DNA from: an uncultured Chlamydiae bacterium
GTDB taxonomy: Bacteria > Chlamydiota > Chlamydiia > Chlamydiales > Rhabdochlamydiaceae
NCBI GenBank assembly: GCA_963718715.1
Contig: OY970369.1
Location: forward strand, 166,302 to 230,301
Direction: 5' to 3'
DNA length: 64,000 nucleotides
Shown here: positions 1-64,000 of the stretch, piece after piece
How positions within the stretch are numbered: the stretch's first letter is position 1
How the letters are laid out: each line of letters begins with the position of its first letter
Notes under the pieces: model-generated
What the model was told of the DNA's origin: nothing
The model's input: the letters and a program-made list of their open reading frames with translations, nothing else
The model's database searches: none
Program-made: the position numbers and the translations under genes

Positions 1-21
1 CTCCCAAAAGCGACGAAAACC

Positions 22-44
22 AAACTTCGTAGACAGTCTCTAAG
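22..44. repeat. Degenerate solo copy of the GTTTGTGGACAGTCTCTAAG box
   Basis: The + strand reads AAACTTCGTAGACAGTCTCTAAG. The core GACAGTCTCT(A/T)AG is shared with the box at 26060-26078 and with both ends of the 42091-42267 palindrome. It lies at the window edge, so any partner arm cannot be seen. Confidence 0.3.
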
Positions 45-46
45 TA

Positions 47-1492
47 CTAGCCTTGGGCGGATGAGTAGCCGGGGGCGCCGTCGAAGGTGTAGAGATTTTC
101 CGTTTTGATCAGGTCGTGCCCTGTTTCCGCAAGTTGATTGAGCAGCCGGATGATCGTTTGCTGTTCGATGGGATGATCCTTCTGCTGATGCAGGAATCGG
201 CAGCGCCATTGGTCGATGCAGAAGGTCTCGGGAATCCCGTGCGGCCAGATCCGCGTGCCCCTGTTGCTGATCATCGTCAGGTGGAGGGGGGAATGATTTC
301 CCGCTGTCATTTTTTTGATGAAGTTTTCTGCGGAATGGTTGGAGTAGATGAACACATCGACGCCTACCAGCTGCCGTTTGACGGAGATCTCCCGTTCTGT
401 CACAAGGGCGGTGAGTTTAGAGCTTTCTTGATAGGCTGCGGGGTTGAGATGCTGGGGTTTTTCTCCTAAAAATTTCACTACGGCTTGGGCGAATTCTTGG
501 GTGCCGACTTTTTGTTTGCTCGTCTTATCCTTAAAGATGTCGTAGGTATGAATGCCTGCCTCTAGAGTGCGCAGCCAGGCGTTGTGGATCCGCGCGGCTA
601 CTTCTGTTTCTCCAAGATAGACGAGCATGAGGACGGAGGCGAGTAAAAGACCCGATGGGTTGGCGATATTTTGGCCCGCGCGTCTGGGCGCTGAGCCGTG
701 GATCGCTTCGAACATGGCGCCTTTATTGCCGATATTGGCCGATCCCGCGAGCCCGACCGATCCTGAGATCTGCGCGGCGACGTCGGAGAGGATATCCCCG
801 TATAGATTGGGCATGACGATCACGTCGAAGATTTCCGGGGTGTCTGCGAGTTTCGCAGCGCCGATATCGACGATCCAGTGCTCCTGCTCGATCTCGGGGT
901 ACTCCTTGCCGATCTCTTCAAACACCTGATGAAACAGCCCATCGGAGAATTTCATGATGTTGTCTTTAGTGAAACAGGTCACCTTTTTGCGGCCGTGATG
1001 GCGCGCATAGTCAAACGCGTAGCGCACGATTTTTTCCGAGCCCGGCCTCGAGATCAGCTTGAGCGATTGGCATACCCCCGGCGTCTGCCGGTATTCGATG
1101 CCCGCATAGAGATCCTCTTCATTTTCGCGAACGATGACCAGATCCATGCGGGGGTGTTTGGTCTCGACAAAGGGCGCATAGGAAACGCAAGGGCGCACGT
1201 TGGCATAGAGGCCCAGGCTCGTCCGGATGGTGACGTTCAAGCTTTTGAAGCCGCCCCCTTGGGGCGTGGTGATGGGCGCTTTAAGAAAAGCTTTGGTATG
1301 GCGGATGGTTTCCCAGGTGGAGGCTTCGATGCCCGTCGGGTGCCCCTTTAAATAAACCTTTTCCCCCACCTCGACCGGGTGGATCTCAAGGGGAGCTCCC
1401 GCCTCCTTTAAGACGTGCAGCGCCGCTTCCATGATTTCCGGGCCGATCCCGTCTCCGTAGGCGACTGCGATAGGAATTTGCGAATGAGTCAT
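47..1492 (-). CDS. icd: Isocitrate dehydrogenase, long (~480 aa) form with a C-terminal extension
   Basis: The N-terminus (IPIAVAYGDGIGPEIM) and the body match the isocitrate/isopropylmalate dehydrogenase family. The ~480-aa length matches the form I recall from Rickettsia and alphaproteobacteria. The ORF is full length. Confidence 0.9.
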   Translation of the reverse strand: MTHSQIPIAVAYGDGIGPEIMEAALHVLKEAGAPLEIHPVEVGEKVYLKGHPTGIEASTWETIRHTKAFLKAPITTPQGGGFKSLNVTIRTSLGLYANVRPCVSYAPFVETKHPRMDLVIVRENEEDLYAGIEYRQTPGVCQSLKLISRPGSEKIVRYAFDYARHHGRKKVTCFTKDNIMKFSDGLFHQVFEEIGKEYPEIEQEHWIVDIGAAKLADTPEIFDVIVMPNLYGDILSDVAAQISGSVGLAGSANIGNKGAMFEAIHGSAPRRAGQNIANPSGLLLASVLMLVYLGETEVAARIHNAWLRTLEAGIHTYDIFKDKTSKQKVGTQEFAQAVVKFLGEKPQHLNPAAYQESSKLTALVTEREISVKRQLVGVDVFIYSNHSAENFIKKMTAGNHSPLHLTMISNRGTRIWPHGIPETFCIDQWRCRFLHQQKDHPIEQQTIIRLLNQLAETGHDLIKTENLYTFDGAPGYSSAQG

Positions 1493-1559
1493 AACTATCC
1501 CTTTTATGCTTTTTTTTTCAAGACTTCAAGCAAAATTGAAGATCAGCTATCATCTGAAG

Positions 1560-2519
1560 ATGGTTATGTTAAAAAATATTTTCGAAGAGCAGCGTCTCTA
1601 TTTAAACCATTTTTTCGATGAGATGAACAGCGCACAGGCTCAGGCGTTTTTTGAGGCTTGCCTGCAGTGTTCGGGGCTCATCGTTTTCACCGGCGTCGGC
1701 AAAAGCGGACTCATTGCTGAAAAAATCGCCATGACCCTCATTTCGACGGGTACGAAAGCCCTCTATTTGCCGCCGACCAATTTTCTGCATGGGGATCTCG
1801 GCATTATCACCGATAAAGATTTGCTCGTTTTGATCAGCAAAAGCGGGGAGACGGAGGAGCTCTTAACGCTTCTTCCATTTGCCAGAAGGCGGCAGGTGCG
1901 CCTCCTCAGCATTGTCTCCAACCCGAACAGCCGCCTTGCCAGAGAGTGCGATGTGACCATCCATCTCCCTGTCAAAAAAGAGTTGTGCCCCTTCGATCTC
2001 GCGCCCACGACTTCAACCGCTGTCCAACTGCTGTTTGGCGATGCTCTTGCGGTGGCTCTCATGAAAGCGAAATCCTTTTCTTTGAACGAGTACGCTCTCA
2101 ACCATCCTTCCGGAACGATCGGCAAGAAAATCACCCTGACGGTGGGGGATTTGATGTTTAAGGGGGATCAGATCCCCTTTTGCCGCCCTGAGGACCGACT
2201 CATCGATACGCTCGTTGAACTTTCAAATAAAAAGTGCGGCTGTCTTGTGATCGCCGATCCGGAGCTAAGGCTTCTCGGCGTTTTTACCGATGGCGATTTG
2301 CGCAGAGCTTTGCAAAAACACGGTCCGCAAATTCTCGAAAGCCCGATGGATGCCCTCATGACCTGCACTCCGATCACGGTATCCAAGGATACCCTGGCTT
2401 GGGAAGCGAGAAAAATCATGCAAGGGGATCGCTGGGTCCTCGTCACTCCTGTTGTGGATGAGCAGAAAGTAGTGGGGATCATTCGGATGCACGATATCGT
2501 ACAAGCGGGACTATCTTAG
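1560..2519 (+). CDS. kdsD: Arabinose-5-phosphate isomerase (SIS domain plus tandem CBS), KdsD/GutQ family
   Basis: Contains the SIS motif VFTGVGKSGLIAEKIAMTL and a C-terminal CBS pair. The start was moved from the track's 1506 to the in-frame MVMLKNIF by N-terminal alignment with KdsD. The start is uncertain (1506, 1560 or 1566). Confidence 0.85.
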   Translation: MVMLKNIFEEQRLYLNHFFDEMNSAQAQAFFEACLQCSGLIVFTGVGKSGLIAEKIAMTLISTGTKALYLPPTNFLHGDLGIITDKDLLVLISKSGETEELLTLLPFARRRQVRLLSIVSNPNSRLARECDVTIHLPVKKELCPFDLAPTTSTAVQLLFGDALAVALMKAKSFSLNEYALNHPSGTIGKKITLTVGDLMFKGDQIPFCRPEDRLIDTLVELSNKKCGCLVIADPELRLLGVFTDGDLRRALQKHGPQILESPMDALMTCTPITVSKDTLAWEARKIMQGDRWVLVTPVVDEQKVVGIIRMHDIVQAGLS

Positions 2520-2522
2520 AGG

Positions 2523-3626
2523 ATGTTTAGTTGGCAGGAAGGGATTCTGCTTGTTCTGCTTTTGGGAGCGATCGTCGGATCGTTCTATCCTCGATTTTTG
2601 CCGCGGGATCTCTGTTATTTTATTGCCGCTGTACTGACGGCTGTTGCGGGCATCGTGCCCGCCAAAGTGTTGTTTTTTAGCATCGCGAATCCTGCTATTC
2701 TGACGGTCGTTGGATTGTGGGTCCTCGCAAAGGCCATGGAAAAAACGGGGCTGTTTTGCCATCCTTTCTTTAAAGGCTGCGGCGCTTTGTTCAATCTCTC
2801 CTGGCTCGCGAGGCACGCTCCGCGCAGGAGGCTCTTGCAGCTCGCCTGCCTGCTGCCTCTCGTCGGCACGTGCACCTTGATCGGTTCCGCTCTCAATTTA
2901 ACGATGAATGAACACCTGCGCGCGGGAGGATTCCCGCTTTCCTTTTTTGAGTTAGGGCAAATCGGGCTTCCTTGCTCCCTCTTGGCGTGGTTGTATTCCG
3001 CCCTTTTTGTCCCGCGCATCTCCAAATCGGTCCAAAACGGGGATTTAAAGAGAGAGGCCCGCTCGAAAAAAAAGGGGCTGGCGGGTGTTGTAGTCGTCTC
3101 GATGCTCCTAGCTTGCGCTGGGGGAGTGTCTGTGTACGCGGCTGTGGGGTGCGCCTGGCTGGCGCTTCTGCTGTTTCGCGTGCTATCCCTCGAAGAAGTT
3201 CTAGAGGCGGTTCCATGGGATCAGGTCCTTCTCATCGCAAGCGGGCTGATTTTTGCCGCCGCCCTGCAAGAAAGCGGCCTTGCAGCAAAGGCTGCTGCAT
3301 GGCTTGTTTCGATCCCCGTTCCCTATGCTTCCGCTGCGCTGTTCCTGCTCGCGTTTGCAGGATCGCATCTGATCCCCCCTGTTGTGGTCCTCTCTTTGCT
3401 TTTTCCCTGCGCCTTGGCATTTGCCCTTCCGATCAAGGTGATAGGCGTTTCCCTCATCATGGGGGCTTCCGTCGCTTGTCTGAACCCGTCGATTGAGGGA
3501 GCTGCGGCCGTTGCATATGGGTTGAGCGGCTACCCGCGCCGCGCCTTCTTCTATTATGGGCTTCTGCTTGCGCTAATTCTGTTTGTTTTTTGCAGTTGGC
3601 TGATTCCTCGGTTGTGGAAAATCTGA
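2523..3626 (+). CDS. Multi-pass membrane permease, CitMHS/SLC13-like ion-transporter superfamily
   Basis: The 367-aa protein is highly hydrophobic, with two transporter-like halves separated by a charged loop (KREARSKKKG). An AGAGG Shine-Dalgarno precedes the ATG, 3 nt after the kdsD stop. The family assignment is tentative. Confidence 0.55.
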   Translation: MFSWQEGILLVLLLGAIVGSFYPRFLPRDLCYFIAAVLTAVAGIVPAKVLFFSIANPAILTVVGLWVLAKAMEKTGLFCHPFFKGCGALFNLSWLARHAPRRRLLQLACLLPLVGTCTLIGSALNLTMNEHLRAGGFPLSFFELGQIGLPCSLLAWLYSALFVPRISKSVQNGDLKREARSKKKGLAGVVVVSMLLACAGGVSVYAAVGCAWLALLLFRVLSLEEVLEAVPWDQVLLIASGLIFAAALQESGLAAKAAAWLVSIPVPYASAALFLLAFAGSHLIPPVVVLSLLFPCALAFALPIKVIGVSLIMGASVACLNPSIEGAAAVAYGLSGYPRRAFFYYGLLLALILFVFCSWLIPRLWKI

Positions 3627-3673
3627 ACGTTTCATTTAATTAAAGGATCACATCAATTGGAGTTAAGCGGAAT

Positions 3674-4942
3674 ATGGGTACCATCTTTCTTGCCTCTTGG
3701 CTAATCATCGCCATTTTTGCCTTAGGATATCTGGCGATCATTTTAGAACACTATATTAAAGTGAATAAAACCTCTGTGGCTTTGCTCTCAGCGGGTCTTT
3801 GCTGGACGGTATACGTTCTTTTCAGCCCAAAGCCGATCCATGAGGATCTCGAAGCGCTCAACCACCACCTTTCCAACATCGCCCAGATCATTTTTTTTCT
3901 GATGGGAGCCATGGCTCTCGTCGAACTCATCGACTCCCATCGGGGATTTAAACTCATCACAGACTTCATTGCGACCACCTCCAGGCGCAAAATGCTCTGG
4001 ATCATCGCCTTCGTCAGCTTTTTTCTCTCCTCTGTTTTGGATAACCTCACGACGACCATTTTGATGGTCTCTCTCCTGCGCAAGCTCGTCCCTGCCCGAA
4101 ATGAGCGGTTTTTACTCAATTGCGTCGTCGTCGTCGCCGCAAATGCGGGCGGGGCGTGGACCCCCATCGGAGATGTCACCACAACCATGCTTTGGATTGG
4201 CGGACAGCTATCCACCGCCGCTGTGATGAAAGCCCTCTTCATTCCCAGTATGGTCGCTCTCCTCGTCCCATTGATTTATTACACCTTTAAATTAAAAGGG
4301 AAATACCCCTCTTTCCAAAAAGAAGCGCAAGAGGCAGAGCCGGGGGCCCGCCTGGTCTTTTATGTGGGCATTGCCGCCCTGATTTCTGTGCCCATTTTAA
4401 AGTCGTGGATCGGAGTACCCCCTTTTCTAGGCGTCATGATCGGCCTCTCCCTTTTATGGCTGATGACCGATTTGATGCATTACCCCTTCGAAAAACGCCA
4501 CCACCTCCGCCTTCCGCACGTCCTCTCGCGCATCGATACTCCAGGGGTTTTGTTTTTCTTAGGTATCCTGCTCACTGTCAGCGCGTTAGAAACAGCCGGC
4601 CTCTTGCGGCAATTGGCCGTTTGGCTCAATACAACCATCGATAGCCAGCCCCTGTTGGCGACGCTCATCGGGCTCTTTTCCGCCGTGATAGACAATGTCC
4701 CGCTCGTGGCGGCGACGATGGGGATGTATTCCCTTTCAGATTACGCAATGGACAGCTCTCTATGGCATATGATCGCCTATGCTGCCGGTACGGGAGGGAG
4801 CATCTTGATCATCGGCTCTGCTGCGGGAGTGGCCTTGATGGGGATGGAAAAGGTCGACTTCGTCGCTTATTTCAAAAAAGCCGCCTTCCCCACCCTTCTC
4901 GGTTTTTTGGCCGGAATGGGCGTCTACTTGTGGTTAAATTAA
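3674..4942 (+). CDS. nhaD: NhaD/ArsB-superfamily Na+/H+ antiporter
   Basis: 422-aa polytopic protein. NhaD-like segments include DNLTTTILMVSL, AANAGGAWTPIGDVTTTMLW and VIDNVPLVAA. Confidence 0.75.
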   Translation: MGTIFLASWLIIAIFALGYLAIILEHYIKVNKTSVALLSAGLCWTVYVLFSPKPIHEDLEALNHHLSNIAQIIFFLMGAMALVELIDSHRGFKLITDFIATTSRRKMLWIIAFVSFFLSSVLDNLTTTILMVSLLRKLVPARNERFLLNCVVVVAANAGGAWTPIGDVTTTMLWIGGQLSTAAVMKALFIPSMVALLVPLIYYTFKLKGKYPSFQKEAQEAEPGARLVFYVGIAALISVPILKSWIGVPPFLGVMIGLSLLWLMTDLMHYPFEKRHHLRLPHVLSRIDTPGVLFFLGILLTVSALETAGLLRQLAVWLNTTIDSQPLLATLIGLFSAVIDNVPLVAATMGMYSLSDYAMDSSLWHMIAYAAGTGGSILIIGSAAGVALMGMEKVDFVAYFKKAAFPTLLGFLAGMGVYLWLN

Positions 4943-4955
4943 TTTTTTACACGCC

Positions 4956-4987
4956 CCCTCTCAGAATAGCTCTAGAGAGGGATTTTG
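4956..4987 (+). terminator. Possible intrinsic terminator after nhaD
   Basis: CCCTCTC-N12-GAGAGGG hairpin followed by ATTTTG. The T-tract is weak. Confidence 0.3.
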
Positions 4988-5006
4988 CAGATTCTCTTAA
5001 AAACAT

Positions 5007-5036
5007 TTGCATGAAAAGAGAGAATTTTTGTATGGT
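5007..5036 (+). promoter_or_regulatory. Candidate rRNA operon promoter (TTGCAT-N18-TATGGT)
   Basis: This is the only sigma70-like hexamer pair seen upstream of the 16S leader, about 180 nt before mature 16S. Pattern match only. Confidence 0.25.
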
Positions 5037-5103
5037 GTTGCATTCCTTAAGGCGAAAAGGCCGAAAGAGGAAAAGCCGAGCAGTAAGCTGGGCAAGTGCT
5101 GTT

Positions 5104-5148
5104 TTGACAGTAGAGATGAAGTGATGAACGAACAAAAGTAAAGCTTGT
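5104..5148 (+). other. 5' half of the pre-16S processing stem
   Basis: The leader CTGTTTTGACAGTAGAGATGAAGTGATGAACGAACAAAAGTAAAGCTTG is largely complementary to spacer 6808-6856. A 13-bp GAAA-capped hairpin follows at 5149-5178. Confidence 0.7.
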
Positions 5149-5213
5149 GCGGGCGGGATATGAAAATATCCCGTCCGCCTGTTAATAAATTCAATCAGAT
5201 TGTCAAGGAATTA

Positions 5214-6768
<1,555 letters not shown>

Positions 6769-6807
6769 TAAGGACAAAGAGGGCAGCCTAGAGCTGCCTC
6801 TTATGGT

Positions 6808-6856
6808 TGAGCAAGCTTTGCTTCTTGTTTTGTTTCATCACTTCTTCTCTGCTGTT
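6808..6856 (+). other. 3' half of the pre-16S processing stem (in the 16S-23S spacer)
   Basis: The reverse complement (…ACAGCAGAGAAGAAGTGATGAAACAAAACAAGAAGCAAAGCTTG) matches leader 5104-5148. No tRNA is recognisable anywhere in spacer 6769-7061. Confidence 0.7.
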
Positions 6857-7061
6857 AAGGCAGTATTGTTATCTTGAAAGTTGTTGTGAGAAGTCAAAAA
6901 TACAAGCGCAATTAAAGAGAAATTAATGGTAACGAACCGGAAGGTTCGTACGTAGATTTCACTGATATAAAGCAGCGTTTGAGAAGAAAATACTTCATAA
7001 AGAGAATTAGGTGAAAGTGATGGCGTAGTTTAAAGCAGCTTTAAAAGACAGAACGTTATGT

Positions 7062-10007
<2,946 letters not shown>

Positions 10008-10178
10008 TTTTTTTTCTTTTCGTCATCGGCGCGGTTCCAGGAAATGGGATCGGGTCCATGATGATGAAAGGTTGTAAAAAAGACGCCAGAGCTTCACCTT
10101 TGAAAAAAGTGGAGTGTAAAGCTTTTCAAGCGCTGTTTTATATTCGTGAAAGTATAGAGATGATCACAACAACAAGCT

Positions 10179-10294
10179 TTCTTGGTGACGATAGAGAAGG
10201 GGGAATACCTGATCCCATCCCGAACTCAGAAGTCAAGCCCTTCCTCGCCGATGGTACTGTACACAAGAGTATGGAAGAGTAGGTTGTCGCCAAA
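10179..10294 (+). rRNA. rrf: 5S ribosomal RNA
   Basis: CTTGGTGACGATAGAG…CCCATCCCGAACTCAGAAGTCAAGC…GAGTAGGTTGTCGCCAA. The terminal helix pairs TTGGTGAC with GTCGCCAA. Confidence 0.9.
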
Positions 10295-10304
10295 TTTTTA
10301 TCAG

Positions 10305-10342
10305 CGCCCTAACCGCCGCAAGGCCGTTAGGGCTTTTTTATT
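10305..10342 (+). terminator. Intrinsic terminator of the rRNA operon
   Basis: GCCCTAACCGCC-GCAA-GGCCGTTAGGGC hairpin followed by TTTTTTATTT. Confidence 0.7.
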
Positions 10343-10343
10343 T

Positions 10344-10635
10344 CTTCCTTTGCGTCTTAAGCGGCTTGGCGCCTTCGCGTTGCTCTACAGATTGCAGAAT
10401 AAGTCATAGATATCCAGATTGTGCTGCTCAAAGCAATCAACATGATAAACAGGATAAGCATGATACACATGATGGAAAAAGAAGGGGGGGAGAAGCGGCA
10501 CGCCGCTTCTGTTTCCATTTTTTTATCATGCACATCATGCTTATCCTACCTATCATGTTCCGTGCTCTATGCAATAAACTTGAAACAGATGAAGAGCAAC
10601 GCAAAGGCGCCAAGCCGCTGAGACGCAAAGAGAAG
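10344..10635. repeat. Nested palindromic (MITE-like) element, copy 1
   Basis: Outer inverted arms are 10344-10385 and 10594-10635. Inner arms AACATGATAAACAGGATAAGCATGAT / ATCATGCTTATCCTACCTATCATGTT flank an asymmetric core with a central GAAGCGGCACGCCGCTTC hairpin. A second copy lies at 39067-39490. Confidence 0.85.
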
Positions 10636-10646
10636 ATTAGTCCATT

Positions 10647-11135
10647 TTAAGGATTCTTGCTCTTTTTTGCATGGTTTTGTAGCCATTCTTGCTCGGCCTT
10701 CCACTCTTTTTGTGCTTCAAAAATCTCTATTTCTTCTTTTACTAATGATTCTATTTTATTTTTTGTAAGAATAAGACTTTCTGAACTAGATGAAAAATAA
10801 TTTAAAATAAAATCTTCGCTGGGGGTAATATCGAGTTCTAATAATCTTTCTAAATCAGACGACAGTGTTTTAATTGCCTGTTTTTGCAGGGATTTAACAT
10901 GGTTTTGTAAGTCTTTTTGGATGATTTCTTTTACTTCCCCTGCAAAGAAAAAGCCAAAAAAGCTATTGCCCCATTTAGCTGTTTTAAAGATCTCTTGGGC
11001 AGCCTCTTCTAGCTTTTTAGGCGAATCTGTAAGATTGGAAAGATGTCTGCGCCCCATGGTCTGCTGTTTGGTATAGGCCTTTATATCCTGGCTGAACTCA
11101 TGACCGTAAAAAAATGTAATAATTGCTTTAATCAT
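10647..11135 (-). CDS. Hypothetical protein (orphan, AT-rich gene)
   Basis: 162-aa ORF with an AGGAG 7 nt before the ATG. I recognise no motif. It is visibly more AT-rich than neighbouring genes and is flanked by repeat elements. Confidence 0.55.
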   Translation of the reverse strand: MIKAIITFFYGHEFSQDIKAYTKQQTMGRRHLSNLTDSPKKLEEAAQEIFKTAKWGNSFFGFFFAGEVKEIIQKDLQNHVKSLQKQAIKTLSSDLERLLELDITPSEDFILNYFSSSSESLILTKNKIESLVKEEIEIFEAQKEWKAEQEWLQNHAKKSKNP

Positions 11136-11230
11136 AGTGTCTCCTGCTTATACTATTAATTTTACTATATAATTATTAATTTTTTATTAATTTGTAATAA
11201 TTATTTTAATTAAGGGATTAAGAATTTAAA

Positions 11231-11270
11231 CCACAGAGGGCACAGAGATCACAGAGGAAGAAAAAATCAA
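11231..11270. repeat. CAGAG-rich dispersed repeat unit
   Basis: CCACAGAGGGCACAGAGATCACAGAGGAAGAAAAAATCAATAA. The same xCAGAG-xCAGAG-xCAGAGGA…GAAAAAAT pattern occurs at 28196-28250 and 42391-42424. Confidence 0.5.
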
Positions 11271-11293
11271 TAAACAGGTCGAAGGGAAAGAAA

Positions 11294-11320
11294 AAGCCGT
11301 TAAGGTTTCCTTAACGGCTT
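11294..11320 (-). terminator. Intrinsic terminator downstream of the RRM protein gene
   Basis: AAGCCGTTAAGG-TTT-CCTTAACGGCTT hairpin. On the minus strand it is followed by TTTTTCTTTCCC. Confidence 0.55.
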
Positions 11321-11445
11321 GAGATTAAACCACTTAAAACGAATAGCTGGGGATAAAGAGCATCACAAGATGCCGGTATCTAAAGCCTTTAATTTTCTTT
11401 TGAGGGAAGATTTAGAATTAAGTGGATTCACACGCAAACGAAGGG

Positions 11446-11805
11446 TTAGTTGTGATCTCTGCGTGGACGGCGTTGACGATTGCTATCATCGCCCCAACGA
11501 TCCCCACCACCACCACCGCCGCCGCCGAATGAGCGCTCGCGTTTCTGCTCTGGACGAGCATCATTGACGATGAGGGTTCTGCCGCCGATTTGCTTTCCAT
11601 TGATGCCATCGATTGCTTTTTTAGCATCTTCGCCATTAGCCATCTCGACAAATCCAAAGCCTTTAGACTGGCCTGTGAATTTATCTGTGATGATGCGCAC
11701 GGACTCGATAGCGCCATAAGATGAGAAAAGCTCACGCAATTCATCTTCTGTGATGCTATAAGGTAAGCTGCCGACGTACAGTTTTTTGTTCATGGTTTGG
11801 GTCAT
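11446..11805 (-). CDS. RRM-type RNA-binding protein with a Gly/Arg-rich tail
   Basis: RNP2 is LYVGSL and RNP1 is KGFGFVEM. The tail is SFGGGGGGGGDRWGDD. The start was set at MTQTMNKK (AGGAG 10 nt upstream) rather than the track's 11886. Confidence 0.9.
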   Translation of the reverse strand: MTQTMNKKLYVGSLPYSITEDELRELFSSYGAIESVRIITDKFTGQSKGFGFVEMANGEDAKKAIDGINGKQIGGRTLIVNDARPEQKRERSFGGGGGGGGDRWGDDSNRQRRPRRDHN

Positions 11806-12060
11806 ATAAAAGATTCTCCTTAAATGTGAAAAAATAGGTTGACTCGGGCTTTTTCCCATCGGCGGAACAAAAACTGGACACGACACGCTGGATGCAAAGA
11901 CTCGGGATCAACAATCAGAAAGAATTGTATCACAATTAACTTTTGATTGTCTATCGATTAATAAAATCGATATCCGAAAAGGAACAAAAAATAGCCTGAA
12001 GAGCTATCTCCGGCAAGGGGTTATCTATGCGGAACAGCTTGATGTTAAGCGGGTTAATTC

Positions 12061-12921
12061 TCAGAAATGCCTGACGGTTTTTAACGCGGGCCAGGTCTTG
12101 GATTGCGTGTAGTCTGCAAAGAGCTGCATCAATTTCCGCGTCTGCGGGCCGACCTCTCCTTTCCCAATGCGCACGTCATCGATTTGCACGACGGGCATGA
12201 TCTCTTTATTGCTGGAGCTGACAAAGGCTTCATCGAGTTGAGAGATTTCCTCATAGGGGATCGCCCGCAATTCGATCGGGAAGTGGGGTTGAGCTAGCCT
12301 AAGGACCACCTCCCGTGTGATGCCCAAGACGATCTCTTCCGAATCGCACGTGATCAGGGTGTTTTTTTTGAAGGCGAAGAAGTTGCTCGTCGTTGCCTCC
12401 AGGATCTCCCGCTGCGCGTTAAGATAGAGCGCTTCCTGGGCATTTTTTTGCCGCCCGGCCTGGAGCGCTAAAATGGCGGGAATGTATTGCAGGGTTTTGC
12501 TGGAGGGGATGCAGCGCGCGAGGGAAGTGGTCGTTGCGGAGATCCCCTGGGTATGCCAAATCTCGGGAAACGGGGTAAAGGGGTAGACGAGGATCACCAA
12601 GCTGGACTTTCCCTGAGGGAGGAGTTGATCGGGGCTAATGCCGCCCGTGACGAGGATTTTGATGCTGCATTCCGGATAAGGAGCCTTTTTGACGAGATCG
12701 TGGACAATGTCGTGCATCTCCTGCAGGGAACAAGGGAGCTGCAGGCTGATTTGCCGCGCGGAATACTGGAGTCGTTCCAAGTGCTCCATTAGGTGGAAGG
12801 GGTGTTTTTGGTATGTGCGCAAATAATCGAAAACCCCGTATCCCCTGACTAAACCGAGGTCCAATACGGAGATTTTGGCCTCCTCTTCTGCGACATGCGC
12901 TCCATTAATGTAGTACAGCAT
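12061..12921 (-). CDS. Class IV (branched-chain / D-amino-acid) aminotransferase family protein
   Basis: The N-terminus (VLDLGLVRGYGVFDYLRTY…) and the fold-type IV pattern run throughout. The start was set at MLYYING (AAGGA Shine-Dalgarno). Substrate specificity was not resolved. Confidence 0.8.
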   Translation of the reverse strand: MLYYINGAHVAEEEAKISVLDLGLVRGYGVFDYLRTYQKHPFHLMEHLERLQYSARQISLQLPCSLQEMHDIVHDLVKKAPYPECSIKILVTGGISPDQLLPQGKSSLVILVYPFTPFPEIWHTQGISATTTSLARCIPSSKTLQYIPAILALQAGRQKNAQEALYLNAQREILEATTSNFFAFKKNTLITCDSEEIVLGITREVVLRLAQPHFPIELRAIPYEEISQLDEAFVSSSNKEIMPVVQIDDVRIGKGEVGPQTRKLMQLFADYTQSKTWPALKTVRHF

Positions 12922-13050
12922 ATATCCTTCAGTGTACACAGAAACCGGGTGATTTGTACATAGTCAAATTGAAAAAAAGGTTGCACAATATATGCAAAGC
13001 GCATTATGGACATGGGTATTGTTTAATTTTTAACCATTGGGAGAGACAAT

Positions 13051-13338
13051 ATGGCTTTGAAGGAAACAGTCAACAAATTGAAAATGCAACTCGGCGAAAT
13101 CTGCAGAGATCTTGAAAAAGCGGCAAGCGGCAATAAAGCAGCCTCTCAAAGAGTGCGCACCACATCGATCAAATTTGAAAAAACAGCTAAACTCTACCGC
13201 AAAGAATCTGTAGCTGCCGAGAAGAAAGGGGGCAAAGCGCCTAGCAAATCTAAAGCCAAATCGGGCGGCAAAAAAACTAAGACGATGGCGGGCGGCATGA
13301 GAAGAGCTACGGCTAAGCTTCCCTCAAGAAGAAGATAA
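13051..13338 (+). CDS. hctA: Chlamydial histone H1-like protein Hc1
   Basis: MALKETVNKL…GNKAASQRVRTTSIKFEKTAKLYRKES closely parallels the Chlamydia trachomatis Hc1 N-terminal domain. The tail is Lys/Arg-rich. Confidence 0.9.
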   Translation: MALKETVNKLKMQLGEICRDLEKAASGNKAASQRVRTTSIKFEKTAKLYRKESVAAEKKGGKAPSKSKAKSGGKKTKTMAGGMRRATAKLPSRRR

Positions 13339-13372
13339 GAAGAGAAGAAGGTAGTTTTCAAGAAGGAAGATA

Positions 13373-13480
13373 AAGGGACAAAAAGGACAAAAGCGACTTA
13401 AAGGACCAAAGTGAGCTAAGGCGAAAGCTGGTTTCTTAGGTCCCTTGGGTCGCTTTTGTCCTTTTCGTCCCTTTTTTTTC
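13373..13480 (+). repeat. Long palindrome (35-nt arms) followed by a T-run; probable hctA terminator
   Basis: Arms AAGGGACAAAAAGGACAAAAGCGACTTAAAGGACC (13373-13407) and GGTCCCTTGGGTCGCTTTTGTCCTTTTCGTCCCTT (13439-13473) are followed by TTTTTTTT. It begins 35 nt after the hctA stop. Confidence 0.6.
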
Positions 13481-13530
13481 TTTGGTCCCTTTTCTTCTCT
13501 TTTAGTCCTCTTCAGGCTAAACTTGTTCCC

Positions 13531-14916
13531 ATGCAAGAGCCACACCTACCCATTTTACGCATCGACCATCTTTCAGAAAAGGGGCGCGGAATCGGCTATT
13601 TTCAAGGAAGCAAAATCGAAGTGCTTTCAGCCCTACCGGGGGATGAGGTGGAGGTGGAGCTCGGGCGCAAACGCAGGGGAGCCTGCCAGGGTTGCTTGCG
13701 GAAGATCCTACACCCCTCTCCTCTGCGCGTAGACCCGCGCTGCCTCCATGTCCCCCAGTGCGGAGGGTGTGCACTGCAGCAGATGTCCTACGAGGCGCAG
13801 CTCAGCGAAAAACAGAGCCGCCTGGAAAAGCTATTCGCTCCCTTACTGCAAGCGGATCAGGCGGCGATCCATCCGATGATCCCCTGCGCATCGCCTTGGG
13901 CCTATCGGAACAAGATGGAGTTTTCTTTTTCGCAAAATCGGGCAGGGGAGCGCTTTTTAGGCCTGATGTTGGCAGGAGGGGGGAGTAAGGTGCTGAATCT
14001 CCGGGAATGCCATCTGACGACCCCTTGGTTTACGCAGGTGTTAGAAGCGGTGAGGTGCTGGTGGCAAGAGAGCGGTCTAAAGGCGTACCACCCCCCCTCT
14101 AATGAGGGATCGCTCCGGACGCTGATTGTGAGGGAGGGACAGAGAACGGGAGATCGAATGGTGATGCTGACCGTTTCCGGCAATCCCGCTTTTGCCTTGA
14201 ACAAACAGCAGATGGATGCATTTGCGGAGGCTGTGGATGGGACGGGGAATGGACGATCTGCAATCAGCCTTTTTTTGCGGATCCAACAGATCGCGCCCGG
14301 AAGCCCGACCCAATTCTATGAGATGCATCTGCGGGGTCCCGACCACATCAGAGAGGAGCTGCATATCGATGGGTCCGTCCTTTCCTTTAAAATCAGCCCG
14401 AGCTCCTTTTTCCAGCCCAATACTCTCCAAGCGGAAAAGCTGTACGCGCGCTCTCTGCAAATGGCGGAGTTGCCAGCGGATGCGCATGTCTTAGATCTCT
14501 ACTGCGGCACGGGAACGCTCGGGATGGCCTTTGCTCTCAGAGCAAAGCGGGTGGTGGGGATTGAGCTGAATCCCTATGCGGTTTTCGATGCGCAAGCGAA
14601 TATCCAATCCAATGGAATGGCTCACTTCGAGGTGTTGCACGGGGATGTCGGCGCCCTTTTACCCCAGCTTGCCTCTCAAGGCCAGCCCGATCTCGTCCTT
14701 CTCGATCCGCCCCGATGCGGCCTCGATCCCTCTGCTTTAAATGCGTTGGTCGCGCTCCATCCCAAGAAAATTCTGTACGTCTCCTGCAATCCCAAAACTC
14801 AAGTTGAAAATATCCAGATTTTAAGGAAGTCGGGATACCGGTTGCTTGAGTTGCAGCCCGTGGATCAATTTCCCCATACGGTGCATATTGAAAATATCGC
14901 TTTGCTTACCAGCTGA
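13531..14916 (+). CDS. 23S rRNA (uracil-5)-methyltransferase, RumA/RlmD-TrmA family (TRAM, Fe-S Cys cluster, SAM MTase)
   Basis: TRAM-like N-terminus (EKGRGIGYFQGSKIEV), Cys cluster (C…CGGC), SAM motif DLYCGTGTLG and the C-terminal DPPR…YVSCNP motif. The start was set at MQEPHLP, downstream of the palindrome that the track ORF ran through. Confidence 0.85.
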   Translation: MQEPHLPILRIDHLSEKGRGIGYFQGSKIEVLSALPGDEVEVELGRKRRGACQGCLRKILHPSPLRVDPRCLHVPQCGGCALQQMSYEAQLSEKQSRLEKLFAPLLQADQAAIHPMIPCASPWAYRNKMEFSFSQNRAGERFLGLMLAGGGSKVLNLRECHLTTPWFTQVLEAVRCWWQESGLKAYHPPSNEGSLRTLIVREGQRTGDRMVMLTVSGNPAFALNKQQMDAFAEAVDGTGNGRSAISLFLRIQQIAPGSPTQFYEMHLRGPDHIREELHIDGSVLSFKISPSSFFQPNTLQAEKLYARSLQMAELPADAHVLDLYCGTGTLGMAFALRAKRVVGIELNPYAVFDAQANIQSNGMAHFEVLHGDVGALLPQLASQGQPDLVLLDPPRCGLDPSALNALVALHPKKILYVSCNPKTQVENIQILRKSGYRLLELQPVDQFPHTVHIENIALLTS

Positions 14917-14992
14917 GGAATTTTCTTGCTTTCTCAGCGGGAATGAGGCAATCTTTCTTATTATCTTTTTAACCACTACAGGAAATGCATAT

Positions 14993-15430
14993 ATGAAAAA
15001 AATGTTTAAATTTTTGATGGGGCTGCCTTTTTTCATGATGGCCTCCGTCCCGCTCTTTGCAGACGAAGCGGCGCCTGCAGCGCGTGAGCAGAGCATGTGG
15101 CAGACGGTCATTATGATTGGGATTGCCCTCGTTTTCTTTTACTTCATTCTCTGGCGTCCGGAGCAAAAACGGCGCAAGACGATGCAAAAGCAGCGCGAAG
15201 CTCTCAAAAAGGGCGACCGGGTGACGGCGATGGGAATCGTAGGAACGGTAGCGAGCATCAAGGATAATACCAATACCGTGATCCTCAGAATGGTCGACGG
15301 AGCTAAAATCGAAGTGGTGAAAGCGGCCATCACCGATGTGCAGCCCGGCACAGAAGAAGATGCGAAGAAAGCGGAAAAAGAAGAGGGCAAGCGGGTCGAT
15401 TTCTCTTCTACCGAAAACGAAACGCGCTAA
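14993..15430 (+). CDS. yajC: Preprotein translocase subunit YajC
   Basis: A transmembrane segment is followed by ILWRPEQKRRK…LKKGDRVTAMGIVGTV, the YajC signature. The start was set at MKKMFKF. Confidence 0.85.
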   Translation: MKKMFKFLMGLPFFMMASVPLFADEAAPAAREQSMWQTVIMIGIALVFFYFILWRPEQKRRKTMQKQREALKKGDRVTAMGIVGTVASIKDNTNTVILRMVDGAKIEVVKAAITDVQPGTEEDAKKAEKEEGKRVDFSSTENETR

Positions 15431-15441
15431 TTTAGGATGAT

Positions 15442-15464
15442 GAGGGAATGGGCCCCATTCCCTC
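15442..15464. terminator. Possible bidirectional hairpin between convergent genes
   Basis: GAGGGAATGG-GCC-CCATTCCCTC lies between yajC (+) and the 520-aa ORF (-). There is no clear T-tract. Confidence 0.3.
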
Positions 15465-15482
15465 GGTATCCAGAGGTGGCCT

Positions 15483-17045
15483 TTAGTTGTTTTGTGAAAG
15501 TTGGACTATTTTCATCGTTGTTTCTCGCAATTTTGTTGCAAGCGGGGCATTAAGAGGAACGCTGTTGGTTATTTTCTTTTTCTGGAAGTCGATGAGTTCT
15601 TTGTTCATTTGATCGAGCTGCTCTTTTGGCAATCCACGGAAATGAGCTTCATTTTTGGTGATGATCTCCAAAATGGAATCCACGATCTTTTCCGCTTCAG
15701 CGGTGTTGTCGTTTGTGACATTGACATGGGTTAACTTGTCTATTTCTTGGGTCAATTGCTGAGTGGGTAAAGCCTTTGGAAGCGCATCGCGGTTAGCTGT
15801 CCTTAAAACCTCATTCATCTTTGCAAGGTTCTCCTGCATTGTACGGCTACAATCTAATGTCTGCTTTATGAGTATAGATGATAACGGCTCAGAAGGCATT
15901 TGTATTTGGGGAAGAGTGGCTGTTGGTATGAGGAGTGTCGGTGCACTGAGATCAGATTCTAGATATGCTTGCTTTTTAGCTGGGGTCAAGCCAACCGGCT
16001 GCGGAGCGAATTCATCGGCGACAGCATTTATTCTATCCCAGGCTCGGTTTTTACGAGAGATTTCTTTGGCTTTCTCTTTTTCCTCTTCTCGGTTTTCATT
16101 GAACCGAATGTGCTGTTGTAGTTCATTAATCTGCTCATCTTTTTCTTGATTGCGGACTTTTAGCTCTCCAATTTGCTCCTGCGCCTTTTTTTCTTTTTCT
16201 TGATATAGCTTGTCCATCTCATTTATGAACTGAGTTTTTCTATCATCGTGGATTATTAGAGTATTAATTGCCCTTTGTTGCTCTGCAATAACGGTGTTCT
16301 GATTTTCTATACGATGTTGTTTATCCTGCATATCAGCTTCGATCTGACGGCGGCGCGCCTCTTCTTCACGCTGAGTACGTTCAATGCCGTCTTTTAGGTA
16401 GCCGATGTGCGCATCTTTTTCTTGCATCTGAGTGTTCATTTCTTCCATTTGATATTCCATCGCACGCTGGCGCTTTTCCATATTCCTAGTAATTTCAGCA
16501 AAGCGTTCGTTTTGCTCTCTCCAAGCTGCTTCCACTTCTTTTCGGGGGATCAGGTCGCCGCCTGGCGCCGCCTGATCGTGGGGATGAGCTGCAGAGGATA
16601 ATTGGGCGGGGGGGAGATGCTGGAGGTGGTCTTGATGGCATCTGTTCCATACATTATTTGCGGCGTCTAGGACCTCTTTGCCAATCCCATAGAGGAAGAT
16701 ATCCTCCGGAGCAAGACGAGAAAATGCGGCCGGGGTCCAGGAGACGCTCACGCTTCCATCTAGGGCAAAAAAGATGGCAAGGGGGTTCTGGCCTTGTGGA
16801 TAAATTTCGATCGTTCTTTCGGTAAAATAGATGTTGGCGTGGGTTCCTTCACCCGGATTCGATCCGAGCAGAGGTCTAACCACCTCTTTAAAGAAATGAC
16901 TCTCGATTAATCGAGCGACGGGGTCGCTAACAGTCCAAACCCTCAATTCTTCGGCATGATAGGGGCAAAGGGGGAGCCGGCTCGACCTGTCTGGCGAACC
17001 ATAGAGGGATATGGGAGGTTGGGCATCTACATGTGTATGAGTCAT
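15483..17045 (-). CDS. Hypothetical large coiled-coil protein (candidate secreted effector)
   Basis: 520 aa. A globular N-terminal ~150 aa is followed by a long E/K/Q-rich heptad-like region (EKRQRAMEYQMEEMNTQMQEKD…). I recognise no enzymatic motif. It has its own strong promoter. Confidence 0.7.
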   Translation of the reverse strand: MTHTHVDAQPPISLYGSPDRSSRLPLCPYHAEELRVWTVSDPVARLIESHFFKEVVRPLLGSNPGEGTHANIYFTERTIEIYPQGQNPLAIFFALDGSVSVSWTPAAFSRLAPEDIFLYGIGKEVLDAANNVWNRCHQDHLQHLPPAQLSSAAHPHDQAAPGGDLIPRKEVEAAWREQNERFAEITRNMEKRQRAMEYQMEEMNTQMQEKDAHIGYLKDGIERTQREEEARRRQIEADMQDKQHRIENQNTVIAEQQRAINTLIIHDDRKTQFINEMDKLYQEKEKKAQEQIGELKVRNQEKDEQINELQQHIRFNENREEEKEKAKEISRKNRAWDRINAVADEFAPQPVGLTPAKKQAYLESDLSAPTLLIPTATLPQIQMPSEPLSSILIKQTLDCSRTMQENLAKMNEVLRTANRDALPKALPTQQLTQEIDKLTHVNVTNDNTAEAEKIVDSILEIITKNEAHFRGLPKEQLDQMNKELIDFQKKKITNSVPLNAPLATKLRETTMKIVQLSQNN

Positions 17046-17077
17046 AATTACACCTTATTATTGTTTTTATGTATTTA

Positions 17078-17106
17078 ATTATATTATTTAATCGTTAAAA
17101 AGTCAA
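17078..17106 (-). promoter_or_regulatory. Sigma70/66-type promoter TTGACT-N17-TATAAT for the 520-aa ORF
   Basis: On the minus strand, TTGACT is at 17106-17101, the spacer is 17 nt and TATAAT is at 17083-17078. It lies about 30 nt upstream of the ATG at 17045, inside an extremely AT-rich tract. Confidence 0.45.
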
Positions 17107-17164
17107 TTTAATATTTTATACGCGTTTGTGTTTGTTAATTAGTGATTTAGAGCTTTTAAAAAAA

Positions 17165-17300
17165 GATCCGCTTTGGTATCCCTTCGATATGTAAACAACT
17201 CTCGCCTAAAGGCGAAAGCTTTATGGTCAGCGATTAACTGCCACATGCGTGCGGTTTACAGCGCACGTTGCTCGATCGGCAGATAGAGCAAACCTACAGA
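17165..17300 (-). ncRNA. Predicted omega/reRNA guide-RNA scaffold of TnpB (position inferred)
   Basis: In characterised TnpB systems the guide-RNA scaffold overlaps the 3' end of tnpB and runs to the right end of the IS. The RE hairpin lies here. No covariance model was run. Confidence 0.3.
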
Positions 17301-18336
17301 GATTCCGACTTGCATTCAAGTCGCTGTGCTGTCGGTTTCCACAAGAACATGTAAAACGGTGCTTTTGTCTTGCGCCAAGAGCACCGCATAAGGAGCAAAT
17401 TTGACTGCTATAAGCTGGATTCATGTAGATAATCCCCAAGCCGCGAGCTTGGGCCTTGTATTCGACAAACAGTTGCAATTGACTAAAGGCCCAGCGGTGC
17501 AGACGAGTTCTGTTTCGCTTGCTGCCTTTGATCCTTTTGCGCATGTTTTTCAAGTCTTCAAGAACAATCATCCCAGCGCCCATTTGAAGGGCTTCTTTCA
17601 CAATCTCATTGCTCATCCCATGATTGACATGTTTCATCCAGCGCGCTTCTTTGCCAGAGATTTTCTTCAGCAATTGTTTTGCCGACTGAGAACCGTTGGA
17701 CTGAAGCCTGCGCCGCATGGCGAGATATTGATCCCTTTGAAAGCGAATCTTGCCTCCGCAAATCAATTTGCCGCTGCTCATCGCAGCCGCGTTATTCTCC
17801 CCAAGATCCACCCCAAGCAGCGTGTCGCTTTGGCTCAAGGCGGGATCGGGAAGATCCAACACAAGGTTAAAAAACCATTTTCCCTTTTTACAGATCAACT
17901 CAGCTTCTTTGGGAATACCCTGAGCAAAATACTGCTCTTGGAAGTCGCTCATTCTCATTTCCACTTTAATCCGCTTACCCAAAGTGTAGAGAGAAAGAAT
18001 TTTTCCTTTGATCGAATAGGTCCGTTTGTCAAAATGGACGCTTGCGTTTTTGCGAAACTGAATCTTTGGAACTTCTTCGCTTTTTTCAATGCCTCGATTC
18101 TTATAGGCTTTGCACACGGCAAAGATCGCACTGCACACCATCTGAGAGCCGAGTGGAGATTCCATTCTAATTTTGGAATAGCAAAGATGGTGGAGTGCAA
18201 CTCGATTCCAACATCGATATTCCATTGCAAAGGGGACGATTTCATTGCAGGCGGAAACAAAATGATGTCCCAACTTAAAAAGCTCTTGGCTATCCTCAGC
18301 AGCAACTTTAATTTTAATCGAAATCGTGCGTTTCAT
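17227..18336 (-). CDS. tnpB: TnpB (IS605 OrfB-type RNA-guided endonuclease)
   Basis: The RuvC triad context is intact (GVDLGENN, IVLEDLKNM, HSDLNASRN). The zinc finger is CSLCG…CSCG. The 369-aa ORF is uninterrupted. Confidence 0.9.
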   Translation of the reverse strand: MKRTISIKIKVAAEDSQELFKLGHHFVSACNEIVPFAMEYRCWNRVALHHLCYSKIRMESPLGSQMVCSAIFAVCKAYKNRGIEKSEEVPKIQFRKNASVHFDKRTYSIKGKILSLYTLGKRIKVEMRMSDFQEQYFAQGIPKEAELICKKGKWFFNLVLDLPDPALSQSDTLLGVDLGENNAAAMSSGKLICGGKIRFQRDQYLAMRRRLQSNGSQSAKQLLKKISGKEARWMKHVNHGMSNEIVKEALQMGAGMIVLEDLKNMRKRIKGSKRNRTRLHRWAFSQLQLFVEYKAQARGLGIIYMNPAYSSQICSLCGALGARQKHRFTCSCGNRQHSDLNASRNLCRFALSADRATCAVNRTHVAVNR

Positions 18337-18439
18337 TGGCTGCAGAAAATACTCAAATCTATTTTAAAACTCAAGTTAAATAAAGGAGCGGCGTTTCCTC
18401 CCAGTCCTAAAGGACTGGGTTTCCACGCCGTCAAATAGG

Positions 18440-19666
18440 ATGAAAATGGATATAGGAATAGGTTGGCTTTTCCTCCTATTGGCCATCACTGGCCTTCTGG
18501 GGGCGGGGGAACCCTCTGCCCTCTATTTGACCTGGGTGGGCGACCCGAGCAGTACGATGGCCATCCAGTGGCACACGGGGAAGGAAGAAGAGTCGCGGAT
18601 CTTTTACCAAAAGGAAGGAGAAGAGAAGTGGCAGCAGATGGAAGGGCGCGTTAAACCGATCCGCCGTACGGCTGTTTTTGTCCATGTCGTCGAGCTGACA
18701 GAGCTGGAGGAGGACAGCGACTATGCATTTAAGATGGGGGAGGAGGGGGAAATCTATCGCTTTCGGACGCTGCCCAGAGACCTGAAGCGAGAGGTGCGTT
18801 TTGTGGTAGGAGGAGATGCCTACTCCTATCTCAATGTGCTCAAGAAAATGAATCGGGAAATTGCAAAAAGCGATCCCGACTTTGTGATTTTAGGCGGAGA
18901 TATCGCCTATGCTCATGGGCGAGCCTCCCTGTTTAGAGGGGGCCAGGCGGAGATCAAGCGCTGGCAGACTTTTTTCAGGGAATGGAAGAAGATGGTGACA
19001 ACGGAGGGGAGGCTGATCCCGCTCCTGGTCGTCATCGGGAATCACGACGTGAAAGGCCCGCGCCTCGATCCTAAGGAAGCGGAGGTGATGTTTTATGAGC
19101 TGTTCGCGTTTCCGGAAGAGGGGATTCCTTACCGCACGCTCGATATCGGATCTTACTTGAACGTGTTTCTATTGGATACGGGACATACCTATTCGATTGG
19201 TGGCCAGCAGTCGTTGTGGTTAGAACAGGCTCTAAAAGAGCGGGAAAATACTCCTTTTAAAATGGCTGTCTACCACGTCAGCGCCTATCCGTCGGTTTAT
19301 CCCTATTCGGGCAAGGCGTCCGCTAAGATCCGCAAGTCGTGGTCGCCCCTCTTCGAGCGGTATGGCGTGCAGGTGGCGTTTGAACATCACAACCATGCCT
19401 ACAAACGCACCTTTCCCATCAAAGGGGAAAAAATCGATCCGGATGGGGTGATCTATCTGGGAGATGGCGCTTGGGGAGTGGCGCCTAGAAAACCGCTGTC
19501 GCCGCAAAAGGCGTGGTACTTGGCTAAATCAAAGGCCGTCAATTGTTTTTGGCTAGCGACCCTGCGAGAGGGCGAATGCGCCTTGGAATCGCGCGATCTC
19601 AAGGGCAGAACGATTGAACGGTTTGCAATTAAGAGACTGTCTGAGCGCTTAGCAAGTTCTCCATGA
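18440..19666 (+). CDS. Secreted metallophosphoesterase, purple-acid-phosphatase-like
   Basis: Signal-like N-terminus, an Fn3-like segment (MAIQWHT) and calcineurin-type motifs GGDAYS, GGDIAYA, GNHD and HHNHAYKR. Confidence 0.8.
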   Translation: MKMDIGIGWLFLLLAITGLLGAGEPSALYLTWVGDPSSTMAIQWHTGKEEESRIFYQKEGEEKWQQMEGRVKPIRRTAVFVHVVELTELEEDSDYAFKMGEEGEIYRFRTLPRDLKREVRFVVGGDAYSYLNVLKKMNREIAKSDPDFVILGGDIAYAHGRASLFRGGQAEIKRWQTFFREWKKMVTTEGRLIPLLVVIGNHDVKGPRLDPKEAEVMFYELFAFPEEGIPYRTLDIGSYLNVFLLDTGHTYSIGGQQSLWLEQALKERENTPFKMAVYHVSAYPSVYPYSGKASAKIRKSWSPLFERYGVQVAFEHHNHAYKRTFPIKGEKIDPDGVIYLGDGAWGVAPRKPLSPQKAWYLAKSKAVNCFWLATLREGECALESRDLKGRTIERFAIKRLSERLASSP

Positions 19667-21437
19667 GGTGCGTGGAGCGGGAGACGAAGGCTGAGAGATG
19701 CGCGGGATCGAGTTCTTTTTGCGCAAGCAGGGAGAGTTCGTAGAGGTGGGAAACCATCTCCTTGGCAAGGGCGGGGTCTTTGAGCGCGTAGAGGGAGGCG
19801 ATCAATTTGCTGTTGGTGTTGACGACAAGCGTGCGCTTATCTTTCCATTCCGAGGGGATTTTCTGGCCGGAGAGGGCAAAGTAGTCGCGCATCCGGCGGG
19901 TGTCTTCATCTACGACGATAAAGGCGGGGAGCGATTCGCTGGCAAGGCTGCGCGCTTCGACGGGGATATCGAGATGGGAGCCGATGAAATGGGCGATCCG
20001 CATCGCCTCGGTCTTGCCGTCGGCGTCGAGGAGGGTTTTTTCGCGCGCCGCATCGAGGATGGTGTCGTCGATCGCGCCGTCGATCCGTTGGAATTGGACG
20101 GGCCTGCACTTGTCTTCGAGGAAATGGATCAGCGCGGTATCTACGGGGCTGCCGGCATAGAGCACCTCGATCCCTTTGTTTGTATAGAGATCGAGGAAAT
20201 GGGCCTGGTGTTTGTCGTCCGAGGTGTAAAAGACTTTGCCCGGATGTTTTTCTAGATACTGGTCCAGGGTTTTCCATTCTCCCGAGAGGTTTTTCCAAAT
20301 GAGGAATTCTTTGGCGCGCTCATAAAATTTATTGTCCTGCAGGATGCCGAGCTTGACGACCATTTCGACATGGGGCCAAGCGGTTAAGAATCGCTCTCTT
20401 TCCTGTTCGTAGAGCGCTGTTAAACGGTCGGAAACTTTTTTAGAGATGTGCGTGGAGAGCTGGCGCACGGTGCGGTCCATCTGCAAATAGCTGCGCGAGA
20501 CGTTCAGGGGGATGTCGGGGCTGTCGATGGCGCCGCGCAGGCACATCAGATAATCGGGGATGAGATCTTTGCAGTTGTCTGAAACGAAGACGCGGTTGCA
20601 AAAGAGTTTGATCGTCTGCTGGGTCCAGTCGAATTTGCGGTGGATGTGGGGAAAATAGAGGATCCCTTTGAGATGAAAGGGATAATCGACGTTTAAGTGG
20701 ATCCAGAAAATGGGATCGGGTTCCAGCGGATAGAGCTTCCGATAGAATTGAAGGTATTCGGCATCGGAGCACTCGGCGGCGTTTTTCATCCAGAGGGGTT
20801 CTTTGTCATTGATGCGCACCCCATTGAGCGTGATGGGAAAGGGGAGGTAGGCGCAATACTGCTGCAGGATCTGAGATAGGCGTCCCTCTTCTAAGAACTC
20901 TGCGCTGTCTGGGGCGATGTGGAGGGTAATTTGCGTGCCGCGGGCGGTCCGGGAGCCTTGCTCGATCGTATAGGAGGAGGAGCCATCGCAAGACCAAAAG
21001 ACGGGTTCGGCGTTTTCTTGATAGGAGAGGGTGTCGATCTCCACTTTTTCCGAGACCATGTAGGCGGAATAAAAACCGAGGCCAAAATGCCCGATGATCT
21101 GATCCTGTTCATTTTTGCTCTGGTATTTGCTGAGAAACTCTTCGGCCCCCGAGAAGGCGATTTGGGCGATGTACTTCTCCACCTCTTCGGCGCTCATCCC
21201 GATGCCGGTATCGATGAACTGCAAGGTTCGCTTTTCTTTATCGACAATCAAGTCGATGCGCAGCTGCTCTTCCTGGAGGGAAATGCCGCCGTGATTGCTG
21301 AGGATTTTGAGTTTGCCGAGGGCATCGCAGGCGTTCGAGATCAGCTCGCGCACGAAGATCTCTTTATCGGAGTATAGCCATTTTTTAATAATGGGGAGGA
21401 TATTCTCCGTATGGATCTTTAACTTGCCCTGTGCCAT
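19629..21437 (-). CDS. htpG: Molecular chaperone HtpG (Hsp90)
   Basis: The N-terminal GHKL ATPase motifs are KEIFVRELISNACDALGK and IGHFGLGFYSAYMV. The protein is full length at 602 aa. Confidence 0.95.
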   Translation of the reverse strand: MAQGKLKIHTENILPIIKKWLYSDKEIFVRELISNACDALGKLKILSNHGGISLQEEQLRIDLIVDKEKRTLQFIDTGIGMSAEEVEKYIAQIAFSGAEEFLSKYQSKNEQDQIIGHFGLGFYSAYMVSEKVEIDTLSYQENAEPVFWSCDGSSSYTIEQGSRTARGTQITLHIAPDSAEFLEEGRLSQILQQYCAYLPFPITLNGVRINDKEPLWMKNAAECSDAEYLQFYRKLYPLEPDPIFWIHLNVDYPFHLKGILYFPHIHRKFDWTQQTIKLFCNRVFVSDNCKDLIPDYLMCLRGAIDSPDIPLNVSRSYLQMDRTVRQLSTHISKKVSDRLTALYEQERERFLTAWPHVEMVVKLGILQDNKFYERAKEFLIWKNLSGEWKTLDQYLEKHPGKVFYTSDDKHQAHFLDLYTNKGIEVLYAGSPVDTALIHFLEDKCRPVQFQRIDGAIDDTILDAAREKTLLDADGKTEAMRIAHFIGSHLDIPVEARSLASESLPAFIVVDEDTRRMRDYFALSGQKIPSEWKDKRTLVVNTNSKLIASLYALKDPALAKEMVSHLYELSLLAQKELDPAHLSAFVSRSTHLMENLLSAQTVS

Positions 21438-21504
21438 AAAATCGCCTGGTTAATTGCAGGAAAGGATATATCCTTAAACCCTATTTGTTGTATACACTAA
21501 TTAT

Positions 21505-23139
21505 ATGCGCGTACTAGTCGCTCAGCTCAATCCGATCATCGGGGATTTCGAGGGGAACACTCAAAAAATTATTCGCGCTTTAGACAAGGGGCGAAGAGAG
21601 GGTGTCGACATCGTCTTGTTTTCCGAGCTGATTCTGTGCGGCTACCCTCCCGAAGATCTTCTGATGCATCCCTCTTTCATCGAGGCGATGGAAAAATGCC
21701 TCGAACGGATCGTGCGCGCTTCAACCGGCCTCACCGCGTTTGTCGGACTGGCGCGCCGCAATCCCTCTGCGGGAGAAAAGGCGTTATCGAATAGCGTGGC
21801 CATCATCCAGAATGGAACATTGCTGGGATTTCAAGATAAATGGCTGCTCCCCACCTACGATGTGTTCGATGAGCGGCGTTATTTTGAGCCGGGTTCAACC
21901 CTGGATATCTGGGAGATCAAGGGCAAGCGGGTGGGCGTTGCGATTTGCGAGGATATTTGGCAGCATGCCGGCTATGTCGATGCGACCCATTATGCATGCG
22001 ATCCTGTTGTGGAGTTGAGCGGGCGCCGCCTAGATCTGCTGCTTAACTTATCCGCTTCCCCTTATCAGTTTGAAAGGCCCGATGTGCGCGTGAAAGTCTG
22101 TTCTAAAGCGGCCAAGACGCTCCACTGCCCGGTCATTTTGTGCTGCCAGGTCGGCGGCAATGATCAGCTGATCTTCGATGGCTATAGCGTTTACGTCGAT
22201 CGGGAAGGGAATTTAAGACAGCTCGGCAGAGGATTTGAAGAGGATGCCCTGATCGTCGATCTAGAGGCTCCCGCCTGCCCCTGTCCTTTCTCCCACGATT
22301 CGATCGAAGATCTCTACCATGCCCTTGTGCTCGGAGTGAGAGACTATTTTCATAAATCGGGGTTTAAAAAGGGGTGTTTGGGGCTGTCGGGCGGGATCGA
22401 TTCGGCGCTCGTAGCCTGCATCTCCGCCGAGGCTCTCGGCAGGGAAAATGTGTTGGCCCTTAGCATGCCCTCCCGCTATAGCTCGGAGGGCAGCATCCAG
22501 GATGCGGCTCTGCTTGCGGAGCGCCTTCAAATCGATCTCCGGACGATCCCCATCGAAGGGCCTTTTGAAGATTACCTCGCTCTTCTACACCCGTTTTTCG
22601 GCGGAAAAGCTCCCGATGCAACCGAAGAAAATTTGCAGGCGCGCATCCGCGGGATGATCTTGATGGCGATTTCCAACAAGCTGGGTTATGTGGTCTTAAG
22701 CACGGGCAACAAGAGCGAGATGGCGCTGGGCTACTGTACCCTGTACGGAGATATGTGCGGGGGCCTCAGCGTGATCGCCGATGTGACGAAGACGCAGGTT
22801 TATGCTTTGGCCCGTTGGATCAACCGCCGCCAAGAGATCATCCCCCGCGCAATTCTGGAAAAACCCCCTTCCGCCGAGCTGAAGCCCGACCAAAAAGATT
22901 CCGATGCGCTGCCCGATTATGCGATCGTCGATCAGGTGTTGCAAGGGTATGTCGAGGATTGTCTCTCGCCCGAAGAGATCTCCAAAAGGCACGGGATCCC
23001 CATCGACATTGTCCTCGATCTGATCCATCGGATCCACCGCGCGGAGTACAAGCGGCGGCAGGCTCCTCCGGGGCTCCGCGTCAGCAAAAAAGCGTTTCGG
23101 GTGGGCCGCCGCTACCCCATCGTCCAGAAATGGATGTAG
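21505..23139 (+). CDS. nadE: Glutamine-dependent NAD+ synthetase (nitrilase domain plus NAD synthase domain)
   Basis: The C-N hydrolase N-terminal domain contains FSELILCGYPPEDL and ICEDIW. The PP-loop is GLSGGIDSAL. Confidence 0.93.
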   Translation: MRVLVAQLNPIIGDFEGNTQKIIRALDKGRREGVDIVLFSELILCGYPPEDLLMHPSFIEAMEKCLERIVRASTGLTAFVGLARRNPSAGEKALSNSVAIIQNGTLLGFQDKWLLPTYDVFDERRYFEPGSTLDIWEIKGKRVGVAICEDIWQHAGYVDATHYACDPVVELSGRRLDLLLNLSASPYQFERPDVRVKVCSKAAKTLHCPVILCCQVGGNDQLIFDGYSVYVDREGNLRQLGRGFEEDALIVDLEAPACPCPFSHDSIEDLYHALVLGVRDYFHKSGFKKGCLGLSGGIDSALVACISAEALGRENVLALSMPSRYSSEGSIQDAALLAERLQIDLRTIPIEGPFEDYLALLHPFFGGKAPDATEENLQARIRGMILMAISNKLGYVVLSTGNKSEMALGYCTLYGDMCGGLSVIADVTKTQVYALARWINRRQEIIPRAILEKPPSAELKPDQKDSDALPDYAIVDQVLQGYVEDCLSPEEISKRHGIPIDIVLDLIHRIHRAEYKRRQAPPGLRVSKKAFRVGRRYPIVQKWM

Positions 23140-23161
23140 GAGTCTATAAACTTTATTTTAT

Positions 23162-23191
23162 TTGACTTATTATTAATTTATTCATTATAAT
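23162..23191 (+). promoter_or_regulatory. Sigma70/66-type promoter TTGACT-N18-TATAAT
   Basis: TTGACT is at 23162-23167 and TATAAT at 23186-23191. It lies in an AT-rich tract about 40 nt upstream of the ATG at 23233. Confidence 0.4.
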
Positions 23192-23232
23192 TAATTCATC
23201 GGTAATTAATAAAAATAAATAGAGGTGTTTTT

Positions 23233-23508
23233 ATGACTATTAGTGCTAATTTAATTTCTCCATCTGCCGCATTTGCGATCGGAGCGGCTGTTGCTGCCAA
23301 CATTTTTATTCAGCCCACAACGGCTCTACAGACGGCGACGGTGACGGTAGGCTCTGCGGTTGTCGCTCTGGGATTTGCAAAAGGGGTTGGCGAATTGGCG
23401 GAAGGGGCCGGCCATCTGGCTTATAGAGTGCTCGAGATCGGCCTGGATTATCTGGTTGAGGAAGTGAAGCGGGTTGCGGTGAAAATCTACAGGCCTCTGT
23501 TATCCTAA
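23233..23508 (+). CDS. Small hypothetical membrane protein (two hydrophobic segments)
   Basis: 91 aa. AGAGG precedes the ATG and a consensus promoter lies upstream. Hydrophobic stretches AAFAIGAAVAANIFI and VGSAVVALGFA are separated by a short polar loop. Confidence 0.45.
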   Translation: MTISANLISPSAAFAIGAAVAANIFIQPTTALQTATVTVGSAVVALGFAKGVGELAEGAGHLAYRVLEIGLDYLVEEVKRVAVKIYRPLLS

Positions 23509-24435
23509 AGTGGTGAGCGGCAAAACCTCTTCGAGGTGCTCTTTGTTGAGGTGGAGGAGGAGAAGGCGGTCGAAGCCGACGGCGACGCCGCAGCAGTCGG
23601 GGAGCCCTTGTTCGATCGCCTGCAAAAATAGCTCATCCAGAGGAAGGGCTGTTTTGCCCATCTGCTGCCGCTCTCGATTGGAGCACTCTAGGCGCCGGCG
23701 CTGTTCTTGAGCGTCGGCGAGTTCATGATACCCATTGGCAAGTTCGATCCCCCGGTGGTAGACTTCAAAGCGTTTGGCCACGCATTCTTCGCCGTTCCCC
23801 GTTGTCCGCGCGAGGGCAGCCCTCCACGCGGGATAGTCGGTGATGACGCAGAGGCAATCTTTGCCCAAATGGGGTTCCACATGAAAGCTCATGATGTAAT
23901 CGATAAACGTCTCCCTGTCCCATTCCTTTGTCCCGGCAACAGCGGCGAGGTCTGCCTCGGCGGCGTGGAGGTAATCGATTCCCGCATAGGTTTGCAAAGC
24001 CTCGCGGTAGCTGAGAAAATGCGCGGGCAGATCGCCTAAAAATAGGCGGATAAAAGCGAGCGTCTCTTCGATAAAGGTTTCAAAAGGCATCTGCTCGCGG
24101 TACCACTCGACCATGGTGAACTCGGGAGAGTGCAAACGCCCCTGCTCGTCTGCGCGGAACACGTGGCTGAGCTGGTAGATATCGCCGCTGCCCATCGAGA
24201 GGAGGCGTTTCATCCCATATTCGGGAGAGGTGTGCAAATAACCCACCTTGTCCTCCCCGATCTGGACGCGCATCACATCGATGTAGGCATCGACGCAGGC
24301 GGCCGAGCTGAGGGCAGGGCAGTCGACTTCGAGGATATTTCTTTCAGCAAAAAACTGGCGCGCTTCCGCTAGTTTTTGGGCGCGGGATCTGAGAAGCTGT
24401 TTTAAAACCAATGGTTCGTCGATTTTGGAGGGCAT
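23500..24435 (-). CDS. epmA: EF-P (R)-beta-lysine ligase (PoxA/GenX, truncated class II LysRS paralogue)
   Basis: Class II aaRS motifs are present (YLHTSPEYGMKRLL, FTMVEWY, GIELANGYHEL, GVAVGFDRLL). There is no anticodon-binding domain. The gene starts 2 nt downstream of efp. Confidence 0.85.
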   Translation of the reverse strand: MPSKIDEPLVLKQLLRSRAQKLAEARQFFAERNILEVDCPALSSAACVDAYIDVMRVQIGEDKVGYLHTSPEYGMKRLLSMGSGDIYQLSHVFRADEQGRLHSPEFTMVEWYREQMPFETFIEETLAFIRLFLGDLPAHFLSYREALQTYAGIDYLHAAEADLAAVAGTKEWDRETFIDYIMSFHVEPHLGKDCLCVITDYPAWRAALARTTGNGEECVAKRFEVYHRGIELANGYHELADAQEQRRRLECSNRERQQMGKTALPLDELFLQAIEQGLPDCCGVAVGFDRLLLLHLNKEHLEEVLPLTTLG

Positions 24436-24437
24436 GG

Positions 24438-25001
24438 CTATACCCGAGAGACGTATTCGCCCGTGCGCGTATCCACGCGGATCCTCTCTCCCTCTTCAAT
24501 AAAGATGGGGACTTGGATTTTGGCGCCGCTTTCGGTCAGAGCCGGCTTGAGGACCCTTCCCGAGGTGTCGCCGCGGAGGCCAGGGGCTGTTTCGACGATT
24601 TTCATCTCCATGAAAGTGGGAGGGTTGACGTCGATCGGCTCCCCTTTATAAATCACGACATCATAGAGGATCTCCTCCATGAGCCACTGTTCTTTGCCCT
24701 CTAGCATCTTCAAGGGGATATGGGTCTGCTCAAAGGTCTTGTCGTCCATAAAGACCACATCGGTGCCCTCTTTGTAGACCATCCGCATCTTGGCTTCTTC
24801 GACATCGGCGATATCCACTTTTTCACCCGATTTGAAGGTGCGCTCGATCACCCGCCCAGTGAGAAGATGTTTCAGTTTCGTCCGGTTAAAGGGCTGCCCT
24901 TTGCCCGGTTTGACAAACTCGTTGCCGACCATGAGATAAGGTTCGCCGTCGATTTCAACTTTGAGACCGGTTTTGAATTCATTGGTGCTGACTTGTGCCA
25001 T
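24438..25001 (-). CDS. efp: Elongation factor P
   Basis: MAQVSTNEFKTGLKVEIDGEPY…VKPGKGQPF carries the modifiable Lys in the KPGKG loop. 187 aa. Confidence 0.95.
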   Translation of the reverse strand: MAQVSTNEFKTGLKVEIDGEPYLMVGNEFVKPGKGQPFNRTKLKHLLTGRVIERTFKSGEKVDIADVEEAKMRMVYKEGTDVVFMDDKTFEQTHIPLKMLEGKEQWLMEEILYDVVIYKGEPIDVNPPTFMEMKIVETAPGLRGDTSGRVLKPALTESGAKIQVPIFIEEGERIRVDTRTGEYVSRV

Positions 25002-25042
25002 TTTTCATCCTGCAAAAAGAGGTGATTTTGATCGATTGAGCT

Positions 25043-26047
25043 TTAATTGACAAGAGGGGATTTTTTCGATGGCTTGGCAATAGGCAGGTCCTGGAAAGTG
25101 CGATTTAGAGGGGAGTTTCTAGAGAATGAGGCATTGTGCTTGAGCGCGTTGGCCGCTCCTCGGATGCGGGTCGTGACATGGGCCAGCTCTCCGACGCTGG
25201 CGCCGACTTTTTCGCGGGCCGTTTCGACCGTGTTTTCGAAGGCGCCGCGGATCTGTTCGAGTTTGGTAAATTCTTCTTGATAGGCTTGTTTTAAAGAGCG
25301 AAGAAGGGCTCTCTCCTCGGCAACTTGGGTTTGGGAGCGCTGGAGCTGCCGGGCGGTTTTCCCCAGCTGCTTCTGCAGCTCGGAGAGTTGCCGGAACTTT
25401 TCATTCGTCGATTCGTTCGTTTTTAGATCGACTAGGATCTCGTTCAGCTGATGCAGCCCTTGGGAGATATCGTCTTTTTGACTCTTCAGCACATCGCTGA
25501 TCTGCGCGCAGAGGGCGCGGGAAGCCCCCAGCTCTCGATCGAGCTCGGAAAGGTTGCTCTCGAGCTGGCGGCCAAACTGCTCGAATCCGGAGCGGGTTTT
25601 GTTGAGGGTGGCCGTTTCCCCTTTCAATACAAGCAGTTGGTTTCTGATTTTTTCCGACGTCTGTTGGAGCAGGCGGATCCGCGCCACTAAGTCGGCATTG
25701 GCCTGTACGTGGGCCTGATTGGCGGCTTTGAGCTCTTCATTTGTTTGGGTGAGGGAGAGGTTGATCTGCTCTAGCTGTTTTGTTTCCTTTTCCAGCTTTT
25801 TTTGAGTGGCGATCAACGCTTCTTGGGAAGCATACTGCCTGGCCCAGAAGGTGCCGAGGAAGGTGATGAGGCCGAGAAGGGCAAAGCCCGCCGCGTAAAG
25901 AGAGGATAGACCGGCAAAAAAAACGCCGGCCACTCCCATAATAGAAATGGCGACTCCTGCCCACATCGCGGCTTCGGGGAGGCTGTCGATCGCTTGTTTC
26001 AGGGCGGGGCAATATTCTGTTTGCAGACATGCGTTTAAAAAACCCAT
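25043..26047 (-). CDS. Inc-like protein: bilobed hydrophobic domain plus long coiled coil
   Basis: Residues ~27-77 (AMWAGVAISIMGVAGVFFAGL-SSLY-AAGFALLGLITFLGTFWA) form two ~20-aa hydrophobic lobes with a 4-aa loop. The remainder is Q/E/L-rich coiled coil. A GGAGG Shine-Dalgarno is present. Confidence 0.65.
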   Translation of the reverse strand: MGFLNACLQTEYCPALKQAIDSLPEAAMWAGVAISIMGVAGVFFAGLSSLYAAGFALLGLITFLGTFWARQYASQEALIATQKKLEKETKQLEQINLSLTQTNEELKAANQAHVQANADLVARIRLLQQTSEKIRNQLLVLKGETATLNKTRSGFEQFGRQLESNLSELDRELGASRALCAQISDVLKSQKDDISQGLHQLNEILVDLKTNESTNEKFRQLSELQKQLGKTARQLQRSQTQVAEERALLRSLKQAYQEEFTKLEQIRGAFENTVETAREKVGASVGELAHVTTRIRGAANALKHNASFSRNSPLNRTFQDLPIAKPSKKSPLVN

Positions 26048-26059
26048 AAATACCTCCGG

Positions 26060-26078
26060 TTAGAGACTGTCCACAAAC
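26060..26078 (-). repeat. Solo GTTTGTGGACAGTCTCTAA box abutting the Shine-Dalgarno of the Inc-like gene
   Basis: The minus strand reads GTTTGTGGACAGTCTCTAA-CC-GGAGG-TATTT-ATG. The sequence is identical to the arm ends of the 42091-42267 palindrome. Confidence 0.6.
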
Positions 26079-26172
26079 TGTTTACACCTCTTTAAGAAAT
26101 TCTTCAAAACATTTTTAAAAAATTGATTTTTAGAGAAGCGCTTTCTAGAATGAAGAGAATAGCGAGGAACGG

Positions 26173-26997
26173 ATGCACGGGGAGATCACCGAAGGGCAAT
26201 TTGCGAAAGACACGTTGGAGCGTTATGCGGGATGCGAGGTTTCCGCGTTTTGCTCTAATCTGCTCCTAACCAACTTTCCCCGCTATGTGGATTATTTCGC
26301 CCATCTGCAGGGGGTGCCCGTCATCGAGGGATCGATGTTTAAAGTCGCCCACGCTCCCAAAGAGGATACGAGCATTCTCGATTTTAAGATCGGCTCGCCC
26401 GCTGCGGCGCTCGTGGTCGATCTCTGCTCTTTTTTACCGATTAAAGCGAGTTTGTTGCTGGGGATGTGCGGGGGGCTTCGCCGCCGCTACCAGGTCGGCG
26501 ATTATCTCGTTCCCGTGGCGAGCATTCGAGGCGAGGGAACGTCCGATTTTTATTTCCCTTCCGAAGTGCCGGCGCTTGCCAACTTTTTAATGCAAAAGGC
26601 GGTGACGGAGGTGATGGAAATAGAGAAGACCGTCTATCACATCGGGATCACCTATACGACCAACATGCGGTTTTGGGAGTTTAACGAGGAGTTTAAGACG
26701 CTGCTTAAGGCCACCAAGGCGCAGGCGATCGAAATGGAGTGCGCGACCCTATTTGCCGCCAGCTATAAGCGCAAGTACACGCTGGGGGCCCTTCTTCTCA
26801 TCTCCGATCTCCCGCTGAATGCGGATGGGATCAAGACCAAAAAAAGCTCTGAATTTGTCTACGACCGCTACATGCCCGACCATGTGCAGAAGGGGATCGC
26901 CATTCTAAAAGCGGCCCGCGTGATGCAATCGCATCACATTAAGGGGGCCTACCACCGCAACCTCGGCATGAGCCCCCCTTCCCCCGACGTCAGATAG
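26173..26997 (+). CDS. amn: AMP nucleosidase (short chlamydial form, PNP/UDP phosphorylase fold)
   Basis: Matching segments include GSPAAALVVDL, MCGGLRR, VPVASIRGEGTS and IEMECATLFA. The length and the neighbourhood near efp/tkt parallel Chlamydia amn. Confidence 0.8.
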   Translation: MHGEITEGQFAKDTLERYAGCEVSAFCSNLLLTNFPRYVDYFAHLQGVPVIEGSMFKVAHAPKEDTSILDFKIGSPAAALVVDLCSFLPIKASLLLGMCGGLRRRYQVGDYLVPVASIRGEGTSDFYFPSEVPALANFLMQKAVTEVMEIEKTVYHIGITYTTNMRFWEFNEEFKTLLKATKAQAIEMECATLFAASYKRKYTLGALLLISDLPLNADGIKTKKSSEFVYDRYMPDHVQKGIAILKAARVMQSHHIKGAYHRNLGMSPPSPDVR

Positions 26998-27003
26998 CCT
27001 GCG

Positions 27004-28041
27004 TTATGACTTGCGGATCCAGTTGTCCGTTTTCCAGGAATGAAAGAGTTTGGCTACGCTCCCTAGAGGCTCAGCAGCGAGCTGGGCGATCCGGTCTAGA
27101 TTAGGCTCAAAGCCAAAAAGCATTTGCCCTCCTCGCGTTGCGGAAAATTCTGCGCAATCGATTTGATAATCTTTCAGTTGTTGGATCTGGGCGATTTTCC
27201 CAAGGGGAAAGGTTTTCAGTTGGCGTGCCGCCACTTCTTGGGTCATGAATTCCGTCCCGATCGGTTTGGCATTGAATTCATCGGCCATTTTTTGATTGAT
27301 TTCTACCGGTTTTGAGCCCTTTGAGCTAAGGCCGAGCGTTGTGAACGTTTCCTGGCCAGGCGTTGGATCGCAGCAAATGGTGTAGAATCCGGATGCTTCT
27401 CCGTTGACATGTTTGCAGGGATAATAGTCGGTGTTGTTGAAATACACGATTTGCCCTTTGTCGAAGCGTTGAGGGGACTCTGTGGCGAAGAGAAGAGGCA
27501 GAAGGGGGTTGCCGTAAGAGTCCCATGAAATGGTCAGCGGGGTTTCAGAGTCTGCGGCGAAAATCGCATTGAATTTCGCTTCCCCGAGCTCGCATTTGAG
27601 CGCCTCATAATAGGCGATTTGGCACGTCTCTCCGCAACCGATCAAGCTGAGCCCTTCGCGGATCGCTTGCAGTCCTTCAGAAGCCGTAATCCCCTTTTTT
27701 AAAATGAAGCAGTTTCCCTGGAAGCCGGTGCTGCTGGCTGCCTGCTGTTTTAGCTTAAAGTGGGAGAAAGAGGCGTGGCCATGGAAAAAACTCCCTTGAT
27801 CGACGAGGAAGTCCGACCAATCCTTGCGCAGGGGATCTTGGGATAGGATTTTAAAATAATCATTTGGATAGAAGCATCCCTTTTTCAGGAGCCTAAAGTT
27901 TTCGGGGTGGTTTTGCGTCCGCATCTCATTATCGGCGACGATCCTTTTAACGACTTCGACCACCTTATTGACAAATCTTTCTTTGAGTGGAAGGTGGGTT
28001 TCATAAGCAACAGTATTTGGATTTATTTGAATTGCTTGCAT
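27004..28041 (-). CDS. Hypothetical protein (orphan; candidate effector with a possible Cys/His pair)
   Basis: 345 aa with AAGGAG before the ATG and its own consensus promoter. I recognise no family. The contexts LIGCGETCQIAYYEAL and CKHVNGEASGFY were noted. Confidence 0.65.
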   Translation of the reverse strand: MQAIQINPNTVAYETHLPLKERFVNKVVEVVKRIVADNEMRTQNHPENFRLLKKGCFYPNDYFKILSQDPLRKDWSDFLVDQGSFFHGHASFSHFKLKQQAASSTGFQGNCFILKKGITASEGLQAIREGLSLIGCGETCQIAYYEALKCELGEAKFNAIFAADSETPLTISWDSYGNPLLPLLFATESPQRFDKGQIVYFNNTDYYPCKHVNGEASGFYTICCDPTPGQETFTTLGLSSKGSKPVEINQKMADEFNAKPIGTEFMTQEVAARQLKTFPLGKIAQIQQLKDYQIDCAEFSATRGGQMLFGFEPNLDRIAQLAAEPLGSVAKLFHSWKTDNWIRKS

Positions 28042-28074
28042 TTGTTTCTCCTTAGTTTTTGTTGTTTTTAATAA

Positions 28075-28103
28075 ATTATATTATTTTATTATTTTAATTT
28101 CAA
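28075..28103 (-). promoter_or_regulatory. Sigma70/66-type promoter TTGAAA-N17-TATAAT for the 345-aa ORF
   Basis: On the minus strand, TTGAAA is at 28103-28098, the spacer is 17 nt and TATAAT is at 28080-28075. It lies about 30 nt upstream of the ATG at 28041, in an AT-rich tract. Confidence 0.45.
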
Positions 28104-28195
28104 TAGTTAATATTATTGTTTTATTAAAAAAGTTTTTATATGTTTTCATGTTGGACTAAGTTCTTTCCGTGCTCAATTCGATTAAAACTAAAACT

Positions 28196-28416
28196 CCATC
28201 AGCGCAGAGAAAGAGCAGAGGCGCAGAGGACGCTGAGAAAAAATAAGCATGCGCCTTTTTGAGCGAAGCTCTAGAGGAAGGAAGAAGGGAGGAATTTGGA
28301 ACCATGTTTTGGTTCCAAATTCCTCCCTTCTTCCTTCCTCTACGGCATGCCGTAAAAGGCGCTCTCATCAAATACTCAGCGCTCTCTGCGCCTCTGCTCT
28401 TCCTCTGCGCTGATGG
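28196..28416. repeat. 221-bp long-hairpin palindromic element (CAGAG-rich arms)
   Basis: Outer arms are CCATCAGCGCAGAGAAAGAGCAGAGGCGCAGAGGACGCTGAG (28196-28237) and CTCAGCGCTCTCTGCGCCTCTGCTCTTCCTCTGCGCTGATGG (28375-28416). A perfect 30-nt inner palindrome spans 28274-28303 / 28311-28340. Confidence 0.9.
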
Positions 28417-28457
28417 AATTCTATCTTAAGCCTTAAGCTGATGGGATTCGATGGGAT

Positions 28458-31400
28458 TCAGCTTTTATGTTCGTGGAGGGAAAAGGAGGTTTGTAGGCCT
28501 GAAAGGATCGCTTTTTCCCACTCGTCCAGCTTTTTGGTGCGCGGGAGCTGGAGGGTCTTTTTGATCCCTGTTCTCTCGGCTGTGAAGGTGTAGGCGTCGA
28601 ACTTGAGGAGGGTGAATTGATGGTGGGCGGCAAAGGTTCGCAGGCGGGTGAGGTGGTAGAGCCAGAGGACGGGGGGCGGAGGAGGGCCGAAACGGTCCTT
28701 GAGTTCGGCTAAAAGGGCATCGACCTCTTCGAATTGGGCCGCCTCGCCGAGGCGGTGGTAGATCTCCATCCGCAAGCTCGCCTCGCCGATGTACTCTTCG
28801 GGAAGGGAGGCCTCGTAGCCGAATTCCATTTTGGTTTCGAGAAAGGAGGGGGGCTTTTTTTTGCGGAGCGCATCGATCGTCCGCTTGAGGAGTTTGCAAT
28901 AGAGGTGGAAGCCGATGGCGGCGATCTGGCCCGATTGCTGAGTGCCTAAAATATCGCCTGCCCCGCGGATCTCCAAATCGCGCATGGCGATTTTCATTCC
29001 ACCGCCATAGCCGGAGGCTTCGATCAGCGCGAAGAGTCTTTTGCGGCTCAGTTCGGGAAGGGAGCGGTGTTGCGGGGTGAGGAAATAGGCGTAGGCGGGG
29101 CGGTTCCATCTCCCCACCCTGCCACGCAGCTGGTAGAGGTCGGCGAGGCCGAACTGGTCGGCGCGGTCGATGAGAATGGTATTGGCGTTGGGGATGTCGA
29201 TGCCGTTTTCGATGATGGTAGTGGAGACGAGGATATCCGCTTGTCCATTTTTAAATGCGTGAAAGATCTGGTCGATCTCCTCCGGCGACATCTGCCCGTG
29301 CGCGGCGACGATGCGCGCTTCGGGGAGGAGCTTTTGCAGCTCTTCGCTCACCTGAAAGATCGACTCGACCCGGTTGTGGATAAAAAAGGCTTGCCCATCG
29401 CGCGCCAGTTCGCGCAGGAGGGCATTGCGGACCAGCTCGGGCTCTTTCTCGGCGATGATGCTTTTAATCGGGAGACGGTCTTGCGGAGGGGTGTTGATCA
29501 CGGAAATGTCTTTAGCGCCGATCAGGGAGAGGTAGAGGGTGCGGGGAATCGGGGTAGCCGATAGGGTGAGGCAGTCGACGCCGATTTTCAAGCTTTTGAG
29601 GTGCTCTTTGGCGCGCACTCCGAAGCGCTGCTCCTCGTCGATGATGATCAATCCGAGATCTTTGAAGAGGACGTCTTTGCTGATGAGCCGGTGGGTGCCG
29701 ATCAGGATATCGATCGCTCCGCTGGCGACTTTTTCGAGGGTGCGTTTGATCTCTTTAGCGGAGCAAAAGCGGGAAACCATGCCGATATTCAGGGAGAAGT
29801 TGGCCATCCGGTCGACGAACGTCTCATAGTGCTGGAGGGCGAGCACGGTGGTGGGCACAAGGACGGCGACCTGTTTTTTGCCTTCGTGCGCCGCTTTAAA
29901 GGCAGCGCGCATAGCGACCTCCGTTTTGCCATAGCCCACATCGCCGCAGATCAACCGGTCCATGGCTTTTTCAGAGGCCATATCCTGTTTGATGGCGAGG
30001 ATGGCTTGCAGTTGGTCTTCGGTTTCGACAAAGGGGAAATCGGTCTCGAAAGAGACCATCTCTGGGGTGTCGGGAGGATAGCTGAAGCCTCCATGGATCG
30101 CGCGTTCGGCATTCAGGCGGAGCAGATCTTGCGCATAGCCGATGATCGCTTTCTCCGCTTGTAGGCGGGTGCGCTGCCACCGGTTGGTGCCCAGAGTGCT
30201 TAAGGTGGGGATTTCTTCATGAGCGCCGATGTAGCGGCTGACGAGATGGGCTCCCGCCATGGGGACGTAGAGTTTGCCGCTCTCCGCATATTCTAAGACT
30301 AAAAATTCCGTTTCATGGCCGAGGTGGTTGGCCCGTTTTTCTGTGCCGAGATATTTGGCGATCCCATGTTGCAAATGGACGACAAGATCCCCGGGAAAGA
30401 GCTCGTGGAAATCGGAAGCGGGGGTATGATAGGTGCTCCGCCACTTTTGGCGTCTGGTCTTATAGCGATGGGTGAACTCGGTCATCGGCAGGAGGAGGAG
30501 TTGGCTATCGGGTAGGATAAAGCCGCTCGATAAATATCCCCTCTCGAAGCGGGTCTTCTCGGGAAGGAGAACCCCTTCCTGCTTCAAGCGGGACTTAAAG
30601 GCGTTTTCTTCCGATTCTGTGGAGGAAATAAAATGCAGATCGAGCGCCGATTTCGCGATCTTATCCAAACCGGGTAAGATCCCTTCGGGGAAATAAGAGC
30701 TGATCTCTTCAAAGGGGTGCCTCCAGCGTTTGGTGGTGATTTTTTGGTCCAGGATGTCAAAAGAAAGGAGCTGCAGGGGGATCTTTCCTGAGTAGAAATC
30801 GCGCCCTACCTTTTTTTCGATCCGCACATCGGATAGATCTTCTGCCCTCTGATGGGTCCAGAACAGGCTTTGCACCTGTTGGACCCGTTCAAAAAACTCA
30901 GAGAAGGTGGCGAATAAGGAGGATTTAGCGCCGGGCATTTGTTGAAGAGCGACGTACCGATCTTCGATAGCTAGGAGATCATCCAAAATGACGAGGGTAT
31001 TTGGGCCCAGGTAGTCTAAGAGCAGGCAAGGGTTTTTCTCTTTGCGGATCTGCTCGAGCTCCGATGCGGGGCAGATGAAGAGAGATTCTGCCTTGCCGAT
31101 CGATTTCTGCCCGATCGGATCGTAGGTGCGGATGTCGTCGATGGTATTCCCGAAGAAATCGATCCGAAAGGGATCGGGCGACGAGGTGGGAAAGAGATCG
31201 AGGATCCCTCCGCGCAGGGCGAATTCCCCTTTATCGGCACAAAGGGGAGCTCGCCGATAGCCTAAGGAGGCGAGCTCTTGCGCGAGGGTCTCGAACGGGA
31301 TCTCATCCCCCCGTTTCCACACCCTGCACAAGGTTTTGAGCGTTCGGGGAGCGAGGAGTTTTTGCAAAGCGCCCTGCAGAGAACAGAGAACGATTTGCCC

Positions 31401-31721
31401 CGTTTTCTGGGCGAGCAGCGCGTGCAAGATTTCAAAGCGTCTACCCACGAGATCGGGGCTGGGGGCGATCTCTTCTCCGGGGAGCGTTTCCCAAGCGGGA
31501 AAATCGAGGATCGAGGTGTGCCCGAAGTAGGCGCAATCGTCGAGCAGGCGATTTTCCCTCGCTTCTCCTGTGAGAATCAGCACATTTTTTTTTGCCGCTT
31601 GCACAGATAAAGAGATGAGCGCCGCTTTAGGGGCGTCCCAAAGTTGCTCGACGAGCAGAGAAGGCTCTTTGCGGATGATGTCGGAAAAGAGCTGCAGAGC
31701 AGGGGAATCGAGCAGGTTCAC
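28458..31721 (-). CDS. mfd: Transcription-repair coupling factor Mfd
   Basis: 1087 aa with a UvrB-homology N-terminus. SF2 helicase motifs are GDVGYGKTEVA, DEEQRFG and QLRGRVGR. A TRG/C-terminal domain is present. The GTG start overlaps the alaS stop (GTGA). Confidence 0.95.
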   Translation of the reverse strand: MNLLDSPALQLFSDIIRKEPSLLVEQLWDAPKAALISLSVQAAKKNVLILTGEARENRLLDDCAYFGHTSILDFPAWETLPGEEIAPSPDLVGRRFEILHALLAQKTGQIVLCSLQGALQKLLAPRTLKTLCRVWKRGDEIPFETLAQELASLGYRRAPLCADKGEFALRGGILDLFPTSSPDPFRIDFFGNTIDDIRTYDPIGQKSIGKAESLFICPASELEQIRKEKNPCLLLDYLGPNTLVILDDLLAIEDRYVALQQMPGAKSSLFATFSEFFERVQQVQSLFWTHQRAEDLSDVRIEKKVGRDFYSGKIPLQLLSFDILDQKITTKRWRHPFEEISSYFPEGILPGLDKIAKSALDLHFISSTESEENAFKSRLKQEGVLLPEKTRFERGYLSSGFILPDSQLLLLPMTEFTHRYKTRRQKWRSTYHTPASDFHELFPGDLVVHLQHGIAKYLGTEKRANHLGHETEFLVLEYAESGKLYVPMAGAHLVSRYIGAHEEIPTLSTLGTNRWQRTRLQAEKAIIGYAQDLLRLNAERAIHGGFSYPPDTPEMVSFETDFPFVETEDQLQAILAIKQDMASEKAMDRLICGDVGYGKTEVAMRAAFKAAHEGKKQVAVLVPTTVLALQHYETFVDRMANFSLNIGMVSRFCSAKEIKRTLEKVASGAIDILIGTHRLISKDVLFKDLGLIIIDEEQRFGVRAKEHLKSLKIGVDCLTLSATPIPRTLYLSLIGAKDISVINTPPQDRLPIKSIIAEKEPELVRNALLRELARDGQAFFIHNRVESIFQVSEELQKLLPEARIVAAHGQMSPEEIDQIFHAFKNGQADILVSTTIIENGIDIPNANTILIDRADQFGLADLYQLRGRVGRWNRPAYAYFLTPQHRSLPELSRKRLFALIEASGYGGGMKIAMRDLEIRGAGDILGTQQSGQIAAIGFHLYCKLLKRTIDALRKKKPPSFLETKMEFGYEASLPEEYIGEASLRMEIYHRLGEAAQFEEVDALLAELKDRFGPPPPPVLWLYHLTRLRTFAAHHQFTLLKFDAYTFTAERTGIKKTLQLPRTKKLDEWEKAILSGLQTSFSLHEHKS

Positions 31722-34333
31722 AGGTTGGATAAAAATGTTCGGGCTTGTTCTAGGGCTTGCGGAATCCCCTCAGGCCGCTTTCCGCCGGCTTGCGCGCTGT
31801 TCTCCTTGCCGCCGCCGCTGCCGCCGACGAGGGGAGCGATCTTTTTGATGAGAGCGGCAGCTTGGATCCCCTTTTGCACGAGATCTGCGCTGACCCTGAC
31901 CAAAAGCTGGCACCGCTCCGCCTGTTTGGCGGCGAGGATGAGGACGCAAGAAGGGATCCGTTGCATCAGGTCGTCGGCTAGGGGGGATAGCTCGTCGCCA
32001 TCCACTCCGACCTCTGTTGCGAGCAGGGGAGTGGATCCTGCTGAAACGACTTTTTTGGCGAGCCCCTCTGCGAGTTGCTGCAGCTCTTGGCGCCTCCATT
32101 TTTTGAGTTTGTGCGCGCTCTCTTTATTTTCTTCGAGGAGTTCTGCAATCTTTTCAGAGAGTTTGGCGAGAGGCGCTTTGAGCAAGGAGGCGGCTTCCTG
32201 CGCTAAATCCTCTTGTGCATGCATCAGCTCCTCGGCGGCTTTTCCCGTCACCGCCTCGATCCGGCGCACGCCCGCTGCGATGCTGCTCTCTTTAGCGATC
32301 CGAAAGAGTCCAATGGCTCCCAGCTGTTTGACATGGGTGCCTCCGCACAGTTCTTTGGAGAAGTCGATGTCGATGACGCGGACGCGGCTGCCGTATTTGT
32401 CTCCGAAAAATTGTTTGATGTCGGAGCGCTTTTGCACATCCGCAAAAGAGAGCTCATAGGCGCTTACAGAGCTGTTTTCGCGGATTTTTTCATTCACGAG
32501 GTCTTCGACGGCGCGGATCTCTTGAGGGGAGAGCGGCTTGTGGTGGTTAAAATCGAAGCGGAGCCTGCCCGGTTCGACGAGGGAGCCGGCTTGTTTGATG
32601 TGCGGGCCGAGGACCTGTTGCAGCGCCCAATGGAGCAGGTGGGTAGCGGTGTGGTGCGCTTCGATGAGAGAACGCCTTTTGGAGTCTACGCGCGCTGTCA
32701 CCGGCTCTCCGACGAGCAGCACCCCTTTGTCGAGCGTGCCGATGTGGACGACCGCGTCGGGGTAAGGCGCGCGGCAGGCGGTCACGGTGAAATGGGCCTG
32801 ATGGTGGACAAGGGTTCCCGTGTCTCCGATCTGCCCCCCTTTTTCGGCGTAGAAGGGGGTCTTGTCCAAGAGGATCATCCCCTCTTCGCCCGCATTGAGC
32901 ATCTGGACAAAGCTGCCGCCGGCAACGATCCCTAGAATCGTGGATTCGCTTTGTGTATCGCTATAGCCGACAAAGGCGCAGGGCCCATGCGTTTCGGCAT
33001 ATCCCTTAAAGAGATTTTCCTCTACTTCTTGAGTGTGGACGGCCTGCGCGCTGCGCGATTTTTCCTTTGCCTGCTCTTCTAAGATTTGGAAGGTCTCTAG
33101 GTTCACTTGCAAGCCCGAATCTTTAGCGAGGAGGAGGATCTCTTCGAGAGGGAAGCCGTAGGTGTCTTTGAGGGTAAACGCCTCTTCGCCGCGGATCTCT
33201 TTGAGAGGGCTTGCCTTGGCCTTCTCGATCACATTGCTCAGAATATTGCCTCCCCGTTTGAGGGTGCGCAAGAAACCCTCCTCTTCGAGGGTGAGGATTT
33301 CTCCGATCCGAGCCTGTGCGGCAATCAGTGCGGGGTATTGGGTTCCCATCGTCTCGATCAGCCTGGGGAGGATTTTGGCGAGGAACGGCTCTTGAAAACC
33401 TAAGGTGCGCCCGTAGCGCACGGCCCGCCTTAAGATTTTGCGCAGCACATAGCCCCGTTCGACGTTGCTGGGCTGCGCGCCGTCGGCAATCGCAAACGAG
33501 AGGGAGCGGATGTGGTCGGCGATCACATGAAAGGCGGGATTATTTTCGTAGGGTTTGCCGGAGACTTTTTCGACTTGAGCGATGAGACTGCGCAAAATGT
33601 CGGTGGCAAAAATGGTATCGACTCCCATTTTGATCGCGGCGATCCTCTCTAGACCCGCTCCTGTATCGATCGATTGATTGGGCAGAGGGGTCAATTTACC
33701 GGAAGCGTCTCGATTGAACTGCATGAAGACGAGATTCCAGAATTCCAAATAGCGCTCGCCGGCGGTATCCTCTTTGAGGGAGGAGGCGCTGCCGTATTTG
33801 GGCCCCCGGTCGACATAGAGCTCTGAGCAAGGCCCGCAAGGTCCCGTATCCCCCATCGCCCAAAAATTATCTTTTTCATCCATCCGGACGATCCGGCCGA
33901 CCGGCATGTGTTTTTGCCATAGGGAAAACGCTTCATCATCTTCTCGGAATACGGTGATCCAGAGGTGTTTGGGATCGATTTCTAAGACTTGCGTCGACAT
34001 GTGCCAGGCATAGTCGATCGCCTGCTCTTTGAAATAATCGCCAAAGGAGAAATTGCCCAGCATTTCAAAAAAGGTCATGTGGCGCGAGGTGTGTCCCACG
34101 TTATCGAGGTCGTTGTGTTTGCCCCCCGCGCGAATGCATTTTTGCGCGGTGGCGGCTCGCGTGTAGTCCCTTTGGCTTTTTCCAAGAAAAACATCTTTGA
34201 ACTGATTCATGCCCGCGTTGGTGAATAAAAGCGTAGGATCATCGTGGGGAACGACCGAGGAAGAGGGGATGATCGCATGCCCTTTTTCTTGAAAATAGTG
34301 TAAAAACCGGCGCCGAATTTCATCTGAAATCAT
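31718..34333 (-). CDS. alaS: Alanine--tRNA ligase
   Basis: Matching segments are FTNAGMNQFK, RAGGKHNDLDNVG and the editing-domain HTATHLLH. A C-terminal DHHA1-like domain is present. 871 aa. Confidence 0.97.
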   Translation of the reverse strand: MISDEIRRRFLHYFQEKGHAIIPSSSVVPHDDPTLLFTNAGMNQFKDVFLGKSQRDYTRAATAQKCIRAGGKHNDLDNVGHTSRHMTFFEMLGNFSFGDYFKEQAIDYAWHMSTQVLEIDPKHLWITVFREDDEAFSLWQKHMPVGRIVRMDEKDNFWAMGDTGPCGPCSELYVDRGPKYGSASSLKEDTAGERYLEFWNLVFMQFNRDASGKLTPLPNQSIDTGAGLERIAAIKMGVDTIFATDILRSLIAQVEKVSGKPYENNPAFHVIADHIRSLSFAIADGAQPSNVERGYVLRKILRRAVRYGRTLGFQEPFLAKILPRLIETMGTQYPALIAAQARIGEILTLEEEGFLRTLKRGGNILSNVIEKAKASPLKEIRGEEAFTLKDTYGFPLEEILLLAKDSGLQVNLETFQILEEQAKEKSRSAQAVHTQEVEENLFKGYAETHGPCAFVGYSDTQSESTILGIVAGGSFVQMLNAGEEGMILLDKTPFYAEKGGQIGDTGTLVHHQAHFTVTACRAPYPDAVVHIGTLDKGVLLVGEPVTARVDSKRRSLIEAHHTATHLLHWALQQVLGPHIKQAGSLVEPGRLRFDFNHHKPLSPQEIRAVEDLVNEKIRENSSVSAYELSFADVQKRSDIKQFFGDKYGSRVRVIDIDFSKELCGGTHVKQLGAIGLFRIAKESSIAAGVRRIEAVTGKAAEELMHAQEDLAQEAASLLKAPLAKLSEKIAELLEENKESAHKLKKWRRQELQQLAEGLAKKVVSAGSTPLLATEVGVDGDELSPLADDLMQRIPSCVLILAAKQAERCQLLVRVSADLVQKGIQAAALIKKIAPLVGGSGGGKENSAQAGGKRPEGIPQALEQARTFLSNL

Positions 34334-34411
34334 ATAGACTCTATTTTCTTGAAGATTATAGCGAATAGAGGTAAAAATGACATACTATTTTAATGTACAG
34401 AGGATTGCAAT

Positions 34412-36400
34412 ATGGATACCGGGCTTAAAAAACAACTCAGTAAAATTGCCAACACGGTCCGCGCGCTTTCGATGGATGCTGTCCAAAAAGCCAATTCCGG
34501 CCATCCGGGATTGCCCATGGGGTGCGCCGAATTCGGCGCTTTTTTATACGGAGTTGTCTTGCGCCACAATCCCAAAAATCCAAAATGGCTCAACCGCGAC
34601 CGTTTTGTCCTCTCCGCCGGCCACGGATCGATGTGGCTCTATTCTCTTTTACACCTGTCGGGCTTTCATCTTTCGATGGACGAGATCAAGCGCTTTCGCC
34701 AGCTGCATTCCCATACGCCGGGCCATCCGGAATATGGGATGACGGAGGGGGTAGAAGCGACAACGGGGCCTTTGGGGCAAGGGGTGGGCAATGCGGTGGG
34801 CCAAGCGCTGGGGCTGAAAATCTTGGCTGCCAAGTTCAATGTAGAGGGGTTTTCCCTATTCAATAATAAAGTGTATTGTTTGGCCGGCGATGGCGACCTC
34901 ATGGAAGGGGTTTCCTCGGAAGCCTCTTCCTTGGCCGGGCATCTCTGTTTGGATAATCTCATCCTGATCTACGACTCGAACCAGGTTACTCTGGATGGCC
35001 CCTATTCAGAATCCGCTTCGGAAAACACCAAACTCCGCTATGAAGCGTATGGGTGGGACGTCTATGAAATCGATGGCTATGATTTCGATGCCATGGAGCA
35101 AGTCTTTTCCACCATTCGCGATGGGCAGAAAAAGCCTTGCTTTATCTTGATGCACACCGTGATCGGCAAGGGCTCCCCGCATAAGGCGGGAACGTCCAAA
35201 GCGCACGGAGCGCCTCTAGGCGTGGAAGAGGTCGAAGAGACAAAAGCGATTTTGGGACTCCCTGAAGAGGCTTTTTATGTGCCCCAGTCTGTCTATACTT
35301 TTTTTGAGCAAAAATGCATCAAAGATGCCGCTTTAGAGCAAAAATGGAAAGAGTTATTTCGCAACTGGTCTGAGGCGTATCCCGATCAGTCCCGGGAGTT
35401 TATGCAGATGGTCGAAAAGCATCTCCCTGACGATCTCGAAGCGCAGCTGCGGAAAATCGAGATGAAAAGCCCTTTGGCGGGGCGCAGCGCTTCTCAATCG
35501 GTGTTAAATGTGCTGGGAGAGCTCCTGCCCCAGCTATATGGCGGATCGGCGGATCTCTCCACCTCCGATCTCACCCTAATGAAAAAATTTCCGATCATCG
35601 CGCCCGGCAATTTTAAGGGGCGCAACATCAAATACGGCGTGCGGGAATTCGGCATGGCGACAACTGCCAGCGGACTTGCCGAAACGAACATGATCACTCC
35701 CTATGTGGGAACTTTTCTCACCTTTTCCGATTACATGCGCAATGCGATCCGCTTAGCTGCTTTATCTAAAATCCAGGTGATTTACCAGTTCACCCACGAT
35801 TCGATTTTTTTAGGGGAAGATGGCCCTACCCACCAACCCATTGAGCAGTTGGCCTCTCTGCGGGCGATGCCCGGATTGCATCTGATCCGGCCCGCGGATA
35901 ATGCGGAAGTCAAGATGGCTTGGCTCGCTGCCTTGCGCTACCATGGCCCCACAGCGATTGTCCTATCGCGTCAAAATCTTCCCGACCTCTTGGTGACCAA
36001 TGTCCCTTATGAACAGGGGATGGGCAAAGGCGCTTACATCATTAAAAAAGAAACGGCAAAGCCCCATTTTTCCCTCTTTGCAACCGGCTCAGAAGTGTCT
36101 TTGGCAATGGATGTCGCTGCTGCTTTAGAGAAGCTCGGCAAGAGCGTGCGCGTCGTCTCGATGCCGTGCTGGCAGATTTTCGAAGCGCAGAGCGATGCGT
36201 ATAAGGCAGGCGTCGTGGGCGGCGATATCGGCCAGCGCGTGAGCATCGAAGCGGGAGTGAGTTTTGGTTGGCACAAGTGGATCGGCATGGATGGGATCGC
36301 AATCAGCATGGAAAGTTTTGGGGCGTCCGCTCCCGCCGGCGATTTAGCTGCCGAATTCGGCTTTACCGTCGATTCGATCCTAAACCGGCTCCTCTCATGA
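34412..36400 (+). CDS. tkt: Transketolase
   Basis: Matching segments are SGHPGLPMG, RDRFVLSAGHGS and GDGDLMEGVS (ThDP motif). 662 aa. Confidence 0.95.
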   Translation: MDTGLKKQLSKIANTVRALSMDAVQKANSGHPGLPMGCAEFGAFLYGVVLRHNPKNPKWLNRDRFVLSAGHGSMWLYSLLHLSGFHLSMDEIKRFRQLHSHTPGHPEYGMTEGVEATTGPLGQGVGNAVGQALGLKILAAKFNVEGFSLFNNKVYCLAGDGDLMEGVSSEASSLAGHLCLDNLILIYDSNQVTLDGPYSESASENTKLRYEAYGWDVYEIDGYDFDAMEQVFSTIRDGQKKPCFILMHTVIGKGSPHKAGTSKAHGAPLGVEEVEETKAILGLPEEAFYVPQSVYTFFEQKCIKDAALEQKWKELFRNWSEAYPDQSREFMQMVEKHLPDDLEAQLRKIEMKSPLAGRSASQSVLNVLGELLPQLYGGSADLSTSDLTLMKKFPIIAPGNFKGRNIKYGVREFGMATTASGLAETNMITPYVGTFLTFSDYMRNAIRLAALSKIQVIYQFTHDSIFLGEDGPTHQPIEQLASLRAMPGLHLIRPADNAEVKMAWLAALRYHGPTAIVLSRQNLPDLLVTNVPYEQGMGKGAYIIKKETAKPHFSLFATGSEVSLAMDVAAALEKLGKSVRVVSMPCWQIFEAQSDAYKAGVVGGDIGQRVSIEAGVSFGWHKWIGMDGIAISMESFGASAPAGDLAAEFGFTVDSILNRLLS

Positions 36401-37401
36401 ATCCGCTGCTCCTGAAGGCGTTGAAATGCGAGAATGCAGGCGGCAGACCCCCTGTCTGGCTGATGCGCCAGGCTGGTCGTTTTTTGCCCGAGTACCGCGC
36501 CCTGCGTACGCGCCATGCCCTGTGGGAGATGTTCCACAATAGCGAACTGGCTGCACAGGTCACTCGGTTGCCTTTAGGCGTGCTGGGCGTCGATGCCGCC
36601 ATTCTCTTTTCCGATATCCTGGTCATTGCCGAAGCGTTTGGAATGCAGGTCCATTTTCCAGAAACAGGCGGACCCTATGTGGAACCTCTCATCCGGTCTG
36701 CTGCCGATATCGATGCCCTTGTCCAGTTAGACGTGCGTTCCGTCTTGGGTTATGTGCGCAAGGCGGTTCAGATTTTGAGAGAGGATTTGCGCGTGCCCCT
36801 CATCGGTTTTTGCGGGGCTCCTTTTACCGTAGCCAGCTATTTGATCGAAAAAGGCAAGGTGCAGGATTGGCTTAGCAAGGAGCCGAAGAGTTTCCACCTT
36901 CTGCTGGATAAGCTGGCGCGCGCCTCCATCGATTATGTGCGCATGCAGATCGAGGCGGGTGTGCAGGTGGTGCAGATTTTCGATTCTTGGGCAAGTCTTC
37001 TCGATCCTGCGCAGTTTCATGCCTTTTCGTTGCCCTATCTCCGCCAGATCATCGAGGCGCTTCGAGAGACTAAAGTTCCCCTTATCGTATTTTGCCGCAA
37101 CTCGAGCCTATTTCCTCGGGAATTGGCGGCCCTTGAACCCTCTGGCATCAGTTTTGACTGGCATCGGGAGATGTCCCAGCTGCGCGCGCAGGTCCCCGCC
37201 TCGATTGCGGTGCAGGGAAACCTCCCTCCCGAAATTCTCAAAGCTCCCCGCCCTGTCCTCATCGCAGAGACGCAGCGCCTGTTGCATGCCATGCGGGGAG
37301 AACCCGGCTTCATCTTCAATTTAGGCCATGGCGTGCTTCCAGATACGCCTGTCGACAATGTGCGCTGCCTTGTGGAAACCATCATGAAGGAGTCCATATG
37401 A
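36397..37401 (+). CDS. hemE: Uroporphyrinogen decarboxylase
   Basis: PPVWLMRQAGRFLPEYR is the HemE signature. The start was set at MNPLLLKAL, whose ATG overlaps the tkt stop (ATGA). The track ORF's extra 43 aa lie within tkt. Confidence 0.92.
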   Translation: MNPLLLKALKCENAGGRPPVWLMRQAGRFLPEYRALRTRHALWEMFHNSELAAQVTRLPLGVLGVDAAILFSDILVIAEAFGMQVHFPETGGPYVEPLIRSAADIDALVQLDVRSVLGYVRKAVQILREDLRVPLIGFCGAPFTVASYLIEKGKVQDWLSKEPKSFHLLLDKLARASIDYVRMQIEAGVQVVQIFDSWASLLDPAQFHAFSLPYLRQIIEALRETKVPLIVFCRNSSLFPRELAALEPSGISFDWHREMSQLRAQVPASIAVQGNLPPEILKAPRPVLIAETQRLLHAMRGEPGFIFNLGHGVLPDTPVDNVRCLVETIMKESI

Positions 37402-38441
37402 ATAGGTTCAAGATCTGCTTATCTTGTTTATGTACGCTCGCCTTTTTTCCCCTCGGAGCGGAAAGGATCGAAGTGGTCTCGAATGGAACGTGCAAGCCTG
37501 AACAGTTGACATCCGCTCTTCTCGAAAAGCAGTGGAATGGACAGGTCAAAGAATGCGACTTTGCCGATTATCCCGGGTTGGTCAAGGACCGAACCCGCTT
37601 CGGCAAGATTCTAAGAAAATTGTCGCTCGAACCCTCGTCCATTTCTGTGAAAGAGGAGGTCAGAAAAATCATCTTCATGAACATTCCTCCGAACGGCAAT
37701 CGAGATTTAAACCTGTTTAAACTCCCCAAAGAAAAAATGGTGCTCTTCATGTGGGAGCCGCCGCTGCGCCTCCGCAAGATGTACTCTGACAAGGTCCAAC
37801 AGTGTTTTGCGCGGATCTACACGTGGGATGATGATCTCGTCGACAATCAGACTTACTTCAAGTTTTATTATCCCGAACTGCGTCCGATGATCGAGAATCC
37901 CGTCCCCTTTGAAAAAAAACAGCTCTGCACCATGGTCATCGGCAATACGTCGGATAAATCCTACCGTTCGGAAGAGCTTTATTCGGAACGGAAGAAGACC
38001 ATTGCGTTTTTTGAGAGGATGGGCGAAAGAGGCTTTGTGTTTTACGGGAAAAATTGGGAGCCGGCCGAATACCCCTCCTATCGAGGCCCCGTTGCCGATA
38101 AAATTGCCGTGATTAAAAATTACCGGTTCATCATTTGCTATGAAAATTCCAAAGACCTCAAAGGATACATTACGGAAAAGATTTTCGATTGCTTTGCAGC
38201 CGGAACCGTGCCGATCTATTGGGGGGCGAGCAATGTGGAGGAGTACATTCCAAAAGGATGCTTTATCGACCGGAGGGATTTTCAAAATTTAGACGAGCTT
38301 TACCTCCTCTTGAAAAACATGCAAAAGGAGGAGTATGAGGGATACCTAGAGCGGATCCGCGCCTATTTGCAAAGCGACCGGGCGCAACTTTTTTCCTATG
38401 AACATTTCCAGGAGATATTCCACGAGGCTTGCCGCTCTTGA
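37398..38441 (+). CDS. GT10-family alpha-(1,3)-fucosyltransferase-like glycosyltransferase
   Basis: YRFIICYENSKDLKGYITEKIFDCFAAGTVPIYWGASNVEEYIPKGCFI matches the GT10 motif block (H. pylori FutA: YKFNLCFENS…GYVTEK…IPIYWG). It has an N-terminal signal or anchor. The ATG overlaps the hemE stop. Confidence 0.8.
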   Translation: MNRFKICLSCLCTLAFFPLGAERIEVVSNGTCKPEQLTSALLEKQWNGQVKECDFADYPGLVKDRTRFGKILRKLSLEPSSISVKEEVRKIIFMNIPPNGNRDLNLFKLPKEKMVLFMWEPPLRLRKMYSDKVQQCFARIYTWDDDLVDNQTYFKFYYPELRPMIENPVPFEKKQLCTMVIGNTSDKSYRSEELYSERKKTIAFFERMGERGFVFYGKNWEPAEYPSYRGPVADKIAVIKNYRFIICYENSKDLKGYITEKIFDCFAAGTVPIYWGASNVEEYIPKGCFIDRRDFQNLDELYLLLKNMQKEEYEGYLERIRAYLQSDRAQLFSYEHFQEIFHEACRS

Positions 38442-38451
38442 ACACCTCGGG

Positions 38452-38487
38452 AAAAAAAATAACAGGATTTTAATCCTGTTATTTTTC
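38452..38487. terminator. Bidirectional intrinsic terminator
   Basis: A-run, then ATAACAGGATT-TT-AATCCTGTTAT, then a T-run. It lies between the convergent fucosyltransferase and SWIB genes. Confidence 0.6.
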
Positions 38488-38519
38488 GCTTATTCTCTAA
38501 TAAAAACGATGTGAAATCG

Positions 38520-38864
38520 TTATTTAATGTGTTTATTAAGCAGGCCTGCAAGCTTGAGCATATCGACAGGCTTTTTGCCAATTACTTCAGAGAGTTTGTG
38601 ATCTGGAACGATGAGCCGTCTGTTTTTTGTGTCCTGGCATTTGTGCCCTTTGATATACACCCATAGCTTTTTTACGATCTCTGGGCGCGTCAATTGTTTT
38701 GCGCCTACAACCGCTTGTAGCTCTGGAGACAAGGAATAGGACATCTGGCTCAAGCCCGATTTTCTCCTAGAAGCGGATTTCTTTTTCACTGTCGATTTTC
38801 TTCTCACAGCTGCTTTTTTTCTCACGGCCGGTTTTCTTTTCGCGGCTGCTTTCTTTTTTGCCAT
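38520..38864 (-). CDS. SWIB/MDM2-domain protein with a Lys/Arg-rich N-terminal tail
   Basis: The tail is MAKKKAAAKRKPAVRKKAAVRRK. The SWIB core is LSPELQAVVGAKQLTRPEIVKKLWVYIKGHKCQD…I.PD.KL. This eukaryote-like domain is typical of Chlamydiota. Confidence 0.9.
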   Translation of the reverse strand: MAKKKAAAKRKPAVRKKAAVRRKSTVKKKSASRRKSGLSQMSYSLSPELQAVVGAKQLTRPEIVKKLWVYIKGHKCQDTKNRRLIVPDHKLSEVIGKKPVDMLKLAGLLNKHIK

Positions 38865-39066
38865 AAACTTTCCCCCTTTTCGTGTGTTAAGATGGCAAGA
38901 TCGGAATCTAGAGTTTCCACATCTTCTAATAGGAGATTTAAAAGCTTTTCAGAATCTGTGCAAGAATATTTTTCACTTTTTTACTCAAGGAAGGAGAAAG
39001 GAAAGAAGCTAAATTGATAATCTATTGACAGTGAACCTGTTGTAATTCTACACAAAATAAAGAATC

Positions 39067-39490
39067 CCTTTGCGGCTTTGCGGCGTGGTGCCTTTGCATT
39101 AGATAGATATCCAGATTGCTGCTCAAAGCAATGAACATGATAGATAGGATAAGCATGATGTGCATGATAAAAAAATGGCCGCAAAGCGCCATGCCGCTTC
39201 TGCCGCCTCTTCTTTTTCCATCATGTGTATCATGCTTATCCTATCTATCATGTTCATTGCTCTATGAATCTATCCCGCAATTCAGAAATTTTTTCTTTAT
39301 GGTCTTTCCCCCCCCCTATGAAGTTCCGTTTTTCAGCCATGTGTTCACACATTGTCTTCAAAACGGAACTTCGTAGGGGAAAAAAATCCTGCAAAATAAA
39401 AATTTAGCAATTACGGGATAGATTCATGCAAATAAACTTGAAATTGCAAGCTTATAGGTAAAAGTTATGGGCGCCACGCCGCAAGAGCCT
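39067..39490. repeat. Nested palindromic (MITE-like) element, copy 2, composite
   Basis: Outer arms are 39067-39095 and 39469-39490. The flanks GATATCCAGATTGCTGCTCAAAGCAATGAACATGATA… and …TGCTCTATG are collinear with copy 1. The core (39150-39235) is the reverse complement of copy 1. It carries an internal insertion (next feature). Confidence 0.85.
39263..39426. repeat. Second palindromic element inserted inside copy 2
   Basis: Terminal inverted repeats are ATGAATCTATCCCGCAATT (39263-39281) and AATTACGGGATAGATTCAT (39408-39426). An inner 20-nt perfect inverted repeat is CCCCTATGAAGTTCCGTTTT / AAAACGGAACTTCGTAGGGG. It interrupts the CTATG|CAA(A)TAAACTTGAAA junction that is continuous in copy 1. 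Confidence 0.6.
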
Positions 39491-39583
39491 ATCCCGAAAG
39501 TAAAAAAAATTTGTTTGAGAAAAAATAAAGGGAATTGCGAAACTTCACTTGGTGAAAAAACCGCTTGAGCTATCAGGAGGGGC

Positions 39584-40162
39584 ATGAGCCTTATTATTCT
39601 CGTCGGCATCCCCGGCTCTGGAAAAGGATCTATCTTACAAGAAGCTGTGCGCCAAGCTCCCTTCATTCAAGTCATCAATTATGGGGATAAAATGCTAGAA
39701 GAGGCTGCCTCTGAGGGCTTTTCGCGCGATTTGCTTCGAAAGATGCCCATCCAAGACCAACAAAAACTGGGAGCGAGAGCGGCTAAAAAAATCGTGCAGC
39801 AAAAAAGCGATCAGCCCAAGATCATCGACACGCATGCATTGATCCGAACCGATATCGGTTATTGTCCAGGGCTTCCTCTAGAAGTTTTAAACATCCTTTC
39901 CCCAACGGCTTGTGTATGCGTCGAGTGCGCTCCATCGATCATTCTTCAGAGAAGGAAACAAGACCACGGCCGGAAACGGGATGAGGAAACAGAAGAAGAA
40001 CTGGCTATCCACCAAGAATTAACCCGCTCTTTTCTTGCCGCGTGCTGCAGCATCGCGGGTTCTATTCTCTGCCGCGTGCCCAATGATAGCCCCTCTCTCA
40101 GCCAAAACGCGCTTCCTCTCATTCGTTTAATCCAGGCATTGCATGCAGCTGATCACGCTTAA
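39584..40162 (+). CDS. adkA: Archaeal-type adenylate kinase (AdkA family)
   Basis: Matching segments are the P-loop GIPGSGKGS, INYGDKMLEEA, IIDTHALIRTDIGYCPGLP and IILQRRKQD..RKRD. These align block by block with my recollection of Sulfolobus AdkA (GIPGVGKST, INYGDFML, IDTHAVIRTPSGYLPGLP, IILSRQKRD). Confidence 0.75.
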   Translation: MSLIILVGIPGSGKGSILQEAVRQAPFIQVINYGDKMLEEAASEGFSRDLLRKMPIQDQQKLGARAAKKIVQQKSDQPKIIDTHALIRTDIGYCPGLPLEVLNILSPTACVCVECAPSIILQRRKQDHGRKRDEETEEELAIHQELTRSFLAACCSIAGSILCRVPNDSPSLSQNALPLIRLIQALHAADHA

Positions 40163-40874
40163 CATCTGGGGCGGGCATGTGCGCCGCCCCCTCCTGGAAT
40201 TCATTACAGCCTATCGAGAGGTGGGTATTTTCTGTTTTCAAGAGGTCTACCACCGCGCCCAGGATAGGATATCCGACGATGAGCGGGAAGTGCATCTCAA
40301 TATTTTTTCAGAATTGCATACGCTGCTTCCCGAACACCGGGCTTTTTTCAAACCCGTTGTCGGGGATTCCTATGGGATTGGGATGTTTGTGAAAAAAGAA
40401 ATAGATGTCTTAGAGGAGGGAGAGATTCCCATTTATGAGAATCCCTATTATCTAGGCCGCGGCCCCACCCATTCCAGAAATCTGCAATGGATAAAATGCG
40501 TTATCCGCAACCAGCCTCACACCATTCTGAACGTGCATGGGCTTTGGAACGGGAAGGGCAAAACGGATTGTCCAGAGAGGATCGCTCAATCGCAAAAGAT
40601 TAGAGCGTTCATGGACAGAGTCCCGACGCCGAAAATCCTGTGCGGCGACTTGAATTTGAGACCGGATACAGAAAGCGTGAAAATCCTCGAAGAGGGGATG
40701 AATAACCTGATTCGAATCTATCAGATCAGCTCGACGCGCACGAGCTTATACTCCAAAGAGGAGAAGTTTGCCGATTACGTGTTCACCTCTCCGGAGATCG
40801 CCGTCAATGCATTTGAAGCCTTGAAGGATCAGGTTTCCGATCACGCGCCTCTATTTCTCGATTTCATTTCTTGA
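40143..40874 (+). CDS. Endonuclease/exonuclease/phosphatase (EEP) family protein
   Basis: EEP catalytic contexts are LNIWGG, FCFQEV, LNVHGL, CGDLNLRPD and VSDHAPLFLDF. It overlaps adkA by 20 nt. Confidence 0.85.
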   Translation: MQLITLNIWGGHVRRPLLEFITAYREVGIFCFQEVYHRAQDRISDDEREVHLNIFSELHTLLPEHRAFFKPVVGDSYGIGMFVKKEIDVLEEGEIPIYENPYYLGRGPTHSRNLQWIKCVIRNQPHTILNVHGLWNGKGKTDCPERIAQSQKIRAFMDRVPTPKILCGDLNLRPDTESVKILEEGMNNLIRIYQISSTRTSLYSKEEKFADYVFTSPEIAVNAFEALKDQVSDHAPLFLDFIS

Positions 40875-42084
40875 AATATTCGGCGTATTTGAGAGGCTCG
40901 TGTTGCTTCCAAGGACAGTAGCTGTTGCAGAATTCGATCCGCTCTCCTAGGGAGGGATGGGTGCTGCGCCAGAAGGTGAACACCGTTCCCGGATAGGGGA
41001 TCGCCAAATTTTTCTGTTGGAGGGCGATAAAGGCGCGTGCAGCCGCTTCATTGTTTTGCGTGATCTCCAGCCCAAAGCGATCCGCCTCATGCTCCATGTA
41101 GCGGGAAACATAGTTGGAAAGGGGAGAGGAAAGGAGCGCAAAGAGGTTGATTAAAAGAAGAAGGAGGGGCAGGGAGGCGATATCATAGAGGTGTTTGAAC
41201 CCAAATCGCTTGTGATAGCGGTGGAGTAGAAAGGTAGCCGACTTGTAGGTGAGGTAAAACATCGCAAAGGAGAGGGCTCCAAAGTAGACGATCGACCACC
41301 AGATGTGGTTCAGCACATAGTGCCCCATCTCATGTCCCATCACGAACAGCAGCTCATCCGGCGTCATCTGTTTGATGGTCGTGTCCCAAAGGACGATCCG
41401 GTTTGTCGTGCCGAATCCGACCACGTAGGCATTTAACGTCCCGGTGTCTTGGCTCTTATCCACTTCAAACACCCGCCCATGCTCGATTCCCGCTCGCGCA
41501 GCTAAGCCGAGGATTTGCTGTTCCAGCTGTTTATCTTTCATGGGTTCAAACCGGTTGAATAGCGGATCGATCCAGATCGGTTGGATAAACACCAGGATAA
41601 ACATCACCCCGATGCTTGTCAGGCTGCTGTACACCCACCATCTCCGCGGGCTTTTTTTCAACAGGAGGTAAAAAATCCAGATAAACGCGCACGAGCCGAG
41701 CAATGCGACGAGGATCCCTTTGCCGTAATTCTCCAGCCACCTTCCCAGCTTCTGCGTGGAAAGACCATACGCGTGTTCCCTGATGTAGTCTGCGTAAAAA
41801 TCGAGAGGGATATTGAGTATTTTATAGAGCGTGAGAAACATCGCCAAGTAGATTACAAGGGAGAAAAACCACTTCTTTCCCCACTTTTCCGCTAAGGTCC
41901 CCAGCTTTCCGGTCAATCCCCAAAGCAGAAAAAGCAGCGGCACGATCAAGCTCCACTCCTGCTGAATGATCCACAAGACATTGCCGCTCTGATAATAGCG
42001 GATTGCCTGATCCGTAGCCGCTGGAACGGCCGCCTGGGCGCACTCTTGGCTCGCTATCGCTGCAACTAACACAGTAAGCATCAT
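40864..42084 (-). CDS. M48-family (Ste24/HtpX-like) zinc metalloprotease, membrane
   Basis: The HExxH is in MGHEMGHYVLNH and a downstream glutamate is in EHEADRFG. It has multiple transmembrane segments. The start was set at ATGATG (MMLTVLV, signal-like) with an AAGGAG Shine-Dalgarno. The track's TTG at 42108 lies inside the upstream palindrome. Confidence 0.85.
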   Translation of the reverse strand: MMLTVLVAAIASQECAQAAVPAATDQAIRYYQSGNVLWIIQQEWSLIVPLLFLLWGLTGKLGTLAEKWGKKWFFSLVIYLAMFLTLYKILNIPLDFYADYIREHAYGLSTQKLGRWLENYGKGILVALLGSCAFIWIFYLLLKKSPRRWWVYSSLTSIGVMFILVFIQPIWIDPLFNRFEPMKDKQLEQQILGLAARAGIEHGRVFEVDKSQDTGTLNAYVVGFGTTNRIVLWDTTIKQMTPDELLFVMGHEMGHYVLNHIWWSIVYFGALSFAMFYLTYKSATFLLHRYHKRFGFKHLYDIASLPLLLLLINLFALLSSPLSNYVSRYMEHEADRFGLEITQNNEAAARAFIALQQKNLAIPYPGTVFTFWRSTHPSLGERIEFCNSYCPWKQHEPLKYAEYFKK

Positions 42085-42090
42085 TTTCTC

Positions 42091-42267
42091 CTTAGAGACT
42101 GTCCACAAACTTAGGTTCTGTCGATTTTCGGGTTCTTTTGAGCCGATTTTGCATTCTTTTTTGGGGGGTCATATACGCAGTTGATATTACCCCCCAAAAA
42201 AGAATGCAAAATCGGCCAAAATAATCCCGAAAATCGACGAACCCTTAGTTTGTGGACAGTCTCTTAG
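42091..42267. repeat. 177-bp near-perfect palindrome with GTTTGTGGACAGTCTCT(A/T)AG termini
   Basis: The left arm is 42091-42168 (CTTAGAGACTGTCCACAAACTTAGGTTCTGTCGATTTTCGGG…TTTTTTGGGGGG). The right arm is 42190-42267 (CCCCCCAAAAAA…CCCGAAAATCGACGAACCCTTAGTTTGTGGACAGTCTCTTAG). The left end touches the Shine-Dalgarno of the M48 gene. Confidence 0.9.
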
Positions 42268-42377
42268 CGCGATTATTTCATGATGTTTTGTTTGTTCGCC
42301 CATTTATAGTAGCTTTGGCTATTATACCAAAGAAAATTGAAGAATCGGCAAAATCCGTTGAAATGATTCTACCACTC

Positions 42378-42424
42378 GTTCGCTTCGCTCTCTAGAGAGC
42401 ACAGAGGACACAGAGAGAAAAATG
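42378..42424. repeat. CAGAG-rich dispersed repeat unit
   Basis: GTTCGCTTCGCTCTCTAGAGAGCACAGAGGACACAGAGAGAAAAAATG. It shares GCGAAGCTCTAGAG and CAGAGGA…GAAAAAAT with the 28196-28416 element. Confidence 0.45.
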
Positions 42425-42536
42425 TATGTTCTATTTAAAGCTGTTTGAGCGCTGTTATTCTTAACAAATTGACTTTCTCATTGAGGAGTGTCAAAATCTC
42501 TTTCTATTTCAAAAAGAGCAGCGAACATAGGTTTTT

Positions 42537-43021
42537 ATGTCTAAAAATGGAAAAAGGACTGTTATCATTACGGGGGCTGGCCAAGGGATTGGTCAAGCCA
42601 TTGCTTTTCGCTTTGCTGCTGACGGATCGAATATAGTCATTGCTTCAAAAGATAGTCCCGCTCAAATCCAAGAAACAATTGAGGGAATCCAATCTGCAGG
42701 AGGAAAGGCATTAGGCCTTGAGGTCAATTCTCTTTGGCCTCAAACAAATATTGCTACTCAGAGACTCAAGGATCACCTTTCCCCGAAAGTTTACGCTGGG
42801 AGCCGTTGGCCCTCTGTGATGGCAGATGCTGCCTATGAGCTTGCCCGTCGAACAGTTCAAGAAGCAACGGGGCAATTTTTATCGATGAAACTTTATTGCG
42901 AGAATCGGGAGTCAGAGACTTTTCTCGCTACGCAGTTGATCCGACACAGCCATTAGTACAGACGCTATTCCTTCCACTTAAAGAAGGAATGATTCCAATT
43001 TCCCGAGAGTTGTTTTGTTAG
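42537..43021 (+). pseudogene. Degraded short-chain dehydrogenase/reductase (HSDL2-like): internal deletion plus frameshift
   Basis: The N-terminal Rossmann motif is TGAGQGIGQAIA. It is joined directly (…LGLEVN|SLWPQTNIAT…) to the C-terminal region, so the NNAG and Ser-Tyr-Lys catalytic segments are missing. After TGQF, the expected continuation FIDETLLRESGVRDFSRYAVDPTQPL… is in the +1 frame, at a T5 run. Confidence 0.6.
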
Positions 43022-43207
43022 GGGGTACACGACAGCATGTGTTTTATTTAAAATAATTTATATATAATTGTTTTTAACAAGTTGAAAATGAAAAGGTTAA
43101 GGAGTTAAAAATTATTAAATGTCGGAAAATCCGACTAAAATATATCGAAATTCTGTACTGTATATATCATATATGTCAGAATATCTAACATCAATCAGAG
43201 GGTGGCT

Positions 43208-44341
43208 ATGAATAATCAAGAAATCGCTAGAAGGGTCCGCGAGATTCGCGAACAGCGCGGTTTATCGCAACAAGAGCTGGCTCATTTGATGGGTTGGAAA
43301 AGTCACGCTTCTATAGTAGCGATTGAAAACGGGGAGCAAAGCATTAAAATGCAAGAACTCCTAAAACTAGCAACTATTTTGAATGTCTCTCCAGAAGTGT
43401 TTTATTCAGAAACATCAATAACATATTCACAACGACCAGTAATTCTTTGGAGAAAAAAAGCAATTGATCCAAAGATTGCATTAAAAGAAGAATATAATCT
43501 GATTGAATATTATCAAAACTACCGGTTTGTCGAAAGATTGGTGGACACTTCTTCTCCATCAATCAAAACTCTTCCAAGAGAATCTTGCAATATTAGTTCT
43601 GCTACTGTTGATTGGGCCAATCAATTAGCAGAAAAAATTCATAGAGAATTCCGTCTAGGCGATTATCCAGCAGCGTTATTAACAAAATGCCTCGAAGAAG
43701 AATACGGGGTTTTACTCATAAGCCGTCCTCTAGAAGATGGATCTGCAGCCTGTTATCGAGAGGAAGATGGATCTGTTGTTATGTTCAATGAAAAAGAAGT
43801 TCGATGGAGACAGACATTCACGTTAGCTCATGAACTTTTCCATCTTATCACCTGGGATACATCATTGATTTCGCAAATACAATCTAATGAAGAATTATTT
43901 CATAAAAATGAGAAATTAGCTGATGCCTTTGCTGCGGCATTGCTCATGCCACTTCAAATGATCGGTTTGGATGTGCGTGGAAATAAACTTACTTATTCAT
44001 TCATAGTAGCTTTGGCAGGTAAATATCAAGTATCTAAACAAGCAATGTTATTGCGTTTACGCTATTTACGATTGATTGATCAACAAGCGGTCGACCAAGC
44101 TCTTGCGGATTCCGAATTTTCACAGCTCGATCATGATACATTTAAGCTAGCGTTTGCCTCTATCCCACCTTTTGGCAATCGTTTTATCCGATTAGCTTAT
44201 TTAGCCTATGAAAAGGGCAGATTATCCAAGGCTAGGCTTGCAAAAATGCTCAGCGTAAAACTGCGCGATTTAGACCAATATCTGGCAGAAAAAGGATTGT
44301 ATTTAACAAATGACAAAGAAATTAAAGGAGTTACTTGTTGA
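43208..44341 (+). CDS. Fusion protein: XRE-family HTH plus ImmA/IrrE (M78, COG2856) zinc metallopeptidase
   Basis: The HTH is IREQRGLSQQELAHLMGWKSHASIVAIENGEQ. The peptidase region has HExxH in LAHELFHLITW and a downstream NEKLADAFAAALLMP. The ATG at 43208 is preferred (GAGGGTGG upstream); a GTG at 43202 is possible. Confidence 0.88.
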   Translation: MNNQEIARRVREIREQRGLSQQELAHLMGWKSHASIVAIENGEQSIKMQELLKLATILNVSPEVFYSETSITYSQRPVILWRKKAIDPKIALKEEYNLIEYYQNYRFVERLVDTSSPSIKTLPRESCNISSATVDWANQLAEKIHREFRLGDYPAALLTKCLEEEYGVLLISRPLEDGSAACYREEDGSVVMFNEKEVRWRQTFTLAHELFHLITWDTSLISQIQSNEELFHKNEKLADAFAAALLMPLQMIGLDVRGNKLTYSFIVALAGKYQVSKQAMLLRLRYLRLIDQQAVDQALADSEFSQLDHDTFKLAFASIPPFGNRFIRLAYLAYEKGRLSKARLAKMLSVKLRDLDQYLAEKGLYLTNDKEIKGVTC

Positions 44342-44858
44342 TACCATGGTAGTAATAGATGCTCATGAGAATGGTTATTGGGAACATCTATGTAATGGTT
44401 ATCGTGTCTTTTTACCGGGTACAGTTATTGAAGATGAATTGTTTTTTTTCACATCTGACAAAGACAAGAGCAAGAAACCTCTGTTAGTATCTAAGTGGAT
44501 CGATCAAGGAAAAATCTCCCGTATCGATGCAAAAATTGCCGATTTCTCTGAATTAACTAAAAGATTATCGAGCGATTTTCGCCTAGGTCTTGATGCAGGA
44601 GAGTTAGAAGCTTTAGCTATTCTCATATCGAAGGATCATCAACACCTTTTCTTTACCACTGCAGATCGAGCAGCAGTTAAAGCTCTGGGAGTTTTGAGCC
44701 TGGGTTCGCGAGGACGCTCTGTAGAAGATCTATTAAATAACTTACAGGGATTTTCGACAAAAAACAGAAAAATAGCACCGCGCTTTACAAAAGAATGGTT
44801 TCAAAAAGTTTTGAATGAAGGGTTTACCGAACAGCATCTTTGGTTAAAGCCATCTTGA
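44310..44858 (+). CDS. PIN-like nuclease domain protein (DUF4411-like), putative toxin/effector partner
   Basis: The N-terminal LLVDTMVVIDA is a typical PIN strand-1 aspartate motif (D11). Later acidic residues are in DAGELEALAIL (E98) and FFTTADRAAVKAL (D119). It overlaps the upstream gene by 32 nt. The fold assignment rests on motifs only. Confidence 0.6.
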   Translation: MTKKLKELLVDTMVVIDAHENGYWEHLCNGYRVFLPGTVIEDELFFFTSDKDKSKKPLLVSKWIDQGKISRIDAKIADFSELTKRLSSDFRLGLDAGELEALAILISKDHQHLFFTTADRAAVKALGVLSLGSRGRSVEDLLNNLQGFSTKNRKIAPRFTKEWFQKVLNEGFTEQHLWLKPS

Positions 44859-44871
44859 ATCTCTATTCTTA

Positions 44872-45648
44872 CTACCATTTTGCGAGGGGGGGGAGGGAGC
44901 AGAGGATCGCATCGGGATTGCCTCCGGATCTAAAGCCGAATTGGGTGCCCCGATCATAGAGCAGATTGAATTCGACGTAATGGGCGCGCATTTCGAGCTG
45001 TTTTTCTTTCTCTTCGGGGGTGAAGGGGTGGTGGATGCGCCGCTGGTAAATGGGCAAGATGGTATCTAGGAAAGTGGAACCGACGGTTTTCCACAGCGAG
45101 AGATCGGCCTCTTCATCGCCGCTGTTCCAGTGATCGAAAAAAATCCCTCCCATCCCCCGCTCTTTTTTGCGGTGGGGGATGTAGAAATATTCCCGCGCAT
45201 TTTGGGAGAATTGAGCGTAGAGGGAACCCGTGGCCATTTTGGCGATCGCATGGAAGTGGCGTCGATCTTCTTCGTAGGGAAATCCCATCGGGGTTAGATC
45301 ATAGCCGCCGCCGAACCAGCGCTTCTCTTCTGTTTCGATGTAGCGGATGTTCATGTGAACGGTCGGCGCATGGGGATTGGCCATGTGCGTGATCAGGCTG
45401 ATCCCCGTTGCAAAAAAGGGGCCGGAACCGTCTTGCATAGGGAAACGATCGCCCCAAACCGCAGACCAGTTGACAGCGGCCTTTTCGAAAATCGCGCCGC
45501 GCAGCACGCCCATTTCTCCGCCGCCGCCTGTGGTATGGTTCCAGGGGGTGCGCTGGAACCGGCCGGCGGTTTCCAGGTCTTGAAAACGGGCTATGATCTC
45601 TTCGCGCAGGGCTTGTAGGAAAGCGATGATTTCTTGCTTGCGTTGCAT
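44872..45648 (-). CDS. hemF: Oxygen-dependent coproporphyrinogen III oxidase
   Basis: HemF-type blocks are GGGGEMGVLRGAIFEKAAVNWS, HMANPHAPTVHMNIRY, RWFGGGYDLTP, RGMGGIFFD and YVEFNLLYDRGT.F. Confidence 0.9.
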   Translation of the reverse strand: MQRKQEIIAFLQALREEIIARFQDLETAGRFQRTPWNHTTGGGGEMGVLRGAIFEKAAVNWSAVWGDRFPMQDGSGPFFATGISLITHMANPHAPTVHMNIRYIETEEKRWFGGGYDLTPMGFPYEEDRRHFHAIAKMATGSLYAQFSQNAREYFYIPHRKKERGMGGIFFDHWNSGDEEADLSLWKTVGSTFLDTILPIYQRRIHHPFTPEEKEKQLEMRAHYVEFNLLYDRGTQFGFRSGGNPDAILCSLPPLAKW

Positions 45649-45672
45649 CGTCCCCAGTTATAATCTAAATTT

Positions 45673-46941
45673 ATGAAAAAAACACGCGCGATCATCTTAG
45701 GTGCCGGTATTTCAGGGTTGGCTTTGGCCCATTATTTGCGAAAAAAACATTGCGACGTGCTGATTTTAGAGAAGGAGGCGCGGGCAGGCGGTGTTTTGTG
45801 GACGGATGAGAGCTCTGATTTTCTCTTTGAAAAGGGGCCGCGCACGTTCCAAGCCTCCCGTTCGCCGGCGCTTTTAACGCTTGCTGATGAGTTGGGGTTG
45901 CGCGAGCAGATCCTCTTTTCTGCCAAAGAGGCGAAAAAGCGCTATCTATGGACAGGGGGACGTCTACACGCCTTGCCTGGATTTTTGGGGACCCCCTGGT
46001 CGGCGGGGTTGATCCGCGCTCTTCTCAAAGAATGGCGTGTGCCGGTCCATCAGGAAGAGGAGTCTGTCTGGGATTTTGCCTGCCGCCGCTTTAATTCTCG
46101 AGTTGCTGAAATGCTCTTCGATCCGCTCGTCCTCGGCATCTATGCAGGGGATTGCAGATCCCTTTCCATGCAGGCTTGCTTTCCTCGGATCAAAGCTTTG
46201 GAAGAAGAGCATGGTTCTTTGACAAAAGCGTTTTTGTCCGCCTCTAAGAAAAAAAAACCAAGAGGGCTGTTCTCTTTTGTCGGCGGGGTGGAGACGCTCG
46301 TCGCTGCTTTGGTGGAAAACAGCGAGGCGCAGATCCTCTTTAATCAACCCGTGCAGGCTTTTCGTTTTCATGAGGATCGCGCAGAGGTCGTCACCTCCAA
46401 TCGGACCTATACGGGGGATTTCGTCTTTAGCGCCCTGCCGCCGCATGAATTGGGCAAATTATTTCAGCCATTGGATCAGGAGATCGCAGAGGCTCTGTGC
46501 AGGATCGAGATGCAGGAACTGGCGGCGGTCAATTTAGGCTATCGCAAACAGGTGCTGCCTCTCAAAGGATTTGGTTATCTCGTCCCATCGCGTGAAAACG
46601 AAGCGGTTTTGGGAGCGGTCTTCGATTCTGCGATTTTTCCGCAGCAGAATAACTTTTCGCAGGAAACGCGCCTGACGGTCATGACCAAAGGACCTGTATC
46701 GACGGCGATCGAAGCGGCGAGAAGACATCTTCAGATCTTAGAGCCTCCCGATTGTGTGCAAATCACCCACGCCGCGGTCCCTCAATATACCCTTGGGTAT
46801 CAAAGGAGAATAGCGGCATTGGAAGAGCATCTGCGCCACCGTTTTCCGCGCTGCCAGGCGATCGGGAATTACCTCAGCGGCGTCTCGGTGAATGATTGCG
46901 TTGCGCATGCGAAAAGAGTGGCTGATGGAAAAGAGTTTTGA
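45673..46941 (+). CDS. hemY: Protoporphyrinogen oxidase (FAD-dependent, HemY type)
   Basis: The FAD-binding N-terminus is AIILGAGISGLALAHYL. The 422-aa length and amine-oxidase-like C-terminus fit. It lies next to hemF. Confidence 0.8.
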   Translation: MKKTRAIILGAGISGLALAHYLRKKHCDVLILEKEARAGGVLWTDESSDFLFEKGPRTFQASRSPALLTLADELGLREQILFSAKEAKKRYLWTGGRLHALPGFLGTPWSAGLIRALLKEWRVPVHQEEESVWDFACRRFNSRVAEMLFDPLVLGIYAGDCRSLSMQACFPRIKALEEEHGSLTKAFLSASKKKKPRGLFSFVGGVETLVAALVENSEAQILFNQPVQAFRFHEDRAEVVTSNRTYTGDFVFSALPPHELGKLFQPLDQEIAEALCRIEMQELAAVNLGYRKQVLPLKGFGYLVPSRENEAVLGAVFDSAIFPQQNNFSQETRLTVMTKGPVSTAIEAARRHLQILEPPDCVQITHAAVPQYTLGYQRRIAALEEHLRHRFPRCQAIGNYLSGVSVNDCVAHAKRVADGKEF

Positions 46942-47815
46942 AAAGGGGATCGGCTTTACCCTGCTCAGCGCTTTTTGCTTGGCGTTGTTTGGTCTTTTTT
47001 CCAAACTCGGGTTAGTAGTCCCTTCGTTTACCCTGCTTCTCTTTTTGCGCTTTTTTGTCCCTTTATTGTTAGTAACCCCTTTCTTAATCTATCTAGGGAC
47101 CTTTAAGAAGATTTTTCCGCTGAAACGGGTTTCCCACCAATGGTGGCGGGCGATCAGCGTCTTGGTTTCCCAGTATTGTTTTTTTTATTACCTTACCCGA
47201 GCGACCCTTCTCGATGCGACGCTCTTGCTCAATACCGGGCCCCTCTACATCCCGATCTTATCGAGAATATTCTACGGCCATCGGATAGGCAAGGTTACCT
47301 GTCTGTGCCTGGCGATTTCTTTTTGTGGAGTGGTGTTGATTTTGAAGCCCACTCAGGGGATTTTCAATCTATTTAGCATTGTAGGATTATTGGCGGGAGT
47401 GGGACAGGGGTTTTCACAGGTATTGTACGGGGCCAATGTGGAAAAGGAAAGCAATGGGGAGAATCTCTTTTACCTCTATTTTTTCACCGCATGCTTGAGT
47501 TTTTTTCCGCTGATCATCGGGAGCAGGATAGATTGGGGAAGCTTTCAAGGGGAGAGTGTGGGCTGGATGGTGGTATGGATCGTGTTGATGAGCGTAGCCA
47601 ATATCGGCAGCCAGGGATTCCGCGGTTTTGCCTATCGGCATGCCAAACCTTCCAGCCTCGCTCCCTTTTTATATACGACGACGTTGTTTGCAGGGCTTTT
47701 CGACTGGGTTATCTTCGGCTCGATCCCCACACTCTTGACGATCATCGGCGCCGGCTTGGTGATTTGCGGAGCCTTCTTGAAATGGTTTTTTAGGACCAGA
47801 ATCTATTCGCCTTAA
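46925..47815 (+). CDS. EamA/DMT-superfamily transporter
   Basis: About 10 transmembrane segments in two EamA-like halves. The start was set at MEKSFEKG; the track's 46892 start lies well inside hemY. Confidence 0.8.
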   Translation: MEKSFEKGIGFTLLSAFCLALFGLFSKLGLVVPSFTLLLFLRFFVPLLLVTPFLIYLGTFKKIFPLKRVSHQWWRAISVLVSQYCFFYYLTRATLLDATLLLNTGPLYIPILSRIFYGHRIGKVTCLCLAISFCGVVLILKPTQGIFNLFSIVGLLAGVGQGFSQVLYGANVEKESNGENLFYLYFFTACLSFFPLIIGSRIDWGSFQGESVGWMVVWIVLMSVANIGSQGFRGFAYRHAKPSSLAPFLYTTTLFAGLFDWVIFGSIPTLLTIIGAGLVICGAFLKWFFRTRIYSP

Positions 47816-47816
47816 G

Positions 47817-48482
47817 TTATCTACAGAGAAGAGGATGGCGGTCGTTTCTGAGCAGGTCGCCGAAAACGTAGCCCTGTTTTTTGAGAGCGTGGGTGTGCGG
47901 GTCGTTTTTTTCAGAGACGTAGAGGGTTTTTTCTCCGCAATAGACGATGAGGAGCAGATGCAGGCGGGGAATTTGGAAAAGAGAGGGAAAGGGAAGGGGA
48001 AAATGGGGTTTGATGAAAATGCCGCTGCCCGCCGGATGTGAAAAGGGGAAGGAAGGAGGGGGAGAGGGAGATAATTGCAAAATGAGCCCCCCCGCGATCG
48101 TTTGCAGGCAGCTAATTTGCTGCAGGGCAAAGTTCTCTAAAAAGGGAGGTCCCGTGATAGGGCCGGTGCGCCAGCTTTGATCGTAGCCTAAGCGAAGGTT
48201 TTTTTTTTTAAACAGCACAGAGGCGATCTCGGCCAAACGGGGAGCGGCCACCTGTTTTTTGATGGCAGGGTCGTCGCGCCAGAGGTCTCTTCCGGCCAGG
48301 AAGAGCTCTTGCGCGCTTTTCCGATCGAGGTCGGATTTCTTGATTTTCAGGCGTTTGGCTAGGACCTCGTCGATGTGTTGGCGCAAGCTTTCCACTTCAT
48401 CCTGCGAGAGGAGCTCTTCGAACTCGATAAAGGCGTTCTTCGCGAAAAAATCGCGGTGTTCAGAAGCGAGAGCGAATTTCAT
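47817..48482 (-). CDS. Hypothetical protein, translationally coupled to dapL
   Basis: 221 aa. The ATG overlaps the dapL stop (ATGA). The N-terminus loosely resembles PhyH-type dioxygenases, but I saw no HxD…H iron motif. Confidence 0.6.
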   Translation of the reverse strand: MKFALASEHRDFFAKNAFIEFEELLSQDEVESLRQHIDEVLAKRLKIKKSDLDRKSAQELFLAGRDLWRDDPAIKKQVAAPRLAEIASVLFKKKNLRLGYDQSWRTGPITGPPFLENFALQQISCLQTIAGGLILQLSPSPPPSFPFSHPAGSGIFIKPHFPLPFPSLFQIPRLHLLLIVYCGEKTLYVSEKNDPHTHALKKQGYVFGDLLRNDRHPLLCR

Positions 48483-49669
48483 AAAGTTTTGATCCGTTTT
48501 AGGGCTTCTGAGGCTATTGCAGGGGTCGTGAAGGCAGAGAGACGCACGTAGCCTTCGCCGGATGGGCCAAACCCTTTACCGGGAATAGAGATCAGATGGC
48601 ACTTTTCTAACAGATAGTCGAAAAATTGCCACGAGCTGAACCCTTGAGGGATTTTCCACCAAATGTAAGGCGCATCTATGCCGCCATCGCAGAAATGGCC
48701 CATTTCTAACAGCCCCTCGCGCAACAGGCGCGCCTGCTTGAGGTAGATACCGATCTGTTCTGCTATTTGCCGTTTCCCCTCCTGGCTATAAACCGCCTCC
48801 GCGCCCTTTTGAATCGGGTAGGCGACGCCGTTAAATTTTGTCGATTGCCGCCGTTCCCATAAGGGATGCAGGGAAACCGTTTTTCGCCCGAGATGGGCGC
48901 GGACCGATTTGGGGAGGATGGTATAAGCGCAGCGCAGTCCGGTAAATCCCGCCGATTTGGAAAAGCTGCGGAATTCGATGGCTACCTCCCGAGCGCCTTC
49001 TATTTCAAAGATGCTGCGCGGAATGTCCGGAGAGGTGATAAAGGCGGCATAGGCGTTATCATAGAGGAGAACGGCTCCCTCCTTGCGCGCGTAATCGACC
49101 CAGGCTTTGAGTTCGCCTTTTGTCATGGCAACGCCGGTTGGATTGCTCGGCGAACAGAGGAAGACGAGATCGCAATGCGTTTCAGGGGGTTTAGGAATAA
49201 AGCGGCTTTCCTGCGTGCAGGGCAAAAAAAGGATTTTCGATGCACGCCCCGCCATCACATTGGCGTCGAGATAAACGGGATAGGTGGGATCGGGGATCGC
49301 CAGTAGATTGTTGGGGCCGAACAATTCCTGGATGTTAGCGGTATCGCTATTGGCGCCATCGGAGATAAAGATCTCCTCGGGAGCAATGCCTAAGTGCGCA
49401 TATTCGTGTTTCTGGATCGTCTGGCGCAAGAAAGGATACCCCTCCGCCGGCCCGTACCCGCGCAGGGTATCGGGTTGCCCCATCTCGTGGACGGCGGAGC
49501 AGATTGCCGACACGATCTTAGGGGCAAGGGGCAGGGCGGTATCGCCGATGCTCAGATTGAGGATCGAGGCCTCTTTGCAGCTTGCCTTGCATTCCGCCAC
49601 CTTCCGTTCGATGACAGGAAAAAGATATTCGCCGCGCAACTTCTGATAGTGGGTATTAATTTGAGCCAT
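48479..49669 (-). CDS. dapL: LL-diaminopimelate aminotransferase
   Basis: YLFPVIERKV, NLSIGDTALPL, LRGYGPAEGYPFLRQ, IFISDGANSD and IPDPTYPVYLD parallel Chlamydia trachomatis CT390 (DapL). Confidence 0.9.
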   Translation of the reverse strand: MAQINTHYQKLRGEYLFPVIERKVAECKASCKEASILNLSIGDTALPLAPKIVSAICSAVHEMGQPDTLRGYGPAEGYPFLRQTIQKHEYAHLGIAPEEIFISDGANSDTANIQELFGPNNLLAIPDPTYPVYLDANVMAGRASKILFLPCTQESRFIPKPPETHCDLVFLCSPSNPTGVAMTKGELKAWVDYARKEGAVLLYDNAYAAFITSPDIPRSIFEIEGAREVAIEFRSFSKSAGFTGLRCAYTILPKSVRAHLGRKTVSLHPLWERRQSTKFNGVAYPIQKGAEAVYSQEGKRQIAEQIGIYLKQARLLREGLLEMGHFCDGGIDAPYIWWKIPQGFSSWQFFDYLLEKCHLISIPGKGFGPSGEGYVRLSAFTTPAIASEALKRIKTL

Positions 49670-49746
49670 TATCTCAACTTTTAGTAAAGGGGTAGCGCCA
49701 TTTTATCCCGTTTTCGTAAAAGACTCAAGTTGTTAGAATTGTCCTT

Positions 49747-50454
49747 ATGAATTCGATTGAAACCCTGATCCCTCATTTCCCGGCGATTGAAAGCCGCATC
49801 GGTTATGTCTTTAATAATAAACAGCTCCTCGCTTTGGCTTTTGTACATAGATCTTTTTTTAATGAACACCGGGATCTGATCGACCAGCATAACGAACGGC
49901 TCGAATTTTTAGGCGATTCTGTGCTCGGGCTGATCATTTCCGATTATCTCTACGAATACCTCCCTTCGCATGCCGAAGGGCATTTATCCCATCTGCGCTC
50001 CCATCTGGTCGAGGCTTCCTCTTGCGTGACCTATGTGCAGAAGCTCTTTCTGGAAGAGTACATTCTTCTTGGCAAAGGGGAGCGGATGAATGACGGAAGG
50101 GGACGGGAGAGCATTCTGGCAGATCTTTTCGAGGCGTTGATCGGCGCGATTTATCTCGATGGGGGCTTAGAAGAGGCGAAGCGGTTTTTCTTCAGGCATT
50201 TTTATGAAAATGTAGAAAACGCGTTGAGCGATCCTTTGCGCAACTGGAAAGCGGAGCTGCAAGACTATTCGCAAAAAAAATACCAGAAGCCTCCCACTTA
50301 CAAGGTCATGAAAGAGATGGGCCCCGATCACAGCAAAATCTTTCATGTCGTCGCTTGTATCGACGATCAAGAAGTAGGGCGCGGCGAGGGGTCTTCGAAA
50401 AAACAAGCGGAACAAGCCGCTGCTGAGGATGCGCTCCGCAAAATCCATGTCTAA
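49747..50454 (+). CDS. rnc: Ribonuclease III
   Basis: The signature is NERLEFLGDSVLGLIISDYLY. A C-terminal dsRBD carries GSSKKQAEQAAAEDAL. Confidence 0.93.
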   Translation: MNSIETLIPHFPAIESRIGYVFNNKQLLALAFVHRSFFNEHRDLIDQHNERLEFLGDSVLGLIISDYLYEYLPSHAEGHLSHLRSHLVEASSCVTYVQKLFLEEYILLGKGERMNDGRGRESILADLFEALIGAIYLDGGLEEAKRFFFRHFYENVENALSDPLRNWKAELQDYSQKKYQKPPTYKVMKEMGPDHSKIFHVVACIDDQEVGRGEGSSKKQAEQAAAEDALRKIHV

Positions 50455-51817
50455 GCAAAAACAAATTTGGAGTTGCAAAGAGTGTGGGCATAAGCAGCTG
50501 AAATGGGCTGGAAATTGTTCCGTGTGCCAGAAATGGAATACGTTTGCGGAGGAGATCGAGTTTGAGGAGAAGCCCCGCCGCTTTGAAGCGCTGCGCAAAG
50601 AGATCGCCCAGCCGCGCCGCTTAAGCGAGATCGACGGCGCCCAGTTTCAGCGGTTCTCGACGCAGATGCCCGAATTGGACCGTCTTCTCGGCGGCGGAAT
50701 CGTTGCAGGTTCCCTCACGCTGATTGGAGGAGATCCCGGAATCGGCAAGTCTACCCTTTTATTGCAGGTTGCAGAGAAACTGGCGCAGCAGGGGCTTGTT
50801 GTTCTATACATCTGCGGGGAAGAGTCGGCAGAGCAGACTTCGCTCAGGGCGGCGCGGCTTAATATCTCTAGCGAACAGCTCTATTTGCTTAGCGAAACGC
50901 TCTTTTCGCACATCAAGGCGCACGTGGATCGCCTAAAGCCCGATATCCTGATCGTCGACTCGATCCAAATTCTCTATAAGAGCGAGATCCCCTCCTCTCC
51001 GGGCAGTGTGAGCCAAGTGCGCGAGCTCGCTACCGAATTCATGCACCTTTCTAAGGGGCTAGGGATTTCGACTTTTCTCATTGGCCACGTGACCAAATCG
51101 GGTGAAATTGCCGGCCCTCGCGTCTTAGAGCACATTGTCGATACGGTGCTCGAGTTCGAAGGAGACCGGCAACACGGCTACCGGATGCTGCGCGCGATGA
51201 AAAACCGCTTTGGCCCCACGGACGATATCGCCCTTTTTCAAATGGGCATGGAGGGGCTTTCCGAGGTGAAAAATCCCTCCATCCTTTTTTTGCAGGAGCG
51301 GGCGAAGGAGTCGGCGGGCTCGGCAATTATCCCCACCATTGAAGGCACGCGCGCAATCCTCATCGAAGTACAAGCGTTGGTGGCCGCTTCCGCGTTTGCG
51401 ACTTCGACGCGCCGCTCGACGGGGCTCGATCAAAACCGGTTGGCGCTCCTTCTCGCCGTTTTAGAAAAACGGGTAGGGTATCAGCTCCATCACTGCGATG
51501 TATTCGTTTCGGTCGCCGGCGGAATGAAAATCGTCGAACCGGCCATCGATCTCGGCATCCTGATGGCGATCGCCTCTTCATTTTGCAACAAGCCGATCGA
51601 TCCGGAAATGGTGATTCTCGGAGAGGTAGGCCTTGGCGGCGAGGTGCGGAGCGTACCCCGCATCGAAAGCCGGATCAAAGAGGCGATCCATATGGGATTC
51701 CGCCAGTGCCTGTTGCCCAAAAGAAATTTAAGAGGCCTTTCGCAAGAATTGTTTCAAAAAATCAGCCTGCACGGTATCGATATGGTGGATGAGGCGATCC
51801 ATGCGTTCATCCGATAA
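50447..51817 (+). CDS. radA: DNA repair protein RadA/Sms
   Basis: The zinc finger is CKECGH…CSVCQKWN, Walker A is GGDPGIGKSTLLLQ and the KNRFG motif is present. A Lon-like C-terminus follows. The start was set at MSKQKQIW and overlaps the rnc end by 8 nt. Confidence 0.95.
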   Translation: MSKQKQIWSCKECGHKQLKWAGNCSVCQKWNTFAEEIEFEEKPRRFEALRKEIAQPRRLSEIDGAQFQRFSTQMPELDRLLGGGIVAGSLTLIGGDPGIGKSTLLLQVAEKLAQQGLVVLYICGEESAEQTSLRAARLNISSEQLYLLSETLFSHIKAHVDRLKPDILIVDSIQILYKSEIPSSPGSVSQVRELATEFMHLSKGLGISTFLIGHVTKSGEIAGPRVLEHIVDTVLEFEGDRQHGYRMLRAMKNRFGPTDDIALFQMGMEGLSEVKNPSILFLQERAKESAGSAIIPTIEGTRAILIEVQALVAASAFATSTRRSTGLDQNRLALLLAVLEKRVGYQLHHCDVFVSVAGGMKIVEPAIDLGILMAIASSFCNKPIDPEMVILGEVGLGGEVRSVPRIESRIKEAIHMGFRQCLLPKRNLRGLSQELFQKISLHGIDMVDEAIHAFIR

Positions 51818-52448
51818 TTTGAAAGTAGGCGCCCGCTCTTCCCGCTTGTCGAAAGCCCAAGTGGAGGAGGTGTTCAGCGAGCTTAGCGCTTTTCATCCCT
51901 GCATCGAGTGGGTGCCCACCTGGATAGAAACCACAGGCGATGCCGATCTGAAGACCTCTCTGCGCACGTTAGGCAAAACCGATTTTTTCACCCGCGAGAT
52001 CGACCAGTTGCAAAAAGAGGGGGCTTTTCGCATCAGCATCCACTCCGCTAAAGATCTGCCGGAGCCCTTAGCTCCGGGCCTAGCGATGGTCGCCTTAACT
52101 AAAGGGGTCGATCCCTCCGATAGCCTGGTATTTAATACCCCCTTGCCTCCTCGAGCGCGGATCGGTGCCTCTTGCGAGAGAAGAGATCTTCTGGTGAAGG
52201 CGCTTTATCCCGATGCGATCTGCCTCGATATACGCGGTGCCATCGACCGGCGGCTTGCCCTACTCGACGCCGGAGAGTTCGATGGAGTGGTCATCGCCGA
52301 GGCAGCGCTGATCCGCTTGCAATGGACCCACCGCCGCCGAATTTCCCTCATCGGGAAAACCGCTCCCCTGCAAGGACAGCTAGCCGTGATCGCCAGAGAG
52401 GGCGATCTGGAAATGGCGCAACTCTTTGCCTGTATCGACACAAGATGA
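51801..52448 (+). CDS. hemC: Hydroxymethylbilane synthase (porphobilinogen deaminase), short form
   Basis: Matching segments are KVGARSSRLSKAQ, ETTGDADL, TREIDQLQKEGAFRISIHSAKDLP. It appears to lack most of the C-terminal domain 3. The start could be 51789 or 51801; a GAGG Shine-Dalgarno favours 51801. Confidence 0.8.
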   Translation: MRSSDNLKVGARSSRLSKAQVEEVFSELSAFHPCIEWVPTWIETTGDADLKTSLRTLGKTDFFTREIDQLQKEGAFRISIHSAKDLPEPLAPGLAMVALTKGVDPSDSLVFNTPLPPRARIGASCERRDLLVKALYPDAICLDIRGAIDRRLALLDAGEFDGVVIAEAALIRLQWTHRRRISLIGKTAPLQGQLAVIAREGDLEMAQLFACIDTR

Positions 52449-53098
52449 GAACGATTTTGTATTTAGGTTCCGATCCTTCCCAGTTTAAATCGGAGGGGCG
52501 CGTGATCCACTGGCCCGTCATCCGGATCGTGCCGCGCACCATCCGCTCTCCGGAGATCCAAAGGGCGTTCGCCGATCTGGGCGATTATTCCCATCTCATT
52601 TTTATGAGCAAACATGCGGTCCTCGTTTTTTTCGAACACCTCTCTCAATGCGGATGGGAGGAAAAAATCATCCAGGGCAAACACATTTCGGCAATCGGCA
52701 GCACCACTGCTTTTCATTTAGAGAAGCGGGGATTTCAGCCCGATCTCGTCGCCAAAGAGGAAACCCAGGAAGGGCTGATCGCCGCCCTTCAGGCTGAGGA
52801 CTTGGAAGGGGCTTACATTTTTCTCCCCCGCTCTTCCCGCTCGCGGCCGCTTTTGGTCGATTTTTTCGTGGAAAGAAGCGTGCGCCATCGCGCATGCGAC
52901 CTCTATGATACCCTTCCCCAGCGCCCCGACCCCCTTCCCGATCTGCAGCAAGTGGATGAAATCATCTTTACCAGCCCCTCGACGGTGGAGGCCTTTTTTT
53001 CGATCTACTCCTCTCTGCCCGAAGGGATTAAGCTCACCGCAATAGGCCCCGTCACCCAAGAGGCTATAGAACAAGCAGGACTCAAAAATTGGTTTTAG
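52445..53098 (+). CDS. hemD: Uroporphyrinogen-III synthase
   Basis: The HemD-like pattern includes PVIRIVP…YSHLIFMSKHAV and IIFTSPSTVEAF. The ATG overlaps the hemC stop (ATGA). The track's longer ORF (52172) is an out-of-frame overlap with hemC. Confidence 0.75.
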   Translation: MRTILYLGSDPSQFKSEGRVIHWPVIRIVPRTIRSPEIQRAFADLGDYSHLIFMSKHAVLVFFEHLSQCGWEEKIIQGKHISAIGSTTAFHLEKRGFQPDLVAKEETQEGLIAALQAEDLEGAYIFLPRSSRSRPLLVDFFVERSVRHRACDLYDTLPQRPDPLPDLQQVDEIIFTSPSTVEAFFSIYSSLPEGIKLTAIGPVTQEAIEQAGLKNWF

Positions 53099-53132
53099 GA
53101 CAGCTTCTAAAAGACTGCATAAGGTCAACGGG

Positions 53133-53209
53133 GAGAGCAACGCGAAGACGCGGAGTCACAAGGACGCAAAGATTTTATAATTTTCTCAATTTTCTCCGCA
53201 TCTGCGCAG
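53133..53209. repeat. Solo arm related to the outer arms of the nested palindromic elements
   Basis: GAGAGCAACGCGAAGACGCGGAGTCACAAGGACGCAAAGATTTT resembles the copy-1 arm GAGCAACGCAAAGGCGCCAAGCCGCTGAGACGCAAAGAG. CTCCGCATCTGCGCAG resembles the arms of the 28196-28416 element. Confidence 0.4.
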
Positions 53210-53215
53210 TTCTAC

Positions 53216-53575
53216 TCACACATGTTTTCTGCGACCCGGCTTACGCACAGTCGGTGACGAAAGGAGCTGTTGAATACCCTGTTTGATCCATGCATTAAGG
53301 CTAACTCCGTTGTTCCTCGCTTCATAAGCAGCTTTTTCATGCAGTTCAGGAGGCAAACGCAACATAAGATTTCCAGAAAACGGTTTCTCTGGAGTTCTTC
53401 CAAGCTCCTTGCAAAAATCGAGATACTCGTCCACAGAATCTTTAAAAGCTTGTTCCAACTCTTCTACAGAAGTGCCCTGAAACGTAACTACGTCCCTTAA
53501 TCCGACGACTTCTCCATGGAAGAGCTTGGCATCTTCATCATAAACAACTTGTCCTTGGTATCCTTTGTACTTCAT
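53216..53575 (-). CDS. hicB: HicB-family antitoxin
   Basis: Typical HicB segments are MKYKGYQGQVVYDEDAKLFHGEVVGLRDVVTFQGTSVEELEQAF and a C-terminal RHH-like PEKPFSGNLMLRLPPELHEKAA. Confidence 0.88.
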   Translation of the reverse strand: MKYKGYQGQVVYDEDAKLFHGEVVGLRDVVTFQGTSVEELEQAFKDSVDEYLDFCKELGRTPEKPFSGNLMLRLPPELHEKAAYEARNNGVSLNAWIKQGIQQLLSSPTVRKPGRRKHV

Positions 53576-53826
53576 GGCTTTACTCCTGCTTCTTCTAAAA
53601 AACGACGAACTGAGACCAGTGCACCCTTATCTGTCTCCTTTTGAGGATGCGGTCTGTGAAATACAGAAACACGGTCATTGAGACATATCTTTACTCTAGA
53701 TCCGCGCCCTTCACTGACACTTGCCCCTAAACTGATAAACAGAGATTCAATATCACTCCATTTTACATTTGACAGAACTGGCGTATGGAAAATTGCTCTG
53801 AGAGTGTCGGCATGCTTCTTTCTCAT
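53572..53826 (-). CDS. hicA: HicA-family mRNA-interferase toxin
   Basis: Matching segments are TLRAIF…VKWSDIESLFISLGA…GRGSRV…FHRPHPQKE…RRFLEEAGV. The stop overlaps the hicB ATG (ATGA). The start was set at MRKKHADTL. Confidence 0.85.
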   Translation of the reverse strand: MRKKHADTLRAIFHTPVLSNVKWSDIESLFISLGASVSEGRGSRVKICLNDRVSVFHRPHPQKETDKGALVSVRRFLEEAGVKP

Positions 53827-53833
53827 GATTTTA

Positions 53834-53862
53834 ATGATATCATAGTGTGATACTATTGTCAA
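53834..53862 (-). promoter_or_regulatory. Candidate hicAB promoter TTGACA-N17-TATCAT, predicting a (near-)leaderless mRNA
   Basis: On the minus strand, TTGACA is at 53862-53857, the spacer is 17 nt and TATCAT is at 53839-53834. Only 7 nt separate the -10 from the ATG at 53826, and there is no Shine-Dalgarno. Confidence 0.4.
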
Positions 53863-53957
53863 TTCTCACCGATGATCGCCCATCAGCAGATTCCTAACCC
53901 GCTCATAATTAACAATTTTTGTCGACTTTGATTATCAGAGACACATGTCATTTTGTT

Positions 53958-54046
53958 ATGAGTCAATATGAGTCAATATGAGTCAATATGAGACAATTGA
54001 AACAATCTTTTTTGTAGAATTGACTCAATTGTCTCTTTGAGTCAAT
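53958..54046. repeat. Iteron-like array of the motif (A)TGAG(T/A)CAAT: four direct tandem 10-mers plus inverted and direct copies
   Basis: ATGAGTCAAT occurs 3 times, followed by ATGAGACAAT (53958-53997). ATTGACTCAATTGTCTC (54019-54035) contains two inverted copies. TGAGTCAAT (54038-54046) is a further direct copy. Confidence 0.85.
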
Positions 54047-54146
54047 CTATAAAGAGGGAATGATGAAGCATCCCGACGGCCTTTGTTGCTTATAATTTCT
54101 TGGGAGCGGTATGATGCGTGAGCCCATTTAACCAGGAGATTGAACA

Positions 54147-54761
54147 ATGGCTGCCCCCTCTTCTTATAAGCTGCCCGATTTACCCTACGATTTCAATGCG
54201 TTGGAGCCCGTGATTTCCGCCGAGATCATGCAGTTGCACTATAGCAAGCACCATCAGGGCTATGTGACCAACCTCAATATAGCTCTCGAAAAGTACCATG
54301 AGGCGGAAGCCAAGAATGATCTCGCTGCGATGATCAGCCTCCAGCAGGCGATCAGATTCAATGGCGGCGGACATGTCAATCACAGCATTTTCTGGACAAC
54401 CTTGGCTCCCGTGGGCAATGGGGGAGGAGGGGAGCCTAAGGGAGAGCTCGCCGAGGCGATCCAGCGCGAGTTTGGTTCTTTTGAAAGCTTTGTCGAAAAA
54501 ATGAGCGCTCTCAGCGTAGGCATTCAGGGATCTGGCTGGGGCTGGCTCGGCTATCACAAGGCAAACGGGCGTTTGGCGCTGGCGAGCTGTGCGAACCAAG
54601 ATCCCTTAAGCACCCAGGGTTTAATCCCTTTGCTCGGCATCGATGTCTGGGAGCATGCGTACTATCTTCAATATAAAAATGTGCGCCCCGAATATGTGAA
54701 AAATATTTGGAAAGTGGTCAATTGGAAGGATGTGGAAGAGAGATTTCGCCACGCTAAGTAA
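54147..54761 (+). CDS. sodA: Superoxide dismutase (Mn/Fe family)
   Basis: Matching segments are [41 protein letters not shown] and [13 protein letters not shown]. Confidence 0.95.

Positions 54762-64000: not shown

Follow-up and report, generated by a model that had tools for sequence, protein, structure and literature searches.

A palindromic repeat with an inverted centre behind the rRNA operon of an uncultured chlamydial bacterium: probably a rare, fixed mutation rather than a switch

Introduction

Directly behind the rRNA operon of an uncultured member of the Rhabdochlamydiaceae lies a nested palindromic element (10344-10635; copy 1) whose centre reads in the opposite direction to that of a second copy (copy 2) in the same window, by which we mean the whole stretch of 64,000 nucleotides that was analysed. 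The original prediction, made from the letters of the DNA, took this pair to be the footprint of an inversion across inner inverted repeats, and proposed either an invertible switch or the flip-flop of a cruciform-prone MITE. The locus therefore raises a simple question: is the orientation of the centre set by a device that turns it, or was the centre turned once, by accident?

The window lies within a closed 2.218-Mb genome of 48.5% G+C. A gene for Hc1, a histone-like protein of chlamydiae (Pfam PF07432, E=1e-18), marks the organism as an environmental chlamydia. Repeats are almost completely lacking in classical Chlamydia (PMC2878342); a repeat-rich environmental relative is useful for the study of genome dynamics in obligate intracellular bacteria. 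The reading that we favour, with a probability of roughly 0.68, is that copy 1 is a decayed member of a dispersed repeat family (family 1) lodged in hairpin arms, and that its centre was flipped by a replication error, a rare mutation that became fixed and does not act as a switch.

Results

Anatomy of the element behind the rRNA operon

The 16S-23S-5S operon ends with the 5S rRNA gene (10181-10295, + strand; Rfam RF00001, 90 bits), which is followed on the same strand by a terminator-like hairpin and T-run at 10306-10341, built on the inverted repeat 10306-10317/10322-10333. There is a terminator-like site at 10320-10336, with TTTATTTCTT after it, and the element lies directly 3′ of these features. 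The nested arms that had been predicted around an asymmetric core are present: the outer arms pair over 30 nt at 93% complementarity (10360-10389/10590-10619) and over a further 10 nt at 100% (10348-10357/10621-10630), while the inner arms are contained in a 56-nt inverted repeat of 75% (10425-10480/10518-10573). Folded as single-stranded DNA, the whole element reaches -85.2 kcal/mol, as against a mean of -36.4 for shuffled sequences (z = -12.8). Together with its multicopy, intergenic nature, this bears out the description of a cruciform-prone, MITE-like element.

The anatomy is nevertheless composite. The outer 42-nt arms had been counted as part of the same element, but they are part of another repeat family, which is also found elsewhere in solo copies. 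Both the left (10344-10385) and the right arm (10594-10635), neither of which carries a strand assignment, are made of a GC-rich hairpin repeat with CTTTGCG../..CGCAAAG units at a period of about 8 nt, distinct from the inner element. There are 29 arm matches of this family at about 20 loci in the genome, many of them solo hairpins that hold no inner element. The same repeat is seen at genome positions 15689-15793, 687025-687114, 937527-937620, 1696236-1696317 and others, and family-1 copies are often adjacent to it. Its arms consist of tandem units of about 8 nt, (A/C)CGCnnAG. Two arrangements of the repeat, circular permutations of each other, are seen: CAACGC...AAAGA-loop-TCTTTGCG...GTTG, and the one with this order reversed.

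Within these hairpin arms sits the family-1 element proper. It comprises an asymmetric left flank, ATATCCAGATTGTGCTGCTCAAAGCAAT (10410-10437, + strand); an inner left arm of tandem 9-mers, CATGATnnn (10439-10464, +); a 69-nt centre that is inverted relative to the family consensus and hence is assigned to the - strand (10465-10533); an inner right arm (10534-10559, +); and an asymmetric right flank, CCGTGCTCTATGCAATAAACTTGAAAC (10560-10586, +). Copy 1 is a decayed and internally deleted member of the family; perfect inverted repetition in its arms extends over no more than 14 nt, as against 33 nt in copy 2.

A family of 29 loci

BLAST searches of the genome with copies 1 and 2 place the family-1 core at 29 loci. 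The comparison of two copies on which the prediction was framed stands insofar as the two cores do lie in opposite orientation, but with about 29 loci it can be given a direction: copy 2 is the canonical form and copy 1 the derived one. The arrangement of copy 2 is found at 27 of the 29 loci, where the core and its two flanks are about 87-97% identical to the consensus, and a flipped centre is found only in copy 1 and at genome position 1476957-1477080. Each of the 29 loci falls between genes, be they divergent (7 loci), convergent (8) or in tandem, and the members are dispersed, non-coding and about 140-400 bp long, as expected of MITE-like elements. The longest form, of about 400 bp, is bounded at its ends by inverted repeats of about 55 bp (TAGACTTCTTGCATAACCTC...CCCATAA), and there are many deletion derivatives. 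The inner arms are formed by four tandem 9-mers. No family-1 copy combined two intact ends with a comparable empty site from which a target-site duplication could be read. At genome 1504089-1504410 a family-1 copy, a near-emptied family-1 remnant in GC-rich hairpin arms and a terminal-repeat fragment lie side by side, an arrangement that gives evidence of probable recombination or deletion among repeat modules.

The left part of copy 2 occupies 39103-39265 (+ strand), and its arms form the perfect 33-nt inverted repeat; the left arm is at 39133-39159, the centre at 39160-39228 and the right arm at 39229-39255. The right flank of family 1 resumes (ATGCAAATAAACTTGAAAT...), together with a degenerate outer arm, only at 39426-39490 (+), and the outer arms pair as 39078-39092/39470-39484. 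The intervening 39266-39425 (+) is an unrelated, nested MITE of 160 bp with terminal repeats GAATCTATCCCG.../...CGGGATAGATTC and a 2-bp AT target duplication (39264-39265 and 39426-39427), for which copy 1 represents the uninterrupted site. The 160-bp MITE recurs at genome 263424-263587, 1829226-1829384 and 1914084-1914181 with AT or GA duplications; 2-bp target duplications are seen at three sites (AT, GA, AT). The copy at 1829226 lies inside another family-1 copy, at a different site and in the opposite orientation; the MITE has entered family-1 copies twice, independently. The duplications, and the differing sites and orientations within family-1 copies, confirm real mobility and nesting.

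Family 1 itself has no evident mobilising partner in the genome. A search for a cognate autonomous element found its terminal-repeat motifs only beside family-1 copies. The transposase search, which covered the DDE_3 and Y1 families, returned no DDE_3 (IS630-type) transposase. Y1 (HUH) genes are present, in three insertion sequences that carry tnpA and tnpB, measure about 1.7 kb and are 99% identical, plus four or five remnants; the ends of these insertion sequences are unrelated to the palindromic repeat families. Copies of this IS200/IS605 type lie at genome 1361259-1361624, 2082688-2083053 and 375191-375556, where a Y1 tnpA of 152 aa has beside it, in divergent orientation, an ORF of about 383 aa that is presumably tnpB. 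A REP/REPIN-RAYT system was considered and rejected, since the Y1 genes belong to a multicopy insertion sequence, have no palindromic repeats within 2.5 kb and have unrelated ends.

Relatives in other genomes

The family-1 arm pattern was absent from 300 genomes of the order. It was matched at least 14 times in one uncultured genome (G317; contig CAZLDZ010000054.1 and others), where the element is a shorter relative of about 95 bp with the same 9-mer arms and a different centre. That genome also contains CACAGAG-rich repeats like those of the window. CATGATnnn arms around different or shorter centres were seen at L009 1370-1470 and in L023-L034 (all of G317) and at L002 930-1085 (genome G004). 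In metagenomes, a scan with the family pattern found a single minimal canonical copy on one JGI contig (L040 1585-1700), the pattern specific to the arms of copy 1 had no match, and the scans returned no locus orthologous to that of copy 1. Since the 9-mer arms are common to elements with different centres, the arms are the conserved part, which hints that they may be a recognised or functional module.

Orientation of the centre and its breakpoints

To assign orientation, a consensus was built from 25 canonical family-1 copies and used as a stand-in for the ancestral state, and each segment of copies 1 and 2 was scored against it. When the consensus centre is compared with its own reverse complement, only 52 of 69 positions agree, so the centre is asymmetric enough for an orientation to be assigned, as the prediction had assumed. 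The centre of copy 1 (10465-10533) agrees with the consensus at 49/69 positions in forward and 63/69 in reverse-complement orientation. Its flanks are forward: the left scores 25/27 (17/27 in reverse) with all diagnostic positions in the forward state, and the right 24/26 (16/27 in reverse). In copy 2 the centre is forward, at 67/69, as are the flanks. The claim that the two cores are reverse complements of one another between collinear flanks is therefore confirmed.

A position-by-position comparison, combined with a profile of 17 asymmetric diagnostic pairs, puts both switches of orientation inside the symmetric 27-nt arm GAACATGATAGGCAGGATAAGCATGAT. The profile of copy 1 runs FFFFFFFFF and then RRR...R, with the change falling within the symmetric arm, so that the left inner arm contains the left breakpoint and the right inner arm the right one. 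This is the footprint of inversion across the inner repeats that had been proposed. The second flipped locus, genome 1476957-1477080, has the same structure of forward flanks and a reversed centre. The two inverted copies differ from the expected inverted consensus at 12 and 24 positions, none of which is shared, and so there is no sign of a common inverted master copy.

An error of assembly, in which a segment between inverted repeats was resolved in the wrong orientation, would produce the same picture, and such segments are indeed ambiguous in short-read assembly graphs. An independent Logan short-read contig (L039, run ERR12035940), in which the neighbouring 162-aa orphan gene is identical, ends exactly within the outer arm of copy 1; a break there can be counted in favour of an artefact, and is expected of a dispersed repeat. 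The arms of copy 1, however, contain only 14 perfect bases, below the usual assembly k-mers, which leaves the assembly path unambiguous. The genome is one closed 2.2-Mb contig, and flipped centres occur at seven loci in two families (see below). We regard an artefact as exceedingly improbable.

Is the element a switch or a gene?

An asymmetric segment flanked by inverted repeats is the layout of an inverton, whose orientation might here govern a terminator or promoter downstream of the rRNA genes. The flip in copy 1 even places the better terminator-like site, a GC hairpin at 10491-10510 followed by a run of seven T on the + strand, on the rRNA-sense strand. The distribution of orientations argues against this: the split of 27:2 departs from 50:50 with a binomial p≈3e-6 (computed for 2/28), by which fast, unbiased flipping is rejected. 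The arms of copy 1 have decayed to 14 perfect bases, and the other inverted copy is flanked by divergent genes, a setting in which neither terminator nor promoter logic applies. Among the ORFs listed beside copy 1 no recombinase was seen, the neighbours being the rRNA operon and the orphan 162-aa ORF, which has no Pfam match. The search for a promoter in the element gave a single weak promoter-like match, no more than shuffled sequences give. The invertible switch of the original prediction is thus not upheld, and an active, reversible inverton is highly unlikely to explain the locus.

A role in termination was rejected more generally, since family-1 copies occur equally in divergent, convergent and tandem contexts. 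In tandem contexts there is an orientation bias of 10/13 (p=0.09), opposite to what a terminator role predicts. The hairpin and T-run in the centre of copy 1 are read as a coincidence, because the operon already has its terminator upstream of the element and because the trend in tandem contexts runs the other way.

The short ORFs inside both copies had been taken for by-products of nucleotide conservation, and that view stands. They have no Pfam match, and the apparent coding signal is not convincing. Frame +1 of the family-1 consensus is open across all 176 nt (for example at 10421-10621 of the window) and shows 76 synonymous and 135 non-synonymous changes, as compared with about 18% synonymous in the other frames. 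A small number of hot sites, with the positions that mirror them, account for the synonymous excess, and the three-base periodicity vanishes if one counts sites instead of summing over them (35/32/28). The family alignment has frequent gaps of one or two bases. A coding element was rejected on these grounds. An Rfam search of the element gave nothing at the gathering score, only hairpin-like miRNA noise.

Flipped centres and homogenised arms in a second palindrome family

Long palindromes were surveyed by a k-mer antidiagonal scan, chosen since whole-genome self-BLAST is too insensitive for palindromes; it found about 151 loci, which make up 1.1% of the genome. The largest family, and the dominant repeat of the genome, has 95 copies of about 172 bp with 78-nt arms and a 10-nt asymmetric loop; a member lies in the window at 42094-42264 (no strand assigned). 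This family is unrelated to family 1, and so offered an independent check on the frequency of flipped centres. Copies were classed by the asymmetric loop TATCAACTTGCGTATA together with two diagnostic motifs specific to the arms. The loop is flipped relative to the arms in five of the 46 copies that could be assigned and concordant with them in 41, and in six copies both arms are of the same type (AA or BB), that is, homogenised. By our reading the flipped copies appear to span at least three sequence subtypes. Arm correction is seen in family 1 as well, where a position that is mismatched between the arms has become paired by conversion at 12 of 29 loci, nine in one direction and three in the other. 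Since both flips and homogenisation also occur in the unrelated 172-bp family, they point to a general mutational process rather than to a property of one element.

The ages of the flipped copies tell less in favour of this process. In the 172-bp family they are no more diverged than the others, and divergence in that family gives no support to flips accumulating slowly in place.

These data also bear on the idea that the centre flips while the element is being mobilised, through a hairpin or single-stranded intermediate, so that copies are born flipped much as the terminal hairpins of parvoviruses and poxviruses flip and flop. The similar, low frequency in two unrelated families (2/29 and 5/46) would suit such a process, as would the age of the flipped 172-bp copies. 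Y1 (HUH) transposases act on single-stranded hairpins, and the genome encodes them; the only Y1 genes, on the other hand, reside in the ordinary 1.7-kb insertion sequence with unrelated ends, and neither a mobilising enzyme nor an intermediate is known for family 1 or the 172-bp family. Moreover, true flip/flop replication predicts proportions of about 50:50 and not about 10%. Flipping at mobilisation is, in our view, quite unlikely.

Related to it is the suggestion that centres flip-flop continually within the population, with about 10% flipped in both families, through cruciform or hairpin processing or hairpin-based mobilisation. We consider this very unlikely. If it were true, orientation would matter because of the terminator-like hairpin in the centre, which differs between the strands, as it does behind the rRNA operon.

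A model for the inversion

In the model that we prefer, the 69-bp centre of copy 1 would have been inverted once, with both breakpoints in the symmetric 27-nt arm, by an error of replication in which intermolecular template switching between the arms turned the spacer around. The inversion would be old and fixed and would not be regulated, and other long palindromes of the genome would be subject to the same process, which should leave occasional flipped centres and mutually corrected arms. Template switching between inverted repeats is known to yield both arm homogenisation and spacer inversion, the latter by its intermolecular route, and long arms are favoured (PMC8604942); it has also been documented in bacteria (PMC5941160). 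Both marks are found in the repeats described here, in which the spacer is wholly reverse-complemented with breakpoints in the arms, and arms are homogenised. What counts against this interpretation is the length of the spacer, 69 nt, whereas the documented spacer inversions, in yeast, are of 2-5 nt (PMC8604942).

Recombination of the RecA type across the arms would yield the product expected of template switching as well. A further route to it is ectopic gene conversion or recombination, in which a donor copy of the family pairs with copy 1 in flipped register and converts the centre only, leaving the flanks of the recipient untouched. The genome offers 29 homologous copies as donors, the reshuffling of repeat-family modules between loci is clear, and breakpoints in the arms are predicted here too. 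Against this, the centre of copy 1 is itself diverged (63/69) and has private changes, such as a run of seven G, so that a recent conversion from a consensus-like donor is not indicated, and the flip of a 10-nt loop between 78-nt arms, as in the 172-bp family, is explained more simply as an intramolecular event. Conversion from another copy is an unlikely source of the flipped centre. Template switching, recombination between the arms and ectopic conversion have the same outcome in the sequence, and the sequence alone cannot separate them. The molecular mechanism, and the occurrence of the inversion in place, are what we infer from the pattern as a whole, and for that pattern template switching appears to be the best-supported mechanism.

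Discussion

The region behind the rRNA operon is best regarded as a stack of three selfish palindromic repeat families and not as a regulatory device, and the internal ORFs of the element should not be annotated as genes. The flipped centre indicates no new mechanism or function and is a fairly ordinary feature. The interest of the genome is that it preserves, in nature, the traces of a mutational process: flipped centres (2/29 and 5/46) and homogenised arms can be counted in two families, and one of the inverted spacers, at 69 nt, is unusually long.

The likeness to the invertible switches, such as fimS/FimBE, hin and the Bacteroides invertons, lies in inverted repeats that bracket a segment found in two orientations. 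In contrast to those systems, no recombinase was found beside copy 1 and there is no evident promoter in the segment, the orientations are skewed 27:2, and the arms of the flipped copy 1 have decayed.

The family as such is closer to the bacterial MITEs and small palindromic repeats, examples of which are the Correia elements of Neisseria, the enterobacterial RU and ERIC sequences and the Rickettsia palindromic elements. Like them, family 1 is short (~140-400 bp), non-coding, dispersed, intergenic and present in tens of copies; it folds into a long hairpin by means of extensive inverted repeats, terminal or internal, and copies nest, the nested 160-bp family having 2-bp target duplications. 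It differs from them in that no cognate autonomous insertion sequence was found in the genome and no target duplication could be defined among the family-1 copies, and in that its arms are built of tandem 9-mers (CATGATnnn), common to elements with different centres in another uncultured genome. Reviews of such small bacterial repeats are available (PMC3184786, PMC2229807).

The flip itself resembles the spacer inversions attributed to template switching (the Ripley model; PMC8604942, PMC5941160, PMC8794818) in the clean reverse complement of the whole spacer, the breakpoints in the arms, the homogenisation of arms in the same class of sequence, the recurrence at independent loci and the long arms. 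Unlike the yeast cases, with spacers of 2-5 nt, the spacer here is 69 nt long and is itself a quasi-palindrome. In contrast to the published cases in general, the substrate is a multicopy mobile repeat, the family consensus takes the place of an outgroup, and the mechanism is one that we infer.

A last parallel is offered by the minute inversions of chloroplast non-coding DNA, in which a short segment between stem-forming inverted repeats flips recurrently and homoplasiously, and does so without a dedicated recombinase. Such minute hairpin-loop inversions are mentioned in plastome papers such as PMC12371153. In both settings a non-coding segment between stem-forming inverted repeats flips recurrently; in the organelle this is seen at single-copy loci compared across species, whereas here it is seen in a bacterium, among paralogous copies within one genome.

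Follow-up and report, generated by a model that had tools for sequence, protein, structure and literature searches.

The target of Helicobacter pylori IS608 is TTAC and the TAM of ISDra2 is TTGAT; the element described here lies next to TTCAT. Its host belongs to the Chlamydiae, bacteria that are hard to manipulate genetically. This phylum has been reported to be TnpB-poor (PMC10691335). The described elements that most resemble ours are the tnpA-less, IS1341-type ISGst elements of Geobacillus stearothermophilus, which consist of a single tnpB between subterminal hairpins (bioRxiv 10.1101/2023.03.14.532601). In Geobacillus, a single TnpA mobilizes elements that lack tnpA and have TTTAT or TTCAT as their TAM, and about 50 copies without tnpA are predicted there to move in trans (Meers et al. 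2023, bioRxiv 10.1101/2023.03.14.532601).

We examined a TnpB element in a window of 64,000 nucleotides (the whole stretch of DNA that was analyzed, to which all positions refer unless a genome position is given), which is part of a chlamydial genome consisting of one 2,217,981-bp contig of 48.5% G+C. The main result is that positions 17191-18439 (minus strand) are very probably a copy of a recently active, non-autonomous IS of the TnpB-only IS200/IS605 family (IS1341-type). Its borders were set by BLASTN and flank alignment across the 22 genomic copies, at the points where their likeness stops; this gives an element of 1,249 bp and replaces the span of 17165-18436 in the preliminary description, which had also regarded the element as a stand-alone orphan. 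The 22 copies are 96-100% identical and all their ORFs are open. All but one of them are 99.6-99.9% identical and occupy unique sites, each departing from the consensus of these copies at a few bases. There are two size forms, 1,249 bp and 1,250 bp, the latter a subfamily of seven copies with one additional A in the left end (LE), and both forms have multiplied. Such identity at unique sites, together with two multiplied subfamilies, requires very recent transposition. The remaining copy (genome position 898,925) has an identity of 96%, and its 14 nonsynonymous against 27 synonymous differences indicate purifying selection on TnpB.

The 3' end of all 22 copies is GTTGTTTAC; every copy closes with GAGAGTTGTTTAC, beyond which unique flanking DNA begins. 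The right-end (RE) terminus, GTTTAC (17191-17196, minus strand), comprises the final bases common to all copies and forms the junction with the guide described below. At the other border, the target, or TAM, TTCAT (18440-18444, minus strand) flanks the LE; on the plus strand it reads ATGAA and includes the start codon of a phosphatase gene. At 21 of the 22 copies the LE is preceded by TTCAT and at the last one by TTAT, often with a T upstream of the TAM, and TTCAT also precedes most relatives from other genomes and from metagenomes. No target duplication was seen at the RE flanks of the copies. Insertion 3' of a fixed pentanucleotide without duplication is a hallmark of the IS200/IS605 family, and so are the ends themselves, which carry subterminal imperfect hairpins and no terminal inverted repeats. 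With GC-skew landmarks that place the origin near 2.02 Mb and the terminus near 0.98 Mb, 15 of the 22 copies are oriented as the lagging-strand-template rule would have it, a weak bias (one-sided p = 0.067). No empty-site allele of the phosphatase locus was found in 25 relatives, the best orthologue (57%) being too far for nucleotide comparison.

The LE hairpin (18389-18430, minus strand) has two tiers, and we presume that it is the structure recognized by TnpA on the top DNA strand. An outer stem, CGGCGT/ACGCCG (18430-18425/18394-18389), is followed by internal loops, GGAAA/AGGAA, and by an inner hairpin at 18419-18400, CCCAGTCC-TTTA-GGACTGGG. In 15 sequences from different genomes, 95.2% of the cells are paired (28-49% in slid controls), and compensatory changes affect 9 of the 14 pairs. 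The RE hairpin (17220-17197), AGCTTTCGCC-TTTA-GGCGAGAGTT, has six pairs with compensatory changes in relatives. Both hairpins are topped by CCTTTAGG. The hairpins with a common CCTAAAGG centre that had been noticed at both flanks are thus real, the compensatory changes placing them beyond chance; likewise, the HMM matches given below, the ends of the 22 copies and the covariation bear out an intact TnpB element of IS200/IS605 architecture. The genome also contains, at C1:1954546-1954616, a perfect palindrome of 61 bp in which the first 28 nt of the left end of this element are joined, at the hairpin loop, to their own reverse complement; its two flanks read TTCAT and ATGAA. A decayed copy of the IS605-like element described below is 1.3 kb away, and the palindrome may be the footprint of an aberrant hairpin-mediated event.

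The window copy lies between a phosphatase gene and a gene for a coiled-coil protein. The former (18440-19666, plus strand) encodes a purple-acid-phosphatase-like protein of 408 aa with a signal peptide and the Pfam domains Pur_ac_phosph_N and Metallophos; alignment with its orthologues (44-57% identity) starts at residue ~10. Its ATG (18440-18442) is the CAT of TTCAT. The insertion had been placed 3 nt from this start; the distance is 0 nt, because the ATG is part of the TAM. The gene has indeed been separated from all its native upstream DNA, as proposed earlier: the original divergent intergenic region of 145 bp (17046-17190) is now 1,249 bp away from it. This region contains a near-consensus promoter, TTGACT-17-TATAAT (17106-17078, minus strand), of a 520-aa gene. 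The product of that gene (15483-17045, minus strand) is without Pfam domains; the gene follows tnpB in the same orientation, and read-through from the element would run into it.

Abutment on a start codon is recurrent. At 10 of the 22 copies, the ATG of the TAM opens an outward ORF of 139-408 aa. Six of these ORFs have Pfam domains, and the phosphatase makes seven; nine of the ten were counted as real genes, two of the nine without a Pfam match. They include genes for a KdsB-type (CMP-KDO-synthetase-type) cytidylyltransferase, a beta-carbonic anhydrase, a NUDIX hydrolase, a glyoxalase-type protein, a C39-like peptidase and a DUF502 protein. For two of these products, the cytidylyltransferase and the glyoxalase-type protein, the Pfam domain starts a few residues after the junction ATG. 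Several insertions are at tight gene junctions within apparent operons. Other chlamydial genomes show the same arrangement at 13 of their 16 single copies, and metagenomes at 19 of 42 distinct insertions, which gives a pooled count of 42 out of 80 insertions (52%). Among all ATGAA sites of the genome, 6.9% resemble starts, and this fraction rises to 40-50% among the non-intragenic ones. Abutment is in strong excess over the all-sites null (p ~1e-27); both the 10 of 22 in this genome and the pooled count agree with the non-intragenic null. Active targeting of start codons was therefore rejected as the main reading, the 42 of 80 not being above the latter null. On the simplest reading, which accounts for the abutment, TTCAT provides a start codon in reverse complement (ATGAA) and intragenic insertions are purged. 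The position at the phosphatase start is not special; it follows from the TAM and recurs at 10 of the 22 copies. Insertion between a ribosome-binding site and its ATG appears to be tolerated no worse than other intergenic insertion.

The alternative that fares best attributes these positions to the left end itself. It would be a portable expression module, providing an antisense outward promoter, a split ribosome-binding site or both, so that copies at start codons are retained and the flanked gene is expressed. Several features point this way. CTCC is nearly invariant beside the LE stem, so that the gene strand carries a conserved GGAG at the 5' foot of the hairpin, and the ATG follows 9 nt past the 3' foot; nine real, full-length genes of the genome start exactly at the junction, several having lost a recognizable native Shine-Dalgarno through the insertion; and among the older single copies of other chlamydial genomes, the 13 of 16 are above the 40-50% null (p = 0.001-0.01). 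We nevertheless consider this explanation unlikely, since the pooled fraction of 52% (n = 80) is inside the null range, the promoter scan yielded no outward promoter, and the conserved CTCC may serve TnpA or the tnpB promoter instead. A broader version, in which the TnpB clade co-evolved with TTCAT to dock on ATG-AAx starts and the antisense LE supplies a promoter and, via the conserved GGAG that its hairpin would bring beside the ATG, ribosome binding, strikes us as similarly improbable. If the LE did take over expression, insertion would rewire the flanked gene rather than silence it, and nine genes here, including the phosphatase and the kdsB-like gene, would be under transposon-borne control. 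Returning to abutment as a consequence of the TAM, the link between TAM and start codon offers a simple way to predict where elements of this kind accumulate, and nine genes have been deprived of their native upstream regions by the tnpB element, which could matter for their expression.

The tnpB gene (17227-18336, minus strand) encodes a protein of 369 aa. It scores 172.2 bits (cut-off 100) in the NCBIfam model NF040570 (guided_TnpB, RNA-guided endonuclease TnpB family) and passes both Cas12f1-like_TNB and OrfB_IS605 of Pfam (PF07282, 65.3 bits, cut-off 26.3; PF01385, 32.5 bits, cut-off 30.5). The RuvC residues D177 (in GVDLGENN), E260 (in LEDL) and D339 (in HSDLNASRN) and the zinc-finger cysteines C314/C317/C330/C332 are invariant in an alignment of 15-16 relatives, and in phmmer comparisons with solved structures the motif residues fall on the catalytic positions of Cas12f and TnpB. 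The preliminary description had all RuvC contexts and the zinc finger kept, and had named misassignment of the catalytic residues as what would undo this; the assignments hold against characterized Cas12f and TnpB proteins. An AlphaFold2 model of the protein (mean pLDDT 84.4) has the WED/REC/RuvC/TNB fold, and its top Foldseek matches are AsCas12f, ISFba1 TnpB and ISDra2 TnpB (E-values 1e-21 to 1e-11). As judged from its sequence, TnpB is catalytically complete. It had been presented as compact; at 369 aa it has an ordinary size for a TnpB, inside the usual range and not exceptionally small. The copies differ at two places of possible consequence: N69S (18128-18130) is private to the window copy and affects a residue kept in at least 90% of relatives, and R232L/W233R, of which R232 is an invariant arginine, is common to six other genomic copies. 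These substitutions suggest that the 22 copies may not all be equally active.

A putative tnpB promoter, TTGAGT-17 nt-TATTTT (18346-18374, minus strand), was read from the sequence and is below the threshold of the promoter scan. Its -10 box stops 9 nt ahead of the ATG, and there is no Shine-Dalgarno in 18337-18374 (minus strand). The upstream layout of tnpB is alike in relatives (TTGAAA-17-GATAAT, 8 nt, ATG). So short a distance between the -10 box and the ATG suggests a leaderless or nearly leaderless tnpB mRNA.

The 3' end of tnpB and the RE would together form a structured RNA. We aligned the last 240 nt of 17 elements, and the helices found by RNAalifold, with two more placed by eye, make up a five-helix structure. 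The predicted omega-RNA (reRNA) scaffold is about 150 nt long (17197-17340, minus strand) and overlaps the final ~37 codons of tnpB. Its covarying helices, all on the minus strand, are H1 (17323-17306), H2 (17291-17268), H3 (17267-17248), H4 (17243-17224) and H5 (17220-17197), the last being the RE hairpin. Over the alignment, 91.5% of the cells are paired (33-40% in slid controls), 24 of the 38 pairs have changed on both sides, and the covariation score is 0.494, against 0.05-0.11 in controls. Folding the single sequence 17340-17191 gives the same helices, with an MFE of -58.5 kcal/mol (z = -5.07). Helices 2 and 3 are within the poorly conserved codons of the C-terminal tail of TnpB, and helix 1 coincides with the codons of the RuvC-III motif (SDLNAS), in which compensatory changes between relatives indicate that the stretch is constrained both as protein and as RNA. 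A search of the region against the Rfam covariance models (E <= 10), the scan suggested for the omega-RNA, gave chance-level matches only and no omega-RNA family. The predicted structure fits a TnpB omega/reRNA scaffold, and the structured RNA anticipated at this end of tnpB is supported by the five helices, the 24 compensatory pairs and the folding z-score. From the known TnpB mechanism, the guide portion of the omega-RNA of the window copy is predicted to be ATATCGAAGGGATACCAAAG (17171-17190, minus strand). TTCAT followed by this guide is the sequence of the empty donor site; the 16-nt guide occurs once in the genome, and elsewhere there is no site with TTCAT and the seed. With 22 intact TnpB copies, a known TAM, defined ends and a covarying scaffold, the element is a candidate for a compact endogenous RNA-guided nuclease.

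That no tnpA is present had been stated earlier; this is right locally, none adjoining any copy of the tnpB element in a whole-genome search with Pfam Y1_Tnp, but it does not extend to the genome, which holds three intact Y1 tnpA genes in another IS. All of the Y1_Tnp matches, three intact and five fragmentary, are in that second IS. It is an IS605-like element of 1,703 bp (genome C1:1359998-1361701) with a 138-aa tnpA divergent from a 383-aa tnpB2, whose product is 24% identical to the window TnpB. Three copies are full, each with an intact tnpA, and several others share the same ~196-bp deletion inside tnpA, which implies that a tnpA-defective derivative has spread. Further copies of the second IS are at about 375114, 2082611, 322322, 381235, 606105, 1881356 and 1955920 on genome C1. 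We also met, in the flank of one tnpA locus, a repeat family of ~572 bp with at least 12 near-identical copies (for example C1 319406-319977, 411476-412047, 498682-499257, 751410-751981 and 1801158-1801729), probably a further IS or a miniature element.

The two resident elements have similar ends. The TAM of the second IS is TTTAT and its end is ...GGAGGTTCAA(C); the first 15 nt of its left end are nearly those of the tnpB element, and in its LE the outer stem, the 5/5 internal loop, the 8-bp stem and the tetraloop all recur. The RE hairpins have the core CGCCTTTAGGCG in common. The sequences of the inner LE hairpins differ, and no convincing simple rule of base-pairing between an LE 'guide' and the TAM emerged for TTCAT and TTTAT in the two elements. 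In metagenomic relatives (loci L120-L147, TnpB identity ~54-57%), a Y1 tnpA ends immediately before tnpB, indicating that the clade has autonomous members; the three left ends that were read among them (L126, L133 and L134) have the same GGAAAC-hairpin-AGGAA architecture, after TTCAT. Identity between the resident TnpA and the TnpAs found with the window TnpB clade in these metagenomes is only 30-36%. A Y1 TnpA is present in 13 of 26 related genomes carrying the window-type TnpB, among which relating TnpA presence to TnpB copy number was uninformative. A check for a serine recombinase partner of the IS607 type showed one resolvase in the genome, which is unlinked. Since the sole Y1 transposase belongs to an IS with the same LE architecture, mobilization in trans by the resident TnpA is the likely route; the low TnpA identity and the differing inner hairpins make it plausible only.

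That the copies are immobile relics unrecognized by the resident transposase, with a TnpB that merely persists or has been co-opted, for instance for RNA-guided regulation, would agree with the missing adjoining tnpA, the different sublineage of the resident TnpA and the half of the related genomes that have no Y1 TnpA, but it is most improbable given 21 nearly identical copies at unique sites in two multiplied subfamilies, a complete LE, RE and TAM in every copy, and catalytic residues that are intact, unlike those of nuclease-dead TnpB-derived regulators.

For the recently active, non-autonomous IS that we favor, we propose the following cycle. A Y1 transposase would excise the top strand as single-stranded DNA and insert it 3' of TTCAT; this genome offers one candidate for it, the TnpA of the co-resident IS605-like element. 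tnpB would be transcribed from the LE, and the 3' part of tnpB, the RE and ~16-20 nt of flank would yield the omega-RNA. The TnpB-omega-RNA complex would cut the TTCAT-flanked empty donor site after excision, and recombination with the sister copy would then restore the element. Insertions that spare coding sequence would often fall exactly 5' of an ATG-AAx start, as at the phosphatase. The locus would in this way be a clear-cut case, from nature, of elements that lack tnpA and probably depend on the transposase of another IS.

Compared with known systems, the element is closest in organization to ISGst. Both have a lone tnpB flanked by subterminal hairpins, a TAM of five nucleotides 5' of the LE, and an omega-RNA (predicted here) from the 3' end of tnpB and the RE, and in both cases copies without tnpA are numerous and the few elements that do carry tnpA have similar ends. 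TTCAT and TTTAT TAMs coexist in the Geobacillus genome as they do here, but TTCAT belongs there to an IscB element and here to the TnpB element; the hosts differ as well, Geobacillus in one case and a chlamydia-like bacterium in the other. The TnpBs of ISDra2 (in complex with reRNA, PDB 8EXA and 8H1J) and ISFba1 (8IAZ) have the same fold (Foldseek probability 1.0), the RuvC D-E-D triad, the zinc finger and a right-end guide RNA (predicted here), although their sequences are only 17-19% identical to the window TnpB, and ISDra2 has its own tnpA. By score, the nearest solved structures are those of Cas12f and not of TnpB (AsCas12f, TMq 0.65). Type V-F Cas12f proteins (AsCas12f, CnCas12f1), which are of similar size, are the best matches among solved proteins in both sequence and structure; here, however, there is no CRISPR array and there are no cas genes, and tnpB is inside a 22-copy transposon with LE, RE and TAM. 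An identity as type V-F CRISPR-Cas12f was rejected on the IS context and on the Cas12f2 HMM (88.8 bits against a cut-off of 450). With H. pylori IS608 and IS605, the element shares Y1-type ends, each with a hairpin, and insertion 3' of a short target that is not duplicated, and the second IS of the genome has the same divergent gene layout as IS605; the H. pylori elements are autonomous, with both tnpA and tnpB, whereas the window element is without tnpA. In kind, it is thus a typical IS1341-type TnpB element, made moderately unusual by its abundance in a chlamydial genome and by the effect of its TAM at start codons.

Follow-up and report, generated by a model that had tools for sequence, protein, structure and literature searches.

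Fusions of an XRE-type helix-turn-helix (HTH) to a COG2856 peptidase, in operons with PIN toxins, were predicted as an XRE-COG2856-PIN architecture in 2009 and 2017 (PMC2701414; PMC5499597). UPF0175 is described in these surveys as a predicted antitoxin module for PIN toxins (PMC2701414; PMC5499597), reported solely beside COG2405 PINs (PMC5499597). Antitoxins carrying an ImmA domain have been validated in RosmerTA and RipAB (PMC10440598; PMC12795458), the validated RosmerTA systems give phage defence (PMC10440598; bioRxiv 10.1101/2022.05.11.491447), and ImmA-type antitoxins act as hubs that swap toxins, PIN-like ones included (PMC10440598).

In this study, we analysed a two-gene cassette of 1.7 kb in the genome of an uncultured Chlamydiae bacterium. 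The window, that is, the whole stretch of DNA analysed, comprises 64,000 nt (GCA_963718715.1 OY970369.1:166302-230301), and all coordinates are counted from its first letter. From the open reading frames, both genes lie on the plus strand: gene 1 (43208-44341) encodes a protein of 377 aa with three domains, a predicted repressor and antitoxin, and gene 2 (44310-44858) a PIN-like putative nuclease toxin of 182 aa. An earlier note on this DNA had described two co-directional genes overlapping by 32 nt, and two such ORFs do exist, with an overlap of exactly that length. We read the cassette, with a probability of about 0.7, as an intact, horizontally acquired and self-contained toxin-antitoxin (TA) system, type II-like and of the XRE/ImmA-IrrE peptidase/PIN kind; the core of the earlier reading, a candidate TA or defence module of foreign, AT-rich composition, survived every test run, and no outcome named in that note as refuting it turned up.

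The cassette was imported horizontally from a low-GC donor into this environmental chlamydial genome. The excess of AT over the neighbouring DNA, noted earlier, is borne out by sliding windows: GC content is 36-39% within 42800-44800 and 50-58% on either side (400-nt windows), and GC at third codon positions (GC3) behaves likewise, with 0.28 in gene 1 and 0.30 in gene 2 versus 0.57-0.67 in the native hemF, hemY, tkt, M48, GT10 and EEP genes. In other genomes the GC of the module tracks that of its host (33-68%), so that it is foreign only to the composition of the present one. In 100-nt windows, GC falls from 0.52-0.56 (41900-42099) to 0.26-0.50 (42100-44899) and returns to 0.54 beyond. Together with GC3, this delimits a low-GC island of about 2.8 kb (42100-44871; GC3 0.28-0.38 overall), which holds a long hairpin, a pseudogene of the short-chain dehydrogenase (SDR) type and the TA cassette, and whose 3' limit lies 1 nt short of the hemF stop codon. 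The island had been placed from 42960 onward, with the SDR gene as its boundary; its low GC stands, its start does not, being near 42100. The SDR gene (PRK08278-like; 42537-43021, plus strand) is indeed a decayed pseudogene: only its N-terminus matches SDR models (adh_short at residues 8-64, NF006133 at residues 6-62), the N-terminal Rossmann part being intact, about 130 middle codons are gone, and the C-terminal part is read in a different frame, the peptide ...GVRDFSRYAVDP... being in that of the ORF at 42896-43021. Given its GC3 of 0.31-0.38, it belongs to the island and does not bound it.

Two further observations support the horizontal acquisition. When window positions 42000-45400 were compared by blastn with the loci of relatives, the closest relative (L010) shared 87.7% identity over 1742 bp, bounded exactly by the features of the cassette, from 2 nt before the upstream operator-like dyad O1 to 1 nt past the gene 2 stop codon. 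This homology block (43119-44859, plus strand) defines the transferable unit. Moreover, hemF (44872-45648, minus strand), full length at 258 aa versus 257-265 aa in relatives, abuts hemE-tkt in two relatives, where the cassette is absent; the synteny comparison proposed in the earlier note thus shows that the pair is not kept at this locus. As noted before, we found no tRNA in the whole 64-kb window, and no integrase or convincing direct repeat flanking the cassette. Searched by tblastn, the toxin of the window and a distant member (P0095) had no match among 72,556 plasmids or 50,697 phages, and chlamydial-clade patterns confirmed no relative in IMG/VR. The neighbours of the cassette in the window are housekeeping genes (heme biosynthesis, M48 peptidase); no defence gene adjoins it there, nor did we find an integrative conjugative element, CBASS or repair regulon near it. 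Such surroundings would suit a purely selfish addiction module, that is, a classical type II TA that persists through post-segregational killing or by stabilizing the small island that brought it, takes no part in defence against phage and responds to nothing more specific than antitoxin turnover, a reading to which we return with the relatives.

Gene 1 may start at GTG 43202 (379 aa) or ATG 43208 (377 aa), the latter in agreement with the public gene call (P0313, 377 aa) and with the alignment of orthologues. The fusion of an XRE HTH to an ImmA-type peptidase, claimed from sequence alone, is sustained, with both domains above Pfam cut-offs. The XRE-type HTH (residues 10-64, listed as 12-66 in the Pfam match; 43235-43399) matches HTH_3 (PF01381) at 2.8e-15, with 56.5 bits versus a cut-off of 23, and superposes on the HTHs of the controller proteins C.AhdI and C.BclI with an rmsd of 1.0-1.1 Å in Foldseek. 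The Peptidase_M78 (ImmA/IrrE) domain (residues 164-284, listed as 166-286 in the Pfam match; 43697-44059) matches PF06114 (COG2856) at 2.6e-12, with 47.1 bits versus a cut-off of 22, as do all 69 homologues of gene 1; its HELFH motif (43829-43843) and the candidate third ligand E235 (43910-43912) supply four residues, H208, E209, H212 and E235, that are invariant among these 69. The earlier reading missed a third domain. At the C-terminus, residues 326-370 (44183-44317) form a UPF0175-like three-helix domain (PF03683, COG2886), with helices predicted by AlphaFold2 (AF2) at 324-335, 341-347 and 352-361. In the gene 1 protein itself the match is at 1e-4 and 22.3 bits, under the cut-off of 27.9; across the family, 49 of 69 members match at E≤0.01, the best at 1.8e-8. 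A conserved tail, ...LTNDKEI, follows this domain, and a PIN-like gene lies directly downstream of the UPF0175-bearing gene in every intact locus. The domain is probably the toxin-binding part of the protein, and we infer that it neutralizes the toxin.

The AF2 model of gene 1 (pLDDT 89.4) finds its top Foldseek matches in IrrE (3dti at 1.6e-4; 3dte), CapP (7t5t) and PprI (8sln, a PprI-ssDNA structure). Among PADLOC models, 16 for RmrA match, the best being PDLC03954 (8.2e-33, residues 9-296); most of them cease aligning near residue 296. The capP model matches at 2.8e-22. Since the closest peptidase structures, one of them with ssDNA, come from derepression switches, the pair could alternatively be a stress-responsive switch and not a TA at all, with gene 1 a damage-sensing derepressor like IrrE/DdrO or CapP/CapH and gene 2 a non-toxic, stress-induced PIN-like nuclease for RNA processing or repair, or the cargo of a regulator. 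The UPF0175 domain argues against this switch, for a predicted antitoxin module of PIN toxins (PMC2701414; PMC5499597) is fused to the regulator in those 49 of 69 members.

For gene 2, modelling and conservation point to a PIN-like fold with a conserved acidic set, and hence to a candidate nuclease. The residues singled out from the sequence alone (D11, E98 and D119) are present and conserved, and AF2 with Foldseek predicts a fold like the one that had been proposed, the Rossmann-like, 5-stranded alpha/beta/alpha fold of PIN domains. In a set of 66 homologues that reaches down to 25% identity, D11, G97 and E98 are invariant, and E43, E100 and D119 are conserved in at least 90%; the catalytic candidates are D11 (44340-44342), E43 (44436-44438), E98 (44601-44603) and D119 of a T117-x-D119 motif (44664-44666). 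In the AF2 model (pLDDT 89.8, pTM 0.86), D11 follows strand 7-10, E43 lies in helix 37-46, E98 starts helix 96-106, and T117-A-D119 follows strand 114-116; D11 after strand 1 and T117-A-D119 after strand 4 are placed as in PIN domains. The best 15 Foldseek matches in the PDB are all PIN domains (Nob1, PH0500, VapC4, PAE2754 and TTHA0540; probability up to 1.0, E about 1e-3), and those at a probability of at least 0.75 are likewise all PIN (Nob1 8cbj/2lcq, PH0500 1v96/1ye5, VapC4 5h4g, PAE2754 and 3ix7). With E values of 1e-3 to 0.1 and TM scores by target of 0.45-0.65, the match is moderate, not strong. The sole match in BFVD is also a PIN protein.

At the level of sequence the family, which comprises 879 clusters, stands apart. 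Gene 2 had no match in Pfam, NCBIfam, PHROG or PADLOC models (PADLOC at E≤1), sequence searches linked it to no PIN family and no PDB chain, and no Pfam PIN-clan model matched any of 47 family members (37 close at E≤10, 10 distant at E≤1). PADLOC run on 66 family members returned weak PDC-S70 matches only, in 7 of them, the best at 1.2e-4. The earlier suggestion of DUF4411 (PF14367) is rejected, since no profile matched at E≤1 for gene 2, E≤10 for the 37 close or E≤1 for the 10 distant homologues; gene 2 is therefore not DUF4411. Searched by profile in the same sets, COG2405/DUF3368 (PF11848) gave no match either. Gene 2 may correspond to PIN_14, a cluster of 213 sequences outside Pfam and with the same context.

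Upstream of gene 1 lie two operator-like dyads. O1 (43121-43135, GTCGGAAAATCCGAC) forms a perfect palindrome of 6-3-6 layout and lies 87 nt before the ATG; O2 (43175-43189, GTCAGAATATCTAAC), symmetric at 5 of 6 positions, lies 33 nt before it, and the two are 54 bp apart. The pattern GTCRGAANNNNNRAC has only two matches in 64 kb, one of them O1, with 0.37 expected. An O1-type site is found at -86 to -90 in seven loci, and two dyads at about -87 and -33, 53-54 bp apart, recur in seven loci. Compensatory half-site changes occur among the seven (e.g. GTCATA...TATGAC in L005), and O2 is perfectly palindromic in L001 (GTCAGAATGTCTGAC). In distant loci (L013 and L014) the two-dyad layout and its positions are kept and the half-sites differ. 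Sequence conservation thus points to O1 and O2 as likely operators of the gene 1 protein. The imperfect palindrome proposed as operator in the earlier note (43151-43179) does exist, and its right arm is the left half of O2, but it is unconserved and the dyads are conserved instead. A Shine-Dalgarno-like GAGGG (43198-43202, plus strand), read from the sequence, stands 5 nt before ATG 43208. At the other end of gene 1, the 32-nt overlap (44310-44341, plus strand) codes for both the gene 1 terminus ...NDKEIKGVTC-stop and the gene 2 start MTKKLKELLVD. It is identical in L001, L003, L010 and the distant L013, and implies translational coupling of gene 2 to gene 1. Genomic hallmarks of type II TA systems are seen here: small genes that overlap by 32 nt, a DNA-binding domain in the antitoxin and a mobile, patchy distribution.

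The gene pair was found in more than 10 loci and at least eight different genomic contexts. A member of the gene 1 family is followed by one of the gene 2 family in L001, L003, L005, L008 and L010, and L013 (197 bits) and L014 (67 bits), whose antitoxins are 30-36% identical, keep the same pairing. Some of the surroundings are suggestive: the L005 pair adjoins a type I HsdR-like helicase, an HNH protein and Fic, the L008 pair a MafI2-like gene, the L015 locus PemK, and the distant L014 pair sits between the DISARM genes drmMI and drmA. This last position is that expected of a regulator, and the stress-responsive switch would have the pair regulating DISARM; nonetheless, strict pairing and overlapping genes persist over deep divergence, and the repeated decay of the toxin first is what a harmful gene would show, so that we consider such a switch very unlikely. 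At least four relatives (L003, L007, L010 and L015) carry a decayed toxin gene; the toxin is therefore often dispensable. A toxin that frequently decays while its antitoxin is kept is what the life cycle of an addictive module would lead one to expect, and the many unrelated contexts are those of selfish TAs. However, an apparently active zinc peptidase, with HExxH...E invariant in 69 sequences, would be needless for simple addiction, the validated RosmerTA systems defend against phage (PMC10440598; bioRxiv 10.1101/2022.05.11.491447), and members lie inside a DISARM operon and beside a type I restriction-modification helicase. We consider pure addiction unlikely.

Both genes are under purifying selection, with family-wide dN/dS of 0.07-0.18 for gene 1 and 0.06-0.17 for gene 2. 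These values (0.06-0.18 overall) bear on the fate of the cassette, which shares its low-GC island with a clearly decayed SDR gene and has broken copies in several chlamydial relatives, as would a recent import that is silent or inactive and heading for the same decay. Yet both ORFs are full length, and the conserved catalytic residues, operators and Shine-Dalgarno motif are intact; a non-functional passenger is, in our view, extremely improbable.

Returning to an intact TA system, it is plausible to propose how toxicity, neutralization, self-cleavage, trigger and RNA target would fit together. The gene 1 protein, as a dimer, would use its XRE HTH to bind O1 and O2 and would repress its own bicistronic operon. 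Gene 2, translationally coupled, would be a Mg2+-dependent PIN-like ribonuclease with D11, E43, E98 and D119 as active-site candidates, held in an inactive complex by the UPF0175 domain and the conserved tail. By analogy with ImmA, IrrE/PprI and CapP, a trigger such as DNA damage, ssDNA or phage infection may activate the ImmA/IrrE-type peptidase, whose target, in cis or in trans, would be the antitoxin itself; the cut would derepress the operon and free the nuclease. We found no demonstration in the literature of self-cleavage for any fused HTH-M78 antitoxin. The freed nuclease would degrade RNA and arrest growth, with abortive infection or post-segregational killing as the outcome.

The cassette is notable mainly for its host, since systems of this kind are reported to be almost lacking in chlamydiae, for which a "quasi absence" of known defence has been described (PMC9090908; bioRxiv 10.1101/2022.05.11.491447). 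Taken by itself, it is not very remarkable among the members of a TA/anti-phage class that had been predicted before and is largely untested. Chlamydiae are infected by ssDNA microviruses, and ssDNA sensing by the peptidase domain would fit such phages. That the pair truly serves Chlamydiota as an anti-phage abortive-infection system, whose IrrE/CapP-like domain senses ssDNA, cuts the repressor-antitoxin and releases a UPF0175-bound PIN nuclease, is a rather doubtful idea. If true, it would reveal an overlooked, widespread defence module with sensor, repressor and antitoxin fused, as might be drawn from a toxin family of some 880 clusters with no Pfam, NCBIfam or PHROG match, weak PDC-S70 matches only and one DISARM-embedded member.

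How, then, does the cassette compare with known systems? With VapBC it shares a toxin of predicted PIN fold, four acidic residues as the candidate site, an upstream overlapping antitoxin gene and likely operators that are palindromic; gene 2, however, lacks sequence similarity to PF01850 and, at 182 aa, is larger, carrying a hairpin/helix insertion (about residues 47-66) and a helical extension at its C-terminus, and the VapBC antitoxin is an 80-aa RHH/AbrB/Phd protein, whereas gene 1 encodes 377 aa and contains an enzyme. ImmA/ImmR (ICEBs1), IrrE(PprI)/DdrO (Deinococcus) and CapP/CapH (CBASS) have in common with gene 1 the peptidase fold and an XRE partner, but protease and repressor are separate there and the genes they cause to be transcribed are those of a mobile element, a repair regulon or CBASS, whereas here a single protein combines the two and has a putative nuclease as its coupled partner. 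In UPF0175 (COG2886)/COG2405 pairs, UPF0175 is a small stand-alone antitoxin, and gene 1 has its UPF0175-like part as the last of three domains in an HTH-peptidase of 377 aa; for gene 2, no DUF3368 match was obtained at the level of sequence. Presumably, gene 2 and COG2405 nonetheless share an order of motifs, which we take to be GE.EA.AL followed by ..AD..A...L..LG....G.S.E.LL.

The RosmerTA systems, represented by RmrTA of Gordonia phage Kita and RipAB (Spr1630/Spr1629) of S. pneumoniae, likewise have an antitoxin with an XRE HTH fused to ImmA/M78, in a two-gene operon with a variable toxin, and gene 1 matches RmrA models. The differences lie in gene 2, which matches no RmrT model, and in the UPF0175 domain, which falls outside most RmrA alignments; with spr1629 (RipB, NF052239), gene 1 scores 84.2 bits versus an equivalog cut-off of 335, indicating a related architecture in another family. 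The validated Rosmer toxins are not PIN nucleases: Kita RmrT depolarizes the membrane and RipA targets the sliding clamp (PMC10440598; PMC12795458). The "three-component" XRE/COG2856 (DUF955)/PIN systems (Makarova 2009; Matelska 2017) follow the same logic, with a fused HTH-Zn peptidase upstream of a co-transcribed PIN-like gene. The types given there by Matelska 2017 are DUF4411.1, COG2405, PIN_14, PIN_20 and PIN_26, and gene 2 matches neither PF14367 nor PF11848. A third, UPF0175-like antitoxin domain, as predicted in gene 1, goes unmentioned in the accessible portions of these descriptions. Judged by its sequence features, the cassette would be classed with these "three-component" TAs, in the ImmA-antitoxin (RosmerTA) zone of the NetFlax network.

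Two genes on the forward strand of the window, both intact, probably form an autoregulated toxin-antitoxin (TA) cassette, which was acquired from elsewhere. ORF calls agree with the positions, shared direction and 32-nt overlap read earlier: gene 1, the antitoxin candidate, runs from a GTG at 43202 or an ATG at 43208 to 44341, and gene 2, the toxin candidate, from 44310 to 44858. A GAGGG stands 5 nt before the ATG at 43208, from which the publicly annotated protein (P0313, 377 aa) also begins. For gene 2 the public annotation (P0001, 170 aa) takes M13 as its start, thus omitting the MTKKLK..LLVD N-terminus, strand 1 and the catalytic candidate D11 (window 44310-44345); the upstream ATG 44310 is supported by 32 of the 37 aligned homologues, which start MTKK....

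Gene 1 is, as proposed from the sequence, a fusion of an XRE helix-turn-helix (HTH) with an ImmA/IrrE-type HExxH peptidase. Pfam matches above cut-off were obtained for HTH_3 (E 2.8e-15) and Peptidase_M78 (E 2.6e-12), and H208, E209, H212 and E235 do not vary across 69 sequences with identity down to 27%. A third domain probably follows: residues 326-370 give a sub-threshold Pfam match to UPF0175, a putative antitoxin family (E 1e-4), which is unlikely to be noise, because 49 of the 69 family members match PF03683 at E<=0.01 (best 1.8e-8); a precomputed match to PF03683 is carried by some 20 of the 120 gene 1 homologues listed. The AlphaFold model (pLDDT 89.4) comprises an N-terminal HTH, a long helix, a disordered linker (approximately 112-133), the peptidase domain and, at the C-terminus, a three-helix bundle (324-361) with a conserved tail. 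In Foldseek searches the peptidase matches IrrE (3dti, 3dte), CapP (7t5t) and PprI with ssDNA (8sln), and further matches are to Mtb XRE-DUF955 regulators and controller-protein HTHs. The best PADLOC models are those of RmrA, the RosmerTA antitoxin (8e-33); most of these alignments end near residue 296, so the UPF0175 domain is excluded from them. The NCBIfam model of the spr1629 (RipB) antitoxin scores 84 bits, far under its equivalog cut-off of 335 bits.

By sequence, gene 2 belongs to a family that curated libraries hardly recognize. Nothing significant was found in Pfam, NCBIfam, PADLOC or PHROGs, nor did any of 37 close and 10 distant homologues match Pfam; thus gene 2 is not a member of DUF4411, a family raised in the earlier note, nor by sequence of any Pfam PIN family. 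Weak PADLOC matches to PDC-S70 occur in 7 of 66 family members, and comparison with PDB sequences, using the single sequence and two profiles, gave noise only. The family is nevertheless large: besides 43 homologues in the word index, a profile search of 1.84 billion representatives recovered 879 clusters (defined at 50% identity) at E<=1e-3 and 519 at E<=1e-10, for which look-ups returned no name beyond "hypothetical protein" and no taxonomy. The AlphaFold model (pLDDT 89.8, pTM 0.86) has only PIN domains as Foldseek neighbours, namely Nob1, PH0500, VapC4, PAE2754, TTHA0540 and SMG6 (prob up to 1.0, E ~1e-3, TM 0.45-0.65 depending on the target), and its sole BFVD match is also a PIN protein. 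In a 66-sequence alignment of the family, reaching down to 25% identity, D11, G97 and E98 are invariant, and E43, E100, D119, W24, S137, E139 and G171 are at least 90% conserved. In the model, D11 directly follows strand 1 and T117-A-D119 directly follows strand 4, E43 is part of the helix that succeeds strand 2, and a helix begins at E98; as modelled, the conserved acids occupy the positions of PIN catalytic residues along the fold. This agrees with the PIN-like nature of gene 2, and with the choice of D11, E98 and D119, put forward in the earlier note.

The two genes travel together. A gene 1-type antitoxin followed by a gene 2-type PIN-like gene was observed in the loci of relatives L001, L003, L005, L006, L007, L008, L009, L010, L013 and L014, even at considerable divergence: the antitoxin is 36% identical in L013 and 30% in L014, with downstream proteins scoring 197 and 67 bits, respectively, against the gene 2 family profile. 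The 32-nt overlap recurs in L001, L003, L010 and L013, and dN/dS values of 0.06-0.18 indicate purifying selection on both genes. In L001 the pair is flanked by a group II intron reverse transcriptase fragment and an IS4-like transposase. Among genome-collection loci with a gene 2 relative, 4 of 4 are Chlamydiae or Parachlamydiales MAGs. Several relatives have a broken toxin next to an intact antitoxin: a premature stop at codon 144 in L010 (toxin at 6001-6546), a frameshift after approximately residue 108 in L003 (6001-6540) and a 64-aa remnant in L015 (5130-5324). In L007 (3900-5489) the toxin is truncated and the antitoxin split into two ORFs. This repeated breakage in chlamydial relatives is consistent with a harmful gene decaying. 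A tblastn search of the window (E<=50) for another, decayed copy of the module found none.

Upstream of gene 1, an alignment of 150 nt from six loci revealed two conserved 15-bp dyads, O1 (GTCGGAAAATCCGAC, 43121-43135), a perfect 6-3-6 palindrome, and O2 (GTCAGAATATCTAAC, 43175-43189). The pattern GTCRGAANNNNNRAC is matched in the 64 kb by O1 and O2 only (expected 0.37); since it was derived from these very sites, the real evidence is their conservation across loci. In seven loci the dyads are found between -86 and -90 and between -32 and -36, 53-54 bp apart, with compensatory half-site changes in L005 (GTCATA...TATGAC) and L001 (GTCAGA...TCTGAC). The distant L013 has two perfect dyads at the same positions (-84, -32) with other half-sites (GCAATA/TATTGC and TGCAAC/GTTGCA), and L014 has two of TTGCAA type. 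The 29-nt imperfect palindrome at 43151-43179, put forward earlier as the operator, is not conserved as such: only its right arm, identical with the left half of O2, is kept in the six aligned upstream regions. At its threshold, a sigma-70 scan placed no forward-strand promoter in the interval from O1 to O2; a tentative -35/-10 pair, CCGACT-17-TGTACT (43131-43159), itself not called by the scan, would place O1 over the -35 element and O2 downstream of the start site.

Overall, we suggest, with a probability of about 0.7, that the cassette is an autoregulated TA system. The HTH of gene 1 would act on the two operators, providing autoregulation; the UPF0175 domain, as the candidate neutralizing domain, would clamp the putatively toxic PIN-like RNase encoded by gene 2, whose target would be RNA; and the M78 domain would be the trigger, responding to some signal by destroying the fused repressor-antitoxin, presumably through self-cleavage. 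This likely division of labour is readable from the sequence, so that the ImmA-antitoxin mechanism can be tested by three domain deletions.

The cassette stands apart from its surroundings in composition. The contrast between an AT-rich segment and GC-richer neighbours, already noticed by eye, is evident both in 400-nt windows (GC 36-39% across 42800-44800 vs 50-58% on both sides) and at third codon positions (GC3 0.28 for gene 1 and 0.30 for gene 2 vs 0.57-0.67 for hemF, hemY, tkt, M48 peptidase, GT10 and EEP). The low-GC stretch starts near 42100 rather than at 42960, as first estimated, and so takes in the SDR pseudogene (42537-43021). This gene is decayed, as the earlier note stated: an N-terminal Rossmann segment is kept, with matches to SDR models limited to residues 6-62, about 130 central codons are missing (judged by eye) and the end lies in another frame (42896-43021). 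Its GC3 (0.31-0.38) is cassette-like, unlike that of native genes; it is thus part of the foreign patch and not a native bounding landmark, and it probably came in from outside, together with the cassette or earlier, instead of having decayed from a resident gene. A near-perfect hairpin of about 175 nt (42091-42267; 86% self-complementary, DNA fold -78.8 kcal/mol, z = -19 vs shuffles) sits at the island's left edge, with the start of the M48 peptidase gene on one side and the pseudogene on the other; it may represent an element of the MITE/REP type or a terminator working in both directions. Neither hairpin nor pseudogene has a match in the loci of relatives compared (blastn/tblastn). Long imperfect palindromes of a second family (39127-39261, 39264-39427 and 10406-10633; 74-81% self-complementary) occupy two further intergenic patches of low GC, one close to the SWIB gene, the other just past the 5S rRNA, and are 80% alike between the two sites. 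The complete rRNA operon (5214-10295) comprises 16S (5214-6768), 23S (7062-10007) and 5S (10181-10295), with a 293-nt spacer without tRNA.

Such modules might be AT-rich by nature, whatever their history, and the low GC of the window copy would then say little about its source. This is ruled out by the relatives: module GC follows the host elsewhere (33% in L005, 38% in L010, 68% in L014 with a host of 67%), and among the loci compared it clashes with the flanks in the window only, which argues for import from a low-GC donor. The pair is not fixed at this locus. Two relatives, L011 and L012, have hemF and hemE-tkt in convergent orientation, overlapping only slightly. In the window, 7.4 kb lie between hemE, which extends to 37401 after tkt (34412-36400), and the hemF stop (44872). 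Within this expansion (37398-44871) are genes for a GT10 glycosyltransferase, an M48 peptidase, an EEP protein and a SWIB protein, the last a chlamydial hallmark, and an adenylate-kinase-like ORF of archaeal type; the low-GC island comes last, after the peptidase; GT10, EEP and M48 have native GC3. The adjoining hemF (44872-45648, reverse strand, 258 aa) is full length, since relatives measure 257-265 aa, ruling out truncation by the insertion; its closest named homologues (69-76% identity) are from Chlamydiota, Parachlamydiaceae, Rhabdochlamydiaceae and Waddlia, and the contig that holds the window measures 2.22 Mb. In L015 (1-5324), the related module with the decayed toxin lies approximately 4 kb from hemF, in a different orientation relative to it than in the window, which may reflect coincidence or a recombination-prone neighbourhood.

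The closest DNA relative, L010, is 87.7% identical over 1742 bp, and homology runs from 43119, 2 nt before O1, to 44859, 1 nt past the gene 2 stop. These exact limits identify the bare cassette as the mobile unit and, by extension, define the minimal mobile unit of such cassettes. With a dS of 0.44, the L010 lineage was not the immediate donor. Gene 2 and a distant family member (P0095), compared by tblastn with 72,556 plasmids and 50,697 phages, matched none of them, and an IMG/VR scan with chlamydial-clade patterns gave no confirmed relative. As read before, neither an integrase nor a tRNA was found in the window (ARAGORN negative across the 64 kb); an immunity region of a prophage or ICE is ruled out by this lack of integrase, tRNA and phage genes. 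The reported absence of flanking direct repeats stands with one unexplained exception, an 18/19-nt repeat (CATTTATAGTAGCTTTGGC / CATTCATAGTAGCTTTGGC) at 42301-42319, between the hairpin and the SDR pseudogene, and 43998-44016, within gene 1 where it encodes ...FIVALAG...; such a pair was matched in just 2 of 400 Markov simulations.

A role in phage defence in chlamydiae is less likely than not. None of the neighbours of the window cassette is a defence gene. Elsewhere, the L014 pair (1-9107, metagenomic contig, 67% GC) lies between the DISARM genes drmMI (1145 bits) and drmA (829 bits) and may regulate or accompany DISARM; the L005 pair is preceded by a type I HsdR-like helicase and an HNH protein, with a Fic gene near; and the modules of L015 and L008 adjoin, respectively, a PemK toxin gene, which directly precedes it, and a MafI2-like gene.

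The feature noticed earlier is real, its interpretation as a foreign TA or defence candidate is essentially right, and the system is of a kind already predicted. According to Makarova et al. (2009; PMC2701414), XRE-COG2856 fusions occur in operons with PIN and RelE toxins, a three-component TA is proposed, and UPF0175 (COG2886) is suggested as a PIN antitoxin. Matelska et al. (2017; PMC5499597) name COG2405, DUF4411, PIN_14, PIN_20 and PIN_26 as the PIN families that share a transcript with HTH plus DUF955, UPF0175 being placed there with COG2405 only; the gene 2 family may be PIN_14. Zn-peptidase-antitoxin systems were named RosmerTA and shown to defend against phage (Millman et al. 2022, bioRxiv 10.1101/2022.05.11.491447), the ImmA antitoxin is a hub that also pairs with PIN-like toxins, with a phage-encoded RmrTA validated (Ernits et al. 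2023, PMC10440598), and RipAB (Spr1630/1629) was characterized in 2025 (PMC12795458). Current understanding is therefore not overturned, architecture and likely role having been predicted before; the window provides an intact example of the long-predicted XRE/ImmA/PIN "three-component" TA. Given that the gene 2 family is unrecognized by Pfam, NCBIfam and PHROGs, and weakly by PADLOC, standard defence and TA finders probably miss such systems, and as many environmental Chlamydiota assemblies carry the module, in part decayed, defence surveys of Chlamydiae may undercount. Compared with the known XRE/ImmA/PIN systems, the window cassette differs in a toxin family absent from curated libraries, in an antitoxin that is a three-domain HTH-M78-UPF0175 fusion, and in its host phylum, reported by surveys to be nearly devoid of defence systems (PMC9090908; bioRxiv 10.1101/2022.05.11.491447).
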